Source of the DNA: an uncultured Chloroflexia bacterium
GTDB taxonomy: Bacteria > Chloroflexota > Limnocylindria > Limnocylindrales > CSP1-4
NCBI GenBank assembly: GCA_963748675.1
Contig: CAVVJX010000005.1
Span: forward strand, 260,440 to 324,439
Length of the DNA stretch: 64,000 nt
Direction: 5' to 3'
The position numbers and the translations under genes were made by a program. The notes below the pieces were generated by a model, which did no database searches, was not told the DNA's origin, and was given only the letters and a program-made list of their open reading frames with translations. This document shows, one piece after another, positions 1 to 64,000 of the stretch (positions within the stretch are counted from its first letter, which is position 1; each line of letters begins with the position of its first letter).

Positions 1-453
1 TCCCAGCTCAACAACTACACGCTCGCGCCGATCGACGAGGAGCGAGTCAGCGAGGCCGCCGGAGTGAACTCAGCGGCTGGCTCCTTCGGGCTGTCGTTCG
101 GGCTGGCGTTCGCCGGCGCGATCATGCTGATCACGCTCGCCTTCGGGTTCACGGCCATGGCTGAAGGGAGCACCGTTCTCTCCCCGGCGCAGCAACAGGA
201 AGTCGCCGCGGCGCTGGAGCACGACGCCGAAGTCATGACCAACACCGCTCTCGAAGAGCAGCTCGCCGGCCAACCGCCGGCGATCCAGGACGAGATCCTG
301 CGGATCAACACCGAGACACGACCGCTTGCGCTGCAGGTGGCCCTGCTGATCCCGATCCTCGCCAGCCTCCTCGGGCTGGTGATCTCGTTCCGCATGATGC
401 GTCTGCCAGATCCGGTGTCCTCGGGCGCCGCCGAAGGGTTCGCGCTGGGCTGA
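1..453 (+). CDS. C-terminal fragment of a multi-pass membrane transporter (MFS-like); 5' end lies outside the window
   Basis: Frame 1 is open from base 1 to the TGA at 451-453. The tail has two hydrophobic helices (GSFGLSFGLAFAGAIMLITLAFGF and LALQVALLIPILASLLGLVISF) separated by a soluble loop. The family call is by resemblance only. Confidence 0.4.
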   Translation, partial: SQLNNYTLAPIDEERVSEAAGVNSAAGSFGLSFGLAFAGAIMLITLAFGFTAMAEGSTVLSPAQQQEVAAALEHDAEVMTNTALEEQLAGQPPAIQDEILRINTETRPLALQVALLIPILASLLGLVISFRMMRLPDPVSSGAAEGFALG

Positions 454-456
454 TCC

Positions 457-954
457 TCAGCGGTGAGCTACCAGCTCCACAGCGACGATCCCAACACCGA
501 TCGAGGCGGTGACGATGGTCGCGGTCAATCGGCCCGCAAGGCTCTCACCGGCCGACCGCGCCACGATCCAGCCCGCCGCGGCAAGGACGGCGATCCCCGC
601 GGCATTCGCGAACCCCAGCGCGGCTCTGGGCTCCCACCAGCCAAGCGACGCCCCACCCATCGCGAGCACCGCGGGGATCGCGGCGAGCACGATCGACGAG
701 GCGTGTCGCAGCGCCGGGCCGATCTCACCTGCCGAATGGTGGCGAATGGTCGCTCGGTGACCGAGCACGCTGGCATAGGCGTGGGCGAACCAGGTCGCCA
801 CCGCGCCAACGAGGATGGTCGCCCCGGCGCCTTGTGGGCTCGCACCACCGGCCACCCCGAGGCCGGCGATCGCGATCAACACCGTCAGCGTCCCGTAGAC
901 CAGGCCGCTCGTCCAGGCGGCGCGCTCGATCGCGTGTTCCGGGTCGGGTAGCAC
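457..954 (-). CDS. hypothetical integral membrane protein
   Basis: 165-aa ORF, Ala/Gly-rich, with 4-5 hydrophobic helices. It lies directly downstream of the TetR gene on the same strand. Confidence 0.5.
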   Translation of the reverse strand: MLPDPEHAIERAAWTSGLVYGTLTVLIAIAGLGVAGGASPQGAGATILVGAVATWFAHAYASVLGHRATIRHHSAGEIGPALRHASSIVLAAIPAVLAMGGASLGWWEPRAALGFANAAGIAVLAAAGWIVARSAGESLAGRLTATIVTASIGVGIVAVELVAHR

Positions 955-988
955 GCCGCGTATTCTCCGTCATGCGACGCGCACCCTG

Positions 989-1672
989 TCACTCGCCCGT
1001 CGCGGCTGCGTCCCGGGCGTGCTCGAACGCGTCGAGCAGCATGTCGAGGCCGAACTCGAATTCCTTCGTGTAGTCGAAGCCGGACTTCAAAACGTAATCC
1101 ACGATGACTTCGCGGAGGTGCGGGTACTCGGTGGCCGGGAGCGTGGCGAGCGTTGTTTCCGCCATGCCCGCCAGTTCTTCCGGGGTGCCGGACGGCAGGT
1201 TCTGCTGCTGGACCGCGAACCCGTAGATGTAGCTGTCCATGGCAAAGAACGCATGGACCGCCATCTCGATGGTGAAGCCAGCGCGTCGTAGCGTCCCGAG
1301 GACCGCTTCGGGATAGCGGGATCTTGTCGGACTCGGGGTGGTGCGTGACTCGATCACGCCGTTCGCCCACGCATGGCGCGCGAGCATCTCGTGGGCCGAG
1401 ATGGCTCGCCGGCGCATCGCCGATTTCCAGTCGCCAGCGGTCGGCACCTCGATCTCCTCGATGAGGAGGTCGGCGATCCCGTCCAGGAGGTCGTCCTTGT
1501 TGGCGACGTGGTTGTACAGCGACATCGCCTCGACCCCGAGCTCGCTGCCCAGCCTGCGCATGCTGAGTGCGTCGATCCCGTGCTGGTCGGCGAGCTCGAT
1601 GGCGGTCCGCAGCACCCGGTCGCGGCTCAGCGGCAGTCGTGCGCCAGGGCTCCGGTTCCGTCGTGTGGCCAT
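989..1672 (-). CDS. TetR/AcrR family transcriptional regulator
   Basis: The N-terminal HTH LSRDRVLRTAIELADQHGIDALSMRRLGSELGVEAMSLYNHVANKDDLL is typical of TetR. The tail is helical, as in a ligand-binding domain. Confidence 0.85.
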   Translation of the reverse strand: MATRRNRSPGARLPLSRDRVLRTAIELADQHGIDALSMRRLGSELGVEAMSLYNHVANKDDLLDGIADLLIEEIEVPTAGDWKSAMRRRAISAHEMLARHAWANGVIESRTTPSPTRSRYPEAVLGTLRRAGFTIEMAVHAFFAMDSYIYGFAVQQQNLPSGTPEELAGMAETTLATLPATEYPHLREVIVDYVLKSGFDYTKEFEFGLDMLLDAFEHARDAAATGE

Positions 1673-1707
1673 CAGCCTCCCTCGCTCGCCGCGACTCTAA
1701 CTCACAC

Positions 1708-1773
1708 CGTAAGTTCGGGGCTTGACATCTACGCCGCAGCCGCTAACTTACGCCATACACTTACATTGTAAGT
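1708..1773. promoter_or_regulatory. candidate TetR operator set overlapping a sigma70-like promoter
   Basis: CGTAAGTT (1708-1715) and AACTTACG (1745-1752) form an inverted pair. ACTTACAtTGTAAGT (1759-1773) is a palindrome. TTGACA (1722-1727), a 16-nt spacer and TAACTT (1744-1749) read toward the + gene at 1818. Confidence 0.4.
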
Positions 1774-1817
1774 ACAGGCACGGAAAGTCAAGGCAAGCGG
1801 AGAAGGAGGTTGTTGGA

Positions 1818-2567
1818 ATGGATCAGCTGCAGCGCACCGACAGTGAGAAGGCCGTTCTGAGATGGGGCGGTCTGGCCGGCCTCGTCGGGGGCGTCCTCTT
1901 CATCATCGTGTTCGGCATCGTCGGCGTGTTCGTCGGCGAAGAACCCGCCGGTGTCGAAGGGGCCATCATGCGGTTCCCCGACATCATGGCGGCGCGCACG
2001 GTCGAGAACGGGCTCTACCTGGTCGTCCTCGCCCTGTGGGCGATCCACATGATCGCCCTCTTTCGGGCGCTCCGGGAGACGAGCCTCGCCCCCGCCCTCT
2101 TCGGTTGCGCGCTGGGCCTCGTGGGCCTCGCCGTACTCGCGGCCGGAGCCCTTCCCCACGCTGCGAGCGTCTCGATCTCCGACCTGTATCACGATCCCGG
2201 AGCGACGCCCGCGGACCAGGCGACCCTCGCGCTGGTCTGGCAGGGAACCCAGGGTATCTTCAATGCCTTGCTGGTCACCGGGCTGGTCATCCTGCCGATG
2301 AGTCTCCTGGCCTTCGGGGCTGCGATGCTCGGGAACCCCGCCTTCGGCCGGCGTCGTGGGCGCGCGACGATCGCGCTCGGTGTCGTCGGGGCCGTCGCGG
2401 CCGTCGCCCTCCTGGTCGATCCGTTGTCCTTCGTCGCGTTGGTCGGGGTGTTCGCGCTGATCGCGTTCCATCTGGTCGTGGGGTGGCGGATGTACCGCCT
2501 ATCGAATGACCCCGCGAACGTCCGGGCGGCCATGCCGGTCACAGAACGGTCTGGCGTCGCTGTCTGA
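1818..2567 (+). CDS. hypothetical multi-pass membrane protein (DUF4386-like by resemblance)
   Basis: ATG at 1818 is preceded by GAAGGAGG (1802-1809). About six hydrophobic helices. Divergent from the TetR gene. Confidence 0.6.
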   Translation: MDQLQRTDSEKAVLRWGGLAGLVGGVLFIIVFGIVGVFVGEEPAGVEGAIMRFPDIMAARTVENGLYLVVLALWAIHMIALFRALRETSLAPALFGCALGLVGLAVLAAGALPHAASVSISDLYHDPGATPADQATLALVWQGTQGIFNALLVTGLVILPMSLLAFGAAMLGNPAFGRRRGRATIALGVVGAVAAVALLVDPLSFVALVGVFALIAFHLVVGWRMYRLSNDPANVRAAMPVTERSGVAV

Positions 2568-2580
2568 GCGCTGTCGGAAT

Positions 2581-2613
2581 GCTTCGAGGGGAGCACGGAT
2601 CTCCCCTCGAAGC
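2581..2613. terminator. bidirectional stem-loop between convergent genes
   Basis: GCTTCGAGGGGAG cacggat CTCCCCTCGAAGC gives a perfect 13-bp stem with a 7-nt loop. It lies between stops at 2567 (+) and 2622 (-). Confidence 0.6.
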
Positions 2614-2621
2614 CCGAAGGG

Positions 2622-3113
2622 TCAGAAGTCGCAATGGGGCCCGGGTGCGGAGAGCTCCCCGCGGAACGCCCCGCCCACCGGCGCCATGATCACGCTGATG
2701 TCGGTGGCTGGGGCCCCGGTTTCGTTGCGGCCCAGGTGGCCCTTGCCGGAGTCGACATAGCCGTGTCCGGCCGTGACCACGATCGGCGTACAGGTCGGGT
2801 CGTCGTACGCGTAGAACGTCAGGGTTCCTTCGATCACGGTGATGAACACGGGGTACGGGTGCGAATGCCAGCCGGTCGAGCCACCGGGCGCGTACTGGTG
2901 GCGTCGGACCACCACATCAGTGGCACGCTTGGCCTCAGCCTTGAACAGGCCGGAGCCATCCGGGTAGGACATGACCTTGAACGCGTCGTACGTGCCGCGG
3001 GCCAGCACGGTCGGCGTCACGCCCGATGGCGGGGACGCCATCGCGAGGTTGACAGCGCCGGCCACCAGGGCGATCGCCGCAAGCGCGGCAATCAGGTATC
3101 GATCGTGTCGCAT
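2622..3113 (-). CDS. secreted cupin-domain protein
   Basis: Signal peptide MRHDRYLIAALAAIALVAGAVNLAMA. Cupin-like motif GGSTGWHSHPYPVFITVIEG. Confidence 0.7.
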   Translation of the reverse strand: MRHDRYLIAALAAIALVAGAVNLAMASPPSGVTPTVLARGTYDAFKVMSYPDGSGLFKAEAKRATDVVVRRHQYAPGGSTGWHSHPYPVFITVIEGTLTFYAYDDPTCTPIVVTAGHGYVDSGKGHLGRNETGAPATDISVIMAPVGGAFRGELSAPGPHCDF

Positions 3114-3386
3114 CGGTTTCTCCTTGCTTTCGAACGATCAGAAGACGGTTTCCAACAGGCTTGCCGTGTATGTGTTCGGTCACCCTCCTTCCCTTGAGCG
3201 ATGGGCTTGACGACGCCGGAGCGCCGCCAGATCGGTTCGCTGGGACGCGAGTCGAGGCAAGGGAGCGGCATGCCGTGGGCGTGCGATCCCAGCTATTGGT
3301 GGACCAGAACTCCGGGCGGGCCGCCCAGGATCAGCGAACTGGGCGCCGACTCGCGGGCGCCGACCGGACACGCAGGCGTGGATGCC

Positions 3387-4667
3387 TCAGGGCGCGAGAC
3401 GTTGCACGGCCGGCTGGCTGACGCTCCTCCAGGGCACCGCTCGGGACGTGCCGGCTACTGGGTCCAGCAGCACCTGATCGAGGGCACCGCCTGACTCGTT
3501 CATCGGCGTTCCGAGGATCCACGAATCATCCGGCGCCCACTCCCATGCGGAACAGCACGCGGCCTGGATGGCACCCGGGTACTCGATCTCGATGCCGGTC
3601 CCGTTCCCGTCGACGGGGATCGCCACCGCACGAGTGCGGTCCATGGTGGCGGTATAGCCTCGAATGGCCAGCAGACGGGTGCCGTCATTCGACCAATTCC
3701 AGGCTGCTTGCCACACCGCCGTTGGAGGAATTGGAAGGACGCGATCCCCGGTTCCGTCCGCTCGGATCACGTGGGTCTGGGCTGTCATGCCTTCCACATT
3801 GACCCACTCGACGTACGAGATCAGGGACCCGTCTGGCGACCACTTCGGGTCCGAGCGGTTGCGGCCCGTCGTACGTTCCAGGATGGTGCGGACGGATCCG
3901 CCCTCAGGGCTGACCGCATAGATGCCGGTCTCATCGCCAAGGTCCATGAACAGGATCTCGGACCCGTCCGGCGGACGCCAAGCGGCATTGGTCGCCAGTG
4001 TTGGCAGGTCTAGTTGCCGGATTCGGCTGCCATCGGCCGCAGCAATGAGGATGCGAGGGACCCCGCCCGGGCGGGCGGAGATCAGGATCTCGAGGCCGTC
4101 GGGAGAGAACATGTAGTTCGCGATAGCGGGGAGGGCGTCCGGCGTGACGCGGATCGGATCGGACCCGTCGCGTCGGGCGACGAATAGCAGCCCCGGACCC
4201 TTGTCGCCCTCGACCTTTCGCTCGAAGACAACCGAGGTGCCGTCCCGAGACCACATCGGGTCGATGTCAATTGCAGGACCCGTGACGATCGCGGTCGAAA
4301 GGCCGCTGACGGGATCGACCGTGTAGATGTCGCCACCACTGGCGTACGCAATGAGCCCGTTCCGGGCCGGGCCGAACGGGGCCGGCAGCCGCGGAGGCGA
4401 GCCCACAAGCGCGGCGAGCATCGCGATGAGCAGTGCGAGAAGCACCAGGCCGACCGAGATCGTGCGCCACGGCAATCGCGGCCCGAGAACAGGCTGCCGT
4501 GCGATGACAACCATGGGGAGCCACCTTTCGGGGAATGACCAGGCCGGCCGCTGGCGGGTGCGGGCGGTGTGGTGGAGGACGTGGTCGCGGTACGCGGGCA
4601 TGGGGCCCATGTAGAGGTCGTCCAGCAAGCTGGGCAGTTCCTGTTCGAAGCGTCGTTCGGTAGTCAT
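3387..4667 (-). CDS. membrane-anchored PD40/TolB-like beta-propeller protein; putative partner (anti-sigma-like) of the upstream ECF sigma factor
   Basis: Cytoplasmic N-terminus, one TM helix (ISVGLVLLALLIAMLAALVG), then repeated motifs such as GGDIYTVDPVSG, PMWSRDGTSVVF, FSPDGLEIL and PKWSPDGSLISY. The start overlaps the sigma gene stop (4664-4667). Confidence 0.7.
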   Translation of the reverse strand: MTTERRFEQELPSLLDDLYMGPMPAYRDHVLHHTARTRQRPAWSFPERWLPMVVIARQPVLGPRLPWRTISVGLVLLALLIAMLAALVGSPPRLPAPFGPARNGLIAYASGGDIYTVDPVSGLSTAIVTGPAIDIDPMWSRDGTSVVFERKVEGDKGPGLLFVARRDGSDPIRVTPDALPAIANYMFSPDGLEILISARPGGVPRILIAAADGSRIRQLDLPTLATNAAWRPPDGSEILFMDLGDETGIYAVSPEGGSVRTILERTTGRNRSDPKWSPDGSLISYVEWVNVEGMTAQTHVIRADGTGDRVLPIPPTAVWQAAWNWSNDGTRLLAIRGYTATMDRTRAVAIPVDGNGTGIEIEYPGAIQAACCSAWEWAPDDSWILGTPMNESGGALDQVLLDPVAGTSRAVPWRSVSQPAVQRLAP

Positions 4668-5227
4668 GCCGGGTGCCCTCCCGGGATCGTGGCCGTCGCC
4701 TTGTGGGCACCGGCCTGCGCGTCGCTCCGCATCGCGGTCAGCGCGTAGTGCAATCTCGATCGGGCCGTTCCATCGGGGATGCCCAGAGCGACCGCCACGT
4801 CATGCAGTGGCATCCCCAGGAGGTAATGCAAGGCAACGACGGCCCGATGGCCCGGATCGAGGCGCCGGAGCGCCGCGTCCAGCAGCTCGCGTTCGGCGAA
4901 CGCGTTCGCGTGGTCGGGCATGTTCATGGAGTCGATCGGAGACAGCTCGACCTCGACCGGGCGCCGCCGACGGCGCCGAAGGAGATCGAGACAGGCGTTG
5001 ACGAGCAATCGGTGAAGCCAGGCGTCGAACCGATCGGGATCACGTAGTCCCGGCAGGTCTCGCCAGGCACGGATGAGGCTCTCCTGGACCGCATCCTGGG
5101 CCAGGTCCGGGTCGCGGAGGATCAGCCGGGCGGCTGCGTCCAGCCGTCGAAGGGCGCCATCGACGAGTTCGGCGAAGGCGTCATGATCGCCATGCCTCGC
5201 CCGGTCGATGAGCTCTCGTTGATCCAC
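4664..5227 (-). CDS. ECF-type RNA polymerase sigma-70 family factor
   Basis: Region 2 (DAVQESLIRAWRDLPGLRDPDRFDAWLHRLLVNACLDLLRRR) and region 4 HTH (MPLHDVAVALGIPDGTARSRLHYAL). Confidence 0.85.
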   Translation of the reverse strand: MDQRELIDRARHGDHDAFAELVDGALRRLDAAARLILRDPDLAQDAVQESLIRAWRDLPGLRDPDRFDAWLHRLLVNACLDLLRRRRRRPVEVELSPIDSMNMPDHANAFAERELLDAALRRLDPGHRAVVALHYLLGMPLHDVAVALGIPDGTARSRLHYALTAMRSDAQAGAHKATATIPGGHPA

Positions 5228-5325
5228 GATCGCCTCGCCTGTGGCACGGCCGATATGGTCGTGCTCAACAGGGTATGGCGTCGGTGTCCGGCGAAACGTT
5301 CACCGCGGGGGAGATCCCCCGGCGG

Positions 5326-6123
5326 TCAGCCCGTGATCTCGGCCCGCTCGCTGAACCCGGCGGCCACGACCAGCGAGCCGACGAGCCACACCGTCACCAG
5401 GAACAGCGCCGTGCCGATCGACAGGGCGCCGGGATCGGGCGGGCCGCCGAAGCCACTCCCGCCACCGACCGCCGCCTGGGACAGGTGGAACGGCATGTAG
5501 CGCACGACGTCCGGCAGGAAGATCCCCGCGAACGTCTCCGCGAAGTAGAACGCGATCCCGACCCCGATGCCCGCCAGCTGGCTGCGGGCCAGGGTCGCGA
5601 CCGCGAAGCCGAGTGCCGCGGTGGCGGTGATCGCCACCCAACCACGGGCGAACAGCTCGGGCAATGCCGCGAGCGCGGCCGTGTCGTTGATCCCGTCGAG
5701 GCTGATGCCCGCGATCGTCGACCCGAGCGCAGCCGCGGCCACGCCGATGCCGAACGTGATGAGCAGCCCGACCGCCAGGATGACGGCGATGGCCGCGAAG
5801 GTCATGAGGAGATAGCGGCTCCGGCTCTCACCGCGAACCACGGACGTCTTGAGCGTGCCCCACGTCCATTCCGAACCGGCGATAGCGGCACCGTAGATCA
5901 CCGCGAACAGCCCACCCAGGCCGAACATGAAGCTCAGGATGAGGTCATAGGCGCCGGGGAACGTCACGAGCGCAAGCGCGTTCTGGCCGTCCTCGCCGGT
6001 TCCGCCGCCGGTCGCCGCGACCGCCAGGTCGATCATCACCAGCAGCCCGGCCAGCAGGCCGAAGGTGAGCAACGTGGCCATCCGCGTGGTCAGCTTCCGG
6101 AGGCCCGAAATGAAGAGTCTCAT
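5326..6123 (-). CDS. ABC-2 type transporter permease
   Basis: 265 aa with six hydrophobic helices. The start overlaps the stop of the upstream ATPase by 4 nt (6120-6123). Confidence 0.7.
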   Translation of the reverse strand: MRLFISGLRKLTTRMATLLTFGLLAGLLVMIDLAVAATGGGTGEDGQNALALVTFPGAYDLILSFMFGLGGLFAVIYGAAIAGSEWTWGTLKTSVVRGESRSRYLLMTFAAIAVILAVGLLITFGIGVAAAALGSTIAGISLDGINDTAALAALPELFARGWVAITATAALGFAVATLARSQLAGIGVGIAFYFAETFAGIFLPDVVRYMPFHLSQAAVGGGSGFGGPPDPGALSIGTALFLVTVWLVGSLVVAAGFSERAEITG

Positions 6124-7784
6124 GCCATTCCCTCGCTCGCCGGCTGGCGGCGCGTTGCTGGATCGATCTTCGCGAACGTCCCGTCGCGATCCGTTGTTCC
6201 CGTATCGGTGAGCGTGAGGAACAGCTCCTCGAGGTCGTTGCCGGAGCTCACGGCGGATGCGTAGATACCGACGCCGGCCAGTGTTCGATTCACCTCGGCC
6301 GATCGATCCGGCGTGATCTGCACCGAGATCCAGCCGGCCTCGCCGGCCGATGCCGATACCCGCTCCGGCGTGGTCAGCCGACCGAGGGCCGCCGTGGCGG
6401 CCACGAGTTCCTCGGGCTCGACTCGAACCCGGACGATCCCCTCGGCGGCGAGCAGCTCCTGCATCGAGCCCTCCCGCACCAGGCGCCCGGCGGCGATGAT
6501 CCCGACCACATCGGCCATCTGCTGGACCTCGGCCAGGAGGTGGCTCGAGATGAACACGGTCTTGCCGATCGCGGCCAGGTGGCGAAGCGTCTCCCGCATC
6601 GCGACGATGCCCGCGGGATCGAGGCCGTTGGACGGCTCGTCCAGCAGGAGCAGCTTCGGGTCATTGAGCAACGCCCCGGCGATGCCGAGCCGCTGCTTCA
6701 TCCCGAGCGAGTAGCGCGAGACCTTGTCGCCGGAACGTTCACGCAGGCCGACGATCTCGAGGACTTCGTCGACGCGGCGCGCGGGCGTCGGTGCGCCGCT
6801 GGCCGCCAGGGCACGGAGGTTGTCCCGGCCCGACAGGTACGGATAGAACGCCGGCGTCTCGACCAGTGCCCCCACATCGAAGAGTCGACGCCGGTCACGG
6901 CGGTTGAACGGCCGGCCGAACATCTCGATGGCTCCGCCATCCGGATGGACGAGCCCGGTCAGGACGCGCATCGTCGTGGTCTTGCCCGCGCCGTTGGGAC
7001 CGAGGAAGCCGTAGACGACTCCGGTCGGGACGCTGAGGTCGAGACCGTCGAGCGCCAGGCGCGAGCCGTAGCTCTTGCGGAGACCGCGGGTCGCGAGCGC
7101 GAGATCCGAGCTGATAGTCATGAACTCCTCGAATTCGACAGATGACAACGGCAAGTGAGTTGGGACGACGCCTTCGGCGTCGGTCGCGGACGCGGCGGAT
7201 GCGGCCTCCGTGAGGATCCCCGTCGCGCGTTCGAGCACCTCGAGGTCCTCGTCGCTGATGAGCTCAAACAGGGCGCGAAGCTGGCGCGTATTGAGTTCCT
7301 GCAGCTGCTCGAGGCTTTGCCGTCCGGTGTCGGTCACCGACACGCGGACCTGACGGCGATTGGCCGGGTCATCGGACCGTTCGAGCAGACCGAGCTCCAC
7401 GAGACGCTCCACTGCGCCGCTGGCCGTGGAGACCGTGACCCCCAGTTGCTGGGCGGTCTCGGACATGCTGAGCTCGCCCGCGGCAGTGACGACGTACAGG
7501 AGCTTGGCCTGGGCCATCGTGATCTCGAGGTTCGTGAACTCGACGGCGTGAAGGGCCATCAGTCGCTGCTGGAAGGTCTCGAAGGCGGCCATGACGCGTC
7601 CGACCATGGGCCGCTCGACTCCGTTCGAGGATCCCACATCGTTGGTCGCGCCCGTATTGTTTGGCATAACCGAACTGTGGGCCTTCGGCGACATCGCGTC
7701 AACCAGTACCTTCGGCCAGGGTCCGGGTCGTGTCGGAACTTGTTCCTCGTAAGGGACGGACCCCGCGTGGCATCGTGCTGGCAC
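6120..7784 (-). CDS. MarR-type winged-HTH domain in frame with an ABC transporter ATP-binding protein (either a fusion or two genes with no intervening stop)
   Basis: MarR-like segment LEITMAQAKLLYVVTAAGELSMSETAQQLGVTVSTASGAVERLVELGLLERSDDPANRRQVRVSVTDTGR. After a linker comes the ATPase with Walker A GPNGAGKTT, signature LSLGMKQRL (in YSLGMKQRLGIA) and Walker B LLLLDEP. An internal ATG at 7121 (MTISSDLALATRGLRKSYG) could start an ATPase-only product. The 5' start is uncertain (7694, 7667 and 7607 are alternative ATGs). Confidence 0.6.
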   Translation of the reverse strand: MPARCHAGSVPYEEQVPTRPGPWPKVLVDAMSPKAHSSVMPNNTGATNDVGSSNGVERPMVGRVMAAFETFQQRLMALHAVEFTNLEITMAQAKLLYVVTAAGELSMSETAQQLGVTVSTASGAVERLVELGLLERSDDPANRRQVRVSVTDTGRQSLEQLQELNTRQLRALFELISDEDLEVLERATGILTEAASAASATDAEGVVPTHLPLSSVEFEEFMTISSDLALATRGLRKSYGSRLALDGLDLSVPTGVVYGFLGPNGAGKTTTMRVLTGLVHPDGGAIEMFGRPFNRRDRRRLFDVGALVETPAFYPYLSGRDNLRALAASGAPTPARRVDEVLEIVGLRERSGDKVSRYSLGMKQRLGIAGALLNDPKLLLLDEPSNGLDPAGIVAMRETLRHLAAIGKTVFISSHLLAEVQQMADVVGIIAAGRLVREGSMQELLAAEGIVRVRVEPEELVAATAALGRLTTPERVSASAGEAGWISVQITPDRSAEVNRTLAGVGIYASAVSSGNDLEELFLTLTDTGTTDRDGTFAKIDPATRRQPASEGMA

Positions 7785-7811
7785 GCGGTGTCACCCTGAT
7801 CGTCTCCGACG

Positions 7812-8690
7812 GTGTTCGGTGGCCGGTCGCTACCCCCCAGTGACCGGCCACCCGCCGTCCGACCCGCAGCCAGGCATTTGGGGGTGCACGCTCGAGGGAC
7901 CGTGGCCGCATCGACATCGTCGGGGGACCAGGTTGAAGCACGACGCCTCATCGAAGGGGCATTGCCAGGAACCAGCCGCGCGACGATCGACTGCCTCGTC
8001 GAAACGGCCAAGACCAGGATCGCGCCTCCCGGAGAGGCCATCTTTCGTCAGGGCGAGCGGATCCCGCTGACGCTGATCATTCGCGGCCACGGGGTCTTCC
8101 GGCGGACGACGATCGATGGGCAGCTCCTGTCGACCGGCATCGGCCATCCGGGTGGCCTGTTCGGATTCTCGTCGATCACCCCGACGACCTCGCCCGTCGA
8201 ATTCGTTGCCCTCACCGAGCTCGAAGTCCGCCTGTGGAAAGGGCCCGACATCCGGCGGCTCGCCGCCAGTGACCCGGGTTTCGCCCTCGACGCCGCCGAT
8301 CGGCTTGCGGGTTTCGTGCAGGCGATGACCGAAGGCATCGATGGCTTGCTGCACCAGAATGCCCGGCGTCGGGTGATCCGCATCCTCCTGCGGCACCGGG
8401 ACCTGTTCTTCGTGGAGCCCGCCGTCCTCACTCGGGCGGAGTTGCCGAGCCTCGTCGGCACGAGCCGGGAGATGACCGGTCGGGTGCTGCGCGAGCTCGA
8501 GAGCGAAGGGCTGATCGCCCGGGTCGGGCGCCGTGGACTACGGCTGCTCCGCCCCGACCGACTCGAGCTCGATGCGCGGTCGCCGGCGAAGGCTGCCGCG
8601 ACGGACGGACGCGTCATCGGCTGGCGGCCAGCCGCGGGCCACCAGCCCAGTGTCGAGTCCACGGAACAACGATCGAGGGTCAGCGGCTAA
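7812..8690 (+). CDS. Crp/Fnr family transcriptional regulator
   Basis: cNMP-binding-like barrel (IFRQGERIPLTLIIRGHGVFRRTTIDGQ) and C-terminal HTH (RAELPSLVGTSREMTGRVLRELESEGLI). The start is uncertain; in-frame GTGs at 7884 and 7902 are alternatives. Confidence 0.75.
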   Translation: MFGGRSLPPSDRPPAVRPAARHLGVHARGTVAASTSSGDQVEARRLIEGALPGTSRATIDCLVETAKTRIAPPGEAIFRQGERIPLTLIIRGHGVFRRTTIDGQLLSTGIGHPGGLFGFSSITPTTSPVEFVALTELEVRLWKGPDIRRLAASDPGFALDAADRLAGFVQAMTEGIDGLLHQNARRRVIRILLRHRDLFFVEPAVLTRAELPSLVGTSREMTGRVLRELESEGLIARVGRRGLRLLRPDRLELDARSPAKAAATDGRVIGWRPAAGHQPSVESTEQRSRVSG

Positions 8691-8715
8691 CCGCTCGCCC
8701 TCGCTCAACGCTCGA

Positions 8716-8747
8716 AGCGGCGGCCGGACGCGCATCCGGCCGCCGCT
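8716..8747. terminator. bidirectional stem-loop between convergent genes
   Basis: AGCGGCGGCCGGA cgcgca TCCGGCCGCCGCT gives a perfect 13-bp stem. It lies between stops at 8690 (+) and 8776 (-). Confidence 0.6.
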
Positions 8748-8775
8748 GTGTGATCGGGCCGCGCCCGAGATCGAC

Positions 8776-9123
8776 CTATTCGGTCAGGCCGACGATGTGG
8801 CCTTCGGAGTCGGCGACGAGTGCGAGCTGAGCCGATCCGTCCGGGCTGAACTTGGGCATGATCACCGAGCCGCCGAGCTCGGAAGCGCGGGCCAGCGTCG
8901 CGTCGATGTTGTCGACCTTGACGTAGCCCGTGACATGGCCGGTGGAGCCATCCGGGGTCGCACCGATCCCGACGACGATGCCGGTGTCCTCGTGGTTGGT
9001 CATGCCGTAGCCGCCGGGGTTGCTGGTGTCGAGCTTCCAGCCGAACAGGTCGCCCCAGTAGCGCTGCAGGGCCTGCTGGTCCTTGCCGACGATCTCGAAA
9101 TGGATGACGTTCGGTGCTGTCAT
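8776..9123 (-). CDS. VOC/glyoxalase-family protein
   Basis: ATG at 9123 is preceded by AGGAGG. The sequence IHFEIVGKDQQALQRYWGDLFGWKL...GHIVGL is typical of the glyoxalase/bleomycin-resistance fold. Confidence 0.8.
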   Translation of the reverse strand: MTAPNVIHFEIVGKDQQALQRYWGDLFGWKLDTSNPGGYGMTNHEDTGIVVGIGATPDGSTGHVTGYVKVDNIDATLARASELGGSVIMPKFSPDGSAQLALVADSEGHIVGLTE

Positions 9124-9331
9124 GGTGGACCTCCTGTCGGGACAGAGGTCATGCGCCTCTCGGTCCCTTGCCCAAACGACGAACGGGTCCCACCGAAATC
9201 GACATCCTTTGCGAAGGACGGCCGCGGCGAGTCTGAGCACGGTCAGGGACAGTGCCGCCGCCGGTATCATTGGGGAAGCAACCCGCTACCCGACCGGCCT
9301 CGCGCTCGAGGCTGCCAGGAGACCCCCACCG

Positions 9332-10387
9332 TTGGACCTGCTCGTTCTGTTCATCGCGCTCGTCGTCATCCTGATCGGCGCGGAGCTGTTCACCAACGGG
9401 ATCGAATGGTTCGGCCGCTCCCTGAATCTGGCCGAGGGAGCCGTCGGTTCCGTGCTCGCCGCGGTCGGTACCGCGCTCCCAGAGACCCTGATCCCGATCA
9501 TCGCCATCGTCTTCGCGTCGGGCGCAGCGTCCGACGAGATCGGCGTCGGGGCGATCCTCGGGGCACCGTTCATGCTGTCGACCCTGGCGATGTTCGTGAC
9601 GGGCGTCGCGATCCTTGCCTTCAGGCGCCGCCGCGCCACCGGCGGGGAGCTGCGTATCGATGCGGGCGTGATCGCCCACGACATGCGGTATTTCGCGATC
9701 GCCTACGGCCTGGCGATCGGGTCCGCGTTCCTGCCGCAGGAACCGGTCTGGATCCGCTGGATCGCGGCGGTCGCCTTGATCGGCATCTACGCGTGGTACG
9801 TCCGCGGACATCTGCAGGCCGAGGCGGCCGAGGAGGCAGAGGAGCTCGCCCCGCTCCGATTCCGCCGGGTCGACGTCCGGGCTCATCGGAACGATCCCGC
9901 CGTCCCGCGGCTGCGCGCCATCAACCTGCAGGTGCTGGTCGCCCTCGGATTCATCATCGTGGGCGCGGTCTTCTTCGTGGACGCCGTGGAGCATCTGGCC
10001 TCGTCCATCGGCGTCAGCGAGGTGCTGTTGGCACTGGTGATCGCGCCCGTGGCGACCGAGCTGCCCGAGAAGTTCAACTCGATCATCTGGGTGCGCCAGA
10101 ACAAGGACACGCTGGCGATGGGCAACATCACGGGCGCCATGGTGTTCCAGTCGTGCATCCCGACAGTTGTGGGGCTAGTCCTCGCGTCGGAGGCTTGGTC
10201 CATCCAGGAGGGGTCGTACACGGCCTTTGCCTCCGCCGGGATCGCGTTCGCCTCGTCCGCGGCGATCTTCCTGCCGATGGTGCGGCGGGGCGGGCTCCAC
10301 GGCCGCCACCTGCTGATCGGCGGGGTGTTCTACCTCGCGTATCTCGCCCTGGTGGTGGTGGTCGTCAGCGGTAGCGCGCCCGGCTGA
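9332..10387 (+). CDS. Ca2+/cation antiporter (CaCA, sodium/calcium exchanger family)
   Basis: Two alpha-repeat-like motifs (GSVLAAVGTALPETLIPIIA and LALVIAPVATELPEKFNSIIW) and about 10 TM helices. The proposed TTG start at 9332 follows AGGAGA; the start is uncertain because the ORF is open from 9083. Confidence 0.7.
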   Translation: MDLLVLFIALVVILIGAELFTNGIEWFGRSLNLAEGAVGSVLAAVGTALPETLIPIIAIVFASGAASDEIGVGAILGAPFMLSTLAMFVTGVAILAFRRRRATGGELRIDAGVIAHDMRYFAIAYGLAIGSAFLPQEPVWIRWIAAVALIGIYAWYVRGHLQAEAAEEAEELAPLRFRRVDVRAHRNDPAVPRLRAINLQVLVALGFIIVGAVFFVDAVEHLASSIGVSEVLLALVIAPVATELPEKFNSIIWVRQNKDTLAMGNITGAMVFQSCIPTVVGLVLASEAWSIQEGSYTAFASAGIAFASSAAIFLPMVRRGGLHGRHLLIGGVFYLAYLALVVVVVSGSAPG

Positions 10388-10414
10388 GGTCGGGGGGCGG
10401 GGCGGTGGCGCCAG

Positions 10415-10559
10415 CCGTGGCGCCAGGAGCGTTCCAACCGACCCCGGAACCGGGCTGATCGGGCACTTCAGCCGCATTTGGAACGCGTGGCGTCCCCATC
10501 CGGCGCGGGAACGCTCGGTCCTTCGCCCGTTGGAACGCTGGTGGTTCCAGGGCCGGGCC
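10415..10559. repeat. interspersed palindromic repeat, copy A (~145 bp)
   Basis: Aligns base for base with 14341-14485, about nine in ten positions by eye. The terminal inverted arms are CCAGgAGCGTTCCAAC and GTTGGAACGCTGGTGG. Confidence 0.8.
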
Positions 10560-10592
10560 AGGGGCCGTTGCGCCGTACCCACGCGCCGATCC

Positions 10593-10729
10593 CCTGGTGC
10601 CAGCAGCGTTCCGACCGACACTCGAACCGGTCGGCGAAGGCCCTTCAGCCGCGTCCTGGAACACCTTGGGTCTCCGTCTGACGCGGGAGCTGTCATTCCT
10701 TCGCCGGTCGGAACGCTGGTGGTTCCAGG
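10593..10729. repeat. interspersed palindromic repeat, copy B (diverged, ~137 bp)
   Basis: Same architecture and ends (CCAGCAGCGTTCCgAC ... GTcGGAACGCTGGTGGTTCCAGG), with a more diverged interior. It is followed by two extra GGCCGGTTCCAGG motifs at 10739-10778. Confidence 0.7.
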
Positions 10730-10885
10730 TCGACTTGGGGCCGGTTCCAGGGCCGGTTTGAGGCCGGTTCCAGGCCGGAATTTTGGGGCATTTTTGGGCC
10801 TCGCCAGACCCCGCCGACGGCACAAGTCCCGTACGAATCGGTCATGGCTGGGCGCACCTAACCTCGGTACGGTGCAGTTCACCGT

Positions 10886-13474
10886 ATGTCACCGCACCTC
10901 ACCCTCTCGGCCACCCTTCGATCGGCTGTGCGCGGTCGCCGTCGACCGGGCCTCCGCACGGTTGTCGTCGCGCCTGCGGTCGCGGTCATCATCGGGATGG
11001 CGGTCGTGGTCTCGAACAGCGTCGCCGACGAGTACCGGCGCAGCGCCACGGAGTCGGCGGTCCACAGCGTCGAGGCGATCGTGCGCGGCTACGTGGACCC
11101 GGCACTCCACGAAACGAGCCTTGACCTTGGGGCGCCCGAAGACCCGGCGATCGATGCCCAGCTCGAGCAGCTGACCCTCTCCGGCGAGATCCGCCGGATC
11201 AACATCTGGTCACGGGACGGTCGCATCGTCTATTCGAGCGCACCTCAGCTCCGGGGCCAGCGTTTCTCGATTGGGCCGACGATCGCCAACGCCTACTCCG
11301 GCGAGAGCATCGCGCGCTACGTCGGTGGCGACGCGGAGGGCGACACCGGCGATACCCGCGAAGCCGGCGACGGAGCGGACGAACCGGTCGACGGCCTGGC
11401 GCCGATGTCCGGTCGCTTCCTCGAGCTGTTCGTCCCGATCCGCGGTGCCGTTGACGGCGATCCGATCGGTGTCTACGAGCTGTACCAGGACGCCCGGCTG
11501 ATCGAGCAACGCATCGACGACACCCGATCCGACATGTTCATCGTGGCGGTCGTGGCATCGAGCCTGCTCGTCGCCCTCATCTGGCTCGCCTTCGGCGGCG
11601 CATCCCGGGTCCTCGCCGGTCAGAACCGCCGCCTCCAGGAGCAGGCCACGACCGAGCGCCTGCTCCTCGTCGACATGCAGCGCAAGGAGGAGCGCTTCCG
11701 ATCGCTGGTTCAGAACGCATCCGATGGTGTCGTGGTGCTGGGCGAGGACGGACTCATCCGCTACGAGAGCCCGGCCGTCGAGCGGATCCTCGGCAGCCGT
11801 GCCGGGGACCGGGTCGGCCAGCCGGTCAGCACGGACATCCATCCCGACGATCGTGCTTCGGTGGAACGCAGTCTCGCCGACGTCGCCGCGATGAGCGGGT
11901 CGGAGGCCAGGGCCGAGTTCCGCGCCCGCCACGCCGACGGGTCGTGGCGAACACTCGAGGCGATCGCCAAGAACCTCCTGGACGATCCGGCCGTGGGCGG
12001 CGTGGTCGTCAACTACCGCGACATCACCGAACGCAAGATCCTCGAGGAGCAGCTCCGCCACCAGGCGTTCCACGACGTGCTGACCGGACTGGAGAACCGG
12101 TTCCTTTTCCTCGACCGCCTCGGTCACGCCCTCACCCGGGCGGGCCGCGGGGGCCGGCCGACCGCAGTCCTGTTCCTGGACCTCGACGACTTCAAGGCGG
12201 TCAACGACCGGCTCGGCCACGCCGAGGGCGACAAGTTGCTGGTGGCCGTCGCGCAGCGGCTCAAGACCGTGACACGCGCCAGCGACACCGTCGCCCGGCT
12301 CGGCGGTGACGAGTTCGCGATCATCGTCGAGGAGACCGATCAGGCAGAGGCCGAGCAAGCCGCAGCCCGCATCCTCACGGCACTCACGCCTCCGTTCGAG
12401 CTCGCGGATCGGCCCATCGTCGTCCGCGTCAGCATCGGGATCGCCATGCAATCGATCGATGGCGCCGATGCCGACGAACTGCTCCGCCGCGCCGACATCG
12501 CGATGTATGCCGCAAAGGCGACCGGCGGCAATCGCCATGTGGCGTATGAGCCGCGCCTCTACGACGCGACGGTGGCCCGGATGGAGTTGAAGGCCGACAT
12601 GCGCGGGGCGCTGGAGCGCGGCGAGATGCACATCGACTACCAGCCCATCGTCGACCTCGCGTCCGCGGAGATCCTCGGGTCGGAGGCGCTGATGCGCTGG
12701 AAGCACCCGAAGCACGGACCGGTCCCACCGATGGACTTCATCCCGCTCGCCGAGGAGAACGGACTGATCCTCGAGCTGGGCCGCTGGATCCTCGAGACCG
12801 CGTGCCATCAGACCCGCGCCTGGCAGGCGGCCACGGGGCGAGCGGGTTTGACGATCAGCGTCAACCTGTCGGGGCGACAGATCATGGATCGGGACCTGGT
12901 CCCGGACGTTCGCCGCATCCTCTTCGAATCCGGGCTCGCTCCACATGACCTGACGCTGGAGATGACCGAAAGCGTGCTGGTCCAGGACGTCGAGGCGACC
13001 GTCAGCACGCTCAAGGCCCTGAAGGCGCTTGGCGTTCGCCTCGCCATCGACGACTTCGGTACCGGCTATTCGTCGCTGAGCTATCTGCGCCAGTTCCCGA
13101 TCGACAGCCTCAAGATCGACCGGTCCTTCGTCGCGAGCCTCGATGGCAGCCAGGACTCGACGGCGCTCGTCCGTTCCATCCTCGATCTCAGCACGACCCT
13201 GCGACTCGACACCGTGGCCGAGGGCATCGAGGAATCCGAGCAGCGCGACGTGCTGCGCGATCTCGGCGCCCAGCAGGGGCAGGGCTACCTCTTCGCTCGT
13301 CCGATGGGTCCCGTGGACCTGGGCGACCTGCTCGCCGGCCGGCCCACGACGGGTGGCCCGGGTGGCGCAGGTGGGGCGGGTGGCGCGGGTGGCCCGCCGC
13401 CGGCGCGACCCGAGGCCGCCAGACGCACGCCCCGGTCCGCTCGCCGGAACCCCCCGACCGAAGTCATCCGCTGA
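10886..13474 (+). CDS. membrane-anchored PAS-GGDEF-EAL protein (c-di-GMP turnover)
   Basis: Two TM helices flank an extracytoplasmic segment. Then a PAS-like region, GGDEF (RLGGDEFAIIVEE) and EAL (EALMRWKHP, DDFGTGYSSLSYL). The Gly-rich tail is encoded by a 9-bp tandem repeat. Confidence 0.9.
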   Translation: MSPHLTLSATLRSAVRGRRRPGLRTVVVAPAVAVIIGMAVVVSNSVADEYRRSATESAVHSVEAIVRGYVDPALHETSLDLGAPEDPAIDAQLEQLTLSGEIRRINIWSRDGRIVYSSAPQLRGQRFSIGPTIANAYSGESIARYVGGDAEGDTGDTREAGDGADEPVDGLAPMSGRFLELFVPIRGAVDGDPIGVYELYQDARLIEQRIDDTRSDMFIVAVVASSLLVALIWLAFGGASRVLAGQNRRLQEQATTERLLLVDMQRKEERFRSLVQNASDGVVVLGEDGLIRYESPAVERILGSRAGDRVGQPVSTDIHPDDRASVERSLADVAAMSGSEARAEFRARHADGSWRTLEAIAKNLLDDPAVGGVVVNYRDITERKILEEQLRHQAFHDVLTGLENRFLFLDRLGHALTRAGRGGRPTAVLFLDLDDFKAVNDRLGHAEGDKLLVAVAQRLKTVTRASDTVARLGGDEFAIIVEETDQAEAEQAAARILTALTPPFELADRPIVVRVSIGIAMQSIDGADADELLRRADIAMYAAKATGGNRHVAYEPRLYDATVARMELKADMRGALERGEMHIDYQPIVDLASAEILGSEALMRWKHPKHGPVPPMDFIPLAEENGLILELGRWILETACHQTRAWQAATGRAGLTISVNLSGRQIMDRDLVPDVRRILFESGLAPHDLTLEMTESVLVQDVEATVSTLKALKALGVRLAIDDFGTGYSSLSYLRQFPIDSLKIDRSFVASLDGSQDSTALVRSILDLSTTLRLDTVAEGIEESEQRDVLRDLGAQQGQGYLFARPMGPVDLGDLLAGRPTTGGPGGAGGAGGAGGPPPARPEAARRTPRSARRNPPTEVIR

Positions 13475-13499
13475 CCGCCAGCCTCAGAGGTTCACGCAC

Positions 13500-13934
13500 A
13501 TGCTCACGATTGCTCGCCACTCGACGATCCGCCTCCGCCGACTCACCGCCGTCATGGCAACCGTCGCGATCGTGTTGACGGTGCTGACGGCTTGCTCGGC
13601 CGCCGCGGAGCCCGCGAAGACCGTCACCCTGCAAACCCTGAACGGATCAGGGGTGACGGGAACCGTCACGTTCGGGGCGCTCCGCGACAAGACGGCGGTC
13701 GAGATCGCCGTGGATCCAGGCGGCAACCTGGACATGCCGGCCCATATCCATCCGGGAACCTGCAACGACCTGACCCCGCAGCCGAAGTTCCCGCTGGAGA
13801 ACGTGCGCAACGGGAGCTCCAAGACCGTCGTGCCCGCGTCCATCGATGAGCTGTTTGCCGGCGATCTGGCGGTCAACATCCATCGATCGAACGACGACCT
13901 GAAGACGTACACGGCGTGCGTGGATCTGCGTTAG
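13500..13934 (+). CDS. lipoprotein, CHRD-like by resemblance
   Basis: Lipobox LTVLTACS. Motifs AHIHPGTC and LAVNIHRS. Confidence 0.55.
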   Translation: MLTIARHSTIRLRRLTAVMATVAIVLTVLTACSAAAEPAKTVTLQTLNGSGVTGTVTFGALRDKTAVEIAVDPGGNLDMPAHIHPGTCNDLTPQPKFPLENVRNGSSKTVVPASIDELFAGDLAVNIHRSNDDLKTYTACVDLR

Positions 13935-14314
13935 CTCGCCCCGTTGCGCGGCTGCTCGTCCTCGGGGTCCTTTCGTCGTTGGTCGTGGCGTGCGCCGCGG
14001 CCGTACCGAGCGCGAGCCCCAGTCCGGGCGCGTCGGTGAACGTGACGATCACGACGGCCGCGGGTGAGGCCATGACCTTCGATCCGGCCGAGACCGTCGC
14101 CGTGCCGGGCGCTCCGATCTTGCTCAGGTTCCGAAACGCCTCGAGCCTTCCGCACAACCTGACCTTCACGGGATTCGGTGCCGCGACGCGGACGATCGTG
14201 GAACCGGGCACGTCCGACGACCTGCAACTCTCGCCACTCGCGGCCGGAGCGTATCCGTTCGTGTGCACGATCCACGAAGGGATGGCCGGCATCCTGACGA
14301 TCCGGGCGGGCTAG
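13916..14314 (+). CDS. cupredoxin (plastocyanin/azurin-like blue copper) lipoprotein
   Basis: Lipobox LVVACA. Type-1 Cu ligand pattern: H in LPHNL, then C-x2-H-x3-M in FVCTIHEGMAG. Overlaps the previous gene by 19 nt. Confidence 0.75.
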   Translation: MRGSALARPVARLLVLGVLSSLVVACAAAVPSASPSPGASVNVTITTAAGEAMTFDPAETVAVPGAPILLRFRNASSLPHNLTFTGFGAATRTIVEPGTSDDLQLSPLAAGAYPFVCTIHEGMAGILTIRAG

Positions 14315-14340
14315 CGCGTAACGGCCGCCGTTGCGCGAGG

Positions 14341-14485
14341 CCGTGGCGCCAGCAGCGTTCCAACCGACCCCGGAACCGGCTGAGAGGGCACTTCAGCCGC
14401 ATTTGGAACGCGTTGCGTCCCCAATCGACGCGGGAACAGTCGTTCCTTCGCCCGTTGGAACGCTGGTGGTTCCAGGGGCCGGGCC
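14341..14485. repeat. interspersed palindromic repeat, copy C (~145 bp)
   Basis: Near-identical to copy A. It occupies most of the gap between convergent stops at 14314 (+) and 14509 (-). Confidence 0.8.
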
Positions 14486-14508
14486 CGAGGCCCGGACGTG
14501 CCGGCGAC

Positions 14509-15222
14509 CTAGCCCGGGACCGCCGCCGCGGCGAAGGACGCCATATCCGGGAACGTGGCATTCGGTGTGGCCGTAGCCGGCGGCGTGGCCCCCGAACCCG
14601 GGCGACCATGGCGGCGGTCGATCCACACCGTCGTCATCCCGAGGCGCTGGGCCGGCGCGTGGTCATGGAACAGGCTCTGGGCCACATGCAGGATCCGATC
14701 GCGCGGCAGCCCGATCCGGTCGAACGCGACGAGGAAGCCCCGCTCGGCGGGCTTGTACGAACGGGCCTGCTGGGCCGTCACGATCCAGTCGAACTCCACG
14801 CCCAGCCGCTCGTTCGACGCGGCGAACAGGTCGTCGTCGCAGTTGGTGATCACGCCCAGGCGGTATCGCGACTTGAGCTGGGCCAGCGCCGCCGCTGAAT
14901 CCGCGAAGGCCGGCCAATCGACCACCGACCCCGAAAAGGCCGCCGACTCCTCCGTTGACGCCTCGAAACCGAGCTCGCCGGCGACCCCGCGGAGGCCCGC
15001 CGCCAGTACGTTCCGGTAGGTCTGGTACGGCCCGGCCTCGGCAGCCGCCTCGTAACCGGCGAAGCGCTTGAGCACATCCTCGTCGTCCAGCGGTACGCCA
15101 TGGGCAGCCAGGATCGGGCGGAAGGCGTTGGCGAGCCCGGCCTCCCAATCGATGAGCGTCCCGTAGCAATCGAACGTGAGAGCCTCGAACCGCCCGTAGT
15201 CGAGGTCAGACCTAAGGCCCAT
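14509..15222 (-). CDS. HAD-superfamily hydrolase (haloacid dehalogenase type II-like)
   Basis: Motif I FDCYGTLIDW, motif II-like GVITNCD, and the later SYKP and HVAQSLFHD motifs. Confidence 0.8.
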   Translation of the reverse strand: MGLRSDLDYGRFEALTFDCYGTLIDWEAGLANAFRPILAAHGVPLDDEDVLKRFAGYEAAAEAGPYQTYRNVLAAGLRGVAGELGFEASTEESAAFSGSVVDWPAFADSAAALAQLKSRYRLGVITNCDDDLFAASNERLGVEFDWIVTAQQARSYKPAERGFLVAFDRIGLPRDRILHVAQSLFHDHAPAQRLGMTTVWIDRRHGRPGSGATPPATATPNATFPDMASFAAAAVPG

Positions 15223-15314
15223 GATGTCTCCGAAGCGTGTCGGGGAGTTGCGCCCAAGCATCGCATGAAGCGGCTGGGCCGGAACCGTCGCGCGGCGGAG
15301 GTCGTCCCGAGGCC

Positions 15315-15722
15315 ATGACTACCAACCGCGGACCCTGGTCGATCATCGCCGTCCTGATCCTCACCCTCGCCGCCTGTTCCCCAGGCGTGCCTTCCCCATC
15401 GGCGGCACCAGGGACCGGACTGGCGATCACCGCCGTGGCCGGGCCGGTGTGTCCGGTCGAACGGATCCCTCCCGACCCGGCGTGTGCGCCTCGGCCGGTG
15501 GCCGGCGCCACAGTCGTCGTCCAGGACGGTCAGCGCAACAACGTCGCGACCGTCGTGCTCGACGCGGGGGGAGCCGCGGTGGTCTCGCTCCCGGCCGGCG
15601 ACTACGTCGTCCAGCCGCAACAGGTGACCGGGCTGATGGGCACGGCAGCCGCGACCAACGTCGCGGTCGTGGACGGGACGCTGACGCCCGTCGTCCTCTC
15701 CTACGACACCGGAATCCGCTAG
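15315..15722 (+). CDS. lipoprotein with carboxypeptidase-regulatory-like beta-sandwich (by resemblance)
   Basis: ATG at 15315. Lipobox LTLAACS. Contains GATVVVQDGQ...LPAGDYVV. Confidence 0.5.
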   Translation: MTTNRGPWSIIAVLILTLAACSPGVPSPSAAPGTGLAITAVAGPVCPVERIPPDPACAPRPVAGATVVVQDGQRNNVATVVLDAGGAAVVSLPAGDYVVQPQQVTGLMGTAAATNVAVVDGTLTPVVLSYDTGIR

Positions 15723-15816
15723 TTCGCGCGCTCTTTCGTTCGATTCGTGGTGCCGGGCGGCACCAACGGCCCGATTGCAAGGCGGCCTGCAAGGCACCGC
15801 GACGTATGCTCCGGTC

Positions 15817-16597
15817 ATGTCTCGAACTAAGGGCGTTGGACGCGGTCTGCTCGATCTCGTAGTGCTGGCAACGTGCCTGATCGTCCTCGTCGCGCTGCCG
15901 ACGCAAGCCGCCGAGCCATCCGCGTCGCCATCCGGAACAGCGGCGCCGACCGAAGCCCCAACGACCGCCCCGACCGAGCGCCGACACCGCCCCGACCGAA
16001 GCGCCGACGACCGCTCCCACGGACGCGCCGACCACCGCCCCGAACGCCACTGCCGCGCCGGCCGCGACCGCCGAACCCGACGAGGACGGCGAGTCGGGCA
16101 AGCCAGAGAAGTCGCCCAAGGCACCGAAGGCCGCCAAGGCCCCCGAGGTCGAGGTGGCGATCACCGGCACCGTCACGACGCGAACTGACGCCGACGGGAA
16201 CACCGAGTACACGACCGTCTCCGGCGGCAAGACCCTCGTCCTCGATGCCGGCCCCTCCTGGTTCCATGGCGCCAACCATCCGCTCAAGCCCTTCGTCGGC
16301 AAGCGCGTCACGATCACCGGATCGCAGCGTGCGGGCGAGGACGAGGTCGACGTCGAAGCCGTCAACGGAACGCGTCTCCGCGCTGCGGGCAAGCCGCCCT
16401 GGGCCGGAGGCTGGAAGCGTGTCGGGGAGCGACATCCCGGCTGGACCCAGGAGAAGTGGGACCGCTGGCAGACCAAGGCCGCTGGCAAGGCCAAGGCGCT
16501 CGGAACGGACTGCTTCCCGCCCGGCCAGTGCAAGGACAAGCCCGGTAACCGCGGCGCCCCCTCGGACGACATGACCTCGCCCGACGCCGGAGGCTGA
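15817..16597 (+). pseudogene. secreted Pro/Thr-linker protein with a +1 frame break in the linker (pseudogene or assembly indel)
   Basis: The signal peptide and AAEPSASPSGTAAPTEAPTTAPTE are in frame 1. From about 15990 the sensible reading ADTAPTEAPTTAPTDAPTTAPNATAAP...AITGTVTTRTDADGNTEYTTVSGGK continues in frame 2 to the stop at 16597. Confidence 0.5.
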
Positions 16598-16619
16598 ACC
16601 GCACCGCTACGATGCCGGC

Positions 16620-17432
16620 ATGCGCCTGCCGGTCGCCCTGGTCCAGCTCGATGCGACGGACGACGTCGACGCCAACATCACGACCGCCGCGACGCTCGCG
16701 GCCGAGGCCGCGTCCGGTGGCGCCCGCCTCGTGGCCCTGCCGGAGTACCTTCAGTACCGCGGCGACGACGCCGGCTTCCGCGCCTCCGCGCGACCCATCC
16801 CGGGCCCCCACACCGACGCGTTTGCCGACGTCGCCCGAACGCATGACGCCTGGATCCTCGTGGGCAGCCTCGCCGAGACTTCAGCGGACGACCAACGTCC
16901 CCACAACACGAGCGTCCTGATCGCTCCCGATGGCTCGATCGCGGCGACCTACCGCAAGATCCACCTGTTCGACGTCGCCGTGGACGCGGGCCCGGTCGAT
17001 ACGGAGTCGGCGCGAGTCACGGCGGGCGAAGCCACGGTCGTCGCCGACGTCGATGGCGTCGCCGTTGGCCTGTCGATCTGCTACGACCTGCGCTTCCCGG
17101 AGCTCTATCGATCGCTGGCGCTGGCCGGCGCGGAAGTGCTGACCGTCCCGGCCAACTTCACGGAACGGACCGGGCGCGACCACTGGGAGGTGCTGCTCCG
17201 CGCTCGAGCGATCGAGAACGGCGCCTGGGTCCTCGCCCCATCGCAGATCGGTGGGCCGCCCGGCTCGCCCGCCTTCGGTCGCTCGATGGTCGTGGATCCG
17301 TGGGGCACGGTCGTCGCCCAGGCGCCGGACCGGGTCGGCATCATCCGGGCGGACGTGGAGACGGACCGCGTCGCCGCGGTCCGTCGTCAGATCCCTGTGT
17401 TGGCCAACCGGCGTCCGGCGGCCTATCGCTGA
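16620..17432 (+). CDS. carbon-nitrogen hydrolase (nitrilase superfamily)
   Basis: Catalytic E-K-C context: LVALPEY, YRKIHLFD, LSICYDLRFPE. Confidence 0.85.
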   Translation: MRLPVALVQLDATDDVDANITTAATLAAEAASGGARLVALPEYLQYRGDDAGFRASARPIPGPHTDAFADVARTHDAWILVGSLAETSADDQRPHNTSVLIAPDGSIAATYRKIHLFDVAVDAGPVDTESARVTAGEATVVADVDGVAVGLSICYDLRFPELYRSLALAGAEVLTVPANFTERTGRDHWEVLLRARAIENGAWVLAPSQIGGPPGSPAFGRSMVVDPWGTVVAQAPDRVGIIRADVETDRVAAVRRQIPVLANRRPAAYR

Positions 17433-17450
17433 GCCCGAAGGGCCGGCGCG

Positions 17451-18605
17451 CTAGCGGATGAGCTGGATGCCGATCGATCCCGCGTCGGTGATCGGACCGC
17501 TGCCGACCGGGCCCGACGTGATGTAGCGAACGAACCAGCCGGCGAGACAGCTACTGCTGCCGTTGCCGGCGATCGGCATGAGGGTGGTGCCGTTGCCTTC
17601 GCAAGCGCTGTTGTTCCCGCCGTTCTGATCCGACATGTAGTCGAGGTAGAACGCCGTGACGCGGATGATGTGGTAGACGGCGTTGCTGCCGTTGCCCGTG
17701 ACGCATTCGCCGTCGCAGATCGGGATGAGGACGACCTTGCCGCTGAGGGCGTTGACCTCATCGACCATCTTCTTGGCGCAGTTGTTGCCGTTGTCCGACT
17801 GGACATCGGCCGGGAAGGTCGCGAACTGGATGGCCGGTGGGTTGGTGACCTCGTAGTCGCAGTTGTTCGGCGTGCCATCGAGGTCCAGGATCATGAACGA
17901 GCCGCCACCGGTCTTGCACAGGGGCACGATGTACTCCTGCCCGATCGGCGGATTACCCGGCTGACTCATCTCCCAGTCGGACTCGCTGGTGCCCAGGTCG
18001 CCGTTCGTTTCGCAGTCGGCGATGTTGACCGGGAACACGACCGGAAGGAACTGCCCGCCGGCCAGAGGCCCGGCGATGGCGGTCGCGTCCGCGGAAGCGG
18101 TGAACTGGTTGATGCCGATCACCCGCGCGAAGGCGGTGTCGAACAGCTGATTGCCGGTCGCATGGACACCGGACGTCTCGCCGGGCATGACACCGTCGCC
18201 GACTCGTGCGGCGGCCGTCGTATTGGTGACGACGCCACCGCCCGGGCTGAGCAGCCCGCCGGCTCGGTTCGTGTAATAGGCGGCGACCGAGTCCAGCTTA
18301 TTGGAGGTTGCGATCGAGTTGACCGCGGCCGCGACATCGGCGTCGGTCTTGACCGCTCCGCCGAGCTGCTGGGCGATCACGGTCGCGCCGGCATTCGCCA
18401 CCGCGTCCGCGCCGTTCTGCACGCCACGCTGATGGGCGTAGGCGTTACCACCGTCGAGGATCAGGGCCACGCCACCGATCATCGAGATCATCGCGATGAC
18501 CGCCACGACCAGGATCTGGCCACGGGGCCGGCTCCTCGGACGCTTTGGCGTTGTCTGGTCCATCTTGGCCTCAGTCTTTCGGTGTTGGAAGGGATTCCGG
18601 GTCAT
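17451..18605 (-). CDS. TadG-like (Tad-domain) putative pilus-associated protein, copy 1
   Basis: N-terminal TM plus Tad-type motif ILVVAVIAMISMIGGVALILDGGNAYAHQRGVQNGADAVANAGA. Cys-rich C-terminal domain. The ATG at 18605 overlaps the upstream stop (ATGA); an alternative ATG is at 18563. Confidence 0.75.
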   Translation of the reverse strand: MTRNPFQHRKTEAKMDQTTPKRPRSRPRGQILVVAVIAMISMIGGVALILDGGNAYAHQRGVQNGADAVANAGATVIAQQLGGAVKTDADVAAAVNSIATSNKLDSVAAYYTNRAGGLLSPGGGVVTNTTAAARVGDGVMPGETSGVHATGNQLFDTAFARVIGINQFTASADATAIAGPLAGGQFLPVVFPVNIADCETNGDLGTSESDWEMSQPGNPPIGQEYIVPLCKTGGGSFMILDLDGTPNNCDYEVTNPPAIQFATFPADVQSDNGNNCAKKMVDEVNALSGKVVLIPICDGECVTGNGSNAVYHIIRVTAFYLDYMSDQNGGNNSACEGNGTTLMPIAGNGSSSCLAGWFVRYITSGPVGSGPITDAGSIGIQLIR

Positions 18606-19108
18606 GGCTGCTTCGGACAGTTCAGGGCGGCCACGCCGTCGGTGGGAGTCAGCGGGCAGCTGTACTCGACCGACAACACGGAGGTCGCCTCGAACGTCAC
18701 GCCGTTCTTGAACAGGATGTTGCTGACGAATGGGGTGATCGGGAAGTACGTGGCCTCGAAGGACACGACGGCCAGGCAGCCGACTGCCACGAGGGCGCAC
18801 TGGCTGGAGGTGTTGGGTGTCCCGTCGCTATTGACTTGGTAGAAGTCGATCGCGACGCTCGGGTCGTTGAGCTCGACGATCGCCGTCTGGTCCTTCGCCT
18901 TCTTGATGATGCTGGGCTCGTACTGGTTGACGATCGCGATACGGGCGCCCTCGCGGGCAGCGTTGGTCAGGGTGTTGTAGGCGAACACGGCTCGGCCCAG
19001 ATCGAAGATCCCGACGAGCAGCAGCAGGAAGAGCGGGATGATCAGCGCGAACTCGACGAGGGCCTGGCCTCGACCGCGTCGCGCGTGGTGGCGATCGAAG
19101 AGTTTCAT
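18602..19108 (-). CDS. TadE-like pseudopilin, copy 1
   Basis: Prepilin-type motif G-x4-EF (RGRGQALVEFALIIPLFLLLLVGIFDLGRAV). The ATG overlaps the upstream stop (ATGA at 19105-19108). Confidence 0.8.
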   Translation of the reverse strand: MKLFDRHHARRGRGQALVEFALIIPLFLLLLVGIFDLGRAVFAYNTLTNAAREGARIAIVNQYEPSIIKKAKDQTAIVELNDPSVAIDFYQVNSDGTPNTSSQCALVAVGCLAVVSFEATYFPITPFVSNILFKNGVTFEATSVLSVEYSCPLTPTDGVAALNCPKQP

Positions 19109-20310
19109 GGTCGGTTCACCACGACTGCGCTGTTGCAGGGGACGATCGAGGAGGCGGTGATGGACTGGGTCGTGATCGTGTAGTTGCCGCTAGGCGCACC
19201 TGGGCCGTCGGAAACGGTCCCGGTGAAGCCGGCGCCCGTCCAGACCCCCTGCGCGGAGTTGCGCTTGACGCCATTGAGGGTCGGAGCGGTACACAAGCCC
19301 GAGGCCACCGTGATGTAGTTGACCTTCGTGTGGGTCACGGGTCCCGTCGGGTACGTGACGGTCAAGGTGACCGTGTAGGTGCCTGCGGTGTTGTACGTGT
19401 GGCTGGTGGTCGCGCCGGTGCCGGTGCCCTGGCCCGTCCCGAAGTTCCAGGCGTAGGCCGTCCCGCCCGGAGAGGACGTGCTGGTGAAGTTGACTGCCAG
19501 GGGCGGCGCGCCGGTGTTCTGATTTGTGGTGAAGTTCACCGTGGAGACCGCCGTGACCGTGACGCCCATAGTGGCCGTGCTCGAGCCGAGCGAATTCGTC
19601 GCCGTCATCGTCACGAGATACGTGCCGGGCACCGTGAACACGTGGCTCAGGGGATCCTGCAAGGTCGAGTTGGGGGAGCCGTCGTTGAAGTCCCACAGCC
19701 AGCTCGTCGGGCTACCGCCCGAGGTGTCGCGGAAGACCACGGTGAAGGGAGCCGGGCCGCTCAGCGCTGAAGGCGCCACATCGCCGTTGCCGGTGAACGC
19801 CGCATTCGGCGGACTCCCGCCGGTGCCGCTGCTCGTGGCGGTCATGCCGGTCTTGACGGGGAAGACCGCCGAAGACGAGACGGCAACGGACCCGCCCAGG
19901 ATGTTGGAGATGCCCGGGGTGATGATCCCGAACGTGCAGGTGAGCGACACCGCCGCCTCGTCGCCGAGGTCCTGGCCGGTGAAGGTCGGAGCCGGCGCGG
20001 TCTGCACGCCGCCGACCACCGGGAGCCGGCAATTGTTGGCGGTCGCGTCGTTCTTGATCTGGGCCTGGTAGCGGGCCTTGATCGCCGCGTCACCCGAGCC
20101 CGACCATGCGGTCGGATTGTTCGCCGCCAGGTTGGCGCCGATGCGGGCCATGCTCTGGAGGTTGATCCAGCCCAGATACACGCGACCGAAGTCGAGCGCG
20201 ATCAGCGTCAGCATCAGGATGATCGGCAGGACGAGCGCGAACTCGACAAGGCTCTGGCCTCGCGAGTGGCGATCGCGGCGACCGCGTCGGGTGATGTTCG
20301 GGAGGCGCAT
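19105..20310 (-). CDS. TadE-like pseudopilin fused to two PKD domains and a PASTA-like C-terminal domain, copy 1
   Basis: N-terminus SRGQSLVEFALVLPIILMLTLIALDFGRVYLG. PKD signatures WLWDFNDGSPNS and YAWNFGTGQGTG. C-terminus CTAPTLNGVKRNSAQGVWTGAGFTGTV...ITTQSITASSIVPCNSAVVV. Confidence 0.75.
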   Translation of the reverse strand: MRLPNITRRGRRDRHSRGQSLVEFALVLPIILMLTLIALDFGRVYLGWINLQSMARIGANLAANNPTAWSGSGDAAIKARYQAQIKNDATANNCRLPVVGGVQTAPAPTFTGQDLGDEAAVSLTCTFGIITPGISNILGGSVAVSSSAVFPVKTGMTATSSGTGGSPPNAAFTGNGDVAPSALSGPAPFTVVFRDTSGGSPTSWLWDFNDGSPNSTLQDPLSHVFTVPGTYLVTMTATNSLGSSTATMGVTVTAVSTVNFTTNQNTGAPPLAVNFTSTSSPGGTAYAWNFGTGQGTGTGATTSHTYNTAGTYTVTLTVTYPTGPVTHTKVNYITVASGLCTAPTLNGVKRNSAQGVWTGAGFTGTVSDGPGAPSGNYTITTQSITASSIVPCNSAVVVNRP

Positions 20311-20564
20311 ACAAGGGATCCTTGGAGTACGGGTTCGGAGGTGTGTCACCGATGCTCGGCGAAGCACCTTTCACGGTCCCTTGAAACGGTGCGGGCGTGC
20401 ATAGCCCGGACGGGTCACGGACGGGGGCGAGATAGTCCGGCCCAGGTCCTGCCTCGGCGGCCTTCCGACTGCCCTCGACCGCCCTCAACGCCAGCGAAAC
20501 CCGCGTGGAATCGGAAGAGCCGCGCCCCCCGACGCGGCTCTCCCTCCCCCGGATATTCGCAGGG

Positions 20565-21809
20565 TTACTTGATGAGCTGGATCCCGATCGCCGTCGTCCC
20601 CGGAGCCGTGTTCTGGCCCGGGATGATCGGACCGGCGGTCACGTAGTTGACGAACCAACCCTTGAGGCATCGAATGCGCCACCGTTGATGACGGGCACGA
20701 CCGTACCCTCCGGGGGGGTTCGCGCATTCATCGACGTTGCTGCCCTGGCACGTGGACCTGCTCGAGGTGGAAGACCGCGAGCGTATGGATGTAGTACCAG
20801 GTGTTGTTGCCGTGCGGGTCGGTCCCCGGCTGTCCGGGCAGATGCGCCGTCCCGGATCCTCGCGGCACGCGCCGTTGTTGAGCGGCAACATGACGGTCTT
20901 GCGGATGTAAGCGGACAGCTCGCCGTCCACGCTGTTCGGGTTGCCCGGTTGCGTCTGGAACCAGTCCGGGAGGTTGACCGTGATATTGAGGGGCCCGGTG
21001 ATCTCCTGACCCAGGTTCATGCCGGGCGCCAGGTCGAGCCATCCGAATGCCCCGGACCCACCGCTCGCGCTCTTGCACAGCGGCAGGATCGCCATCTTCG
21101 AAGTGTCGCCATTCGCGAACGTGCCACCTGGCAGCGACTCTGCGCCGACGATCGGCCAGTACTCGTCACCGGGGTCGGCGCCCGGAGGCGGCGCGCCGAT
21201 CCACGGCCCCTGGATGAGATTGCCGGAAGAGTCGCACTGCGACACCTGGACCGGGAACGTGACCGGGAGGAGCACGCAGCCATCGTCGTCCGCGACGCAC
21301 TCGCCGCTCAGCGGACCCGCGACGACCGTTGCCTCGGCAGTCGCCGGGATCTGGTCGAACCCGAAGATCCGGCTGAATGTCGTGCTGACCGTGCGCGAGC
21401 CGGTGGCTCGAACGCCCTCCGCGCCCGTCGGGATCGGCCCGGCCGTGTTCGTCACATTGATGCCGATGGGTGCCCCGAAGTCGTCCGTGTATTCGGCAGT
21501 CCAGCCGGCGAGCCCGTTGGCGAGCGCGCTCGCCGAGACCGCGTTGTACACCGCCAGGTTGTCGCGGCCCGAAGCGCCGCCCATGTACTCGGCGATGACG
21601 ACGGTACCGGCGGTGGCCGCCCCGTCAGCGCCGTTCTGGGCGACACGCTGCTGGGCGAACAGGGCCCCGCCGTCGAGCACGAGCCCGACCATCCCGACGA
21701 CCGCCACGAGGGCCAGAGCGGCGATGACCAGCATCTGCCCTCGGGTGGCGTCTGGCGACGAAGAAGCTCGCATCTTGGTTTTCCTTTCGGCTGACGGAAG
21801 TCTGGGCAT
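20565..21809 (-). pseudogene. TadG-like protein, copy 2, with compensated internal frameshifts (pseudogene or assembly indels)
   Basis: The N-terminus MLVIAALALVAVVGMVGLVLDGGALFAQQRVAQNGADGAATAGT parallels copy 1. Between about 20650 and 20880, the segments matching copy 1 (GNNTWYYIHTLAVFHLEQV, GTVVPVINGGAFDA) lie in the other two frames. Confidence 0.6.
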
Positions 21810-22324
21810 CAGGGTTGCTTCGGACAAAGATCGGCACTCGCGTAGGCGGTGATGTTGACGTTGGGGCACACGAACTCGACCGGCACCTCGGACCGCGCCC
21901 TGAAGGTGATCGGTCCGATGACCTGGCCGAGGATCGGCGTGATCGCGGTCCAGTTCGACTCGGGGCTGACGATCGCGATGCAACCGACGGCGATGTCCCC
22001 GGTAGGGCACACCGGGTTGGACGTGGGCGTCCCTTTTGGGCCTTCGCGATGGAAGCGAACGAAGTTCGGCGTGCCAAGGTTGGTGACGCTGTTCCCGAAC
22101 GTCATCTCGGTTACGCGGTCCTCGATGAGACCCTCGTCCTGGTTCACGGCCGCCAGTCGCGCCCCCTCACGAGCGGCGTTGGTGAGGCCGTTGTAGACGA
22201 ATACCGCCCGCCCGACGTCGAAGACGGCCATCAGGATCAGCATCGCGATGGAAAGACGAGGGTGAGCGACGAATTCAATGAGCGATTGACCTCCCTAGGC
22301 CCGCGACGAGCCGGGACGCCTCAC
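21809..22324 (-). pseudogene. TadE-like pseudopilin, copy 2, with an in-frame TAG in the leader
   Basis: GTG at 22324 overlaps the upstream stop (GTGA). The reading is V-RRPGSSRA-TAG(22297-22295)-GGQSLIEFVAHPRLSIAMLILMAVFDVGRAVFVYNGLTNAAREGARLAAVNQ. The first in-frame start after the TAG (22243) falls inside the TM helix. Confidence 0.55.
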
Positions 22325-23492
22325 GGGCCGACCGTGATGATGGACGCGCATCCGCTCGGCTGCGGGTCGATGGTCCCCCCGGTGATCGACTGGTAGTTGA
22401 TGTCGTAGTTGCCCTGTCCGCCCTGGAACAGGACCTGGGTCTGAATCCGGCACTCGCCCACCGCGCCTGGGCGCTGTTCTTCTTGACGTTCGCGAAGTCC
22501 GGCACCGTGCAGACCTTGTTCGTGACGACGATGTACGCCACCTTCGTGATCGTACTCTGGCCGCCCGTGCTGTCGGTGACCCGCAGCGTGATGTCGAACA
22601 CGCCATCGTTGGGGTAGTTGCGCGATGGCGTCCGGCCCGTCGCGTCGAACGTGCCATCACCGTTGAGATCCCAGTCCCAGGCGACGTAGGTCACCGGGTC
22701 GGCGGGGCGCGCGGTGTCCACGCGACGGTGAGGCCTGTTCGCGGGTCGGTGAAGTCGGCCGGGAGCCGGCGGCAGGGGCGGGACGGTGACCGTGATGTAG
22801 TCGGGCTTCGCGTCGTGTGGGTCCCGCCGGCGCGACGACCCGGAGCGATACGCCGAACGTGCAGGTCTGCCCCGGCGTCCCCGCCAGTTGTACGTGACCG
22901 TCTGCGTCCCCGTCGTCAGGGAGCGTTGGGCGTGGCAGTGCCCGCCCCGGAGCCACCGGGCGCCACCCGGAAGTTCCAGACCTGGCTACGGGGCCGCTGG
23001 TGGATTCGTCGGTGAAAGGCCGCGGTGGGCGACCCGGGAATGCGGGGAAGGTCACCCGCGGGACGACGAGGCACTCGGCGTCCGCGGTCGCCACCAGGAT
23101 CGTTGCTGCCGACGATGTTGGAGATGATCGGGGTGAGGAGGCGGAAGGTCATCTCCACGGTGACGGGAGCGACCGTCGCGGGGTCCCACTGCTCGGGTCG
23201 GGGTCCTTCGGCGCACACAGCCGGCGTCAGGTCGACCGTCGTCCGGTCCACTTCGTCGATGCCGCCATTGCTTCGGTCAGCACGCCGCCATCGCCGGCGG
23301 CGTCACTCCAGCCGATTCGCCGGGATGGTTCGCCGCGATGCGGGTCATCTGCTGGAGGCATTCGGACCGGATCAGCCCAGGAAGACGCGCCCGAAGTCGA
23401 TGGCCGTGAGCATCAGGAGCAGGAGAACGGGCACGACCAAAGCGCAATTCCACGACGCTCTGGCCACGGCTTCGCCTGCGACGACTGGGCAT
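22321..23492 (-). pseudogene. TadE-PKD fusion, copy 2, with multiple frameshifts
   Basis: Homologous pieces lie in three frames. MPSRRRRSRGQSVVE then ALVVPVLLLLMLTAIDFGRVF (shifted) then QQMTRIAANHP; then VEMTFRLLTPIISNIVGS; then the PKD-like WDWDLNGDGTFDATG...ITLRVTDSTGG; then CTVPDFANVKKNSAQARWASAGF followed by the shifted TQVLFQGGQGNYDINYQSITGGTIDPQPSGCASIITVGP. Confidence 0.6.
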
Positions 23493-23678
23493 CACAAACA
23501 ATCTCGGCATCAAGTCCCCCGGCGGATTGGTACGAAAGTCCCCGTATGGTGCCATGGGGACCTTTCACGTCACCTTACGGGTGGTGCGGCGGCGCGCCGA
23601 GCATGACCCGGCTGGCGGGTACTTCGGGGGACCTCTGGGTCAGTTGGCATGGGTCGATCCAGGTAGCACCATCCACAC

Positions 23679-23906
23679 ATGACCAAGCGCATCGCTGCCG
23701 CGTTCCTGTGGTTCTACGCCGGCTGGTATGCCGGGGCCCTGATCGCCGAGTTCCTCGGTGTGAGCGCCCTGCTGGGTCCGATCATCGGTGCCGCCGCGGC
23801 CGGCCTGATCGTCGGCGACCCGCGCCGGATGATCTGGACTGCCCGGGCCGAGCGCCCAGCGTCCGCTCCCGCTCCCGCCCCCGAGGGTCTCGCCGACCCC
23901 GCCTGA
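23679..23906 (+). CDS. small two-helix membrane protein (hypothetical)
   Basis: 75 aa with helices AAFLWFYAGWYAGALIAEFLGV and LLGPIIGAAAAGLIVG. No recognisable family. Confidence 0.4.
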   Translation: MTKRIAAAFLWFYAGWYAGALIAEFLGVSALLGPIIGAAAAGLIVGDPRRMIWTARAERPASAPAPAPEGLADPA

Positions 23907-23977
23907 CCAACGACGACCGCACCCACGCACCGCTGGGGGGATCCGCCGGGCCTGCCAAGGCCCGGCGGCTTCGCGTC

Positions 23978-25450
23978 CTACCCCTCGTCGCCCGGCTCGC
24001 CCGGCAGCACGATCGTGAACGCCGCGCCACGGCCCGCGGCCGCGACCCCGGCCCCGGCCGCAACCCCATTCCCGGCCGCAGGCTCCAGCACCAAGTCCCC
24101 GCCCATCGCCCGGCACAGCTCGCGCGAGACGTAGAGACCCAGCCCGCTCCCCCCGTCCGATCCGGCCTCCTCCCCGCGCGCGAACCGCGCGAACAACCGG
24201 TCACGATCCCCCTCGGCGATGCCGGGCCCGCGGTCCTCGATCGTCAGCCGCACCTTTCGGTCCGCCTCGTCGGCGACGATCCTGGCCCCGACCGGGGTAC
24301 CGCCACCGTACTTCACGGCATTGTCCAGGAGTGCCCACAGGACCTGGTCGAGCTGGTCCGCGTCGGCGACGGCCAGCCAGCCCGCGGCCCCATCCTCGAG
24401 CGAGAAGGGCACGTCATCCACGCCGAGGGCCTCCCACGCCTTGCGCGCGCGCGTGGACAGCGACACGACCTCGGTCCGTGGCTTGAGCGCGCCGGACTCC
24501 AGGCGCGTCACGGTCAGGAGCTGCCGGACCATCCGCGACAGCCGCTCGGACTGCTCCGCGATGATCCCCAGGCGTCGATCAGGCGGGGCCAGCTCCTCGC
24601 TCAGCTGTTCCGCGTAGGCACGGATGCTCGTCAGGGGCGTCTGGAGGTTGTGGCTCACGCCGCGCAGGAAGTCGTCCTTGGCCTCGTCGAGCTCCAGCAG
24701 CTGACGGTTCTGCGACTCCACGGTCGCGAACAGCTGGGCGTTGCGGATCGCCGCGGCCATCGCATTGGCGAAGAGCTCCAGCAGGTCCTGGTCCGCCGGC
24801 TCCCAGCGGCGTGTCGCCGGCAACCGGCCGATCAGCACCCCGATGTCCGCGCCACCCGCCCGCATGACCGCGCGCAAGGGGCGCGAGACACCCGGGACGA
24901 CCTCCTCCTCATCGACGATCGACGGGTCGCCGACCACCACGGTCGCATCGATCAACGCGAACGCCGACGTCGCATCCGACGATGTCCGATCGACCAGTGC
25001 CTCCACATCGTCGCGCAGCGAGACCTCGTCGATGGCCGCGAGGATCCGCCCGAGCTCCCGGTTGCGCCGCCCGAGGTCGGCGGCCAGTCGGTTGTGGCTG
25101 TCGGCCAGTCGCGCGAACTCGTCGTCACCGGCGACCCGGATCGGGGTCGAGAGGTCGCCGGTCGACACTCGGTCCACGGCCGCCACGACCGAGCGGAGCG
25201 GGGCGGTCAGCTCGGTCGCCAGGGCGTACGAGGCGAAGATCGCGAATGCCAGCACGATGGCGATCGCGAACAGGAGGACCCGGCCGATCGTCTCGTCCGT
25301 GACCTGGAGGCGGAATGTCGTCTCGAGGACCAGCACGACCAAGCCGAACGTGGCCAGCGGCAGGACCGACGCCACGATGAACGCGACGGTGAGCCGGGAC
25401 CGGAAGCTCAGCCGGGGGGTGGGTTCGGTGGGCCGCTCGTCCTCGGTCAC
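23978..25450 (-). CDS. sensor histidine kinase (TM-HAMP-GAF-like-HisKA-HATPase)
   Basis: H-box FLRGVSHNLQTPLTSIRAY, N and G boxes (LLDNAVKYG, DRGPGI, GSGLGLYV). GTG start at 25450 overlaps the response regulator stop. Confidence 0.85.
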   Translation of the reverse strand: MTEDERPTEPTPRLSFRSRLTVAFIVASVLPLATFGLVVLVLETTFRLQVTDETIGRVLLFAIAIVLAFAIFASYALATELTAPLRSVVAAVDRVSTGDLSTPIRVAGDDEFARLADSHNRLAADLGRRNRELGRILAAIDEVSLRDDVEALVDRTSSDATSAFALIDATVVVGDPSIVDEEEVVPGVSRPLRAVMRAGGADIGVLIGRLPATRRWEPADQDLLELFANAMAAAIRNAQLFATVESQNRQLLELDEAKDDFLRGVSHNLQTPLTSIRAYAEQLSEELAPPDRRLGIIAEQSERLSRMVRQLLTVTRLESGALKPRTEVVSLSTRARKAWEALGVDDVPFSLEDGAAGWLAVADADQLDQVLWALLDNAVKYGGGTPVGARIVADEADRKVRLTIEDRGPGIAEGDRDRLFARFARGEEAGSDGGSGLGLYVSRELCRAMGGDLVLEPAAGNGVAAGAGVAAAGRGAAFTIVLPGEPGDEG

Positions 25451-26175
25451 CCGGGATCGCTCGTCGGGCTGGCGGGCGTCGCCACCAGTCGATAGCCCAC
25501 GCCGCGCACGGTCTGGACGTGCATCGGGCGGTTGGCGTCCACCTCGACCTTCTGGCGCAGCCGCCGCATCGTGACCCAGACGTAGGACGGGTCGGCGTCC
25601 TCGGTCTCGGCCCAGCCGCGGGCGAGCAGCGTCTCGGTCGTCACGACCTGGCCGAGGTTCGCGGCAAGCGCGTAGAGGAGCCGAGACTCGGTGGGGGTGA
25701 GCTGGACGGTCTGCCCGCGGACGGTCGCCTCGCGCCGGTGCAGGTCGAGCGTCAGGTCCGGACCCAGGTCCAGGCTCTGGCGGGGGACCTTGTCGCCCAG
25801 GCGCCGAAGCACTCTATTGATACGCGCGCGGAGCTCCGGGTAGTGGTACGGCTTGGTGACGTAGTCCTCGGCGACCTCCTCGAGCAGGTCGGCCTTCGAG
25901 TCGCCGGCATCGATGGCGGACAGCACGATGATCGGCAGGTCGGCATGGGTCTTGATCTCGCGCGCGAGGGTCAGGCCGTCCATGCGCGGCATCATCATGT
26001 CGACGATGAGCAGGTCCGGCCAACCCGCCTGCAGCCGCCGGAGCGCCTCGTCCCCGTCGCGCGCGGTCGCGATCTCGTAGCCGTCCGCCCGCAGCTGGTC
26101 GGCCAGCAATACGAGCAGGTTCGGGTCGTCATCGACGATGAGGATCCGGGGGGCTGGACCGCCGCCGCTGAGCAT
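25447..26175 (-). CDS. OmpR/PhoB-family response regulator
   Basis: Receiver domain (ILIVDDDPNLL...LLIVDMMMPRMDG...YVTKP) and winged-helix C-terminus (LTPTESRLLYALA...VRGVGYRL). ATG at 26175. Confidence 0.9.
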   Translation of the reverse strand: MLSGGGPAPRILIVDDDPNLLVLLADQLRADGYEIATARDGDEALRRLQAGWPDLLIVDMMMPRMDGLTLAREIKTHADLPIIVLSAIDAGDSKADLLEEVAEDYVTKPYHYPELRARINRVLRRLGDKVPRQSLDLGPDLTLDLHRREATVRGQTVQLTPTESRLLYALAANLGQVVTTETLLARGWAETEDADPSYVWVTMRRLRQKVEVDANRPMHVQTVRGVGYRLVATPASPTSDPG

Positions 26176-26753
26176 GTGCGTGAGTATGCCGCGCCTCCCC
26201 GGACCCGGGAGAGTACGGATGACGGTGCGCTCGCGCACCGAAAACGGAACTTGTGCGGTCTTGTAGTCCAAATGGGGGATGACTTTCGTCGGTAGGGCGG
26301 TACTGTTGCCGCTCAAGCCGCCCTCGGGGGAGGGCAGGAATTGAACAGTCGACCCGTCCCGTTTCTGGGGAAGCGACACTCGGGCCGAGCGCGCACAACC
26401 AGCACTCATCTTCGTTCGATCTTTTCGGCAGTCAGCGCGATCGACCCGAGCGACCCACCCGCACCACGATCTTGCACTCGGGATCGTGGGCCGCGGGGCT
26501 TTCGCTTCCCCATCGAACTCGACGGGTCTCCGTCACCAACGCGTCCAGGCGTTCAGGGAGGCCTATATGTCCGGTTCAGCCGGCCACCGATCCGTCGCTC
26601 GACTCCTCGTTGCCATCCAGGTCTTCCTGCTCGTGGCTTCTTTCTTCGCGCCCGTCGCGAGCCTGGCGGCCGAGCCGTCGGACGATCCGGGCGCCACGCC
26701 GAGCGCGGAACCGTCCGCCGAGCCGACGCCGGAACCGACCCCGGAACCGACGC

Positions 26754-26888
26754 GCCGAGCCGACCGCCGAGCCGACGGCCGAGCCGACTGCCGAGCCCAC
26801 GGCCGAGCCGACGGCGGAGCCGACTGCCGAGCCCACGGCCGAGCCGACGGCCGAGCCGACCGCCGAGCCCACGACCGAGCCGACGCCG
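26754..26888 (+). repeat. 12-bp tandem repeat GCCGAGCCGACN encoding an (AEPT)n linker
   Basis: About 11 consecutive 12-nt units, seen directly. Flanked by looser PE/PT-rich sequence from about 26695 to 26960. Confidence 0.85.
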
Positions 26889-29800
26889 AGCCGACCGCGA
26901 GCCCACTCCGCCGAGCCGAGCCCGCTCGAGCCGACCGCCGAGCCCACCCCGAGCCGACCGCCCCCGCGGCCACCAAGCCCTACGTCGTCAGCTTCGTCGC
27001 CGGCACCGCCTCCGCCGCGCAGACAGCTGCCGTCGCCGCCGCCGGCGCCACGACCACCGACACGATCGGCGTCCTTCGCATCCACGCGGTCGACGCGTCC
27101 GATGCCGCCGTCGCCCTGCTGCGCGCCGACCCGCTCGTCGGCGCCGTCGAGCTCGATCGCAGCCGCGCCGCCGAGGCCACCCGACCGACCCGAACTACGC
27201 CGACCAGTGGGCCCTGCCGAAGATCGGCTGGGACGATGCGTATCGGCGTCGTCGAGCCCGCCGGCTCCGCCGTCGTCGCCGTCCTCGACACCGGTGTCGA
27301 CGCCTCGCACCCCGACCTCGACGACAACATCGTCACCGGCACCTCGTTCGTCGCGGGCTCCGAGCTGGTCGACCGACACCAACGGCCACGGCACCGCCAT
27401 GGCCGGCATCGTCGCGGCCGAGACCGACAACGGCGCGGGCGTCGCCGGCGTCGGCTACGCCGGCGTCAAGGTCATGCCCGTCACCGTCCTCGGCGCCGAC
27501 GGCCACAGGCCACGACAGCGACATCATCGAGGGCGTCGTCTGGGCAGCCGACCACGGCGCCGACGTCATCCTCATGTCCTTCAGCGCGACCGGCTACTCG
27601 TCCGCCCTGCAGGCCGCCATCGACTACGCCTGGTCGAACGGCGTCGTCCTCGTCGCGGCCGCCGGCAACGACGGCTCGTCGACCCCGGCCTTCCCGGCCG
27701 GCGATCGCGGCGTCATCGGCGTCTCGAACACCGACTCGTCCGATGCCCTGGCCGGCTCGTCCAACTACGGCGCGTCGGTCTTCCTCGGCGCCCCCGGCGT
27801 CGGCATCTGACCACCGAGAACGGTGGCTACTCGACGATCTCCGGCACGTCCGCCTCCGCGGCGCACGTCGCGGGCGCGGCGGCCTTGCTGGCCGCGGCCG
27901 ATTCGATCGCCTCGAACGGCACGATCGTCGGCCGGCTGGCCCGCAACGCCGATGCGGCGGGCACCGTCGGCCGAGACCGGCAATGGCCGGCTGAACCTGG
28001 CCCGGGCCCTGGGCGACACCGCGACCGACTCCGTGAAGCCTGCGGGCGCGGCGCCGGTCGGCGACGGCGGTCCGTTCGTCGGGCCGTACGACGCGGCCGC
28101 AAACAACTTCAACGTGTCGCCAGCAACCCAGAACGTCGCGCCCGGCTTCACGAAGAGCTACTCGTGGGCGTTCACCGCGCAGAACAGCGCCAACCAGGCG
28201 ACAACCACGTTCACGACTCCGGCGGGATGGACCGCGCCAACGACCGCTGCCGGTGCCGGCAACGTGACGGTCGTGGCCGGAACCTGCCCGGCTACCTTGG
28301 CATCCGTGACTAGTGCAACCCGCGTGATCACGATCGACCAGGGCCCAGGTAGCAACACCTGTGCCAATGGGACGACGTTCACGCTCTATTACAACCAGGC
28401 GACGTCACCGACGTCGGCTACTGCACCCGAGCAGACGTATCAGTTCGTGAACCAGCATGGCCAGGATCCGGACGTGACGGTCGAGTACAACTACTTCTCG
28501 AACGTCTCCCCTAGCGGCAACTGGAACGTTGCGGCCAACTGGGAGTTGTGCGACGCGACCACGGGATCGATTGTTCGCCCATCCCTCCGGCTGTCGCGCC
28601 GAGCGCGGCCAACGCGAACCTCATCCATATCCGATCCTTCGACACCATCAATGTTTCTTCTGCGGTTACCGCGGATCAGGTGCACGTCGCCACGGCTGCC
28701 ACGCTGATCATCAATGCCGGTCAGACGCTGACGCTGGCGGATGGCCCCAATGGAGCCGGCGGCTGGCGGACCTCACGTCGGCGGGACGGTCGTGGTCAGC
28801 GGCACGCTGACTCACGCGCCCAGTGCTGGCACAGGTGTGTTTGGCGCGTTCCAAATCACGAGCTCGGGCGTTGTAAATGGCAATGGCGCTAGTCCCGCAG
28901 CCAAGCCCGATTTCATCGTCGCGTTTGGGAATCTGACGATCGATCCGGGTGGCGTGTGGACGACGGGCGGTTCGGGCCCGATGAGGTTGACCTTTGAGTC
29001 AGGGTCAACAGGCACGCTCAACGGAAATGTCACGGGAACGAGTGATCTGACGGTCAACGGCATCGTCACCGCATCTGCGAACATCGCCATGGCCTCGATT
29101 GCCAACCTGCAGATCGGCGGCAGTCTCACGCTGTCGAGCGCCATCCTGACGACACCGCGTGGGAACGGGGAATTTCGTCGCCCAGATCAATTCTGGAGGC
29201 AACCTCGCCCTGGATGGCTCGTCCACATGGAACGTCGGGACCGTGGCCGCTGCTCGTGGCGAGGTCCGGAGCGGCGGCACGCTCGCAATGAGCCCATCTT
29301 CGGAAGTCCTTGGCGCAGGGTTCCTGCAAGTCGACTCTGGCGCGACGCTACGTATCGGTTCGGCCGACGGTATCGCGAACAGCACGACCACCGGTAACGT
29401 CCGGACGTCGGCCGCCGACACCTACTCGACCGCTGCCAATTACACCTACGACGGCGCGACCCAGGTTACCGGCAACGCCTTGCCTGCGACGATCGCCACG
29501 CTCACGATCGCCAGCACCGGCGTCGTTACCATAAGTAGCCTGGGGGCCCTTCAAACGGTCACCGGGCTGACCGCCGCGACGTCCGGGACGTTCGATCAGG
29601 GACCGAGCATCAACCTGACCGCGGGTGGCGGCATCTCAGTGGCCGCCGGCGCGACCTACCGAAACCTCGGCACTGGCGATCTGACGCTCGGGTCTGCCGG
29701 CGTGACCAACGCGGGCGCGATCCAGATCAACGCAAACGGCGCCACTTGCGGCAATACCGACGACATCCTGATTCGCCGACCAACATTGGAACGCAGCGCC

Positions 29801-30305
29801 CATGGTCGGGCGTCGGCACCTTTGACCTGCAGGACATCAACGTCCGTGACCAGGCCGGAACGGCGCGATCACGGTCATCAGCGGAACGAACCTCGCCAAC
29901 AACGGCGCGAACTGGACGTTCGTGGCCTCCTGCAACAGCGCGCCTGTCGCCACAACCCCGGCGTTCAGCCCCGCCAGCCCCACCACCAACAGCCTGCTCC
30001 AGGGCTCGACGACGGTGACCGACGCTGACCTCAACAGCTCGACTGTCGCGTTCCTCTGGAGGGTGACCCGCGGGCTGACCACGTGCGATGTGCGCACGAT
30101 CACCTCGGCTGCCGCTTCGAGCGGCGCCGTCCATACCGACACGCTCAACCTCGGGATCAGCCACACCGCGACGAACTGCGTCGGGCCGGTCCTTGCCACC
30201 ATCAACCCCTCAGAGGGTGATGTCATCACCTTGACCGTGATCCCGAACGACGGGACGGTCAATGGCACAGCACAAAGCAACTCCGTGACCGTGGGGAACT
30301 CGGCC

Positions 30306-31769
30306 CCGGTCTGCCTGGACGTCACGATCACGACCGACGAGGACACCGCCGGCTCCACGGCGCCGAGCTGCACCGACGCCGACGGCGAGACCCTGACCTA
30401 CACCGTCACCGCGGCCGCGACCGGCATCTCCGGGACCGACGGCACGCCTCGACCCTGACCTACGACCCGAACGGCCAGTTCGAGTACCTCGACACCGGTG
30501 AGACCGCGACCGACGCGTTCACCTACACGGCCAACGACGGCACGGTCGACTCGAACGTCGCCGACGTCGACGTCACGATCAACGGCGTCAACGACGCCCC
30601 GGTCTGCCTGGACGTCACGATCACGACCGACGAGGACACCGCCGGCTCGCACGGCGCCCGAGCTGCACCGACGCCGACGGCGAGACCCTGACCTACACCG
30701 TCACCGCGGCCGCGACCGGCATCTCCGGGACCGACGGCACGTCGACCCTGACCTACGACCCGAACGGCCAGTTCGAGTACCTCGACACCGGCGAGACCGC
30801 GACCGACGCGTTCACCTACACGGCCAACGACGGCACGGTCGACTCGAACGTCGCCGACGTCGACGTCACGATCAACGGCGTCAACGACGCCCCGGTCTGC
30901 CTGGACGTCACGATCACGACCGACGAGGACACCGCCGGCTCCACGGCGCCGAGCTGCACCGACGCCGACGGCGAGACCCTGACCTACACCGTCACCGCGG
31001 CCGCGACCGGCATCTCCGGGACCGACGGCACGTCGACCCTGACCTACGACCCGAACGGCCAGTTCGAGTACCTCGACACCGGTGAGACCGCGACCGACGC
31101 GTTCACCTACACGGCCAACGACGGCACGGTCGACTCGAACGTCGCCGACGTCGACGTCACGATCAACGGCGTCAACGACGCCCCGGTCTGCCTGGACGTC
31201 ACGATCACGACCGACGAGGACACCGCCGGCTCGCACGGCGCCGAGCTGCACCGACGCCGACGGCGAGACCCTGACCTACACCGTCACCGCGGCCGCGACC
31301 GGCATCTCCGGGACCGACGGCACGTCGACCCTGACCTACGACCCGAACGGCCAGTTCGAGTACCTCGACACCGGTGAGACCGCGACCGACGCGTTCACCT
31401 ACACGGCCAACGACGGCACGGTCGACTCGAACGTCGCCGACGTCGACGTCACGATCAACGGCGTCAACGACGCCCCGGTCTGCCTGGACGTCACGATCAC
31501 GACCGACGAGGACACCGCCGGCTCCACGGCGCCGAGCTGCACCGACGCCGACGGCGAGACCCTGACCTACACCGTCACCGCGGCCGCGACCGGCATCTCC
31601 GGGACCGACGGCACGTCGACCCTGACCTACGACCCGAACGGCCAGTTCGAGTACCTCGACACCGGCTGAGACCGCGACCGACGCGTTCACCTACACGGCC
31701 AACGACGGCACGGTCGACTCGAACGTCGCCGACGTCGACGTCACGATCAACGGCGTCAACGACGCCCCG
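30306..31769 (+). repeat. tandem array A: five near-identical ~291-bp units (97-aa cadherin/VCBS-like module)
   Basis: The unit encodes VCLDVTITTDEDTAGSTAPSCTDADGETLTYTVTAAATGISGTDGTSTLTYDPNGQFEYLDTGETATDAFTYTANDGTVDSNVADVDVTINGVNDAP. GTCTGCCTGG recurs at 30309, 30602, 30895, 31186 and 31478, giving spacings of 293, 293, 291 and 292. Confidence 0.9.
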
Positions 31770-33520
31770 GTCGTCACGCTCGACGCTGGGAACGACCTCA
31801 ACGTGGACGAGGGCTCGACGACTTCGTACGAGTTCTCGATCTTCGACGCCGAGGGCGATTCAGTCGACCGCCGTGACGGTCGACTGCGGCGCCAACGGCG
31901 ACCCGGCCACCAACGTCACCTTCACCGATCACGACCGGCAGCTTCGACTGCACCTTCCCCGACGGCGACGCCCTGAGCACGATCAGTGCCAGCGCGACCG
32001 ACTCGGACGGCGACACCGGCGCGGCCGACACCCAGGTGGTCACGATCAACAACGTGGCCCCGACGGTGACCCTGTCGGCGCTCAACGACCTCGACGTCGC
32101 CGAGGGCTCGACCACGACCTACACCTTCTCGATCTTCGATCCGGGCGACGACACGGTCACCGCCGTGACGGTCGACTGCGGCGCCAACGGCGACCCGGCC
32201 ACCAACGTCACCTTCACCGACACGACCGGCAGCTTCGACTGCACCTTCCCCGACGGCGACGCCCTGAGCACGATCAGTGCCAGCGCGACCGACTCGGACG
32301 GCGACACCGGCGCGGCCGACACCCAGGCGGTCACGATCAACAACGTGGCCCCGACGGTGACCCTGTCGGCGCTCAACGACCTCGACGTCGCCGAGGGCTC
32401 GACCACGACCTACACCTTCTCGATCTTCGATCCGGGCGACGACACGGTCACCGCCGTGACGGTCGACTGCGGCGCCAACGGCGACCCGGCCACCAACGTC
32501 ACCTTCACCGACACGACCGGCAGCTTCGACTGCACCTTCCCCGACGGCGACGCCCTGAGCACGATCAGTGCCAGCGCGACCGACTCGGACGGCGACACCG
32601 GCGCGGCCGACACCCAGGTGGTCACGATCAACAACGTGGCCCCGACGGTGACCCTGTCGGCGCTCAACGACCTCGACGTCGCCGAGGGCTCGACCACGAC
32701 CTACACCTTCTCGATCTTCGATCCGGGTGACGACACGGTCACCGCCGTGACGGTCGACTGCGGCGCCAACGGCGACCCGGCCACCAACGTCACCTTCACC
32801 GACACGACCGGCAGCTTCGACTGCACCTTCCCCGACGGCGACGCCCTGAGCACGATCAGTGCCAGCGCGACCGACTCGGACGGCGACACCGGCGCGGCCG
32901 ACACCCAGGTGGTCACGATCAACAACGTGGCCCCGACGGTGACCCTGTCGGCGCTCAACGACCTCGACGTCGACCGAGGGCTACGACCACGACCTACACC
33001 TTCTCGATCTTCGATCCGGGTGACGACACGGTCACCGCCGTGACGGTCGACTGCGGCGCCAACGGCGACCCGGCCACCAACGTCACCTTCACCGACACGA
33101 CCGGCAGCTTCGACTGCACCTTCCCCGACGGCGACGCCCTGAGCATCGATCAGTGCCAGCGCGACCGACTCGGACGGCGACACCGGCGCGGCCGACACCC
33201 AGGTGGTCACGATCAACAACGTGGCCCCGACGGTGACCCTGTCGGCGCTCAACGACCTCGACGTCGCCGAGGGCTCGACCACGACCTACACCTTCTCGAT
33301 CTTCGATCCGGGTGACGACACGGTCACCGCCGTGACGGTCGACTGCGGCGCCAACGGCGACCCGGCCACCAACGTCACCTTCACCGACACGACCGGCAGC
33401 TTCGACTGCACCTTCCCCGACGGCGACGCCCTGAGCACGATCAGTGCCAGCGCGACCGACTCGGACGGCGACACCGGCGCGGCCGACACCCAGGTGGTCA
33501 CGATCAACAACGTGGCCCCG
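31770..33520 (+). repeat. tandem array B: one diverged plus five near-identical 291-bp units (a different 97-aa Ig-like module)
   Basis: The unit encodes VVTINNVAPTVTLSALNDLDVAEGSTTTYTFSIFDPGDDTVTAVTVDCGANGDPATNVTFTDTTGSFDCTFPDGDALSTISASATDSDGDTGAADTQ. GTGGTCACGATCAAC (GCGGTC in the unit at 32327) recurs at 32036, 32327, 32618, 32909, 33203 and 33494. Confidence 0.9.
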
Positions 33521-33826
33521 ACAACTCCGAACCTTTTGGCGCCGCCAGACGGCACGATCACCAACGACGCCACGCCGACCTTCGACTGGAGCGACTCCAC
33601 GGACCCGGCTGGCGCCAACGACACCATTTCGTACTCGATCCAGGCGGACAACGATGGCTGCCTGTTCCCGAGCCCCGAGGTCGGCGAGGTCGGCCTAGCC
33701 GCATCGACGTTCACACCCAGCACGAACCTCGCCGACGGCACCTATTGCTGGCGCGGCAATGCGAGCGATGAGGACGGCGGCACGAGCGCCTATAGCTCCA
33801 CCCGCATGGTGATCATCGACACGACC

Positions 33827-34420
33827 GTCCCGACCGGATCCATCACGATCAACAGCAACGCCACCTACACGAATGCCACCTCGGTCACGCTCAACCTGAA
33901 CGCGACCGACCTGAATGGCATCGTCAGCTACCGCGTCGCCAACGGCGCCGACTGCTCGAGCGCGACCTTCGTGGCCCCGTTCACCGCGGTCAGTCCGTAC
34001 AGCGCCAATGTCAGCCACACCCTGCCGTCAGGCGACGGCACGAAGACGGTCTGTGTCCAGTACCGGGATGCCGCCGGCAACGTGTCCACGACCTCCACCG
34101 ACTCGATCATCCTGGATCAGACGGTCCCGACCGGATCCATCACGATCAACAGCAACGCCACCTACACGAATGCCACCTCGGTCACGCTCAACCTGAACGC
34201 GACCGACCTGAATGGCATCGTCAGCTACCGCGTCGCCAACGGCGCCGACTGCTCGAGCGCGACCTTCGTGGCCCCGTTCACCGCGGTCAGTCCGTACAGC
34301 GCCGATGTCAGCCACACCCTGCCGTCAGGCGACGGCACGAAGACGGTCTGTGTCCAGTACCGGGATGCCGCCGGCAACGTGTCCACGACCTCCACCGACT
34401 CGATCATCCTGGATCAGACG
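33827..34420 (+). repeat. two tandem 297-bp units (99-aa Ig-like module)
   Basis: Units start at 33827 and 34124. I see one difference (GCCAATGTC versus GCCGATGTC). They encode VPTGSITINSNATYTNATSVTLNLNATDLNGIVSYRVANGADCSSATF... Confidence 0.9.
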
Positions 34421-35183
34421 GTCCCGAACGTCACGATCACCGACCCAGACCACGGGATCACCTATACCGCGCTGACCTGGAACGCAGGCTGCGGAACGAC
34501 GTTTGTCGGTGATTTCTGCGGGACAGCGTCTGATGCGCTGAGTGGGCTCAGTTCCGTTCACTACAGCATCCAGCGAGTCAGTGACAGCAAGTTCTGGAAC
34601 GGGACGAGTTTCTCGAGCAGTACCGAGGTCTTCCTGACACCGACGGGTCTCGCGAGCTGGACGCAGGCGTTCGCCTACGGCAATTTCCCGGCGACCGGCC
34701 TGTACACCCTCAAGGCTCGTGCGACTGACGTCGCCGGCAACACAAAGACCGTTAGCGCGACCTTCACCATCAACAATCCAAGCGGTGGCATCTACGTCTT
34801 CGAGGGCTTCTTCCAGCCGATCGACAATGTGCTGCTGAACAAGGCCAATGCAGGGAGCACGGTTCCCGTGAAGTGGCGGATCACGCTGAACGGCGTGGCG
34901 GTGTCCGACCCGAACAGCTTCGTCGCACTGACCTCGAGGCTCGTGGACTGTGGGACGCTCGTCGGCCTTCCAGTTGACGACATCGAGACCTACAGCACGA
35001 ACTCGGGGCTCCAGTACACCGGCAACGGAAGCTGGCACTTCAACTGGAAGACACCCAAGAGCTACGCCAACGAGTGCCGGATCATGACCTTGACCCTCAA
35101 CGACGGAAGCACACATGACGCGGACTTCAAGTTCAAGTAAGCCAGCCCACTAGTCCAGCGCTCGTCCTACTCCGAGCGCGCGC

Positions 35184-35219
35184 AGAGGCCGGTCCCCACT
35201 GACCCGGGGGCCGGCCTCT
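35184..35219. terminator. bidirectional stem-loop between convergent genes
   Basis: AGAGGCCGGTCCCC actgaccc GGGGGCCGGCCTCT gives a 14-bp stem with one mismatch. It lies between stops at 35140 (+) and 35236 (-). There is no U-tract. Confidence 0.5.
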
Positions 35220-35235
35220 CACTTGTCCGGTCGAG

Positions 35236-36093
35236 CTAGGGCGCCTTCGGGTCCACGTAGCGGCAGCGCGCGCGTAGCGGGCACTCGTCGTGCTCGGGGC
35301 GCTGGGCGTGGCAGACCTTGCGGCCGTGCTGGATGAGGTTGACGTGGGCCTCGTACATCTGGTCGGGCTCGAACAGCCCCAGGACCAGGTCGTGCGCCTC
35401 ATCGAGGCTGGGCTTGGGCGGCAGCACGCCGACCCGGCGCATCACGCGGTCGACGTGGCGGTCGATCGGCAGCAGCGGCTGGCCGAAGCAGAACAGCAGC
35501 AGCACCGAGGCGGTCTTCTTGCCGATGCCATCGATCTCGTCGAGCCAGTCGCGCGCCTCGATCGCCGGCATGTCGCCGAGGAATTCGAGGGAGTAGTCGC
35601 CGCGCTCCTCGCGGATCTTGCGCAGGGTCGTTTGGAGGCGTGGCGCCTTCTGGTTGGGCAGACCGCCCGGACGGATGACGTTGGTCAGTTCGGGGATCGG
35701 GGCGAACTCGACGCGCGCCCAGTCCGGCGCCGCGCCGTCCGGCAGCCCGAACCCGCCCCAGCCGGCGCCGGGCTTGTGCGCCTCGACCGGGCCGCCGCCC
35801 GGGTACGCGCGGCGGAGCGCCTCGAACGCGGCCTCGGCATTGGTGTCGGCGGTGCTCTGGGTGAGGATCGTCAGGATCAGTTCGCTCGTCGGGTCGAGTC
35901 GGCGCTCCCACGCCGGTCGGCCGTACTTGGAGGCCAGGCCGTCGAGGACGAACGGGATGAGCCCCGGCCGGTAGCGCTCGAGCCGCTTCGCGTAGCTCCG
36001 CCCCGGGTCGCTGAACTTGCGCTTCTTCGGTCGGCGACGCTTGGCCTTGGGTGCGGGCATCGGCGGCGGGACGAGCGGATCTTTGGTAGTCAT
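35236..36093 (-). CDS. endonuclease III-like HhH-GPD base-excision repair protein
   Basis: HhH-GPD motifs (LTILTQSTADTNA, IDGIGKKTASVLLLFCFGQPLLPIDRHVDRV) and a Cys-rich C-terminus (VCHAQRPEHDECPLRARC). The ATG at 36093 overlaps the upstream stop (ATGA). Confidence 0.8.
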   Translation of the reverse strand: MTTKDPLVPPPMPAPKAKRRRPKKRKFSDPGRSYAKRLERYRPGLIPFVLDGLASKYGRPAWERRLDPTSELILTILTQSTADTNAEAAFEALRRAYPGGGPVEAHKPGAGWGGFGLPDGAAPDWARVEFAPIPELTNVIRPGGLPNQKAPRLQTTLRKIREERGDYSLEFLGDMPAIEARDWLDEIDGIGKKTASVLLLFCFGQPLLPIDRHVDRVMRRVGVLPPKPSLDEAHDLVLGLFEPDQMYEAHVNLIQHGRKVCHAQRPEHDECPLRARCRYVDPKAP

Positions 36094-37211
36094 GCGATCG
36101 CCCCTCCGAGGGCGACGAGCCTGGCGATGCGTTCGCCACAGCGTTCCAGGGGTGCCGTACCTGCGGCCATCGCTTCCTCCACCGATTGTGGCCGCTCGGT
36201 CACCGGGACGGCCACGGCACCGACCTCCGCCAGGGCCGCGATGCCCTCGACTTCGACGCCGCCACCGACCGCGATGCATGGCACGCCCGCCGCTTGGGCA
36301 CGGCGCGCGACCCCGAGCGCGGTCTTGCCGAAGGCCGTCTGGGCATCGATCCGGCCCTCGCCGGTGATGACGAGGTCGGCCCGCGCGAGCCGCGCCTCGA
36401 AGTCCGTCGCATCCATGACGAGGTCGACGCCGGGGCGCAGCCCGAACGCCCGGAACCGATCCTGGATGGAGAGCAGCGCATAACCGACGCCGCCGGCCGC
36501 GCCGGCGCCCGGGGTCGTTCGCTCGGGGCGGCCGCCCACGAGTTCCATCGAGTCGGCAAATCGACCGAGCCGGCTGTCGAGATCCTGAACGTCGTCGGGC
36601 GTGGCGCCCTTCTGCGGGCCGTAGACCGCGGCGGCCCCGGTCGGTCCGCACAGGGGGTTCGAGACGTCGCAGGCCACCTGCAGCTCGACGGTGGCGAGCC
36701 GCGGATCGAGGTCGGCGAGGTCCACGGATGCGGTGTCCCGGTCCGCACGGGCCCCAAGGCCGGTCAGCAGCCCGGCGCCGCCGTCGGTCGTGGCGCTGCC
36801 GCCGATGCCCAGGACGATGCTGCTCACCCGGGCATTCAACGCGGCCCGGATCAGGTCCCCGGTCCCGATCGAGGTCGCCCGGATCGGGTCACGTTCGTCC
36901 GTGGCCAGGAGGGAGAGGCCCGAGGCCGCGGCCATCTCGACTGCTGCGCGCTGCCCGTCGTCCGAGATCAGCCACCGCGCCGTGATCTGGCGACCGAGCG
37001 GGTCGCGGGCGGTCGATGTCCTTCGTTGCCACCCGCCGGCGGCCTCGATCGCCGCGAGCGTGCCCTCGCCCCCGTCCGCGAGCGGGCAGAGCAGGATCTC
37101 GTCGTCAGGACGGGCCTGACGCCAGCCATCGGCCAGGGCCTGCGCGACCTGGACCGACGTCAACGACCCCTTGAACGAGTCGGGCGCGATGAGGACGGTG
37201 CGCCCGCTCAT
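36090..37211 (-). CDS. glycerate kinase
   Basis: The N-terminus VLIAPDSFKGSLTSVQVAQALADGW...CPLADGGEGT and the C-terminal ITGEGRIDAQTAFGK are typical of the glycerate kinase family. Confidence 0.85.
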   Translation of the reverse strand: MSGRTVLIAPDSFKGSLTSVQVAQALADGWRQARPDDEILLCPLADGGEGTLAAIEAAGGWQRRTSTARDPLGRQITARWLISDDGQRAAVEMAAASGLSLLATDERDPIRATSIGTGDLIRAALNARVSSIVLGIGGSATTDGGAGLLTGLGARADRDTASVDLADLDPRLATVELQVACDVSNPLCGPTGAAAVYGPQKGATPDDVQDLDSRLGRFADSMELVGGRPERTTPGAGAAGGVGYALLSIQDRFRAFGLRPGVDLVMDATDFEARLARADLVITGEGRIDAQTAFGKTALGVARRAQAAGVPCIAVGGGVEVEGIAALAEVGAVAVPVTERPQSVEEAMAAGTAPLERCGERIARLVALGGAIA

Positions 37212-37267
37212 GGTCGCGTGCCCGCCGCGCCGACTCGGGGTGTGTTCCGTGAAGGCACTCGCGCGAC

Positions 37268-37359
37268 ATTCACCCCGTGAAATCCGCGGGACCGGGCGAG
37301 GGCCTGGGGCACGCTTGGCCCGGGCGTTGCGGCCGTCTCCGAAATTTCACCCGGTGAAT
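37268..37359. promoter_or_regulatory. pair of 16-bp palindromic sites (candidate operator) upstream of the glycerate kinase gene
   Basis: ATTCACcccGTGAAAT at 37268-37283 and ATTTCACccgGTGAAT at 37344-37359. Each has a TTCAC-N3-GTGAA core, and they are 76 bp apart centre to centre. Confidence 0.4.
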
Positions 37360-37407
37360 GTGGCGTGAGCGGTCGGGGACGAAGAGCGCCAGCCGCCGGC
37401 TCGGCGT

Positions 37408-37947
37408 TCACCGGAGGTCCTTCCAGAAGAACGTGGTCGGGGTCGGCGTGCCGTCCGTCGCCAGGGCGTGGTTCGGCATGACGCCGAGCTCGACCCAGCC
37501 CTGCGATCGATAGAAGGCCTCCGCCGCGCTGCCCGTCACGGTGTCCAGCATGAGCATCCACCGGCCCTCGGCGCGTGCCCGCTCCTCCGCGGCGGCCATC
37601 AACGCCGTGGCGATGCCGCGCCGCCGGGCGGTGCTGTGCACCAGGACCTTGCCGATCTCGGCTCGATGGGGCGAGTTGGGGTTGCGCGAGCGGATGAGCA
37701 ACGTCGAGCCCACCACGCGCTCGTCGTCGAGCGCCACGAAGGCCGAGATGACGCCGTCGCGCACCTGATCGATGCGCTCGGTCCACCAGACGGCCGTCTC
37801 CTGCGCCGTCACGCCCGCGAGGAAATTGACCCCGGCGCCGCTGTCGACTGCGTCGACGAGCAGAGCCGCGAGGTCCGGGATGGCCGCCCGATACCCGGCC
37901 GCGTCGAGCTCGCGGATCGTCACGGGCGGGGAGGCGCGCTCGGTCAC
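37408..37947 (-). CDS. GNAT-family N-acetyltransferase
   Basis: Acetyl-CoA-binding motif LVHSTARRRGIATALMAAAEERARAEG. The GTG start at 37947 overlaps the upstream stop (GTGA). Confidence 0.8.
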   Translation of the reverse strand: MTERASPPVTIRELDAAGYRAAIPDLAALLVDAVDSGAGVNFLAGVTAQETAVWWTERIDQVRDGVISAFVALDDERVVGSTLLIRSRNPNSPHRAEIGKVLVHSTARRRGIATALMAAAEERARAEGRWMLMLDTVTGSAAEAFYRSQGWVELGVMPNHALATDGTPTPTTFFWKDLR

Positions 37948-39890
37948 CGGATGGTCGGTTCGAGTCCTACGCGGCCCGCCGCGCGCCGGCGCTCCAGGTA
38001 TTCCGGGATCCGGATCATCGGCGGTCGCTCCTGGTCGGCGAGCTCGATCACCTCGAGCGACAGGCGGCCCTTGCCCGAGCGCGGCAGCTTCATCGTGGAG
38101 CCCATCTCGGCGAACAGCCGCACCTTGCGCCGCTCCTCGAGCCGCTTGATGACGGCTTGGAGGATCACGAACGACATCCGCGACAGTCCCTCGAGCTCCT
38201 GGTTGCGATGGACCCGCCGTTCCAGGTCGACCTGCCCGAGGCCTTCGATGCCGACGCGCTCCGCCGCGTCGATGAGGTGCCCGATCTCGACCGCGTAGCC
38301 CGTGAAGAACGGGATCGACTCGAGCAGCGACCGGCGCCCGGCGTATTCCCCGGCGAGCGGCTGGATCAGCCCGGACAGCTCCGGGTAGAAGAGGTTGATG
38401 AGCGGTCGCGCGACGAGCTCGGTGACGCGGCCGCCGCCGCCTTCCTTGAGCACGCCGTCGGTGACGATGGGCCGCTGGTAGTAGCCCTTGACGTACTGCA
38501 GCCGCGGCTCGTGGAGGAGCGGCCCGAGCGTCCCGTAGACCATCCGGTGATGCCAGTTCTTCACGTCCGTGTCGGCCCACACGACGATGTCGCCGGTCGT
38601 CTCGTAGAGCGACTTCCAGAGCGCCTCGCCCTTGCCGCGGAACGAGCCGTAGCGCGACAGGATGTCGGGGTGCTGGACGACGCGCGCGCCCTCGGCCTCG
38701 GCGATCTCGCGGGTCCGGTCGGACGACGCCGAGTCGATGACGAGGACCTCGTCGAGCAGCGGCACCCGCCCGACCATCTCGCGCATCGCGCGTCGGACGA
38801 TCGGGCCGATGGTCTCCTCCTCGTCGAGGGTGGGGAACACGAGCGAGACCGTGACGCCCTGCTTCTCCTTGAGCTGGACGAGGCGCCGCAGGTCGCCGAA
38901 CTCGGCGTGATGGAAGTTCGATTCACCGAACCAGCGCTCGACGCGGGCGGGAACGGCGCGGGCCTCCTCGGCTGCCCGGTCGGCGGCGGCGAGCGACTCC
39001 GCCTTCGAGGCGAGCGCGTCGAACGTCGTGCGGCCGATGGCCTCGCGGGTCTTGACGACCACCACGGTCGGCTTCGCGCGCGCGGCGATGGCCTCGGGGA
39101 GTGCCCCGAACAGGTACGAATCGGCACCCTCACCGCCCGGCGCGGCCGATGCGCCCATGACCACGAGATCGGCCTTCTCGGCCTCGCGCAGGATGGCGTT
39201 GCGGACGTTGGGGGCCTCGCGCAGGACGGCCTCGCCCTTGCCCTTGAGGTGCTGCTTGATGAACGTGGTCAGGGCGCGTTCCGCCTGGGCACGGACCGCC
39301 ATCGTGATGCCGGCCGGCACGAGGTGGAGCACGACGACCGTGGCGCCGTGGTACGTCGCGATGGCGTCCGCGAAGCGGATCGCGAGCTCGGCGTGGGGGC
39401 CGCCGCGGACGGGCACGAGCACGCGTTTGATCTCCCGCGTGCCCCGTTGCTTGACGACCACGATGTCGCACGGGGACTCGCGCACGACCTCGTCGATCGT
39501 CGGGGAGAACACCGTCGGACCGCCGTTGCGGCCGTCGCGGCCAGCGGCTGCCTTGCCGCCCCAGCCGAAGATGATGAGGTCCGACTCCTGCTCGGCGGCC
39601 GCCTCCGTGATCCCCTCGGCGGCGTGCCGGCCGATGCGGACGATCGGGTGGATGGCCGTCCCCGCCGGGGCGTAGTCGAGCACCTTCTGGAGCAGCCGCC
39701 GGGCGTGCCGGGCGCGGGTCGCGCCCTCGGACAGGGGCATGCCCTCGGGGACTTCCACGATGCCGAGGGCCGACAGCTCCCCGGCGCGCGGATCGAGCAT
39801 CGCCGCGCCGAGACGGATCAGCTCCTCGGCCGTGCCGGGATTGGCGACCGGGATGAGGATCCGGGCGGGGAGCGGCGAGCGCGGGCTCAT
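37944..39890 (-). CDS. gpgS: tandem universal-stress-protein (USP) domains fused to a glucosyl-3-phosphoglycerate synthase-like GT-A glycosyltransferase
   Basis: Two USP-like modules (ILIPVANPG...DLIIFGWGG...CDIVVVK and VLVPVRGGPH...DLVVMGAS...PTVVVVK). The GpgS-like portion follows: VSLVFPTLDEEETIGPIV...VLVIDSASSDRT...RGKGEALW...VVWADTDV...GGGRVTEL...PLAGEYA. Confidence 0.75.
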   Translation of the reverse strand: MSPRSPLPARILIPVANPGTAEELIRLGAAMLDPRAGELSALGIVEVPEGMPLSEGATRARHARRLLQKVLDYAPAGTAIHPIVRIGRHAAEGITEAAAEQESDLIIFGWGGKAAAGRDGRNGGPTVFSPTIDEVVRESPCDIVVVKQRGTREIKRVLVPVRGGPHAELAIRFADAIATYHGATVVVLHLVPAGITMAVRAQAERALTTFIKQHLKGKGEAVLREAPNVRNAILREAEKADLVVMGASAAPGGEGADSYLFGALPEAIAARAKPTVVVVKTREAIGRTTFDALASKAESLAAADRAAEEARAVPARVERWFGESNFHHAEFGDLRRLVQLKEKQGVTVSLVFPTLDEEETIGPIVRRAMREMVGRVPLLDEVLVIDSASSDRTREIAEAEGARVVQHPDILSRYGSFRGKGEALWKSLYETTGDIVVWADTDVKNWHHRMVYGTLGPLLHEPRLQYVKGYYQRPIVTDGVLKEGGGGRVTELVARPLINLFYPELSGLIQPLAGEYAGRRSLLESIPFFTGYAVEIGHLIDAAERVGIEGLGQVDLERRVHRNQELEGLSRMSFVILQAVIKRLEERRKVRLFAEMGSTMKLPRSGKGRLSLEVIELADQERPPMIRIPEYLERRRAAGRVGLEPTIR

Positions 39891-41285
39891 CCGGCGCCCT
39901 CCGCTGTCTTGGCGGCGGTCCAGCGTTCCACGAGGTACGGCTTCGTCCGCTCGAAGGTGCGGGCCTGGCGCTCCACGCGATCCTCGGCTTCTTCAGTGGT
40001 CACGTTCCGATTCTCGATCACGAAGCTGCCCACGCGCCCGAAGTAGATCGGGACGAGCGCCGCGACCAGGGTCTCGAGCGGATGCTTCGGGTTCCGAGCC
40101 GTCACGACGAGGTCGTAGATGACCCGTGACCAGACGTCGTCCGGGAACTGGAACGCGCTGACGGCCTCGGCCATCACCTCGGTCGTCGCCGTGGCCGACG
40201 CCACGTCCTCGCCGATCCCCAGCTTGGTCCGGGCCGCGTCGCCGATCCGGCCGGCGTCGGCGGCGAGCTCCATGACGGACTCGAGCGTCGCGGGCGCCAG
40301 CATCGAGCCCCACAGGTCGGCCAGCGTCATCGAGCCCGTGTGGAACTCCGACAACAGCCGCAGCGTGTTCACGTTGAGTGGCGGCGGGTCGATGATCCGC
40401 TCGAAGCCGTAGGCCGGGACATCGTGGCTGCCCTTGATGTCGAGCCAGTGGCCCTCGTGCTTCACCGCCAGCCGCAGGATCGTGCCGACGACCTGGCGGA
40501 ACATCGGCCCCAGGTCCGAGCCCGGGTCCTTGGGGTCGTGGATCTTGGCGCCGAGGCGCGTCTGGCAGACCGCGAACCCGCCGGCCAGCGCCGAGGTCGT
40601 CATCCAGATGTCGATGCCGAACTTGCTGACGTCGTCGGTCCAGTCGTCGAGCGTCAGGTAGTGCCGGACGAGATCGCCGCTGACCCCGAAGTCGCCACCG
40701 ATCGGCTGGCGGATGCGGTGGCCGTACAGCGCCCGGGTCAGCGGGTAGGTGACGGTGTTCGTGATCGTGCCGTCGTACTTGTAGCGGGCGTAGAGCGGCG
40801 CCACGAAGTCGTAGCCGCCCTTGAGGATCGGCCCGGACAGCAGCTCGATCCATTCGGGCACGATGCTGCGCAGGTCGGAGTCGACGACGACGAGCGCCTG
40901 GACCTTGAGCGCGGCGGCGATCTCGAAGATCGTGCGCAGGGCCGCGCCCTTGCCACCGACCCCGTCGATCTCGGGGTAGGTCAGGCTGACGCGCGAGAGC
41001 TTGTGGCTCGGGCGGACGAGCAGGATCTGCTCGATGTAGTCGGGCGGCTCCGTATCGATGACGACGCGGCCGGTGCCGTCCGGGGAGCCCGCGTCCGAGT
41101 TGACGACCACGGGTCGCAGGTCCGGGAAGTACTGGACCAGGCCGGCCTGAGCCGCGCGCACCACGTAGCCGATGGTCGCAGCGTTCTTGAAGCTTGGGAT
41201 GCCGACCATGATGTCGGCTTCACCGAGTCGGGCGATCTGTTCCCGCACGGCCGGAGTCAGGGCAGTCTCGGGCATCGACCCCACC
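39887..41285 (-). CDS. GT-A fold glycosyltransferase of unassigned specificity
   Basis: IMVGIPSFKNAATIGYVV...GKGAALRTIF...ALVVVDSDLRSI (DxD-like)...QPIGGDFGVSG. The stop overlaps the start of the USP-GpgS gene (39887-39890). Confidence 0.65.
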
Positions 41286-41336
41286 GTACCACCCCGCACG
41301 GGCGGGACGCCTTGCAGGTGCGCATCCGGGCGCCGC

Positions 41337-42044
41337 TCAGCGGCGCGGCATCGGCGTCGTGATCCAGTCCGGGGCGACCTCGCCCGGTCGATAGCGCGAG
41401 TTCGCGCCCTTGTACGCGAGGCCACGGAAGCCCATCTCGCGCCACGAGCCGATCCACGTGTCGACGGGCGGACGGACGAACATGCTGGCGCGCACCAACG
41501 GATCACCCGGCAGGACCGAGGCCAGGAGCCGCTTGCGCTCGAGCAGCGGGACGTCGAGCAGCCACTCCCCGTCGAGCCAGAGCAGGTCGACGGCCACGAG
41601 GTTCACCGGCTCGTCCTCCGCGAAGCGCTGGGCCGCGCGGTCGGCCTTGTCGTCCTCGGCCTGTTGTGCACGATCGAGCACGCGACCGCCCACCAGCGCG
41701 CGCGTGAGGAGCTTGCTGACCGACGGCATCGGCATGATGCCGGGGCGCAGGCCGGTGTCCTCGCCGCTGATCATCTTGGTGACATAGGCATCGAGGATCA
41801 CGCTCGACGCCGTGCCGGCCACGGCCCGGGTGAGGGCCTGTGTGAGCTCCTCGTGCCCGAGGATCTCGTCGCCGTCCTGCAGCAGGGCGGCCGCCTCACC
41901 CTGGGCGGCGGCGATGACGCGCAGCCCGGACCAGAGCGGCTCCACCACGGCATCGGGGACGTGGTCCGTGCGCCCGGCGCCGTACTCCTGGAGGCGGAGC
42001 TGTCGTGCCAGCTGGATGGCGTCGTCGTCGTCCATCTGCGGCAT
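41337..42044 (-). CDS. ATP-dependent DNA ligase-like protein lacking the motif I lysine (probable pseudoenzyme)
   Basis: ATG at 42044 follows GGAGGG. VEPLWSGLRV sits where ligases have EPKWDGxR. LVAVDLLWLDGEWLLDVPLLERKRLL and GLAYKGANSRYRPG resemble ligase motifs. Confidence 0.55.
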   Translation of the reverse strand: MPQMDDDDAIQLARQLRLQEYGAGRTDHVPDAVVEPLWSGLRVIAAAQGEAAALLQDGDEILGHEELTQALTRAVAGTASSVILDAYVTKMISGEDTGLRPGIMPMPSVSKLLTRALVGGRVLDRAQQAEDDKADRAAQRFAEDEPVNLVAVDLLWLDGEWLLDVPLLERKRLLASVLPGDPLVRASMFVRPPVDTWIGSWREMGFRGLAYKGANSRYRPGEVAPDWITTPMPRR

Positions 42045-42078
42045 CGTAGCCCTCCGGGCGACGCGTATCATCCGGCTC

Positions 42079-43455
42079 GTGGCCACTGCCGCCCCGCCCA
42101 CGGGTCCTGCCCCGCGCGCCGGCGGTCTCGCCGCCCTGACGCCGAGTGGCCGCGCGGTCGTCCCGGTCGCGTGGGCCCTGTACGACCTCGCCAACACCAT
42201 CTTTACGTATTCGGTCGTGTCGTACGCGATGGGGCTGTGGGTGATCGACCGCCTCGGACCGGCCGACGGGCAGTTCTGGTTCGGTGTGGCGGCCGCGGCC
42301 AGCGTCCTGCTGAACGCGATCGTGTCGCCGATCCTGGGAGCGATCAGTGACCGCGGAGGCAGGCGGTTGCCGTACCTGCTGGTCTTCACCGCGATCACGG
42401 TCGTGGCGACCGCCCTGATCGCGTTCGTGGACGCGGCCGCTTTCGGCCTGCTGCTGTTCGCGATCGCGAACTTCGCCTACCAGGCGGCCCTCATCTACTA
42501 CGACGCCACCCTCCCGGTCGTGGCCAAGCCCGAGGCACGGGGACGCATGTCGGGCATCGGCGTGGCGGTCGGCTATATGGGCACGCTGATCATCGCCGGC
42601 CTGATCCTGATCACGGGCTCCGGGGCGGAGCCGCTCACGTTCCTCATGGCCGCGGGCCTGTTCACGGTCTTCGCCATCCCGATCTTCGTGTTCGTGAAGG
42701 AACGAGCCGTGAGCGACTACCGGTTCCAGCTGCGTGACGTGCTGTCGTCGTGGTCGCAGCTCGGAACGACGATCCGCCACGCTTCGGAGGTCCCGGGTCT
42801 GATCCGGTTCCTGGTCGGGCGGTTCTTCTACACGGACCCGGTCAACACGGTGATCGTCGTGATGAGCGTCTTCGCCACCGAAGCGATCGGCCTGTCGAGG
42901 GCCGACGTCAACATCGTCCTGTTGCTGCTCACGGTCGTGGCCGTGTTCGCGAGTCTCGGCTGGGGCCGCCTCGTGGAGCGGATCGGACCGAAGCGGACGC
43001 TGATCATCGTGCTCGGGACGTGGTGCGTTGGCCTGCTCATCGTGGGTGCCGTCCTGTCCTTCCCGACGTTCCTGATCGGTGGCGCGCTGCTGGGCGCGGG
43101 GCTGGGCGGGGTCTGGACGTCGGACCGGGTGTTCATGCTGCGGCTGTCGCCGCCGGACAAGGTCGGCGAGTTCTTCGGCCTGTACGGGATCGCCGGCAAG
43201 TTCAGCGCGGTCACCGGGCCGCTGTTGTACGGGGCGATCGTGTCGAGCCTGCTCAACGCCGGCTGGGGCGCGGGGGCGTACCAGGTCGGCATCCTGAGCT
43301 TCCTCGGGCTGATGCTGATCGGGGTCGCGCTGCTCCGGGGTGTGCCGGAGCCGCCGGACCGGATCCCGACCGAGCCCGTGGTCCCGCCGCTCGCGCCACC
43401 GGTCCGCCTCGCCCCAGCTGCCGCGCCGATCACGCCCGGCGATCAGTCGGAGTAG
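42079..43455 (+). CDS. MFS transporter (UMF1/Atg22-like by resemblance)
   Basis: N-terminus WALYDLANTIFTYSVVSYAMGLWV and about 12 TM helices. The GTG start at 42079 is tentative. Confidence 0.75.
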   Translation: MATAAPPTGPAPRAGGLAALTPSGRAVVPVAWALYDLANTIFTYSVVSYAMGLWVIDRLGPADGQFWFGVAAAASVLLNAIVSPILGAISDRGGRRLPYLLVFTAITVVATALIAFVDAAAFGLLLFAIANFAYQAALIYYDATLPVVAKPEARGRMSGIGVAVGYMGTLIIAGLILITGSGAEPLTFLMAAGLFTVFAIPIFVFVKERAVSDYRFQLRDVLSSWSQLGTTIRHASEVPGLIRFLVGRFFYTDPVNTVIVVMSVFATEAIGLSRADVNIVLLLLTVVAVFASLGWGRLVERIGPKRTLIIVLGTWCVGLLIVGAVLSFPTFLIGGALLGAGLGGVWTSDRVFMLRLSPPDKVGEFFGLYGIAGKFSAVTGPLLYGAIVSSLLNAGWGAGAYQVGILSFLGLMLIGVALLRGVPEPPDRIPTEPVVPPLAPPVRLAPAAAPITPGDQSE

Positions 43456-44442
43456 CCGCCCTGGTGCGCCTGACGCCACGCCCAGGCCGAGCCGACGATC
43501 TCGTCGAGGCTGGGCCGGTGCGGCCGCCAGCCGAGGATCTCCCCGGCCCGCGCCGCCGACGCGACGAGGACCGGTGGGTCGCCCGTCCGCCGCGGGCCGA
43601 TCTCGTGCGGGATCGCGTGACCGACCACGCGCTCGGCGGCGGCGAGCACCTCGAGGTTGCTGAACCCGCCGCCGTTGCCCAGGTTGCAGATGACGGCGCC
43701 GCGGGCGGTGCGCTCGTCGTCGCGGGCCGTGGCCTCGATCGCCCGCAGGTGCGCGTCGGCCAGGTCGGCCACGTGGATGTAGTCGCGGACGCAGGTGCCG
43801 TCGGGCGTCGGGTAGTCGCCGCCGAACACCGTCACCGGGCCGGCCGGCCTCGAGCGCGCCGAAGATCGCCGGGATGAGGTGCGTCTCGGGGTCGTGGTCC
43901 TCGCCCAGCGCCTCGGTCGCGCCGGCGACGTTGAAGTAGCGGAGCGTGACGCTGCGCGTGCCGTAGGCCCGGGCGTACCAGAGCAGGGCGCCTTCGAACG
44001 CGCGCTTCGTCTCGCCGTACGGGTTGATCGGCCGGAGCGGGGCGTCCTCCGTGATCGGGGTGGCGTCGGGGACGCCGTAGACGGCCGCGGTGGACGAGAA
44101 GACCACGCGATCGACGCCGACCTCGCGCGCCGCCTCGAGCAGCGTGATGCCGCCGGCGACGTTGTCGCGGAAGTAGCGGGCGGGGTCTTCGATCGACTCA
44201 CCGACCAGCGAGCGCGCCGCGCAATGGAGGATCGCCTCGACGTTCTCGGCGGCGAGGAGGCGGGTCACGGTGGCGCTGTCGCCGTAGCTCCCGACGTGCA
44301 GCTGCGCCCCCTGCGGGACCGCGGAACGATGCCCGGTCGTGAGGTCGTCGAGGACCACGACCTCGTGGCCTGCCTCGAGGAATGCCTCGGCTGACACCGA
44401 GCCGACATAGCCGGCACCGCCGGTCACGAGAACCTTCGTCAT
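43443..44442 (-). pseudogene. galE: UDP-glucose 4-epimerase with one frameshift (pseudogene or 1-nt assembly insertion)
   Basis: N-terminus MTKVLVTGGAGYVGS...YGETK in one frame. From about 43845 the sequence continues as VTVFGGDYPTPDGTCVRDYIHVADLADAH...GGYSD in another frame. Removing one G from CCCGGTGAC restores the frame. Confidence 0.8.
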
Positions 44443-44658
44443 ACCCCGAACGATACGGTCCGACGCGGAACGGCGTCAGCGACGGATTTCGGGCTCGTCA
44501 TCGCTCGCAGCGATCGAATTCAGGTTGAAGGCTCTGTCGACGGCTCGAACTAACGGTCGCTACCGCCCTGGACACCAGATCATCGCGGCCAGCGATGGGC
44601 GCGCCGTGGCTGACGCATCGGTCGAGATCGCGTCCGGTCCGAACGACCCTCTGGCGCA

Positions 44659-45102
44659 CTATCTATCGCTGCGAGCAATGCGGCAGGGGACTGTCAGCGG
44701 CGGCGGAGCCGATCCAGGATCGAACGGCGGCGGCGTCTGGTCATGGAGCCCGGGGCCGCCTCGGGCTTCGCAGCCGGGCCGAGACCGGAGAAGCCTTCGG
44801 CGGCGCTGCGGAACAGGCTCGATCGGCGGCTCCGGGACGGTCTCGCCGCGGGTGCGCATCACCTCGTCGAGACGGGTGACGAGCCGTTGGGCCGCCTCGT
44901 TCTCCGGGTCGATCGTGAGGGCCTTGCGCGCGAGCAGGTAGGCGCCCGCGTCGTCCGCGTGCTCGAGCGCCACGCGCGCGAGGCCGACCACCGCGATCGA
45001 ATTGGCCGGATCGCTGGCAGCCACCTGCCGGTAGAGGCGCTCCGCCTCGTCGACGCGGCCGAACGACAGGGCCCGCTCGGCTTCGAGGAGAAGCTCGATC
45101 AT
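44659..45102 (-). CDS. TPR-like repeat protein
   Basis: GRVDEAERLYRQVAASDPANSIAVVGLARVALEHADDAGAYLLARKALTIDPENEAA. The ATG overlaps the cca stop (ATGA at 45099-45102). The C-terminal third is low-complexity, so the 3' end is uncertain. Confidence 0.45.
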   Translation of the reverse strand: MIELLLEAERALSFGRVDEAERLYRQVAASDPANSIAVVGLARVALEHADDAGAYLLARKALTIDPENEAAQRLVTRLDEVMRTRGETVPEPPIEPVPQRRRRLLRSRPGCEARGGPGLHDQTPPPFDPGSAPPPLTVPCRIARSDR

Positions 45103-46464
45103 CCCGCCTTCTCCGAACTGAGCCTGCGGCGAGCGAGATCGAGCAGGCCCTCCCGCGTGTTGACCGACGGGTCGGCGATGACCCGCTCGAGCAGCCAATC
45201 CAGCAGGCGCCCGAGGCCGGGCCCCGGTTCGATGCCCAGCTCCGACATCAGGTCCGAGCCATCGATCGCGAGGCCGCTGAGGTCCAGCGCCACGCCCGCG
45301 TCGAGCTCCTTGGCGACCCGCGCCCGGAGCTCGTCCAGCCCACCGGCATTCGGTTCTCGCCCAGATCCGATGTGGTCCGCCTCGCGCAGCAGAAACTGGT
45401 CCTCCAGCTCATCGCGCGTGATCTTCACGATGAACCGGCGGACGGCCGCGTCCGACCAGGTCGGCTCGTACCCGAACATGTGGTGGCGGACGAGACGCAC
45501 GATCCTCTGGCGCTCCGCCACGGGCCAGCGCCAGTCGTCGAGGAGCTTGTCCGCCAGCTCCGCGCCGACCGACTCGTGGCCCAGGAACCGGCCGTCCGCC
45601 ATCGTCAGCGGCTTGCCGATGTCGTGGAGCAGGGCGGCGAGTCGGATCCGCGCCGGCTCCTTGGCCGCCCCATCGACTGCGCGGAGCGTGTGGTCCCAGA
45701 GGTCCTCGCCGGGGACCTTGTTCTGCGGCACGCCGGGTTGCGCGGCGAGATCCGGGGAGATGGCGAAGAGCAGCCCGGTGTCGGCCATGAGCCGAAGACC
45801 GACCGACGGACGATCGGCGGCGAGCAGCCGCTTCATCTCGATCGCGATCCGTTCGCCCGACAGGTCGGCGCACGTTGTCGGCCTTCTCGCGGATCGCCGC
45901 CAGCGTCGCCGGCTCGACCTCGAAGTCGAGCGTGGCCGCCAGCCGGACGGCACGGACCATGCGCAGGGCGTCCTCGTGGAAGCGCTCGGCGGGGTCGCCG
46001 ACGGTCCGCAGGGTCCGAGCGGCGAGATCGACCTGGCCACCGTGCGGGTCGACGAGCCGCGGCGGCTCGCCGGGCTCGGCGCCCCAGGCCATCGCGTTGA
46101 CCGTGAAGTCGCGCCTCGCCAGGTCCAGCTCGATGGACTCGCTGAACTCGACCCGATGCGGCCGGCGGAAGTCGGCGTAGTCGTGGTCGGAGCGGAAGGT
46201 CGTGATCTCGACCTCGCCGACGTCGGGGTCCTCGGTTCGGACCGCGACCGTCCCGAACTTGTTCTCGTAGACGGCGCCCGGGAACAGCTCGAGCGTGCGT
46301 TCGGGCAGCGAGGCGGCCGCGAGGTCCCAGTCGTCGGGCGGCCGGCCCTGGAGGCTGTCGCGCAGCGACCCACCCACCACGTAGGCCGCGTGGCCGGCGG
46401 ACCAGAGCGTGCGGAGCAGGCCGTGGACGGCGTCCGGGATCGACTGCTCGAGTTCGGTCGACAC
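45099..46464 (-). pseudogene. cca: CCA-adding enzyme / poly(A) polymerase-family nucleotidyltransferase with HD domain, one frameshift
   Basis: The N-terminal part (YVVGGSLRDSLQGRPPDDWDLA...RRDFTVNAMA...ERFHEDALRMVRAVR) is in one frame. From about 45875 the sequence continues as DLSGERIAIEMKRLL...AALLHDIGKP...HHMF in another frame. Confidence 0.75.
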
Positions 46465-46481
46465 GTCGCCCGCTCGGGGCG

Positions 46482-46997
46482 TCAGTTCCGCCCGAGGAAC
46501 AGGTACGTGCGCCACGCGTCGTTGCGCTCGTCCACGAGGTACGGCGTGAACAGCGAGTAGATGTCGCTGCGTGGCTCGTGCGGCTCCCGCTTGAGTCGAA
46601 GCCGGGCCTCGTCGAGCGTCTTGCCGCCCTTTCGATGGTTGCAGGGCTTGCATGCGGTGACGAGGTTCTCCCAGCTGTGGGCCCCGCCTCGGTGGCGCGG
46701 CATCACGTGGTCGAGCGTCAGGTCGTGGGTCTGGCGGCCGCAGTACTGGCACGTGTGTCGATCGCGCGCGAAGACCTCGCGACGGCTGAGCTTCACGCGG
46801 GGACGTGGCCGGCGGATGAAGTGCTGCAGCCGGATGACGGAGGGCGCGCGGAACTCCGTCCGCGGCGTCCGAATCATCTGGTGGTCGTACTCGATCACCT
46901 CGGCCTTCTCACCGAAGAGCAGTCGGAAGGCCCTGGGCAGATTGCAGACGTTGAGCGGCTCGTAGTTCTGGTTCAGAACGAGAACGACGCCGTCCAT
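46482..46997 (-). CDS. HNH endonuclease-family protein
   Basis: CQYCGRQTHDLTLDHVMPRHRGGAHSWENLVTACKPCNHRKG. Confidence 0.8.
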   Translation of the reverse strand: MDGVVLVLNQNYEPLNVCNLPRAFRLLFGEKAEVIEYDHQMIRTPRTEFRAPSVIRLQHFIRRPRPRVKLSRREVFARDRHTCQYCGRQTHDLTLDHVMPRHRGGAHSWENLVTACKPCNHRKGGKTLDEARLRLKREPHEPRSDIYSLFTPYLVDERNDAWRTYLFLGRN

Positions 46998-47055
46998 GGT
47001 GGGCGGAGGATAACAAGTTCACCGCAGCGTGCCGTGAACGTGTGGTTCGAGCGGC

Positions 47056-47517
47056 TCAGGAGCCGGTGACGCGCCACACGTCGAACTCCGTTTCCCAGCA
47101 GACCGTCGGGCGGATGGCAGCCTGCACATCCATGTCCGGCCCACAGGTCAGGCCGATCGTCCGCCGTGATCTGTCGGCCAGATCGAAGATCACGAACTTG
47201 GGTTTCCAGAGGCCCGCCAGGATGACGGTCGCCTCGCTCGGATCCTTGCCTTGCTGGGTCGGATAGCCTGCGATCGCGGCACCCGTGATGGCGGCATCGG
47301 GATCCTTGGCGTTGAGGAGCGCGGTGGCCGTCTCGATGGCAACCGTGCACTCTTCGTCGGTTTCGGGCGCGCACGGACGTTCCTGCCGCACCCAGTAACC
47401 GTCGACCGCATGCGTGCCCTCATCCCACCAGCCGTCGGCATTGGGGCGCGCACAGGCCGCGACGATCACCAACGTCGCGAGGATCCCCAGGGATCGAGCG
47501 GCGGTTCCCTTGGTCAT
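47056..47517 (-). CDS. hypothetical lipoprotein
   Basis: Lipobox LVIVAACA. 153 aa, no recognisable family. Confidence 0.5.
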   Translation of the reverse strand: MTKGTAARSLGILATLVIVAACARPNADGWWDEGTHAVDGYWVRQERPCAPETDEECTVAIETATALLNAKDPDAAITGAAIAGYPTQQGKDPSEATVILAGLWKPKFVIFDLADRSRRTIGLTCGPDMDVQAAIRPTVCWETEFDVWRVTGS

Positions 47518-47526
47518 GTGCGGAGG

Positions 47527-48471
47527 TTACGCCCCGCGACCCGTGGCGGCTCCTGTCCGATGGTCCCAGCCGCCCGCCTGGCCGACCTTGGTGCTGAGCG
47601 GCTTGCCCAGTCTGTCTGCGATGAAGCGAGCGGCCTCCAGCACGCCGTCCAGAGAGACGCCGTGCTTCCACCCCGACGCGTCGAGGAAGTACACGAGATC
47701 CTCAGTCGCGAGGTTGCCCGCGGCGCCCGGGGCGTACGGGCAGCCGCCGGTGCCGCCCGTGGCGCTGTCGAAGGTCCGAACCCCGGTCGCCAGGCCCGCC
47801 GCCACGTTGGCCAGCGCCGTGCCGCGCGTGTCGTGGAAATGGAACGCCTGCCGGCTGACCCGGATACCCGCCCCCTGGGCGAGATTCACGAGCTCCCCGA
47901 CCTGGTTCGGCACACCCACGCCGATCGTGTCCCCGAAGCAGATCTCATCGACGCCGAGATCCAACAGCCGGCGTGCGACGTCGACGGCGGTCTGCGGCTT
48001 CACCCGACCCGTGTACGGGCACCCGAACGCGGTCGACACGTACGCGCGCCGCCACCACCCGAGCTCGCGGGCGCGGGCCAGCACGGGCGCGAACGCGGCC
48101 AGGGACTCGTCGACCGTCATGCCGATGTTGCGTGTCGTGAACGCATCGGTCGCCGCGGTGAAGACGGCGATCGCATCCACACCGGCGGCTTCGGCCCGGG
48201 CGAGGCCGCGCTCGTTCGGCACCAGGACCGGATAGCGGACACCCTCGCGGCGCGGGAGGGCGGCCAGCAGCTCGTCCGCATCGGCCAGCTGCGGGATCGC
48301 CGTCGGGGACACGAACGAAGTCGCCTCGATCTCTCGAAGGCCGGCATCGGCCAGAAGCTCGATGAAACGAAGCTTGTCCGCGGTCGAGATCGGCGTGGAC
48401 TCGTTCTGCAGGCCGTCGCGCGGCCCGACCTCGTAGATCCGGACGCGTCGGTCGTCGGGTCCGGCCGTCAT
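47527..48471 (-). CDS. hydroxymethylglutaryl-CoA lyase
   Basis: IYEVGPRDGLQNE...FVSP...FHFHDTRGTALANVAAGL...GGCPYAPGAAGN. Confidence 0.9.
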   Translation of the reverse strand: MTAGPDDRRVRIYEVGPRDGLQNESTPISTADKLRFIELLADAGLREIEATSFVSPTAIPQLADADELLAALPRREGVRYPVLVPNERGLARAEAAGVDAIAVFTAATDAFTTRNIGMTVDESLAAFAPVLARARELGWWRRAYVSTAFGCPYTGRVKPQTAVDVARRLLDLGVDEICFGDTIGVGVPNQVGELVNLAQGAGIRVSRQAFHFHDTRGTALANVAAGLATGVRTFDSATGGTGGCPYAPGAAGNLATEDLVYFLDASGWKHGVSLDGVLEAARFIADRLGKPLSTKVGQAGGWDHRTGAATGRGA

Positions 48472-48495
48472 CGCGCGGGGGTCATCGACGAGCGG

Positions 48496-48699
48496 TCAGC
48501 CGAGCGGCGGGTCCATCGCCCGCTCGATGCGGGCGATCTCGATCTCGATCTTGCCCAGCAGGTCGATCGCCTCGACGTGCTCCGGGCTGCCGTGCGCAGC
48601 CTTGTTCCGGCGCTTGCGCGTGTCGCGGTGGAGGTCGAGCAGCGCCTCGCGCGTCTTGGGCAGCTTCGTCTCGGTGGGTGTTGTCTTTGCTTTCGCCAT
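48496..48699 (-). CDS. small basic hypothetical protein
   Basis: 67-aa ORF between two leucine-catabolic genes on the same strand. Lys/Arg-rich. No family recognised. Confidence 0.35.
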   Translation of the reverse strand: MAKAKTTPTETKLPKTREALLDLHRDTRKRRNKAAHGSPEHVEAIDLLGKIEIEIARIERAMDPPLG

Positions 48700-48747
48700 G
48701 GGCGCAGCGTACCGCGTTCGCGATGCTCGAGGACCAGCGACATCGGC

Positions 48748-50688
48748 TCAGTCGGCGTCGTCAACGATGCCGAGCGTCTGCCCGCGGGTTACCTGATCGC
48801 CCTCGGCCACGACCAATTCGGTCAGGCGGCCGGCGCGCGGCGACTCGACGGCGTGCTCCATCTTCATCGCTTCGAGCGTGATGACCGGGTGGTCCGTGTT
48901 GACCGCTGCGCCGACCGCGACGTGGATCTTGAGGACCTGACCGGGCATCGGGGCGACCAGCTCCGTGCGGCCGCCGACGTGGGCCGCCGCCGCGCTCGCG
49001 GCGCGATCGACATCCGGTGGCGGGGCGATGCGGAACGGCGTGCTGCGACCGGCGAAGTCCAGGTGGACGGTGTCGCCGGCCCGCACGGTCTCCGCTCGCG
49101 TCCGCGCGCTTCCCGGCGAGAGGCGGACGGTCCTCGTCTCGTCGTCGCTGACGAGGCGGACGGTCGGGGCCGCGTTCAATCGGAAGCCATCCTGTGGCGG
49201 CGCCTGAGTCGTGGTGGCCGGGCGGGCGTCGTCGTCACGCAGGAGGGCGCGCGCGGCGGTCGACCATGCCGCGTCCGGGATCCGGGCGCGCTGCGTCCAG
49301 TCGTCCGGCGGCCAGATGCGGTCCAGCGTGTCGGTCCGGGCCTCCCCGTCGCGAACCACGGGCTCGCGGACGAGCCAGCGCAGGAACCGCAGGTTCGTGG
49401 TCAGGCCCAGCACGACGGTCTCATCGAGCGCCCGCGTCAACCGGTCCAGCGCATCTGCCCGGTCGTCACCGCGCGCGATGATCTTGGCGAGCATCGGATC
49501 GAAACGGCCACCGACTTCGTCGCCCTCGGTGACGCCGGCATCGACCCGGACGCCTTCCCCGGTCGGCCATCGAAGGCGCTCGATGCGCCCGGTCGCGGGC
49601 AGGAAGCCGTGCTCGGCATCCTCGGCGTAGAGGCGGACCTCGACCGCGTGGCCGTCCAGGTGGACGTCGGCCTGAGAGAAGCCGAGGGGTTCGCCCGCGG
49701 CGATGCGGAGCTGGTCGGCGACCAGGTCGCGGCCCGTGGTCAGCTCGGTGACCGGGTGCTCGACCTGGAGCCTCGTGTTCATCTCGAGGAACGTGAACTC
49801 GCCTCGGTCGTCCAGGAGGAACTCGCAGGTCCCGGCGCTCACGTAGCCGACGGCGCCCGCCAGCGCGAGGGCCGCTTCGCCCATCGCTCGGCGCAACGCC
49901 TCGTCGACGGCGGGGGAGGGCGCCTCCTCGAGCACCTTCTGGTGGCGCCGCTGGATCGAGCAGTCGCGCTCGCCGAGGTGGACGCCGTTGCCGTGGCGGT
50001 CGAACAGGACCTGGATCTCGACGTGGCGGGCACCCTCGAGGAGCCGCTCGAGGATCAGTCGGTCGTCGTTGAAGGCGGCCTGAGCCTCGCGTCGTGCGGC
50101 GGCAAGGTCGGTCGGGAGTCGGTCGGCGAAGCGGACCGTGCGCATGCCCTTGCCGCCGCCACCGGCGGCCGGCTTGACCAGCAACGGGTAGCCGATCCGC
50201 TCGGCCGCCTTGATGAGCGCCGCGTCCGACTGGTCGTCATCGTCGTAGCCGGCGGGGACGGTGATGCCGAGGCTCGCCGCGAGCTTGCGGCTGGCCGCCT
50301 TGTCGCCCATGGCCCGGATGGCTTCCGGTGGCGGGCCGACCCAGCGGATCCCGGCCTCGATCACGCGCTCGGCGAAGTCGGCGTTCTCGGCGAGGAAGCC
50401 GAAGCCAGGGTGGAGCGCGTCGGCGCCTGCTCGCCGTGCGGCGACGACGACCGCCTCGGCGTTGAGAAGGTCGACCGCATCCGAACCGTCCGTGCGCGGG
50501 ACGACCGCCTCGATCCCGAGCGTTTCGCAGGTGCGGGTGATCCGTGTCGCGATCTCGCCGCGGTTGGCGATGAAGAGGACCTTGACCGGAGCGTCCGGGC
50601 CGGGTCGGGCGACCTCAGTCTCGGGTTCGAACGCGCCAATCGCGTCAAACGCGACACGCCAGCGACCTCCGACACGCCTGGCAGGCAT
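48748..50688 (-). CDS. biotin carboxylase plus biotin carboxyl carrier subunit of an acyl-CoA carboxylase (methylcrotonyl-CoA carboxylase alpha-like)
   Basis: KVLFIANRGEIATRI, ATP-grasp motifs, and a C-terminal biotinylation motif EAMKMEH. The only in-frame start upstream of the catalytic domain is the ATG at 50688 (MPARRVGGRWRV...), which lies inside an HTH remnant. Confidence 0.85.
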   Translation of the reverse strand: MPARRVGGRWRVAFDAIGAFEPETEVARPGPDAPVKVLFIANRGEIATRITRTCETLGIEAVVPRTDGSDAVDLLNAEAVVVAARRAGADALHPGFGFLAENADFAERVIEAGIRWVGPPPEAIRAMGDKAASRKLAASLGITVPAGYDDDDQSDAALIKAAERIGYPLLVKPAAGGGGKGMRTVRFADRLPTDLAAARREAQAAFNDDRLILERLLEGARHVEIQVLFDRHGNGVHLGERDCSIQRRHQKVLEEAPSPAVDEALRRAMGEAALALAGAVGYVSAGTCEFLLDDRGEFTFLEMNTRLQVEHPVTELTTGRDLVADQLRIAAGEPLGFSQADVHLDGHAVEVRLYAEDAEHGFLPATGRIERLRWPTGEGVRVDAGVTEGDEVGGRFDPMLAKIIARGDDRADALDRLTRALDETVVLGLTTNLRFLRWLVREPVVRDGEARTDTLDRIWPPDDWTQRARIPDAAWSTAARALLRDDDARPATTTQAPPQDGFRLNAAPTVRLVSDDETRTVRLSPGSARTRAETVRAGDTVHLDFAGRSTPFRIAPPPDVDRAASAAAAHVGGRTELVAPMPGQVLKIHVAVGAAVNTDHPVITLEAMKMEHAVESPRAGRLTELVVAEGDQVTRGQTLGIVDDAD

Positions 50689-50776
50689 CGCTCCACTGCG
50701 CGATCCAGCGCTGAACCGTCCGCGTCGATGTCCCAAGCCGCCGCGCGACCTCGCTCGGGCTCAGTTCGTCGCTCAT
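50645..50776 (-). pseudogene. N-terminal half of an excisionase-type (HTH_17-like) DNA-binding domain, out of frame by one nucleotide with the carboxylase ORF
   Basis: MSDELSPSEVARRLGTSTRTVQRWIA in one frame. The expected continuation RSGAMPARRVGGRWRVAFDAI is in the carboxylase frame. Confidence 0.5.
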
Positions 50777-51145
50777 CGTGTCGCGATTGTCGCACTGGCG
50801 ACGACGTGGAGCAAGCCACGATTGACTGGCCACGGGCGCCCCGGCCGTTGACTTGCGGGCACCTGCGAATGACACTGCGCGGACGTATCTGAGGCGAACT
50901 CGATGAGCCACCACACAAGATGGTCGGCGTCCTGATCATCGGCCTGCTGCACCTGATGTCAGGCCTCGCTGGTATCGCCGTCGGCGGTGCGTCCGCCCAG
51001 GCGGGATGGTGGCTGGTGGTCGTGGGGCTCGTGCTTGCGGGCTTGGCATGGCGCGACCTGCACACGAGTCAGGGCGCCTCGGACTGACGCTTCGCACGGC
51101 CGATGACATGGCCGCGAGTCTGAATCGATAGGGGAGAGACGGTTC

Positions 51146-51820
51146 ATGGCTGCTGATTCCAACCGCCGCATCGTGGACCTGAGCCACGAGATCGTCGACG
51201 GGATGACGACCCATCCGGGGATCCCGGCGCCATCGATCTCGACGTTCCTGACGCACGAAGCGTCCACCGCCCGGTACGCCCCCGGCACGACGTTCGAGAT
51301 CGGTCGGATCGATCTCGTGGCGAACACCGGGACGTATATCGACACGCCGGCCCATCGATTTCCCGATGGGCAGGATCTCGCGGGCCTGGAGCTGGAGCGC
51401 GTCGTCGACGTCGAGGGCGTTCTGATCGACTGCCGTGGCGCGACCGAGCGAGCCATCGGTCCCGAGGCTTTCGACGGTGTCGATGTCCGCGGGCGAGCCG
51501 TCCTCGTGGCGACGGGCTGGGACGAGCACTGGGGGACGCCTGCCTACCTCAGCGACAACCCGTTCCTGACCGGCGCGGCCGCCGACTGGCTCGTGGGGGC
51601 GGGGGCGGCGCTCATCGGGATCGACTCGCTCAACGTCGACTCGCTCACCGATCCGGCCCGCCCGGCGCACACCGCGATCCTCCGCGCCGGCATCCCCCTC
51701 GTGGAGCACCTGACCGGTCTGGGTGAGCTGCCAGCCTCGGGCTGGCGCTTCTTCGCCGTGCCTCCGCGGATCCGCGGGATGGCGACGTTCCCGGTGCGTG
51801 CATTCGCGATCGTCGGCTAA
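51146..51820 (+). CDS. cyclase-family protein (kynurenine formamidase-like)
   Basis: VDLSHEI...GTYIDTPAHRF...GIDSLNVD...HTAILRAGIPLVEHL. Confidence 0.8.
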   Translation: MAADSNRRIVDLSHEIVDGMTTHPGIPAPSISTFLTHEASTARYAPGTTFEIGRIDLVANTGTYIDTPAHRFPDGQDLAGLELERVVDVEGVLIDCRGATERAIGPEAFDGVDVRGRAVLVATGWDEHWGTPAYLSDNPFLTGAAADWLVGAGAALIGIDSLNVDSLTDPARPAHTAILRAGIPLVEHLTGLGELPASGWRFFAVPPRIRGMATFPVRAFAIVG

Positions 51821-51828
51821 GGGCCGCC

Positions 51829-52638
51829 CTACTCTCCCGAGTCCGGTGCCCAGCCGGGCCTGCGTTTCTCGTCGAACGCCGCGAACCCCTCGCGCGCCTC
51901 CGCACTCACGCGCTGGCGGGCGATGACCCGCGCGGTGTGCCACTTGCTCGAGCCGTGCCCCAAACCGCGCACCTCGCGGACGATCGCCTTGGCCGCTCGG
52001 GCGGCGGTCGGTCCGGCGGCCAGCACATCGGCGACGGCGGCTTCAACGGCCGCATCGAGCGCGGCCTCGCCCTCAACGACCTCGTGGACCAGCCCGATCC
52101 GCTGGGCCCGCACCGCGTCGAACCGGCGGCCGCCCGGGAAGAGCGCGCGGGCGTGCGTCTCCCCGATCTTTGCGATCACGAACGGCGCGATGACCGCCGG
52201 CAGGATCCCAAGGCGCGTCTCGGTGAACCCGAACCGGGCACCACTCTCGGCCACGACGAGATCGCCGACCGCGCACAGGCCCATCCCGCCACCGAGCGCG
52301 GCACCCTGCACGCGGACGATGAGTGGCACCGGCAAGGTGTCGATGGTCTCGAACATGTCGGCCATCGCCATCGCGTCCTGCTCGTTGCCCTCGACGTCGA
52401 GGGCGATCGCGGCCCGCATCCAGGCGATGTCGGCGCCGGCGCAGAACGAGGGACCGTCGCCGGCGAGGATCACAGCGCGGAGGCTCGCGGGTTCCTCACG
52501 GGCCAGTGACGCGAAGGTCGTACGCAGCTCGGCGATGACGGACGCATCGAAGGCGTTGTGCAGCTCCGGGCGTGCGAGCGTGACTCGGGCGACGGCGTCA
52601 CCGGGACCGCTGCGCTCGAGCCGGATGGCGGGACTCAC
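51829..52638 (-). CDS. enoyl-CoA hydratase/isomerase family (methylglutaconyl-CoA hydratase-like by context)
   Basis: LARPELHNAFD...ILAGDGPSFCAGADI...VQGAALGGGMGL...FGFTETRLGILP. GTG start at 52638. Confidence 0.85.
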   Translation of the reverse strand: MSPAIRLERSGPGDAVARVTLARPELHNAFDASVIAELRTTFASLAREEPASLRAVILAGDGPSFCAGADIAWMRAAIALDVEGNEQDAMAMADMFETIDTLPVPLIVRVQGAALGGGMGLCAVGDLVVAESGARFGFTETRLGILPAVIAPFVIAKIGETHARALFPGGRRFDAVRAQRIGLVHEVVEGEAALDAAVEAAVADVLAAGPTAARAAKAIVREVRGLGHGSSKWHTARVIARQRVSAEAREGFAAFDEKRRPGWAPDSGE

Positions 52639-52721
52639 GGCGTCATCGTACCGGCGCGCGGAGGCACCGGCGGACCCTGCGCCGACTTCCGAACACAGCC
52701 AGACAGGTCTACCCTGCCGCC

Positions 52722-53153
52722 ATGGGCCCATCGAATCCGTGGTCGCCGAACTGGCAGCCGGACCCGACCGGGGGTCGGCTGTTGACGATCCGCGCCGCTC
52801 GCCGCGGCGCGTTCCTGGCGGCCGCGATCTACCTGCCGATCGCAACCGTGGCGGCCGCCCTCGCCGCACCCCGTTCCAGGGGATGCCAGCGCAGCTCGAC
52901 GTCGCCGATCGCGATGCTCGCCGTCCTGTCGGGCGTCGCCGGCAGTCGCGCTGCTCGGAGCCGGCCTCGCCCCGGCGGCACTCGGGTCGAGGATCGACGC
53001 CGTCGTCGTCGGAATCGCGATCGCGATCGGGGCGCCGGTGGCCGCCACCGCGTCGTTCGTCATCTGGGGCTGGGTGATCGATTCCTGGCTCCGGCGCAGG
53101 TCGATGTCGCGGCCCCGTTCCTGCGGGCCGGCGTGCTGGCGGCGCGCAGGTAG
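52722..53153 (+). CDS. possible small membrane protein; the reading frame looks broken
   Basis: Hydrophobic stretches appear in three different frames across 52.7-53.2 kb (AFLAAAIYLPIATVAAALAA; VVVGIAIAIGAPVAATASFVIWGWVI; APLVALGATAWVVIL). Confidence 0.25.
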   Translation: MGPSNPWSPNWQPDPTGGRLLTIRAARRGAFLAAAIYLPIATVAAALAAPRSRGCQRSSTSPIAMLAVLSGVAGSRAARSRPRPGGTRVEDRRRRRRNRDRDRGAGGRHRVVRHLGLGDRFLAPAQVDVAAPFLRAGVLAARR

Positions 53154-53204
53154 CGCCACTCGTCGCGCTCGGCGCCACGGCCTGGGTCGTGATCCTGCGC
53201 CGGG

Positions 53205-54014
53205 TCAGCGCGCCGCTGCCACTCCCGCCACCGTCGACTCAGCCGCCGGCCACTCCAGGACTCTGACCTCGTCCCCGAGGCGCATCCGGCCGGGCTGCTC
53301 GACATCGGCCAGCACCCCGAAGTCCGCGTGCTTACCTTCGCGCAACCCGCGGTAGTCGATGATCATGCGCAGCGTGTCGAGGTCACGCTCGCCCGTATCC
53401 GGGTCCTGCGTCGTGATCGCGCAGCGCGCGACGGGCTTCGTCACGCGCAGCACCGCGTCGCCGATGGCGATCCGGCCGCCGATCCAGGTGTCCTCCTCGT
53501 GCGCCCGGGCGCCTTCGAGGTCGATGAGCATCCGGAATCGACGCGGGTCGACTTCGTCCAAGCCGGCGTTCGCGGCCAGCTCCCGGAGTGATCCGTCCGA
53601 GACGATGGTGGTCGGATTGCCGGCGCGGGTGCCCCCTGGTCGATCGCAGCGCACGACGATGATCGGCCGGCCGGCGATGGGCGCCAGGGCTTCCCCCCAC
53701 GGCCCGATGACGACGTGCCCGACCCCCGTCCGTCCGTGGATATGGGTCTCGACGGGCTCGCCGAGCTTCACTTCGTCCTCGACGACGCTCCCGTCCGGGA
53801 AGGTCATCCGCAGGGTCGTCGCGTCGGGATCGGTGTGGGCCGAGACCACGACCAGCCGTCCGACGACGATTCGGTCGACCAAACGGTTCGTGTCGTCCGT
53901 CAAGTAGAAGCGGCGATCCTCGACGACCCCGAGCTCGGTCACATCGATCTCGGTCGGGTGTTCCAGCCCGAGGCTGCGGACGGGCGCGATCGAGAACCGG
54001 GCGATGGTGGGCAT
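53205..54014 (-). CDS. MOSC domain-containing protein
   Basis: N-terminal beta-barrel (IAPVRSLGLEH...EDRRFYL) and MOSC core (RFRMLIDLEG...EDTWIGGRIAIGDAVLRVTKPVARCAITT). Confidence 0.8.
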   Translation of the reverse strand: MPTIARFSIAPVRSLGLEHPTEIDVTELGVVEDRRFYLTDDTNRLVDRIVVGRLVVVSAHTDPDATTLRMTFPDGSVVEDEVKLGEPVETHIHGRTGVGHVVIGPWGEALAPIAGRPIIVVRCDRPGGTRAGNPTTIVSDGSLRELAANAGLDEVDPRRFRMLIDLEGARAHEEDTWIGGRIAIGDAVLRVTKPVARCAITTQDPDTGERDLDTLRMIIDYRGLREGKHADFGVLADVEQPGRMRLGDEVRVLEWPAAESTVAGVAAAR

Positions 54015-54124
54015 GCGCGGATGCTACCGGACGCCGCCGTTCGCGGCCGACAACGTCGCAAACGGATCGAACCTACACTCCGGCTTCCCGTTCCGAACTC
54101 GTGCCAAGGGAGTCACGGCCACGC

Positions 54125-55663
54125 ATGTCCGACCGCGCTGAACGCCGCCTGTCTCCGGTGTCGCAGTACCCGGTGCATCCGTTCCTGTTCGCGGCGTACG
54201 CGGTCCTGTTCCTCTACTCGGAGAACCTCGCCGCCGTGCTCCTCGTGGACGTGGGCGACCCGCTCGCGGTGGCCATCGTCCAGGCCATCGTGTTCTATGC
54301 CGTCGCGACGATCCTCCTGCGCAGCGCTCGCCGCGGGGCCGTGGTCGCGTCCGCGATCCTCATCACGTGGTATGGCTTCGGCCATGCCGCGCCCGGGCTC
54401 GCTGCGGCCGGGGTGGATGAGCGCAAGCAGCTCGCCCTGTGGCTGTTCGGCGTCGCCGGCGCCGTAACCTATGCCGTGTTCGCACGCCGTTCCCTTCCGA
54501 CGGTCACGGCGCTCCTGAACATCTTCGCGGCGGTTCTCGTGACATTCACCCTCGTCTCCATCGTTCCCTACGAGATCTCTCGTGGAGCACGACCCGAGGC
54601 GCCGGTCGAGGCCGGGCTCACGGGAGCGAGCGGTCCCCTCCCGACACGGGACGTCTACTACCTCGTCTTCGACCGCTACGGGTCCGCGAAGTCGCTCGAA
54701 ACGGCGTTCGGGATCACGGACAACGACCTGTACGGCTGGCTGGAGACGCGCGGCTTCCAGGTCGTGGCGGACAGCCACACGAACTACCGCGCGACGGACT
54801 TCTCGCTCGCGGCCACGCTCAACATGACGTACCTGGACCACCTGACCGAGACGATCGGCCGGGTATCGGACGACCGGACGCCCGCCCAGTCGATGCTGCA
54901 GGGCCACCGGGTCGGGAAGGAGTTCCAGGCGCTGGGGTACCGCTACTACCACCTGGGCTCGTGGTTCGGACCCACCGCGACCAACCCCGAGGCGGACGAG
55001 AACATCACGTCCGGGGTGACCAGCGAGTTCGAGTCCGTGCTGCGCGACACCACGGTGCTCCCCGCGATCGAGCGGGCCCGCGGTGACGTGGCCGCGACGA
55101 GGACGTTCTACGAGCGCCACGGCGACCTCGCGCTCTTCCAGTTGCGCCAGGTCACGCGCCTCGCGTCCGCTCCCGGACCCAAGTTCGTCTTCGCGCACAT
55201 CCTCATGCCGCACGATCCGTACGTCTTCCGCGCGGACGGCACGCGATACACGGAGGAGGAGGTCGTCGACATGGAGGAGGCGGGCCTCTATGCCGGGCAG
55301 TTGCGGTTCGTGAACCGGCGGATCAAGGAGCTGGTCGAGACGCTCACGGCCGGGGGCGACGACACCGATCCCATCATCATCATCCAGGGTGACGAGGGGC
55401 CGCTGGCGTGTCGCAGCGTGGACTGCGTCGGGGACGATCCGCGGTACTTCAACATCCGCTTCGGGAACATGAATGCGATGTACCTGCCAGGCTCCGACGC
55501 CGTCGTGCCGCAGGACATCACGTCGGTGAACACCTTCCGGTTCCTGTTCGGGTCCGTGTTCGGACAGGACGTCGACCTCCTGCCGAACCGCAGCTACACG
55601 TGGCCGGACAACGACCACATCTACGACTTCCGCGACGTCACCGACGAGATCCCGCCCGGCTAG
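54125..55663 (+). CDS. membrane protein with sulfatase/alkaline-phosphatase-like extracytoplasmic domain
   Basis: Five N-terminal TM helices, then DVYYLVFDRYG...FAHILMPHDPYVF...IIIQGDEGP. Confidence 0.6.
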   Translation: MSDRAERRLSPVSQYPVHPFLFAAYAVLFLYSENLAAVLLVDVGDPLAVAIVQAIVFYAVATILLRSARRGAVVASAILITWYGFGHAAPGLAAAGVDERKQLALWLFGVAGAVTYAVFARRSLPTVTALLNIFAAVLVTFTLVSIVPYEISRGARPEAPVEAGLTGASGPLPTRDVYYLVFDRYGSAKSLETAFGITDNDLYGWLETRGFQVVADSHTNYRATDFSLAATLNMTYLDHLTETIGRVSDDRTPAQSMLQGHRVGKEFQALGYRYYHLGSWFGPTATNPEADENITSGVTSEFESVLRDTTVLPAIERARGDVAATRTFYERHGDLALFQLRQVTRLASAPGPKFVFAHILMPHDPYVFRADGTRYTEEEVVDMEEAGLYAGQLRFVNRRIKELVETLTAGGDDTDPIIIIQGDEGPLACRSVDCVGDDPRYFNIRFGNMNAMYLPGSDAVVPQDITSVNTFRFLFGSVFGQDVDLLPNRSYTWPDNDHIYDFRDVTDEIPPG

Positions 55664-55672
55664 GGCCCCCGG

Positions 55673-56281
55673 TCAGCGCAGGCCGACGCTCGCCAGCTCG
55701 GCTCTGGCCAGGTCCTCGTACCTGCCGGCCGCGAAGTCGCCGAACGGATCGGACGTGTGTTCGAGCAGCTCCGGATACGTCAGGCGGTACAGGGCTCGCG
55801 TCGCCAGCGCCCGTTCCATCGCGACTTCGGGCATGTCCCCGCGCCGGATGACCTTATGCGCCGCCCGGACGTTCGCCAGGCGCGCCGCCCGCCACGGGAG
55901 GTAGCGGGCCAGCCACGGGACCACCATCACGGCGACGACGAGGAGGGCCAGGAGCCGCGCGATCAGGATCAGCAACGTTTCGAGCTCCTGGCCGACGTAG
56001 ATGAACGGTTCGCTGACCGACCCGAAGGCGCCGGTCGTGAGGTCCCCGATCCCCGGGCCGACCAGCGGGACATCGTCGAGCGCGCCGCCCAGTGCGGCGC
56101 CCGCGCCCTGGATGTTGTTGCCACCGGCCTGGAGGACGCGGCCGGCTTCGGCGAACGACGAGATGACCTCGTGGACCTTCGCGCCGAGGACGACCCAGAA
56201 CGACACCCAGATCCACGTCGCCACGTCCGCGACCATCTCGCGAGCCCGAGCCGACGGGACCTCGCTCCATAACTTCAGCAT
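55673..56281 (-). CDS. hypothetical membrane protein
   Basis: ATG at 56281 follows AGGAGG. It has two TM helices. Confidence 0.55.
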   Translation of the reverse strand: MLKLWSEVPSARAREMVADVATWIWVSFWVVLGAKVHEVISSFAEAGRVLQAGGNNIQGAGAALGGALDDVPLVGPGIGDLTTGAFGSVSEPFIYVGQELETLLILIARLLALLVVAVMVVPWLARYLPWRAARLANVRAAHKVIRRGDMPEVAMERALATRALYRLTYPELLEHTSDPFGDFAAGRYEDLARAELASVGLR

Positions 56282-56301
56282 CGTGGCCTCCTGGCGTTGA
56301 G

Positions 56302-57918
56302 CTACATCCGGAAGACGCCGAACCTCGTGTCGGGGATCGGGGCGTGGAGGGACGCTTCGAGACCCAGCGCGAGGACGCGCCGCGTGTCGAGCGGGTCGAT
56401 GACCCCGTCGTCCCAGAGCCGGGCCGTCGCGAAGTACGGCGACCCCTCGCGTTCGTACGTCTCGAGGATCGGCGCCTCGAAGGCGTCGCGTTCCGCGTCG
56501 TCCTCGAACCCGCCGCGGACCGTGGACAGGACGCGGGCCGCCTGCTGGCCGCCCATCACGGAGATCCGCGCGTTCGGCCACGTCCACAGGAACCGCGGCT
56601 GGTAGGCGCGGCCGGCCATCGCGTAGTTGCCGGCCCCGAAGCTGCCGCCGATGAGGACCGTGAACTTGGGGACCTCGGCGTTGGCGACCGCCATGACGAG
56701 CTTCGCCCCGTCCTTGGCGATGCCGGCCTCCTCGTACTCGCGCCCGACCATGAAGCCCGTGATGTTCTGGAGGAAGACGAGCGGGATGCGTCGCTGACAG
56801 GCGAGCTCGATGAAATGGGCGCCCTTGAGCGCCGACTGGCTGAACAGGATGCCGTCGTTGGCGATGATCCCGACGGGGTAGCCATCGATGTGGGCGAAGC
56901 CGGTGACCAGCGTCTCGCCATAGAGCGGCTTGAATTCGTGGAACCGCGACCCATCGATCAGGCGGGCGATGATCTCGCGGACGGGCACCGGTCGACGGGG
57001 GTCCGCGGAGACGGCACCGTACAGACCCGCCGCCCCGGGCGCGCCGGCCGGGTCGACGGCCGGGGACTCCGGGTCGCGCCGGTCCCACGGCGGCGCCGGC
57101 GGCTTGCGGTTGAGGTTCGCGACGATGGATCGGCCGAGCGCGAGCGCGTGCTCGTCGTCGAGCGCCTCGTGGTCCGCGACGCCGGACTTGCGGGTGTGGA
57201 CCTCGGCGCCGCCAAGGTCTTCGGCCGAGACGTCCTCGCCGGTCGCGGCCTTCACGAGTGGTGGGCCACCCAGGAAGATCGTGCCCGTGCCCTTGACGAT
57301 GACGGTCTCGTCGCTCATCGCCGGGACGTAGGCGCCACCGGCCGTGCAACTGCCCATGACCAGCGCGACCTGGGGGATGGCCGCGGCCGACATGCGGGCC
57401 TGGTTGTAGAAGATCCGCCCGAAGTGGTCGCGGTCCGGGAACACGTCGGCCTGGAGCGGCAGGAATGCGCCGCCGCTGTCGACGAGATAGATGCACGGCA
57501 GCTGGTTCTCGAGCGCGACCTCCTGGGCGCGCAGGTGCTTCTTGACGGTCATCGGGTAGTACGTGCCGCCCTTGACGGTCGCGTCGTTCGCGACGATGAC
57601 GCAGGTCGTGCCCTCCACCCGGCCGATGCCCGTGACGATGCCGGCACCCGGGGCGTCGTCGTCGTAGAGGCCGGTGGCGGCCAACGGGCTCAGTTCCAGG
57701 AACGGGCTGCCGGGGTCCAGGAGTCGATCGATCCGCTCGCGGACCGGGAGCTTGCCGCGTTCGCGGTGACGCTCGATGGAGCGGTCGTCGCCCCCGGCTC
57801 CGCGGCCGGCGACCGCTTCCTGGCGCTCCCGCAGGTCGTCCACGAGGGCGGCCATCGCGTCGTGGTTCGCGCGTGTCTCGGCGGCGGCGGGGTCGAGCCG
57901 GCTGCGCAGGACGGGCAT
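56302..57918 (-). CDS. acyl-CoA carboxylase carboxyltransferase subunit (methylcrotonyl-CoA carboxylase beta-like)
   Basis: [23 protein letters not shown]...[13 protein letters not shown]...[14 protein letters not shown]...[11 protein letters not shown]...[14 protein letters not shown] at 57918. Confidence 0.9.
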
Positions 57919-58074
57919 GCGCCGATGATAGGCGGCGGACCATCGCGGGCGGCCGCGGATGCGGCAGCCCGAGCCACTGATGGCGGAGGGCCATCGAGCG
58001 GCTTGACGCTCGGATCGATGGCTCCCAGCCAACACACGATGGAACCGCCGCCCGCTCGTGGCCGTCCCGCGGCC

Positions 58075-58548
58075 ATGTCGAACCACCATCGATTCCGGGT
58101 CGTCGCCTTGCTCGTCGTCCTGGCGGCTCTGATGGCGGCGTGTCAGTCGATCCCGGCGGTGGCCTCGCTGGTGCCAACCCCAGGCCCACTCGTCACCGTC
58201 ACCGTCCACGGCGGTGAATGCCCCGAGGGCGCCTGCGGCGGCACGACTGTCATCGAACGCAACGGGCGCGTCCACCAAACGGCGCCCGTGGCGGCGGAGC
58301 TCGGTGCGCTCGATCCGAACGTCCTCACCGCGCTCGACGCGGCCGTGAAGACCACCGATTTCGACGCGATCCGTGCGCGGCCGTTCACCGGGGAGTGCCC
58401 GGTCGCCTTCGACGGCCAGGAGTTCATCTACGAATTCGGAGCGCCCGGCGGCACGGAACGGATCGCGACCTGCGAGACGGAGGTCGACCCGAACGACCCG
58501 CTCTTCGTGGCCATCTCGGCCGCCCTGGCCGCCGTCCAGAATCGCTAG
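58075..58548 (+). CDS. hypothetical lipoprotein
   Basis: Lipobox LMAACQ. Cys-containing soluble domain. An alternative ATG is at 58039. Confidence 0.5.
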
Positions 58549-59230
58549 CCGGCCCCACGTCGACGCTCGGGCCGCGAGATCCGCGGGTCGAACGGGTCGA
58601 GCGGGTTGGGAGACCCGCAAGCGCGAGGGCGCCGATCGCAAGCACGCCACCGAGCGCGAGCCCTTCGATGCTGACGGCCCCACCGTCACAACCGCTCCCG
58701 AGTTCGCCGACCTCCACGGTCAGGGTGTCCGAGTTCGGGATGATCGTGTAGACCACGCTCCCGTCCGGACCAGGTCGCGCGGTCCAACACACGGTCTCGG
58801 TGGTCGCAAACGGCGCGAGCCACGCGGCGATCCCGAGGATCACGACGAGCACGCCGGCGATCCGTTCGCGTCGGGTAACGGGCAGTCCCGGCTCCGCCGA
58901 TCCCGCGCTGGCCCCGAGCATCATGAGCAGCAGCGCGGGGAGGACGAACCCCAGCGTGACCCCGCTGAAGGCGATGAACGACTGGAACAGGGCCAGCACG
59001 CCCGCCGCGACGAACAGCGGGCGGGAGCCGCGAACGGCTGCGATCAGGGCCAGGAGGGCTGGCAGGCTGAGCAGCAGTCCGATCACGAGCGGCCGCGGGA
59101 CGATCGATGGGCCGGAAAGGTCGCCTGGCATCGTCGCGCCCTGGATGAGCGGAAGCGCGGCGACGGCCACCGCCAGCACGACGACCGTGGCCGCGAGGAT
59201 CGCTCCCCGCCGGCGCGCTCTCGAGTTCAC
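58424..59230 (-). CDS. hypothetical multi-pass membrane protein (3' end uncertain)
   Basis: GTG at 59230. It has 5-6 hydrophobic helices. The last ~40 codons are Arg/Pro/Ser-rich and overlap the convergent gene by 125 nt. Confidence 0.4.
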
Positions 59231-59272
59231 CCGATCTCCGGGGACGGTCGTGCTACCCTCACATAGCAAGTT

Positions 59273-60070
59273 ATGAACGCTAAACTCGCTACCGTCAAGT
59301 CGCACGAAACCAACGGCGGTGCCGGCGCGCCACGCGCCGGGGGAGCCACGGCTGACCCGTCTCGCCCCGCGCCTACGACCGCAGAAACGATCCGCCTCGA
59401 GCTCGCCGAAGCCTGGGGCGAGATGGGCGCGGCCTGGGGCGTGACGCCGGCCATCGCGCGCGTGCAGGCCTACCTCATGGCCCGCCAGGCGCCACTGACC
59501 GAGCGCGAGGTCCGCGAGGCGCTGGGCCTCAGCCACCGAGCCGCCAGCCTGGCCCTGGCCGAGGCGGAGTCATGGGGCATCGTCGAGCGCGTCCCCGAGC
59601 CGCGACGCGTCGGTCGCCGCGGTCCCGCGGGGGTCGCCTACCTCGCCGTGGGCGACCATTTCCAGTGGTTCGGCCGGGTCATCGCCGAGCGCAAGGTGCG
59701 CGAAGGCGACCCCGTCGTCGCCGTGCTCGAGCGGAAGGCCCAGGAGGCCGCCACGGCCGCCACCGCGAATCCGGACGATGGCGAACTGGCCGACCTTCGG
59801 GACTGGCTCGCGTCCTTCGTCGTGTTCGTGCGCCTGTTCGATCGCGCGGTCGGTCTCATCCCGCAGCTGGAACCCCGAGAGCTCGAGCGCTCGCTGCAGC
59901 TCCTCGACAGGGTGCCGGACGCCACGATCCTGCGGCTGTTCGACCTCCTCGGCGGCCTCGACGACGACGACGTCCTGGAGCTCGTCGACGCCGTGTCGCG
60001 GTTGTCGCCAAAGTCCGCGCGCCGCGCCACGAAGCTGATGTCAGGAGTCGTCCGGACCGTCGCGCGCTAG
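59273..60070 (+). CDS. winged-HTH transcriptional regulator (MarR/GbsR-like)
   Basis: ARVQAYLMARQAPLTEREVREALGLSHRAASLALAEAESWGIVERV. Confidence 0.6.
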   Translation: MNAKLATVKSHETNGGAGAPRAGGATADPSRPAPTTAETIRLELAEAWGEMGAAWGVTPAIARVQAYLMARQAPLTEREVREALGLSHRAASLALAEAESWGIVERVPEPRRVGRRGPAGVAYLAVGDHFQWFGRVIAERKVREGDPVVAVLERKAQEAATAATANPDDGELADLRDWLASFVVFVRLFDRAVGLIPQLEPRELERSLQLLDRVPDATILRLFDLLGGLDDDDVLELVDAVSRLSPKSARRATKLMSGVVRTVAR

Positions 60071-60074
60071 AGGG

Positions 60075-60713
60075 TCATCGCACCGTCAGCGTCCCTCGCA
60101 TGGAGAGGTTGCCGATCACGCCGCCGGTCTGGAACGTTCGGCTGCCGACCTTGATCGAGCCGGCCGATTCGCGCGAGTCCGAGCGGATCAGGGTCTTGGA
60201 CCGCAGCACCTTCGGGATCGCGATCGTCGAGCGCAGCTTCTGAGCGATCACGGGGCCGATGCCGTTGTGATCCAGGGAGACCTTGATGGTCTTCGTCGTG
60301 GTCGCGCCCTCGCCACCGGTACATTCGTTGAAGGTGTTCACGGCGGCCGTCACGGTGCCCGAGGCCACGGCGGAGCTGTATGACCGCCCGAGCACGAGCT
60401 TCGCCGGGCCCTGGCCGGCCGTCTCGGTCCCGAGGAACCCATAGAAGTCATCGAAGGGGTCGTCGGGCGTGTCGCCGCCTTCGCACAGGATCAGCTCGCC
60501 CTTCGACATGGAGAGGAACACCGTGGTCGTGCCCTCGGCGGTGGCGAACTGGACGTACCCCACCTCGCCGCTGCCGGAATCTTCGTCAAATGACTCCCAG
60601 CCGGCCTCCGCAATGAGCGCGCGACTGGTGACCTGCTGGGTCGCCGCCAACGCGGTCGACGAGCCGACCGCCAGCATCATCCCGACGATCAGCACTGCAA
60701 AGGTTCGACGCAT
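60075..60713 (-). CDS. hypothetical secreted protein
   Basis: Signal peptide MRRTFAVLIVGMMLAVGSSTALA. No family recognised. Confidence 0.5.
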   Translation of the reverse strand: MRRTFAVLIVGMMLAVGSSTALAATQQVTSRALIAEAGWESFDEDSGSGEVGYVQFATAEGTTTVFLSMSKGELILCEGGDTPDDPFDDFYGFLGTETAGQGPAKLVLGRSYSSAVASGTVTAAVNTFNECTGGEGATTTKTIKVSLDHNGIGPVIAQKLRSTIAIPKVLRSKTLIRSDSRESAGSIKVGSRTFQTGGVIGNLSMRGTLTVR

Positions 60714-60915
60714 TTCCCCTCCTCGATCGGCGCGAGTTCGCCGGATTCGTGCGCCGATGCCCGGCGGTCGCGCGATCGTCGCACGCGCAGATGGTCCTGG
60801 TACCCGCGATCCGGGCGATTGCGTTGCTTGCCGACAACGTGCCGCATCGGCCCGCTACGCCATCCCTCGACCGGGTATCCATCGAAGTCCAGTGTTCGGG
60901 GCGTGAACCGCGCTC

Positions 60916-60944
60916 TTGGGTGCGCCCGGAACGCGTGCGATAAT
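60916..60944 (+). promoter_or_regulatory. candidate sigma70-type promoter for pdxS
   Basis: TTGGGT (60916-60921), 17-nt spacer, GATAAT (60939-60944), about 100 nt upstream of the pdxS ATG. Confidence 0.3.
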
Positions 60945-61047
60945 CGTGACCGCGTGAGGGACTCGGCCGACTCGATCGGGCGACGACCCCGGGGCCAGAC
61001 CCGGCCGGCGATCCGAACGCACAAACCTTGAGGAATCACAGCCCACC

Positions 61048-61935
61048 ATGACCGTCGAAACGTCGACCTGGGCGACCAAGAAGGGTCTCGCCCAGATGCT
61101 CAAGGGCGGCGTCATCATGGACGTCGTCACGGCCGACCAGGCCAAGATCGCCGAGGATGCCGGCGCGGTCGCCGTCATGGCGCTCGAACGCGTCCCAGCC
61201 GACATCCGCAAGGCCGGCGGTGTCGCTCGCATGTCCGATCCCGAGATGATCAGCGGGATCATGGATGCGGTCTCGATCCCGGTCATGGCCAAGGCCCGGA
61301 TCGGCCACTTCGTCGAGGCCCAGGTGCTCGAGGCGCTCGGTGTCGACTACATCGACGAGTCCGAGGTCCTCACCCCGGCCGACGAGAGCAACCACATCGA
61401 CAAGCACGCGTTCAAGGTGCCGTTCGTGTGCGGCTGCCGGAACCTGGGGGAGGCGCTGCGCCGGATCAACGAAGGCGCGGCGATGATGCGGACCAAGGGC
61501 GAGGCCGGGACGGGCAACATCGTCGAGGCCGTCCGCCAGCTGCGTGACGTGCTCAGCGAGCTGCGCCGGCTCCAGGGCATGCGTGACGACGAGCTGTTCG
61601 TCGCTGCAAAGGACATCCAGGCACCGTACGAGCTCGTGAAGGACGTCGCGGCGAACGGCAAGCTGCCGGTCGTCAACTTCGTGGCCGGCGGGATCTCGAC
61701 CCCGTCCGATGCGGCGCTGGTCATGCAGCTCGGCGCGGAAGGCGTGTTCGTCGGCTCGGGCATCTTCAAGAGCGAGGACCCGGCCCGCATGGCTAACGCG
61801 ATCGTGCAGGCCACCACCTTCTTCGACGACGCCAAGAAGATCGCCGAGGTCTCGAAGGGCCTGGGAGCCCCGATGCGGGGCATCGCCCTCGAGGAGATCC
61901 CGGAGCAGGAGCGGCTAGCGGTTCGCGGCTGGTAG
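61048..61935 (+). CDS. pdxS: pyridoxal 5'-phosphate synthase lyase subunit
   Basis: [14 protein letters not shown]...[13 protein letters not shown]...[14 protein letters not shown]...[10 protein letters not shown]...GEAGTGN. Confidence 0.95.
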
Positions 61936-62024
61936 GGGCGGGAACGAATCCTCGCGCCGATGGCTAGCAGGGGCGTTGCCTCGGCGCTCGGAGCGCGTGT
62001 GACCACACCACGTAGCATCTCCGT

Positions 62025-62660
62025 ATGAAGATCGGGGTACTGGCCCTCCAGGGGGCGTTCCGCGAGCATCTCGACACGCTCGGCGCCATCGGCGTCGAGG
62101 GTGTTCGCGTGCGCGAGCCAGCCGACCTCAACGGGCTCAGCGGCCTGATCCTGCCCGGTGGTGAGAGCACGACGATGCGGGGGCTCATCGAACGCTGGGG
62201 CCTGCGGGGGCCGATCATGGATTTCGCCGACTCGGGGGCGCCGGTCTTCGGGACGTGTGCCGGGATGATCGTCCTGTCGCGCGAGATCGCGGGCGGCGAG
62301 GAGCCCATCCTGCCGCTGCTCGATGTGACCGTGGAGCGCAATGCGTTCGGGCGACAGCTCGAGTCGTTCGAGGCCGAGCTGGACGTCGACGTCCTGGGCG
62401 GGACGCCCGTGCATGCCGTGTTCATCCGCGCACCGATCATCGAGCGAACCGGCCCCGGGGTCGATGTCCTGGCGCGCCTGGACGACGGGCGGATCGTGGC
62501 CGTGCGTGAGCGGAACATCGTGGCCACCTCGTTCCACCCCGAGCTCGCCGGGGAGACGCGCTTCCACCGGCTCGTCGCGACGATGGCCGCCGAGCACGAC
62601 GACCCGGGCGAGGGCTCCGGCCGTCGACCGCACCCGACCCGCCGGACGCAGGCGCGATGA
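62025..62660 (+). CDS. pdxT: pyridoxal 5'-phosphate synthase glutaminase subunit
   Basis: MKIGVLALQGAFREH...LPGGESTT...GTCAGMI...ERNAFGRQ...FIRAP...TSFHPE. Confidence 0.9.
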   Translation: MKIGVLALQGAFREHLDTLGAIGVEGVRVREPADLNGLSGLILPGGESTTMRGLIERWGLRGPIMDFADSGAPVFGTCAGMIVLSREIAGGEEPILPLLDVTVERNAFGRQLESFEAELDVDVLGGTPVHAVFIRAPIIERTGPGVDVLARLDDGRIVAVRERNIVATSFHPELAGETRFHRLVATMAAEHDDPGEGSGRRPHPTRRTQAR

Positions 62661-62679
62661 TGACCAGGGGGGTCGGCGC

Positions 62680-63747
62680 GTGACTGCGACGCGACCGCCG
62701 CGCACCCAGGGCAAGGTTCGCGCCGCGCGCCTGACCGACCTGGCCGCGCTCGGGGAGCTGTCGCGCCTGTGCCAATCGGACGATGCCGCAACGCGGTCGC
62801 TCGGGCTGCCGGTGAGCGGCCCACCGATCGGCGTCTTCAGCCTGTTCCGCCTCCCGCTCGGTGCCTTCCGCCCGAACGACCTGATGTACGTCTACGAGGG
62901 CGGCGGCCGCATCGCCGGTCTCGTGCGGGTGGAGCGCGAGTCGATCCGCGACGAGTGGACGATCGTCGAGCTCGATGCCGTGGGCATCGCCGACGCGGGC
63001 GACATCCGCTACCGGCTCGTCCAGCAGATCCTGCGCGAGGGGGCGAAACGGGGTGCTGCCCGGTTCCATGTCGCGTGCGCCGACGTCGACGGCAATGTCG
63101 AGCTGCTCATGCAGGCCGGGTTCATGCGCTACGGCGAGGAACGCATCCTGTTCCGTCCGGCCAAGTCAAAGCTACCCGCCGCGTGGAGCGAGGAGGCCGC
63201 CGAGGAGGCGCGGATCCGACCGGCGCAGTCGATCGATGCGCTCGCCCTCCATCGCTTGTACCTCGCAGCGACCCCCGGGCCGGTCGCCCGGCTGGAGGCC
63301 ATCCGGTTGCCGGACTGGGAGCGCCAGGGGACCCATTGGCGCGTGCCCCGCTCCAGCCTCGCGCCGATCCTGCGCTTCGCCGACGTCGAGGCCTACGTCC
63401 AGGCCACGCCCGGGGGTGGCAAGGACGGCACAGAGCTCGACGCGTTCGTCCAGGTCGGCGTGGCCAAGGAGGACCAGCCCCATTACCTGAAGGTCGTTGC
63501 GAGGCCGGAGGCCGATGCCGAAGCCATCATCGGATACGGTCTGGGCATCATCGCCGCACGCACCGCGAAAGGCCGCGACCATCGCCCGAACCACGGCGTC
63601 ATCTCACCCGTGCGAACCTATGAGGCACCGCTCGATCGCCGACTGGAGGAGGCTGCCTTCGATTCGATCGCCAGCGTGACACTGCTCATGAAGGAAACCC
63701 TCGTCCGCGTGGCCGAGCCGGCCCTCGTGCCGGCCGGGGTGCGCTAA
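62680..63747 (+). CDS. GNAT-fold acetyltransferase-like protein with an extended C-terminal domain
   Basis: GTG at 62680. Contains IVELDAVGIADAGDIRYRLVQQILREGAKRGAARFHVACADVDGNVELLMQAGFMRYG. Confidence 0.5.
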   Translation: MTATRPPRTQGKVRAARLTDLAALGELSRLCQSDDAATRSLGLPVSGPPIGVFSLFRLPLGAFRPNDLMYVYEGGGRIAGLVRVERESIRDEWTIVELDAVGIADAGDIRYRLVQQILREGAKRGAARFHVACADVDGNVELLMQAGFMRYGEERILFRPAKSKLPAAWSEEAAEEARIRPAQSIDALALHRLYLAATPGPVARLEAIRLPDWERQGTHWRVPRSSLAPILRFADVEAYVQATPGGGKDGTELDAFVQVGVAKEDQPHYLKVVARPEADAEAIIGYGLGIIAARTAKGRDHRPNHGVISPVRTYEAPLDRRLEEAAFDSIASVTLLMKETLVRVAEPALVPAGVR

Positions 63748-63771
63748 ATCCGTCCATCAGTGGAGGTCAGC

Positions 63772-64000
63772 ATGGGATCCGAGGACCGTCAGCGGGAATC
63801 GATCGACGACCTCGACGCGCTGCTCTCGTCCCTCCCACCCGAGATCGTCGATGCCGTGCACGCGCTCGAGGAGCGTGAGTCGCTCATCGAGGTCGTGATG
63901 GACCTTGGCCGACGTCCGGAAGGCCGATTCCCTGACGCCGAGGTGATGTTGCTCGAGCGCGAGATCGTCGATGCCGACATCGCGTTCGTCGTCGAGCACA
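63772..64000 (+). CDS. N-terminal fragment of a SpoIIIAA/ycf45-like ATPase (by resemblance); 3' end lies outside the window
   Basis: ATG at 63772 follows TGGAGG. Reads MGSEDRQRESIDDLDALLSSLPPEIVDAVHALEERESLIEVVMDLGRRPEARFPDAEVMLLEREI. This ORF is not in the supplied track because it runs off the end. Confidence 0.4.
   Translation, partial: MGSEDRQRESIDDLDALLSSLPPEIVDAVHALEERESLIEVVMDLGRRPEGRFPDAEVMLLEREIVDADIAFVVEH

Follow-up and report, generated by a model that had tools for sequence, protein, structure and literature searches.

Myxococcus xanthus carries four paralogous TadE/F/G-like 'Tip' clusters, three of which lie outside the kil core clusters (PMC12075869). The Tip proteins are predicted to form heterotrimers whose distal domains vary, and the clusters are genetically redundant (PMC12075869). 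The KilL/KilM/KilN clusters (Herrou et al. 2025, PMC12075869) are three-gene sets of TadE-, TadF- and TadG-like pilins, present as several paralogues per genome, mostly away from the core Tad genes and with one machine, and extra modular domains are grafted onto the pilin cores. The locus described here shares these features. It differs in that its cassettes are directly tandem, two to four in a row across the genus, and in that the host, a soil bacterium of the Chloroflexota, is not known to be a predator. The grafts are PKD domains and a small alpha/beta domain, and the cassettes are known from genes and single-chain models.

TadE/TadF/TadG of Aggregatibacter actinomycetemcomitans and CpaJ/K/L of Caulobacter resemble the cassettes in their three-gene organization, in PF07811 and PF13400, and in a G/xxxxEF leader with a hydrophobic helix. 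Canonical tadE-F-G genes are located within the tad operon, downstream of tadC, whereas the cassettes here are detached and multiplied. Because of its PKD modules, one TadE here has 401-439 aa, unlike the canonical protein. Canonical TadG contains a vWA domain; Pfam scans of the TadG-like proteins from the two modules showed none. Streptococcus sanguinis PilB (vWA module) and PilC (lectin module) are modular pilins of Firmicutes type IVa-like pili. The common feature is a pilin core with a grafted adhesive domain for display on a filament; the difference is that here PKD modules are attached to a Tad-type pseudopilin.

Gene content of the tandem cassettes

The window is a DNA stretch of 64,000 nucleotides (positions 260440-324439 of contig C5). 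It contains two tandem three-gene cassettes on the minus strand, each consisting of a TadE-PKD fusion, a short TadE gene and a TadG-like gene. The original prediction had called them paralogous modules with matching gene order and strand, and the gene content and Pfam matches agreed with this. We consider it highly probable that they are two old functional minor-pilin cassettes, and that the frame breaks and the TAG codon of module 2 are consensus errors rather than decay.

Pfam analysis was performed with cut-offs of 22.9 bits for PF07811 (TadE) and 22.3 bits for PF13400. In module 1, TadE-PKD1 (19105-20310, 401 aa) matched TadE with 45.9 bits and PKD_4 with 96.4 bits, the latter in two stretches. 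TadE1 (18602-19108), a short TadE-like pseudopilin of 168 aa, matched TadE with 71.6 bits. TadG1 (17451-18605), TadG-like, matched PF13400 ('Tad') with 25.8 bits; its length is 370-384 aa, depending on whether the ATG at 18605 or that at 18563 is taken as the start. In module 2, the match of TadE-PKD2 (22321-23555) was to PKD_4 on the fragment 22275-22721. TadE2 (21809-22324) matched TadE with 34.0 bits on a truncated ORF, and TadG2 (20565-21809; scanned ORF 20565-21773) matched PF13400 with 32.9 bits. The intact module-2 proteins of L018, a contig from a relative, matched PF07811 with 46.2 bits (TadE-PKD2) and 60.2 bits (TadE2), and PF13400 with 30.3 bits (TadG2). Thus TadE, PKD or PF13400 was above the cut-off for all genes of both modules and of the L018 set. 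The prediction had named a failure of HMM searches to support the TadE/TadG assignments as grounds for giving it up; every assignment was upheld.

The leader pattern of a terminal Gly, a Glu at +5 and a hydrophobic helix was present in TadE-PKD1 (SRG/QSLVEFALVLPIILML), TadE1 (RGRG/QALVEFALIIPLFLLLL) and the TadE2 of L018 (SRG/QSLVEFALVFPIAMLIL). TadE-PKD1 has the layout of a modular minor pilin: its prepilin-type leader, which ends G/QSLVEF, is followed by an N-terminal helix plus small sheet and then by two PKD domains, and the C terminus forms an alpha/beta domain of ~65 aa. Its AF2 model (mean pLDDT 86) placed the helix at 19-64, strands at 118-151, two beta-sandwiches at 172-335 and the small alpha/beta domain at 339-399. 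Foldseek matches of the model were tandem Ig/PKD proteins, as the whole model was searched and the PKD domains dominate. The C-terminal domain gave no PASTA match by Pfam, even at E<=5, or by PDB sequence search. The leader of TadE1 reads RGRG/QALVEF. TadG1 combines a PF13400 N-terminus with a Cys-rich C-terminal domain. Its AF2 model was confident for the helix and sheet of the N-terminal part (14-170) and had a pLDDT of 56-85 in the C-terminal domain. The N-termini of both modeled proteins were pilin-like. A fold search of TadG1 against the PDB at E<=0.001 gave no match, including for the C-terminal domain, where the model is moderately confident. Pfam scans of TadG1, TadG2 and the L018 TadG2 did not find the vWA family. 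With no vWA domain and no C-terminal fold match, these proteins are TadG-like by their N-terminus only.

The translations confirmed the C-terminal motifs that had been said to be shared: CPKQP ends both short TadE proteins, and IGIQLIR and IGIQLIK end TadG1 and TadG2, respectively. The stop/start overlaps had been described as conserved. They are similar but not identical, with ATGA at both junctions of module 1, including that between TadE1 and gene 1, and GTGA and TGATG in module 2. Protein identity between the modules was only 30-41%, indicating that they are old paralogues and not a recent duplication. Recent duplication was rejected on this identity, and because both cassette types are also tandem in diverged relatives. 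More than 400 TadE-PKD homologues were found; among the 120 listed, nearly all were ~370-460 aa and most had both TadE and PKD.

The spacer between the modules (20311-20564) was read on the minus strand. It contains a G+C-rich hairpin, GAGCCGCG...CGCGGCTC, located 3' of the TadG2 stop. This hairpin has no T run and was therefore not called by the terminator scan. For the region 17000-24200, the results of the terminator and promoter scan were no better than those for shuffled sequences.

The Tad machine and cassette arrays of the genus

The window gave no match to the T2SSE ATPase, the T2SSF platform protein, Flp or the A24 peptidase. The original prediction had reported the absence of Flp pilin, prepilin peptidase, CpaF/TadA and TadB/C from it, and all profile matches indeed fell outside. 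It had proposed orphan cassettes serving a Tad machine elsewhere, for which a search of the whole genome for tadA/cpaF, tadB/C, tadV and flp was needed. The search placed a complete core locus on the same contig at a distance of ~230 kb (C5:41.1-48.6 kb), with five flp genes, cpaB, tadZ, tadA, tadB and tadC, so the proposal was right in substance. TadA/CpaF is encoded at C5:43006-44319 and TadB/C at C5:41102-43005. The five Flp-like genes (C5:47141-48528) were below the Pfam cut-off and contained the G/LAEYALIL motif. The cpaB gene is CpaB-like, and TadZ is fused to a receiver domain. Two A24 peptidase genes were found outside the core locus, at C4:84262 and C9:189570. TadE/TadG genes are missing from the core locus itself, and three further cassettes are located on other contigs of the genome.

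The genome that carries the cassettes thus also encodes a Tad machine and a Flp major pilin. Three adjacent TadE-, TadF- and TadG-like genes were found in both modules, in L018, in L019 (a scaffold from another relative) and in the arrays of relatives. By analogy with the Tip clusters, the cassettes most likely function in a tip complex. Each would supply three pilins (modular TadE-PKD, short TadE and TadG-like), which may form a tip or priming complex of the Flp/Tad pilus. Assembly of the pilus would fall to the machine at C5:41-48.6 kb, and the pilus tip would expose the PKD and C-terminal domains as adhesive modules. With cassettes both in tandem and dispersed, the cell may have alternative tips.

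Arrays of two to four cassettes were observed in seven relatives (G012, G021, G007, G011, G016, G004 and G023); such tandem arrays are common in the genus. The DNA encoding the N-domain of TadE-PKD was 62-70% identical between strains, versus 90-95% in the flanks. A tentative, rather doubtful reading is that the arrays, which stand beside a two-component system, are a diversifying, switchable adhesin repertoire that serves one Tad machine and its five Flp pilins. The exposed N-domain of TadE-PKD would then be hypervariable between co-occurring strains, and the garbling of module 2 would be a footprint of this tip hypervariation. The locus is a Chloroflexota example of the recent idea that the specificity of Tad pili comes from exchangeable TadE/F/G tips encoded off the machine, to which it adds tandem arrays and PKD-bearing modular pilins. 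This is of use for annotation and for adhesion studies in uncultured soil Chloroflexota.

Frame breaks in module 2

Each gene of module 1 showed a single unbroken codon-bias frame, so its earlier description as clean held. For module 2, at least six frame breaks and an in-frame TAG had been claimed. Both were present, and the breaks had been undercounted: there were ~17 frame-shifting indels and one TAG. Frameshift-aware DP alignment against intact orthologues placed 13 of the events in TadE-PKD2 and four in TadG2. GC3 was 0.8-0.97 in the local frames of the module.

The events in TadG2 were located near 20827, 20748, 20708 and 20670. GC3 and codon-HMM frame switches indicated that the gene passes through three frames, and the ORF remains open only because the four events add up to a multiple of three. 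In TadE2, three-way DNA alignment with L018 and a further contig, L017, together with DP alignment, showed an intact body and a scrambled leader and first helix. The in-frame TAG (22295-22297) lies inside this scrambled leader and results from 9 missing nt. A 7-nt local duplication was found near 22262, and 1 nt was missing near 22240. An alternative genetic code was rejected, as the TAG sits in a 9-nt deletion patch not present in L017 or L018. The TAG could be a true substitution.

In TadE-PKD2, the events were located near 23444, 23358, 23218, 23180, 23101, 22994, 22923, 22885, 22835, 22809, 22763, 22701 and 22441, and 10 of the 13 resembled a single missing base. The gene also lacked stretches of ~51, 14 and 12 nt relative to L018, located in the region ~23300-23040. 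With the frames followed in the DP alignment, it was 82% identical to the intact 439-aa L018 protein. Losses of this size are unusual for simple base-calling error, and some of the missing sequence may reflect a genuine allele or lesion. Programmed frameshifting and phase variation were rejected, as the lesions are complex, lie off slippery or repeat sites, depend on the assembly and occur genome-wide.

Intact counterparts and the origin of the breaks

L017, a contig from another assembly, carries an intact TadG2 gene (protein P0002). Its 5' part matched the window at 931 of 932 nt without gaps. In the next 315 nt, the 3' part of TadG2, the comparison of the window with L017 gave 14 mismatches and 6 gaps, no gap length being divisible by 3, whereas L017 and L018 differed over the same 315 nt by 31 mismatches and 0 gaps. 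The aligned residues of P0002 and the window's TadG2 were identical except in two scrambled stretches. All four TadG2 lesions were absent from the near-identical L017, which carries indels of its own at different sites. The lesions of module 2 were thus short patches within otherwise identical sequence. Neutral decay of TadG2 is incompatible with the ratio of indels to substitutions, one mismatch in 932 nt being followed by six frame-shifting gaps in 315 nt.

L018, a contig with a k133_ name of the short-read style, has all three module-2 genes intact (439, 182 and 392 aa), with the start of module 1 downstream. L019 comes from a short-read-style MAG; on this scaffold, all six genes of both modules are in single frames, again with module 1 downstream of module 2. 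Its module-2 genes were 79-97% identical to those of L018, and its module-1 genes were 87-92% identical to those of the window. In the gap-free parts, dN/dS between the window and L018 was 0.041 for TadG2 and 0.072 for the C-terminal part of TadE-PKD2. The same comparison with L017 gave 0 non-synonymous and 6 synonymous changes.

These data bear on the claim that module 2 is a decaying or silent copy. On that account, it would be a true pseudogene set in this strain, a recently inactivated or silent alternative tip cassette being lost while module 1 stays functional. The frame breaks and stop are present in the deposited sequence, with ~17 frame-shifting events plus the TAG versus none in the adjoining module 1. 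The 5' third of TadE-PKD2 shows multi-base losses and has no close intact match in the database, and loss is plausible for paralogous cassettes that are redundant (PMC12075869). Module 2 did not show relaxed constraint, with dN/dS near 1 and codon bias lost; dN/dS was 0.04-0.07 and GC3 was near 0.9 in each local frame. Judged by L017, the TadG2 lesions were not reproduced in independent sequence, and frame breaks were assembly-wide rather than specific to these genes. With intact near-identical versions elsewhere and breaks across the genome, the claim is unsupported, and we regard true pseudogenes as very improbable.

Another reading takes most single-base breaks as errors and the 5' third of TadE-PKD2 (~23400-22700) as a real difference. 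The strain would then have either a third allele in which a hypervariable domain is shorter, or a genuine rearrangement or deletion. Over 23460-23040, L017 and L018 were only 62-70% identical at the DNA level and both were in frame, indicating that this stretch is truly hypervariable between strains. The window gave plausible protein in its local frames, e.g. VCAEGPRPEQWDPATVAPVTVEMTFRLLTPIISNIVG, and the 51-, 12- and 14-nt losses exceed typical consensus errors. The window was L018-like upstream of the hypervariable stretch and L017-like downstream, but such a switch of nearest relative is equally expected from a consensus of two co-assembled haplotypes. In addition, 13 frame changes in 1.2 kb cannot all fit a working allele, and the window's version of TadE-PKD2 was found in no intact database protein. 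For ~23300-23040 there was no close match in the database, the best being of the L018/P0121 type, and none of the 120 TadE-PKD homologues listed was closer than this type to the garbled 5' third. We consider this mixed origin unlikely.

Consensus error in module 2, the reading we prefer, was also examined through the rest of the assembly. Stop-less frame switches numbered 1,324 genome-wide (0.37 per kb), and 172 five-kb bins contained at least three of them. Split genes in this genome included galE, cca, uvrA, pilB, tadZ, tadB and a subtilisin-like gene, and core genes within the window, including galE (at 43842) and cca (at 45867), showed the same kind of break as module 2; both observations argue against pseudogenes confined to the module. 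The same detector, applied to the loci of relatives, gave 0.07 per kb for short-read-style and 0.60 per kb for long-read-style assemblies. This ~9-fold higher density affected either module, at differing sites, which again speaks against decay of module 2. The intact genes in other assemblies and the genome-wide frame-break statistics together indicate that the breaks are artefacts. The errors appear to cluster where co-occurring strains diverge most, and a mixture of strains may be their cause. An account of a decaying paralogue would have rested on such consensus errors; clustered frame breaks in this genome should not be taken as pseudogenes, and the same probably applies to many MAGs of the genus that have few contigs.

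The MAG consists of 13 contigs and is 84% complete, and its source assembly is very probably long-read only. Its relatives include Nanopore MFD MAGs, and the close ones have contig_N names. The authors of the MFD MAGs described Nanopore-associated errors at lower coverage (PMC12313526). The genome resembles the MFD-LR Nanopore MAG catalogue (PMC12313526) in its few contigs, reduced completeness and patchy, gene-splitting single-base indels; it is presumably a member of that catalogue.

Organization of the two cassettes

The minus strand of the window carries two cassettes of three genes each, arranged head to tail. Module 1 contains TadE-PKD1 (19105-20310; Pfam TadE, 45.9 bits, with two PKD stretches), TadE1 (18602-19108; Pfam TadE, 71.6 bits) and TadG1 (17451-18563; PF13400, 25.8 bits). 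Module 2 contains TadE-PKD2 (~22321-23555), which is broken, TadE2 (21809-22324) and TadG2 (20565-21773), all on the same strand. The Pfam matches and gene coordinates confirmed the predicted tandem modules of like order and strand, and the predicted shared C-termini were found: CPKQP on both short TadE proteins, and IGIQLIR or IGIQLIK on the TadG-like proteins. Stop/start overlaps had also been described as common to the modules. Both do have overlapping genes, but the codons differ (ATGA/ATGA in module 1, GTGA/TGATG in module 2). Aligned with each other, the modules showed only 30-41% protein identity, indicating that the duplication is old. The tandem cassettes are real and of a known kind.

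Frame breaks in module 2 and its intact counterparts

Reading frames were analyzed by plotting GC3 per frame and with an HMM of codon usage that was trained on this genome (GCA_963748675.1). Each gene of module 1 had a single clean frame, as the original prediction stated, and repeated frame changes were seen across module 2. The lesions of module 2 were counted with a frameshift-aware dynamic programme against intact orthologues. TadE-PKD2 had 13 frame-shifting events, with one missing base apparent in 10 of them. TadG2 had four (near 20827, 20748, 20708 and 20670), which add up to a multiple of three, so its ORF is still open. TadE2 had no net shift, and its scrambled leader contained a TAG (22295-22297). 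The earlier count of at least six breaks and an in-frame TAG was right but too low.

Module 2 had been read as decayed. Near-identical or related intact copies, low dN/dS and genome-wide frame errors argue against this. In a protein search, the database protein P0002 matched TadG2 at all aligned residues outside two scrambled stretches. Over the 5' part of TadG2, its contig, L017, agreed with the window at 931 of 932 nt without a gap. Over the 315 nt that follow, 14 mismatches and six gaps separated the window from L017, and no gap length was a multiple of three; in the same stretch, there were 31 mismatches and no gaps between L017 and a second database contig, L018. L017 had single-base indels of its own at other positions, where the window was clean. 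In L018, which bears a short-read assembler name, all three module-2 genes were intact (439, 182 and 392 aa), and module 1 began after them. In L019, a scaffold of a short-read-style Chloroflexota MAG, all six genes were each in a single frame; its module-2 genes were 79-97% identical to those of L018, and its module-1 genes 87-92% identical to those of the window. Public data contained more than 400 TadE-PKD homologues, and nearly all of the 120 listed were ~370-460 aa long.

Module 2 shows no sign of relaxed selection. For its gap-free parts, dN/dS against L018 was 0.041 in TadG2 (dS 0.25) and 0.072 in the C-terminal PKD part. Against L017, six synonymous and no non-synonymous changes were found. 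GC3 was 0.8-0.97 in every local frame. Neutral decay giving 17 indels should also bring many substitutions; in module 2, the indel-to-substitution ratio is the reverse of that expected.

Probable assembly errors and the divergent zone of TadE-PKD2

The MAG, of 13 contigs and 3.6 Mb, has a completeness of only 84%. A detector run genome-wide counted 1,324 switches of frame that had no stop close by (0.37 per kb). They were strongly patchy: 172 five-kb bins had at least three, and some had 15-29. Module 2 scored only three with this coarse detector, and many regions of the genome are therefore equal or worse. Within the window, galE (43444-44442) was split at 43842 and the CCA-adding enzyme gene (45133-46491) at 45867; each was in two frames with no stop at the switch, and both halves read well as protein. 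The genes uvrA, pilB, tadZ, tadB and cpaB were also split. On the plus strand at 26750-33150, a patch of the same kind as module 2 had ~16 stop-less frame switches; conserved blocks of a subtilisin-like (S8) protease were scattered over three frames, and a repeat-rich region lies there as well.

As a control, the same detector was applied to loci of relatives, giving 0.07 per kb for short-read-style contigs versus 0.60 per kb for long-read-style ones. Several long-read-style loci had split TadE or TadG genes; no short-read-style locus did. A break could lie in either module, and the sites varied. Several of the relatives come from the Microflora Danica catalogue of Nanopore MAGs, whose authors described Nanopore-associated errors, chiefly at lower coverage (PMC12313526). 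We infer that the present genome is of the same kind. The lesions of module 2 are very probably technical.

The nearest relative of the window was L018 upstream of ~23300 and L017 downstream of ~22950. Between these points L017 and L018 were only 62-70% identical, both in frame. Over window positions 23460-23040, DNA identity between L017 and L018 was 62-70%, versus 90-95% in the flanks, again with both in frame. This zone is the exposed domain directly after the pilin helix of TadE-PKD2. If reads of at least two co-occurring strains were merged into one consensus over the divergent stretch, the result would be a mosaic like the one seen here: numerous small indels, several bases lost at once in some places, and a nearest relative that changes along the sequence. 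Such a consensus would explain why module 2, not module 1, is broken. With two in-frame versions so far apart, the zone could also be partly a real third allele, the other lesions being technical; we consider this mixed case improbable and favor the strain-mixture consensus. Such hypervariability of the post-helix domain between otherwise close strains may stem from allele exchange or diversifying selection acting on the pilus tip.

Tad machinery and likely function

Profile searches found no ATPase, platform, Flp or peptidase genes in the window, in line with the prediction. A whole-genome search located a full Tad core locus on the same contig (CAVVJX010000005.1, 41.1-48.6 kb), ~230 kb from the cassettes. 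It encodes five Flp-like pilins in tandem that carry a G/LAEYALIL motif, a CpaB-like protein, a receiver-fused TadZ, TadA/CpaF, TadB and TadC, and no TadE/TadG gene lies within the locus itself. Because the window lacks machine genes and the distant core locus has no TadE/TadG of its own, calling the cassettes "orphan" was correct in substance. Several core locus genes (41100-48600) also change frame.

Further TadE/TadG-like cassettes were present on contigs C7 (14284-16752), C12 (7744-11139; a TadG-like protein of ~620 aa, then a CpaB-like gene) and C9 (23020-24825; a TadG-like protein that looks vWA-like by eye). Some of their genes also change frame. A separate type IVa pilus locus (contig C4, 76900-84600) encodes PilT, PilC, PilB and a prepilin peptidase, with PilB in two frames split at ~83100. 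A third T2SSE-family ATPase gene (416152-416982 on the window's contig, open frame 640 aa) lies ~92 kb past the window end, with no T2SSF platform gene nearby.

The AlphaFold 2 model of TadE-PKD1 (mean pLDDT 86) begins with a long helix, then a small sheet; two PKD sandwiches come next, and after them a small alpha/beta domain. In the TadG1 model, the N-terminal half was pilin-like and confident; the C-terminal domain was less confident, and a structure search found no PDB match for it. At least seven further genomes of the genus have such cassettes in arrays of two to four. Some relatives have runs of three or four TadE-TadE-TadG cassettes, in L015 (genome G021), L016 (G007), L029 and contig C4 of G016; in G016 the cassettes are in both orientations. 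Of the systems described, the Kil Tad pilus of Myxococcus comes closest: its TadE/F/G-like clusters are four paralogues, of which three lie outside the core clusters, and the tips they encode are predicted heterotrimers with variable distal domains and are genetically redundant (PMC12075869). By analogy, each cassette may well encode an alternative tip or priming complex that shows PKD modules for adhesion.

The cassettes may be regulated by a pair made up of a histidine kinase and a response regulator, encoded immediately upstream of module 2 (23978-26409, minus strand). A small 75-aa membrane protein is encoded between this pair and module 2 (23679-23906, plus strand). In L018, too, module 2 is preceded by this small gene and the end of the kinase gene.

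What the first reader, a model, noticed from the sequence alone, without database searches (positions are those of the whole stretch)
19105..20310. Pseudopilin carrying two PKD domains and a PASTA-like terminal domain: candidate pilus-tip adhesin
The N-terminus has the Tad pseudopilin processing and anchor motif G-QSLV-EF followed by a hydrophobic helix. The remaining ~330 residues are two PKD modules (WDFNDG, WNFGTG) and a ~65-aa PASTA-like domain. Canonical TadE/TadF are small (about 150-200 aa), as far as I recall. Grafting adhesin-type Ig domains onto a minor pilin would put a binding module on the pilus. The same architecture is recognisable in the decayed copy 2.
Basis: partly seen in the sequence, partly recalled or inferred. 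Interest (0 to 1): 0.6.

Follow-up and report, generated by a model that had tools for sequence, protein, structure and literature searches.

The report
Tad minor pilin with PKD–PASTA arm
This gene encodes a minor subunit of a Tad (Flp) pilus that carries two Ig-like PKD domains and a small PASTA-like end domain, so it probably decorates the pilus tip; it belongs to a large, unstudied family in soil Chloroflexota and is a new variant of the known "modular pilin / pilus tip complex" idea.

Summary
Window 19105-20310 (minus strand) is one 401-aa ORF. It has a TadE-type prepilin signal (G18|QSLVEF, Pfam TadE above cut-off), a pilin-like module, two PKD domains and a 64-aa C-terminal domain. The predicted fold of that last domain matches only PASTA domains, although sequence support for PASTA is weak.

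The fusion is real: more than 120 full-length homologue clusters keep it. The gene overlaps (ATGA) a canonical 168-aa TadE-like gene, which is followed by a TadG-like gene. In related Limnocylindria (Chloroflexota) MAGs this triplet occurs in one to three tandem paralogous copies behind a two-component system. In one relative it sits directly after flp-cpaB-tadZ-cpaF-tadB-tadC.

Within the family the pilin module carries 0-3 PKD and 0-3 PASTA-like domains. This suggests PKD is the stalk and the PASTA-like domain is the head.

The best reading is a modular Tad minor pilin that is part of a TadE/TadE/TadG tip complex. The tip location and any binding role are inferred, not shown. The concept is already published (Raynaud 2021; Herrou 2025), so this is a new variant of a known kind.

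The "decay" of copy 2 is doubtful. Short-read contigs restore the frame at all four places checked, and an unrelated S8 peptidase gene in the window is also frameshifted.

The parts
19105..20310 (-). Modular TadE-type minor pilin gene, 401 aa (the finding)
   Evidence: ORF; Pfam TadE plus 2x PKD; full-length homologues; AF2 model
20257..20310 (-). Leader peptide, aa 1-18 (basic, variable), ending in G18. The predicted prepilin-peptidase cut lies between G18 and Q19, with E23 at +5.
   Evidence: G18, Q19, S20, L21 and V22 are at least 90% conserved and E23 and F24 are invariant across 48 homologues; the leader is variable in length and sequence. The cleavage itself is inferred from what is known of Flp/TadE/TadF processing by TadV.
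19855..20256 (-). Pilin module, aa 19-152: long N-terminal helix, a second helix and a small beta-sheet, with an invariant Cys94/Cys125 pair
   Evidence: AF2 helices 19-64 and 75-91 and strands 109-151; conservation; this module has 3452 clusters at E<=1e-3 in the representative library
19810..19854 (-). Gly/Ser/Thr-rich flexible linker, aa 153-167
   Evidence: pLDDT below 50 for aa 153-164; variable in length among homologues
19549..19809 (-). PKD domain 1, about aa 168-254 (WLWDFNDG)
   Evidence: Pfam PKD_4/PKD, best stretch 184-253; AF2 beta-sandwich with pLDDT 79-92
19303..19545 (-). PKD domain 2, about aa 256-336 (YAWNFGTG)
   Evidence: Second Pfam PKD stretch; AF2 pLDDT above 90
19108..19299 (-). 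C-terminal PASTA-like domain, aa 338-401, beta-alpha-beta3, with an invariant Cys340/Cys392 pair
   Evidence: AF2 pLDDT 93; Foldseek top 31 PDB hits are all PASTA domains; 9 of 22 family members give weak Pfam PASTA hits
18602..19108 (-). Canonical TadE-like minor pilin, 168 aa; its start overlaps the stop of the modular pilin (ATGA)
   Evidence: Pfam TadE 71.6 bits; RG|QALVEF motif; 77% identical to the L001 orthologue
17451..18563 (-). TadG-like large minor pilin, about 370 aa, Cys-rich
   Evidence: Pfam Tad PF13400 25.8 bits; 68% identical to the L001 orthologue
22321..23510 (-). Copy 2 modular pilin (pilin module, PKD, PKD, PASTA-like); several frame breaks in the window sequence
   Evidence: tblastn with the intact L029 paralogue falls into three frames; PKD Pfam hit on a fragment; short-read contigs restore the frame at 23445, 23359-23372 and 22710-22760
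21809..22324 (-). Copy 2 TadE-like gene; in-frame TAG at 22295-22297 in the leader, as the window reads
   Evidence: 52% identical to the L029 type-4 TadE
20565..21773 (-). Copy 2 TadG-like gene; frame slips in the last ~100 codons of the window sequence
   Evidence: applying the indels seen in short-read contigs gives an intact C-terminus that matches L029
23978..26409 (-). Response regulator (ORF 25447-26409, receiver domain from aa 89) and HAMP histidine kinase (23978-25450), immediately upstream on the same strand. This pairing is conserved in relatives.
   Evidence: Pfam; same order in L001/L002; a kinase also lies between the tad core and the triplets in L041

Best explanation
The gene encodes a modular minor pilin of a Tad/Flp (type IVc) pilus.

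Shown:
- It has a TadE-family class III signal (leader, Gly-1, Glu+5, hydrophobic helix).
- It has a small pilin-like fold, a flexible linker, two PKD Ig-like domains and a terminal domain with a PASTA fold.
- It overlaps by 4 nt (ATGA) a canonical TadE-like gene, which is followed by a TadG-like gene.
- This three-gene unit is conserved and tandemly multiplied in related genomes.

Inferred:
- A TadV-type prepilin peptidase cuts after G18.
- The mature protein leaves the membrane together with the TadE-like and TadG-like partners as a three-helix-bundle complex. That complex primes and then caps a filament of Flp pilin built by a tad machine encoded elsewhere in the genome.
- The linker-PKD-PKD segment acts as a stalk on the order of 10 nm.
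- The stalk holds the disulfide-stabilised PASTA-like head away from the pilus tip, where it contacts a ligand. A glycan or peptidoglycan-like ligand is the most natural guess for this fold.
- Paralogous triplets next to it (copy 2 here, up to three in relatives) would give alternative tips.
- The adjacent two-component system would control their expression.
For: - TadE Pfam hit above cut-off and two PKD domains.
- Conserved processing site, E23 and F24 invariant and G18, Q19-V22 at least 90% conserved; two invariant Cys pairs.
- AF2 model: a 46-residue N-terminal helix plus a beta-sheet, then three independent beta-rich domains.
- PASTA fold of the last domain.
- The triplet [modular pilin][TadE][TadG] is found for 84 of 110 modular pilins in 79 related loci.
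- Conserved synteny: response regulator, kinase, one to three triplets, then CN-hydrolase.
- In L041 two such triplets follow flp, cpaB/rcpC, tadZ, cpaF, tadB, tadC and a kinase. Its Flp pilin has the cut site EEG|QTLVEY.
- Five of 79 loci have a CpaF-type ATPase within 10 kb.
- Family architectures are pilin module + 0-3 PKD + 0-3 PASTA-like domains.
- Published precedent: TadE/F/G-like triplets predicted to form interchangeable Tad pilus tips, encoded partly away from the core locus (PMC12075869). Modular pilins also present grafted modules (PMC8179133).
- Sparse soil metatranscriptome contigs lie on the target, TadE and TadG genes.
Against: - No tad core gene (CpaF, TadB/C, Flp or prepilin peptidase) was found in the 64-kb window. 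The link to a pilus machine therefore rests on relatives.
- No experiment or multimer model shows a heterotrimer, a tip location or any binding.
- The window protein's own PASTA-like domain has no significant sequence match to PASTA. The PASTA fold is small and simple, so fold similarity says little about the ligand.
- In the Myxococcus and Pseudomonas models the distal module sits on the TadG/KilN subunit, not on the TadE-like one.
- The metatranscriptome evidence is thin and may include DNA.
Confidence: 0.6

Rival explanations
1. It is a membrane-anchored surface protein rather than a pilus subunit. The TadE-like N-terminus serves only as a (possibly processed) membrane anchor. The PKD-PKD-PASTA ectodomain works at the cell surface as a sensor or binder of cell-wall material. 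This would resemble the PASTA ectodomains of PknB-type kinases, and it could feed the neighbouring two-component system.
For: - The PASTA fold is best known from cell-wall-sensing ectodomains.
- A histidine kinase and response regulator pair is conserved directly upstream.
- There is no tad machinery in the window.
Against: - The conserved Gly-1/Glu+5 motif and the tight, overlapping triplet with TadE-like and TadG-like genes (84 of 110 cases) are hard to explain for a simple anchor.
- Triplets sit inside a tad locus in L041.
- The kinase upstream has its own sensor region, and no physical link to this protein is indicated.
Confidence: 0.15
2. It is a pilus subunit, but its arm has a structural role. 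The protein would sit at the base or along the shaft, and the PASTA-like head would bind the cell's own peptidoglycan. The PKD number would be matched to wall thickness. The arm would then guide or anchor the filament through a monoderm-type envelope instead of binding an external target.
For: - PASTA domains of kinases and PBPs associate with peptidoglycan or its precursors (established knowledge; fold match).
- The stalk length varies in steps of whole PKD domains.
- No secretin was noticed in the L041 tad locus, though it was not tested systematically.
Against: - Minor pilins with bulky C-terminal modules cannot pack into the shaft without a long linker, and they are usually placed at the tip (discussion in PMC8179133).
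- One to three divergent paralogous triplets per genome and cassette turnover between close relatives suit variable external targets better than a constant own wall.
Confidence: 0.12
3. The triplets form a short pseudopilus, as in type II secretion, that pushes out or displays cargo. The PKD-PASTA protein would be released or shed, not kept as a tip adhesin.
For: TadE and TadF were originally called pseudopilins. The triplets lie away from any Flp gene in the window.
Against: - No cargo candidate is conserved next to the triplets.
- No Tad system is known to me to work this way.
- The L041 locus has a normal Flp pilin.
Confidence: 0.05

Closest known systems
Kil/Tad pilus 'Tip' complexes of Myxococcus xanthus (KilL/KilM/KilN, homologues of TadE/TadF/TadG; Herrou et al. 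2025, PMC12075869)
   Same: - Three-gene units of TadE/F/G-type minor pilins.
- Several paralogous units per genome.
- Some units are encoded away from the core pilus genes.
- Cys-rich subunits.
- Variable domains are proposed to be exposed at the pilus end.
(searches compared)
   Different: - Here the long, recognisable extension (PKD-PKD-PASTA-like) is on the TadE-like subunit, not only on the TadG/KilN subunit.
- The triplets are tandem and lie behind a two-component system.
- The lineage is Chloroflexota (Limnocylindria), not a known predator.
- The authors' tip1-4 profiles were found almost only in Myxococcales.
- No heterotrimer model was made here.
Modular type IV pilins such as Streptococcus sanguinis PilB (pilin + vWA) and PilC (pilin + lectin) (Raynaud et al. 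2021, PMC8179133)
   Same: A small pilin module is joined by a short linker to independently folding functional modules. Such pilins are thought to be tip-exposed and to mediate binding.
   Different: - Those are type IVa-like pilins recognised by the IPR012902 N-methylation motif, and their survey was restricted to that motif.
- This protein is a TadE-type (PF07811) pilin of the Tad/type IVc class.
- PKD is not mentioned in the main text of that paper (0 occurrences). PASTA was not searched for, and the paper's datasets were not checked.
Canonical TadE/TadF pseudopilins of Aggregatibacter actinomycetemcomitans and other tad loci (Pfam PF07811)
   Same: Same N-terminal signature: G, then four residues, then E and a hydrophobic helix. 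Same neighbourhood with TadG. The window's own 168-aa TadE-like neighbour is of this canonical kind.
   Different: Canonical proteins are about 150-200 aa and have no extra domains (my own knowledge). This one is 401 aa, with about 235 residues of added modules.
PASTA domains of PknB/PrkC/StkP kinases and class B PBPs (Pfam PF03793)
   Same: Same beta-alpha-beta3 fold, TM 0.51-0.70 to solved PASTA domains. The domain is extracytoplasmic, and in some relatives it is repeated in tandem two or three times.
   Different: - Sequence similarity is marginal: no Pfam hit for this protein and no PDB hit with a family profile.
- The domain has a conserved disulfide.
- It is attached to a pilin rather than to a kinase or transpeptidase.
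- Its ligand is unknown.

Membership tests
TadE/TadF-type Tad minor pilin (Pfam PF07811) | Sequence match to the TadE N-terminal model above the curated cut-off | tested here: met
   45.9 bits against a cut-off of 22.9, aa 18-59
TadE/TadF-type Tad minor pilin (Pfam PF07811) | Class III signal: short basic leader, Gly at -1, Glu at +5, then a hydrophobic helix | tested here: met
   MRLPNITRRGRRDRHSRG|QSLVEFALVLPIILMLTLIAL. E23 is invariant and G18 at least 90% conserved in 48 homologues. AF2 helix 19-64.
TadE/TadF-type Tad minor pilin (Pfam PF07811) | Cleavage by a TadV-type prepilin peptidase | not testable with these tools
   No peptidase gene was identified in the window. This needs a co-expression experiment or the whole genome.
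TadE/TadF-type Tad minor pilin (Pfam PF07811) | Encoded with other tad genes (TadG, a second TadE/F; core CpaF/TadB/TadC/Flp) | tested here: inconclusive
   TadE-like and TadG-like genes lie directly downstream. No core tad gene lies in the 64-kb window. Core genes are adjacent to homologous triplets in L041 and within 10 kb in 5 of 79 loci.
PKD domain (Pfam PF00801/PF18911) | Sequence match above cut-off and an Ig-like beta-sandwich | tested here: met
   PKD_4 96.4 bits and PKD 88.3 bits, two stretches each. AF2 beta-sandwiches with pLDDT about 80-95. Foldseek hits to PKD/Ig tandems.
PASTA domain (Pfam PF03793) | Sequence match to the PASTA model | tested here: not met
   No PASTA hit for the window's own domain at E<=10. 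Only 9 of 22 relatives hit, best E 5.8e-5. A family profile finds nothing in PDB sequences.
PASTA domain (Pfam PF03793) | beta-alpha-beta3 fold of about 65-70 residues | tested here: met
   AF2 pLDDT 93 with strand 6-8, helix 17-26, strands 33-35, 56-58 and 63-66. The top 31 Foldseek PDB hits are all PASTA, TM 0.51-0.70.
PASTA domain (Pfam PF03793) | Binding of peptidoglycan fragments, lipid II or beta-lactams | not testable with these tools
   Needs a binding assay with the recombinant domain.
Tad pilus tip complex (KilL/M/N-type heterotrimer, PMC12075869) | Three co-encoded TadE/F/G-type minor pilins, with paralogous sets in one genome | tested here: met
   Two sets in the window. One to three sets in relatives. 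84 of 110 modular pilins are followed by TadE and then TadG.
Tad pilus tip complex (KilL/M/N-type heterotrimer, PMC12075869) | Confident heterotrimer model with a bundle of N-terminal helices and a distal variable domain | not testable with these tools
Tad pilus tip complex (KilL/M/N-type heterotrimer, PMC12075869) | Sequence homology to the tip1-4 families of Myxococcales | not tested
   The authors report tip1-4 almost only in Myxococcales. I did not compare sequences.

The most novel reading that the evidence does not exclude
An abundant, uncultured class of soil bacteria (Limnocylindria) builds Tad pili with exchangeable tips. The business end of each tip would be a PASTA-like head that recognises peptidoglycan or related glycan strands of other cells. 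The number of PKD spacers (0-3) would set the reach. Cassette turnover of whole tip triplets between close strains would reflect an arms race or partner choice. This would be a pilus-based cell-cell recognition system of a kind not described before.
Probability: 0.15. Interest if true: 0.7.

Novelty: new variant of a known kind. Interest (0 to 1): 0.45.

Why it matters
Tad pili are widespread adhesion organelles, but what sits at their tips is only starting to be understood. This family gives a clear, domain-annotatable example. A TadE-type minor pilin carries a stalk of PKD domains and a PASTA-like head, in tandem exchangeable three-gene sets, in a major soil lineage with no cultured model for pili.

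It extends the "modular pilin" and "adaptable tip" ideas to the TadE subunit and to Chloroflexota.

It also corrects database names. These proteins are currently labelled only "PKD repeat protein" or "cell surface protein".

Finally, it offers a small, well-folding head domain (64 aa, pLDDT 93) that could be tested directly for a ligand.

Tried and rejected
1. Separate-gene or artefactual fusion: rejected. There is no internal stop and full-length homologues are conserved. A near-identical short-read contig spans 19000-20428.
2. Sequence searches of solved structures found nothing, either with the pilin module or with a profile of the C-terminal domain.
3. Foldseek with the whole model returned only generic Ig/PKD tandems. 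The C-terminal domain had to be modelled alone.
4. NCBIfam gave only far-sub-threshold hits, for example PamR and polycystin. PHROGs gave none.
5. A motif search for a CpaF Walker A or an Flp pilin in the window found only the three pseudopilin sites. Pfam scans of 20 other window ORFs found no tad core gene.
6. The promoter and terminator scan was uninformative.
7. My first reading of copy 2 as a heavily decayed T2/T4 chimeric pseudogene with at least 15 indels was withdrawn.
   - Part of that alignment compared non-orthologous cassette types.
   - Short-read contigs from four soil runs differ from the window mainly by indels and restore the frame wherever they cover a break.
   - An unrelated S8 peptidase gene shows the same kind of frame slips.
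8. Crude regex counts of PKD and PASTA motifs and the first triplet count were replaced by family HMM searches.
9. Metatranscriptome contigs gave only weak support for expression.
Full report
**What is there**

On the minus strand, 19105..20310 is a single ORF of 401 codons from ATG. It has the codon-position GC pattern of real genes in this 68% GC window (GC3 0.88).

Pfam results:
- TadE (PF07811) at aa 18-59, 45.9 bits against a cut-off of 22.9.
- Two PKD domains: PKD_4 at 96.4 bits and PKD at 88.3 bits.

The N-terminus reads MRLPNITRRGRRDRHSRG|QSLVEFALVLPIILMLTLIAL. That is a short basic leader, a Gly, and a Glu five residues later, followed by a hydrophobic stretch.

In an alignment of 48 homologues the leader varies in length and sequence. 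E23 and F24 are invariant and G18, Q19, S20, L21 and V22 are at least 90% conserved. So are two Cys pairs, 94/125 and 340/392, which suggests an extracytoplasmic, disulfide-bonded protein.

**The fusion is real**

The word-index search found 1098 relatives. The best 120 clusters are nearly all 398-434 aa and cover 95-100% of the query at 63-89% identity, and all but two (P0067, P0094) carry both the TadE and the PKD Pfam marks. Their sources name them only "PKD repeat protein", "cell surface protein" or "PKD domain-containing protein". A short-read contig from a soil metagenome spans 19000-20428 with nine substitutions and one 6-nt indel in the leader.

**Structure**

The AlphaFold model built with the homologue alignment has mean pLDDT 78.7. 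It shows:
- a 46-residue N-terminal helix (aa 19-64), a second helix (75-91) and a small sheet (109-151);
- a disordered Gly/Ser/Thr linker (153-164);
- two beta-sandwiches (about 170-253 and 258-335, pLDDT about 80-95);
- a final beta-alpha-beta3 unit (338-401).

Foldseek with the whole model returned only Ig/PKD tandems. Modelled alone, the last 68 residues reach pLDDT 93. Their top 31 PDB matches are all PASTA domains: PknB, PrkC, StkP, PonA2, PBP1 and PBP2x, at TM 0.51-0.70 and best E 1.8e-3.

At the sequence level PASTA is marginal. The window's own domain gives no Pfam hit, 9 of 22 relatives hit with best E 5.8e-5, and a family profile finds no PDB sequence. "PASTA-like fold" is therefore the correct wording. 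Membership by sequence is not met.

**Neighbourhood**

The stop codon of the gene overlaps the ATG of a canonical 168-aa TadE-like gene (18602-19108, Pfam TadE 71.6 bits). About 35 nt further on lies a TadG-like gene of about 370 aa (17451-18563, Pfam Tad PF13400).

Upstream on the same strand lie a second set (20565-23510) and then a HAMP histidine kinase and a response regulator. Downstream is a convergent CN-hydrolase gene.

No CpaF-type ATPase, TadB/C, Flp pilin or prepilin peptidase was found in the window. This was checked by motif search and by Pfam scans of 20 further ORFs.

**Relatives**

Almost all are in Chloroflexota MAGs labelled Limnocylindria, Limnocylindrales or "Chloroflexia" from soil. 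The closest, L003 and L004, are about 89-90% identical in DNA to the window's flanks.

Synteny is conserved: response regulator, kinase, one to three tandem triplets [long TadE][short TadE][TadG], then CN-hydrolase. L001/L002 carry three triplets.

The window's copy 1 is the orthologue of the triplet next to the hydrolase. Against L001 it is 70% identical for the modular pilin, 77% for TadE and 68% for TadG. The slot between the kinase and this triplet holds different triplet types in different genomes. That indicates cassette turnover.

**Link to a pilus machine**

L041, another Chloroflexota MAG, has the following genes in one direction:
- an Flp pilin (…EEG|QTLVEYGLLLALIAIIV…);
- CpaB/RcpC, a TadZ-like receiver-ParA protein, CpaF (T2SSE), and TadB and TadC (T2SSF);
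- a histidine kinase;
- two triplets [long TadE][TadE][TadG].

Five of the 79 loci have a CpaF-type Walker A within 10 kb. The long TadE proteins of L041 consist of the pilin module, a poly-proline linker and a PASTA-like domain, with no PKD.

**Family survey**

I built HMMs from the homologue alignment for the pilin module, PKD1, PKD2 and the PASTA-like domain. I searched all stop-to-stop ORFs of the 79 loci plus the window:

| Architecture | ORFs |
|---|---|
| pil-PKD-PKD-PASTA | 36 |
| pil-PASTA | 30 |
| pil-PKD | 21 |
| pil-PKD-PKD | 13 |
| pil-PKD-PASTA | 11 |
| pil-PASTA-PASTA | 4 |
| pil-PASTA-PASTA-PASTA | 1 |
| pilin module only | 165 |

Of 110 modular pilins with enough downstream sequence, 85 are followed by a short TadE, and 84 of those are then followed by a TadG.

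An exhaustive HMMER search of 1.84 billion cluster representatives with aa 1-165 gave 3452 clusters at E<=1e-3, 440 at E<=1e-10 and 89 at E<=1e-30. Of the best 150, 120 are at least 220 aa and 70 carry at least one PASTA-like domain.

This pilin subtype is therefore habitually a carrier for C-terminal modules. The recurring end piece is the PASTA-like domain, and the PKD number varies. That fits PKD as a stalk and the PASTA-like domain as a head. This assignment is an inference.

**Mechanism proposed**

By analogy with Flp, TadE and TadF processing by TadV (established knowledge), the protein would be cut after G18. Its hydrophobic helix would bundle with those of the TadE-like and TadG-like partners. 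The complex would prime and cap an Flp filament, and the flexible linker plus two PKD domains would hold the PASTA-like head beyond the tip.

This matches two published frameworks:
- Modular pilins that present grafted modules. Raynaud et al. 2021 found more than 1,200 proteins in 264 architectures among IPR012902 pilins.
- Tad tips formed by paralogous TadE/F/G-like triplets with exposed variable domains. Some are encoded away from the core locus, and the authors propose this is general (Herrou et al. 2025).

Differences here:
- The recognisable extension is on the TadE-like subunit.
- The head has a PASTA fold.
- The sets are tandem and lie behind a two-component system.
- The lineage is Chloroflexota.

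None of the functional steps (cleavage, complex formation, tip location, ligand) was or could be tested here.

**Copy 2**

The same order is recognisable at 20565-23510: pilin module, PKD, PKD, PASTA-like, then TadE, then TadG. It is closest (50-60% aa) to an intact "type 4" triplet in L029, L011 and L012. In the window sequence the frames are broken in all three genes, and the TadE leader contains a TAG.

Logan short-read contigs from four soil runs differ from the window at these sites mostly by small indels, with few substitutions. They restore the frame at every break they cover:
- one base at 23445;
- 8 nt at 23359-23372, giving …FLGWVNLQQMTRIAAN… (read by hand);
- eleven small gaps totalling 21 nt at 22710-22760, giving a clean PKD start PMADFTATPRTGLEPLVVNFTT…;
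- seven indels at 20671-20844, giving an intact TadG C-terminus that matches L029.

An unrelated S8 peptidase gene (about 27.6-28.1 kb) shows the same frame slipping. The repeat-protein genes at 30.5-35.1 kb look similarly disturbed.

The indel-to-substitution ratio and the presence of slips in other genes point to local consensus errors in the source assembly, or possibly strain mixtures, rather than evolutionary decay. A strain-specific pseudogene cannot be excluded, and the TAG could not be checked. I therefore treat copy 2 as probably a second functional tip set. My earlier description of it as a decayed T2/T4 chimera is withdrawn.

**Expression**

A few soil metatranscriptome contigs lie on the target (19649-19829, two mismatches), on the TadG-like gene (17541-17801, no mismatch) and, at 90-95% identity, on the TadE-like gene and the 5' end of the target. 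The libraries are low-depth and some may contain DNA. This is weak support only.

**Verdict**

Identity as a modular Tad minor pilin in a TadE/TadE/TadG unit is well supported; tip location and adhesion are reasonable inferences.

It is a new variant of a known kind. Interest is moderate (0.45), because the concept is published and the family is large. The PASTA-like head on a TadE carrier, the stepwise PKD stalk and the tandem exchangeable sets in a major uncultured soil class are still worth a specialist's attention.

Noticed in passing
window 20565-23510: The frame breaks of the second triplet are absent from near-identical short-read contigs of four soil metagenomes. The differences are mostly small indels with few substitutions, so the 'pseudogene' look is probably an assembly or consensus problem or a strain-specific allele. 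The in-frame TAG at 22295-22297 could not be checked.
   Followed up: yes
window 26472-28313 (+), especially 27600-28100: A subtilase (Peptidase_S8) gene with an N-terminal Pro/Thr/Glu-rich repeat (AEPT x10) is split over at least two reading frames. The central part of the catalytic domain and the Ser-motif segment lie in different frames. It is a second gene in the window with frame slips.
   Followed up: partly
window 30498-35140 (+): This is a long run of near-identical ~97-aa tandem repeats (…TYTFSIFDPGDDTVTAVTVDCGANGDP…) followed by Ig-like Big_13/Big_3 domains. It is probably one giant surface protein whose ORFs are broken up. The region has strong GC skew (-0.15 to -0.17) and AT skew (+0.22 to +0.27). 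Two adjacent 195-aa ORFs start with identical sequence.
   Followed up: partly
window 23978-26409 (-); L001 1832-4007; L041 8325-9845: A response regulator and HAMP histidine kinase pair is conserved immediately upstream of the minor-pilin triplets. In L041 a kinase separates the tad core genes from the triplets. This suggests dedicated regulation of tip genes.
   Followed up: partly
L003/L004 about 7200-9750; L001 4161-9782; L029 5070-9816: The slot between the kinase and the conserved triplet holds different triplet types in genomes that are about 90% identical elsewhere. One type has two PKD domains and a Pro/Thr linker but no PASTA-like end. Another is PKD plus an unassigned beta domain. 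Whole tip cassettes seem to be exchanged.
   Followed up: partly
L041 1421-1672 and 9980-13528: An Flp pilin with the cut site EEG|QTLVEY heads a complete tad locus. The two long TadE proteins there join the pilin module to a PASTA-like domain through a PPPPPPPP or PPPP linker instead of PKD domains.
   Followed up: yes
window 20269-20274: Short-read contigs from two soil runs lack 6 nt (two codons) in the variable leader peptide of the target gene. This is a harmless length polymorphism upstream of the cleavage site.
   Followed up: no
window 10886-13474 (+): An 862-aa PAS-GGDEF-EAL protein (c-di-GMP turnover) lies 4 kb from the triplets. Such regulators often control adhesion and pili, but no link was examined.
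   Followed up: no
window 19523-20071 (+): A 182-codon open frame with high GC3 lies antisense to the target gene. It is a shadow ORF of the high-GC coding strand, not a gene.
   Followed up: no

Follow-up and report, generated by a model that had tools for sequence, protein, structure and literature searches.

The plus strand of the window, a 64,000-nucleotide stretch of contig CAVVJX010000005.1 from an uncultured Chloroflexia bacterium, carries between positions 26567 and 35140 the parts of a very large subtilase that no single reading frame connects, which raises the question of whether these parts form one gene and, if so, what interrupted it. A codon-usage Viterbi path runs without a gap between 26567 and 35137 and traces a single coding path of ~2,850 codons with one RBS and one ATG (Table 1). 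This is the only RBS-plus-start pair compatible with the path, in line with the first-pass annotation, which had seen no convincing internal starts. As had been stated there, the DNA cannot be translated as written: the Viterbi path contains at least 21 frame changes, and unit parsing of the PT linker adds two, giving at least 21–23. After frame correction, a protein of 2,847 aa is obtained (~2,850 aa had been proposed, with a protease head and a repetitive stalk), and no in-frame stop occurs in the 2,847 corrected codons. The corrected order is signal peptide, PT linker, prodomain, S8, conserved unknown domain, beta-rich region, five 97-aa units, about six further 97-aa units, Big_13, two 99-aa units, Big_3_2 and PxKF; nearly all parts that the first-pass annotation had placed in order on one strand were recovered at its positions. 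Because there is a single RBS and start, because the S8 domain is split over frames and because the part order matches that of intact relatives, the locus is one real gene and not several, and its product is a secreted protease of very large size that carries a long repetitive stalk.

Table 1. Features of the subtilase gene and of two other interrupted genes in the window.
Feature	Position	Strand	Evidence
RBS AGGGAGG (26555-26561) and ATG (26567-26569)	26555..26569	+	direct reading
Predicted Sec signal peptide or N-terminal anchor helix (MSGSAGHRSVARLLVAIQVFLLVASFFAPVASLA/AEP)	26567..26668	+	sequence reading
Pro/Thr-rich (AEPT)n linker	26669..26962	+	TRF period 12, 24 copies; unit parsing
Prodomain-like segment KPYVVSF...VELDR, up to conserved DPNYADQWAL	26963..27240	+	conserved in L001, L004
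S8 (subtilase) catalytic domain	27242..27968	+	Pfam PF00082 and motifs
S8 Asp motif VAVLDTGVD	27275-27301	+	frame 1
S8 His motif NGHGTAMAG	27381-27407	+	frame 2
S8 Asn (oxyanion) motif AAAGNDG	27655-27675	+	frame 0
S8 Ser motif GTSASAAHVAG	27843-27875	+	frame 2
Conserved post-catalytic domain, GNGRLNLARAL...GPFVGPY, ~180 aa, family unassigned	27970..28512	+	homologue coverage
Beta-strand-rich Gly/Thr/Ala region, then ~150-aa pre-repeat segment	28513..30302	+	sequence, relatives
Five 291-bp (97-aa) tandem units, cadherin-like/Big_9/VCBS/tandem-95 type	30303..31772	+	TRF x5.0, unit alignment
About six 291-bp (97-aa) units, second Ig-like type	31773..33522	+	TRF x5.9 at 31791-33522, unit alignment
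Big_13 Ig-like domain	33523..33822	+	Pfam PF19077, E=4e-13
Two 297-bp (99-aa) units (TVPTGSITINSN...), in frame	33823..34427	+	TRF x2.0, 99% matches, 0 indels
Big_3_2 / OmpL47-type Ig-like domain	34428..34783	+	Pfam PF12245, E=4e-8; NCBIfam NF047446
C-terminal PxKF ('rightmost') domain, FEGFFQPIDN...VPVKW...ADFKFK, and TAA stop	34784..35140	+	NCBIfam NF038114
GalE-like NAD-dependent epimerase gene, one extra base near 43845	43446..44445	-	Pfam, Viterbi
Gene for the CCA-adding enzyme (tRNA nucleotidyltransferase), one extra base near 45870	45105..46491	-	domain positions, Viterbi

The signal or anchor helix and the (AEPT)n linker proposed for the N-terminus were both found. The hydrophobic helix is followed by an ASLA/AEP motif, and cleavage after ASLA is predicted from the A-x-A pattern. 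The linker matches the Pfam PT repeat (E=4e-11) and contains the first frame changes of the gene, at ~26752, 26886, 26905 and 26948. The prodomain-like segment, with a frame change near 27181, had been described as I9-like; a family profile search detected no I9 prodomain in it and returned just a weak Fervidolysin_NPro-like match (E=0.14), which lies below threshold (13 bits vs 21), and fervidolysin-type membership was rejected on this account. Frame changes near 27240, 27370, 27500, 27807 and 27968 interrupt the S8 domain, and in the uncorrected sequence Pfam Peptidase_S8 fragments appear in all three frames, at 21, 55 and 49 bits. In the frame-corrected translation they become a single match covering positions 4–280 of 288 (137 bits, E=8e-40). 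The four catalytic motifs listed by the first-pass annotation were all located and are intact, and the TGA noted at 27808-27810, between the His and Ser motifs, is present in frame 0. Asp, His and Ser do not each sit in a different frame, as had been suggested, since His and Ser share one; the three frames are occupied by Asp, by His and Ser, and by the oxyanion Asn, respectively. Mycosin (type VII secretion subtilase, TIGR03921) was the best NCBIfam equivalog-type match of the catalytic domain, but its 144 bits fall far under the cut-off of 278.75, and mycosin membership was rejected.

Behind the protease, the unknown domain expected at about 200 aa was found to be conserved, with ~60% identity to the homologues P0016, P0006, P0015, P0020 and P0035, and has no match in Pfam or NCBIfam. 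The beta-rich region opens with SGNWNVAANW (28513-28542) and is crossed by frame changes near 28563, 28772, 29151, 29770 and 29856. It has no family match in Pfam or NCBIfam and no PDB match, and its low-scoring AlphaFold model (pLDDT 46.8) gives no confirmation of the beta-helix-like fold first proposed for it; the same module lies behind S8 in P0027 (41% identity) and P0093 (33%). The repeat architecture was recovered much as first described: the five cadherin/VCBS-like units match Pfam Cadherin_4 (61.5 bits) and Big_9 (58.6 bits) as well as the NCBIfam VCBS and tandem-95 models, the six units of a second type form the next 291-bp array, and the fibronectin/Ig-like segment with two 99-aa units corresponds to Big_13 and the 297-bp array, whose units are conserved in L001 and L002 (65–77% identity). 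The C-terminal domain, running from FEGFFQPIDN (34799) to ADFKFK (35120-35137, followed by TAA), proved to be a PxKF domain, matched by NF038114 at positions 2–113 of 113 with 95.7 bits against a cut-off of 35. AlphaFold models it as a beta-sandwich (pLDDT 89.5), and comparison of this model with the PDB returned generic Ig-like folds only (TM<=0.5).

The first-pass annotation knew of no described family with this combination, an assessment that the relatives overturn: the corrected protein has 890 homologues at E<=1e-3, the tail has a curated model in NF038114, and the relative L001 is intact. Many of the homologues are intact proteins of 1,000–3,200 aa that combine PF00082 with Big_9, Cadherin_4, PKD or Big_13, and intact S8-plus-repeat proteins in this size range number in the hundreds in Chloroflexota and Actinomycetota MAGs. 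The same C-terminal domain occurs in 20 of the best 120 matches, at the extreme C-terminus in 19 of those 20. PxKF-tailed S8 peptidases from Chloroflexota, Limnocylindria and Actinomycetota MAGs (e.g. P0002, P0086, P0004 and P0113) share the signal helix, PT linker, prodomain, S8 domain, variable stalk, Big_3_2 domain and PxKF tail, with 51–70% identity in the head and 30–65% in the tail. P0002 (1,268 aa) likewise contains S8, both repeat types, Big_13, a 99-aa unit, Big_3_2 and the C-terminal domain. The L001 ORF (5867-11365; JAILWI010000004.1, ~41450-46948), another PxKF-tailed S8 peptidase with tandem Ig/cadherin-like repeats, encodes 1,832 uninterrupted aa, with identities of 57% (head) and 65% (tail). 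No homologue exceeds ~70% identity to the present protein, and the beta-rich module together with five and about six identical 97-aa units is unique to this copy. A syntenic orthologue, L004, lies in the MAG 'uncultured Chloroflexia bacterium MFD04212.bin.1.72' (CAWEHW010000001.1, ~202.5-210.5 kb), flanked, as here, on its upstream side by a response regulator and on its downstream side by HhH-GPD, glycerate kinase, Usp-GT2 and orf539 (73–91% protein identity for these neighbours). Its S8 head is 68% identical and lies within one ORF, the whole gene needs 2 frame corrections in ~8 kb, and Big_13, Big_3_2 and the PxKF tail are shared; the stalk differs in having He_PIG and PKD domains together with ~11 longer units of cadherin-like type, and in lacking the beta-rich module. 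Head and tail are conserved between relatives, and the stalk modules are swapped.

The breaks themselves show a distinctive pattern. All fall within 26752-33148 (~6.4 kb), the last at ~33147, and the final 1,990 bp of the gene have none; at ~1 per 280 bp, breaks in this stretch are some 90 times as dense as in the remainder of the window. Events in the two repeat arrays can be polarised because the sister units are otherwise identical. In the first array the inserted bases are CC at 30442, G at 30644, C at 30653, G at 31228 and C at 31660; in the second, each insertion is one base long, with G at 31861, T at 31924, A at 32966, A at 32978 and T at 33141. In all, 10 of 10 polarisable events are insertions, with 0 deletions; nine of them are not homopolymer extensions. 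Substitutions are scarce, with one variable site among the five first-array units and two among five near-identical second-array units, i.e., 3 over ~2.9 kb of repeats. The identical G at the same site of two units (30644 and 31228) may stem from a systematic error or belong to the real sequence. Of the nine -1 frame changes, four lie in repeat arrays; three of these are paired single-base or 2-base insertions, and the fourth is that at ~26948 in the PT linker. The five elsewhere could be deletions, one candidate being a C missing from the C-run near 27181. Two further genes in the window, both housekeeping genes, show the same kind of defect, a single extra base. In the epimerase, Pfam Epimerase positions 1–197 lie in one ORF and 197–231 in another; in the CCA-adding enzyme, ORF 45409-46752 holds the PolyA_pol head and ORF 45099-46373 the RNA-binding, HD and C-terminal domains. 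Each Viterbi path requires one +1 skip, and this shared extra base therefore indicates that insertion errors are general in the record.

Taken together, this pattern leads us to consider it probable that the gene is of a functional type and that its frame breaks are consensus insertion errors rather than biology. The breaks would be residual single-base (in one case 2-base) insertions in a low-accuracy stretch of ~6.4 kb (26.75-33.15 kb) of an assembly that would also contain sporadic +1 errors outside the gene. Related long-read MAGs fail at the same place, with the L002 and L006 contigs breaking inside the gene and two repeat junctions garbled in L004. The MFD MAGs were assembled from Nanopore reads (PMC12313526), and PMC12007338 describes long-read error rates as known to pseudogenise genes via frameshifts. 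Repeat-related mis-polishing by itself fails to account for all breaks, as the dense stretch takes in ~3.5 kb of non-repetitive DNA in the S8 head and beta-rich region. A special case of such an artefact, in which stalk cassettes of co-existing strains were merged into an indel mosaic and repeat copy numbers may also be wrong, is possible but rather doubtful. The closest relatives are all MAGs, assemblies of relatives break or become garbled within this gene, the locus is hypervariable among relatives, and the error stretch both begins and ends inside repeats (the PT linker and the last 97-aa units); strain mixing should, however, add substitutions too, and the repeats show almost none.

A genuine pseudogene, in which a once functional S8-stalk gene would now be decaying by frameshifts after its inactivation in this lineage, appears unlikely. 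Natural decay is expected to yield far more substitutions than indels, against the insertion-only, mostly non-homopolymer events and the three variable sites of the repeats; nonsense substitutions are absent, all catalytic residues are intact, and dN/dS relative to L004 is equal in the broken S8 head (0.30) and the clean C-terminal part (0.34). Gene and dense stretch differ in extent, since the 3' 2 kb of the gene are unbroken, and the epimerase and CCA-adding enzyme genes, themselves unlikely pseudogenes, show the same +1 defect. Decay would nevertheless fit breaks confined to one non-essential, fast-evolving surface-protein gene with intact flanking genes (histidine kinase, response regulator and glycerate kinase, the last covering positions 1–371 of 372), and genuine pseudogenisation often strikes surface-protein genes; the wholly different stalk composition of syntenic relatives likewise indicates high turnover at the locus. 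Several separate small genes, programmed ribosomal frameshifting or transcriptional slippage would have to sever the S8 domain and single repeat units mid-domain, and would involve more than 20 shifts in both directions at unrelated, non-slippery sequences behind a single RBS and start, whereas relatives carry the same parts in one frame. Several fragments are indeed long ORFs with GTG or TTG starts, but 70% GC DNA yields such ORFs by chance in every frame, and explanations of this kind seem extremely improbable.

Proteases of this kind are common in soil Chloroflexota. Lactocepin PrtP and streptococcal C5a peptidase ScpA are Gram-positive cell-envelope proteinases in which a signal, a prodomain and an S8 head precede a long run of beta-sandwich domains that keeps the protease on the cell surface or at a distance from it. 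The present protein shares this layout, which is likely a functional analogy, but differs in its PxKF tail and Chloroflexota-like lineage, and Pfam and NCBIfam searches found no PA-domain insertion, LPXTG anchor or helical spacer of the PrtP/ScpA kind. With its predicted Sec signal peptide, the protein would be exported; a Pro/Thr-rich linker and prodomain would precede an S8 domain with an intact Asp-His-Asn-Ser set, followed by a ~2,300-aa stalk with two arrays of apparently recently amplified 97-aa Ig/cadherin-like units and, at the terminus, a PxKF domain modelled as a beta-sandwich. Judging from other subtilases displayed at the surface, the stalk may act as a spacer or tether between the protease and the cell or a substrate.

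The window has a GC content of ~70% and consequently carries long spurious ORFs in every frame. The coding path of the S8 gene was therefore traced with a codon-usage Viterbi model trained on the window's intact genes; a GC3 frame plot proved too noisy at 70% GC, and the Viterbi paths were used instead. The analysis revealed a single coding path on the plus strand, running from an ATG at 26567, with AGGGAGG upstream at 26555–26561, to a TAA at 35138–35140. This path needs 21 frame changes, all within 26752–33148, and two more, mutually compensating changes near 26886 and 26905 arise from the parsing of the 12-bp (AEPT)n array. The 3'-most 1,990 bp of the gene form one frame with no changes. 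The repaired protein comprises 2,847 aa with no in-frame stops in the corrected codons, and its translation crosses frame junctions at stretches such as ...AEATPTDPNYADQW... and ...GVGI?TTENGGYSTISGTSAS.... As deposited, five frame changes fall across the catalytic domain (27240–27968), with breaks near 27240, 27370, 27500, 27807 and 27968 and another near 27181; the TGA at 27808–27810 is the first frame-0 stop following a shift. The first-pass annotation had described one gene whose parts are strung across three frames, and this observation is confirmed: there is one ribosome-binding site and a single path, the frames split domains mid-fold, and each motif it quoted was found at the expected site. 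It had also placed the catalytic Asp, His and Ser in three different frames; the His and Ser motifs in fact share a frame, with the Asp and oxyanion Asn motifs each in another.

The motifs VAVLDTGVD, NGHGTAMAG, AAAGNDG and GTSASAAHVAG occur in this order within 27275–27875, and the catalytic motifs are all intact. In the deposited sequence the S8 domain does not lie in one uninterrupted frame, and Pfam Peptidase_S8 (PF00082) matches three separate frame fragments (21, 55 and 49 bits); the corrected translation gives a single match that spans model positions 4–280 of 288 and scores 137.3 bits (cut-off 21.8). The Pfam model of the PT repeat recognises the linker. An I9 propeptide had been proposed for the stretch from the linker to the catalytic domain, and there the identification was not borne out: PF05922 has no match in this segment even at E≤5, the sole signal being a sub-threshold Fervidolysin_NPro-like one (E=0.14, 13 bits, cut-off 21). 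The ~180-aa segment following the catalytic domain belongs to no family, yet it is common to several homologues at ~60% identity. The beta-rich region opened by SGNWNVAANW, described at first as beta-helix-like, had no matches in Pfam, NCBIfam or PDB sequences, and its AlphaFold single-sequence model (pLDDT 46.8) is too low in confidence for use; the same module also stands after the S8 domain in two homologues, P0027 and P0093.

The tandem units of ~95–100 aa were compared with PF17803, PF17963 and TIGR01965. The first 97-aa array (five units) matches Cadherin_4 at 61.5 bits (cut-off 25.1) and Big_9 at 58.6 bits (cut-off 23.6), and the 97-aa units match VCBS (TIGR01965) at 24.8 bits (cut-off 15.5), in line with the cadherin/VCBS-like character first proposed for them. 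One 97-aa unit scores 33.4 bits with tand_rpt_95, whose cut-off of 90 applies to whole proteins and is not reached. Downstream of the 97-aa arrays lie Big_13, two 99-aa units and Big_3_2/OmpL47-type domains. The C-terminal 113 aa correspond to the PxKF 'rightmost' family NF038114 of NCBIfam (95.7 bits, cut-off 35, positions 2–113 of 113), a full-length match that ends on the last residue of the protein (...ADFKFK) and places a PxKF domain at the extreme C-terminus. Modeling of this domain from a 16-sequence alignment yielded a 118-aa beta-sandwich (pLDDT 89.5), for which the fold search returned generic Ig-like neighbours only (TM≤0.5). A PDB sequence search with the C-terminal 446 aa found nothing significant, and a literature search on PxKF gave nothing relevant. 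Within the window, the promoter and terminator scan returned no sites, there were no tRNA or Rfam matches, and no part of the S8 locus has a paralogous copy elsewhere.

A protein search with the corrected sequence retrieved 890 homologues at E≤1e-3. The best 120 of these are intact, with lengths of 1,047–3,219 aa, and in nearly all of them PF00082 occurs together with repeats such as Big_9, Cadherin, PKD or Big_13; named hosts among the 120 are Chloroflexota, Limnocylindria, Gaiellaceae, Solirubrobacteraceae and Acidimicrobiales MAGs. A PxKF-like domain is found in 20 of the 120, at the extreme C-terminus in 19 of these, and one homologue of 1,268 aa (P0002) has nearly all the module types, arranged in the same order. 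By sequence comparison, the combination of S8 domain, repeat stalk and PxKF tail is thus a widespread and already catalogued architecture, contrary to the earlier view that the family is undescribed. Overall, the first-pass interpretation is partly supported: one gene with correctly named parts, in a family that is not new.

Identity does not exceed about 70% for any homologue in the protein search and 77% for any relative in the genome scan, and exact look-ups of two neighbouring proteins, the glycerate kinase and PdxS, returned no contig of the same genome. Intact relatives exist at the gene level as well. In the Chloroflexota bacterium ECS24B4 (L001, JAILWI010000004.1), an uninterrupted ORF of 1,832 aa (5867–11365 of that locus) has a head 57% and a tail 65% identical, with a stalk of Calx-beta/Big_12 type. 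The locus in the uncultured Chloroflexia MAG MFD04212.bin.1.72 (L004, CAWEHW010000001.1) is syntenic, its response regulator, HhH-GPD, glycerate kinase, Usp-GT2 and orf539 genes being 73–91% identical; in its S8 gene (3945–11932 of that locus) a single ORF spans the catalytic domain, and only two corrections are required over ~8 kb, both at repeat junctions. The L004 gene is garbled at repeat junctions 8340 and 8959. The genome scan also located two loci on two contigs of one MAG, both ending inside a copy of the gene. They lie at the end of CAWAMB010000004.1 and the start of CAWAMB010000002.1 in a Nanopore MAG whose assembly broke within the repeats. The S8 head and the Big_3_2–PxKF tail are conserved at the syntenic locus, and the sets of stalk modules differ wholly from relative to relative, the stalk being cassette-swapped even between syntenic relatives. 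In the window's own stalk (28.0–33.5 kb region), the 97-aa repeat units have identical DNA sequences, implying that they were amplified very recently or that their copy number is uncertain.

Motifs, polarisable insertions and genes split by an extra base (window coordinates)
Feature	Position	Strand	Detail
Catalytic Asp motif	27275–27301	+	frame 1
Catalytic His motif	27381–27407	+	frame 2
Oxyanion Asn motif	27655–27675	+	frame 0
Catalytic Ser motif	27843–27875	+	frame 2
PxKF motif VPVKW	34862–34876	+	P-x-K-F/W motif
First 291-bp array, insertions	30442 CC (30442–43), 30644 G, 30653 C, 31228 G, 31660 C	+	
Second 291-bp array, insertions	31861 G, 31924 T, 32966 A, 32978 A, 33141 T	+	
GalE-like NAD-dependent epimerase	43446–44445	-	extra base near 43845; Pfam Epimerase 1–197 in one ORF, 197–231 in an overlapping ORF
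CCA-adding enzyme (tRNA nucleotidyltransferase)	45105–46491	-	extra base near 45870

The pattern of the breaks makes it quite probable that the three-frame structure is an assembly artefact, produced by insertion errors in the consensus. In the two 291-bp arrays, whose units are otherwise identical, frame events can be polarised, and all ten are insertions, none a deletion; nine of the ten do not extend a homopolymer, and the ~2.9 kb of the arrays contain only three variable sites. Along the gene, nine frame changes are −1, and the five of these that lie outside the repeat arrays could be deletions. Random errors in low-depth long-read consensus are typically insertion-dominated. An identical G insertion (GGCTC[G]CACGG; 30644 and 31228) occurs at one site in two of the five units of the first array, as would be expected of a systematic error that depends on sequence context, or of a real variant that two units share. 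A frameshift census of the whole window with Viterbi and Pfam found the neighbours intact and two further genes split by one extra base each, a GalE-like epimerase and the CCA-adding enzyme. Both are housekeeping genes and unlikely to be pseudogenes, and the same defect in both points to sporadic +1 errors across the record in general.

Several separate genes, or programmed recoding or frameshifting, are effectively excluded, since the frames divide domains mid-fold behind one ribosome-binding site and the shifts go both ways at more than 20 non-slippery sites. That the gene is a genuine pseudogene appears improbable. Natural decay is deletion-biased, with substitutions far outnumbering indels, and both the insertion-only events and the scarcity of variable sites in the arrays argue against it. 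So do the open corrected frame and intact catalytic motifs, a dN/dS relative to L004 of 0.30 in the broken head versus 0.34 in the clean tail (0.14–0.18 in flanking genes), the unbroken 3' 2 kb of the gene and the +1 defect shared with two housekeeping genes. It is very unlikely that the inserted bases are real and the surface protease inactivated, with ~25–30 nearly all single-base, non-homopolymer insertions in 6.4 kb and almost no substitutions. If true, this would be the mark of a mutational process that is local and insertion-specific, or else of decay targeted very recently at a hypervariable locus for a surface protein, in an uncultured lineage of Chloroflexota.

Consensus error, the favoured explanation, would be unevenly distributed, the S8 gene being a roughly 90-fold hot spot of frame errors relative to the rest of the window. 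The break-dense stretch (26.75–33.15 kb) begins in the PT-linker array and ends in the last 97-aa units; the clean 3' 2 kb includes a 2 × 297-bp repeat, so the dense stretch and the gene do not coincide. As ~3.5 kb of the hot spot is non-repetitive sequence, repeat-related mis-polishing alone is insufficient, and low local coverage or the merging of strains differing at a hypervariable locus is a plausible cause. Long-read assemblies are known to give rise to false pseudogenes of this kind (PMC12007338). Related MFD MAGs, which are Nanopore assemblies (PMC12313526), are likewise broken or garbled at the S8 gene.

Compared with known subtilase systems, the corrected protein scores 144.1 bits with the mycosin family of type VII secretion subtilases (TIGR03921; cut-off 278.75) and is not a member. 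The Gram-positive cell-envelope proteinases PrtP/ScpA are its closest functional analogy and not its group: they have a PA insertion and an LPXTG sortase anchor, whereas Pfam and NCBIfam searches of the whole corrected protein gave no match to PA or Gram_pos_anchor. Autotransporter subtilases (SphB1/Ssp) end in a beta-barrel translocator, whereas the C-terminal domain of the S8 protein is modelled as a beta-sandwich and the protein has no autotransporter domain match in Pfam or NCBIfam. The most likely working scheme is that the protein would be exported by the Sec pathway via its N-terminal signal or anchor, that the prodomain would aid folding and then be cleaved off by autoprocessing, as happens with other subtilases, and that a ~2,300-aa stalk, built of beta-sandwich and beta-rich modules and ending in the PxKF beta-sandwich, would display or tether the S8 head.

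Divergent from the S8 gene, a two-component system (23978–26409, minus strand) encodes a HAMP–HisKA–HATPase histidine kinase and an OmpR-type response regulator; the adjacency of the regulator recurs at the syntenic locus of L004, and a regulatory link to the S8 gene is possible. A Tad/Flp-pilus-related cluster (17451–22010, minus strand) encodes TadE/TadG-like proteins, of which one carries two PKD domains. L004 instead has a Tad-like gene that separates the response regulator from the S8 gene. Short Viterbi excursions in the window's Tad-like gene at 20565–22010 were dismissed as noise, since its ORF is open throughout. On the other side, the HhH-GPD ORF (35236–36651, minus strand) aligns with its L004 counterpart from residue 213 only, and the long N-terminal extension of this mechanical ORF is probably non-coding. 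An HNH-endonuclease-like ORF lies at about 46494–46754, directly upstream of the CCA-adding enzyme gene, and 47527–58689 (minus strand) holds an apparent acyl-CoA carboxylase/leucine-catabolism-like cluster with HMG-CoA-lyase-like, biotin carboxylase (with biotinyl domain), enoyl-CoA hydratase and carboxyltransferase genes.

The main value of these results is one of caution: an exotic-looking three-frame protease is an ordinary member of the widespread giant surface proteins that combine an S8 domain with repeats. The stretch 26.75–33.15 kb should be flagged as low-accuracy, as should the housekeeping-gene breaks at ~43.85 kb and ~45.87 kb; annotation pipelines would report a pseudogene and miss a surface protein of ~2,850 aa. 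The biological yield is smaller, namely that related Chloroflexota, at a syntenic locus, keep the head and the Big_3_2–PxKF tail and have completely exchanged stalk cassettes.
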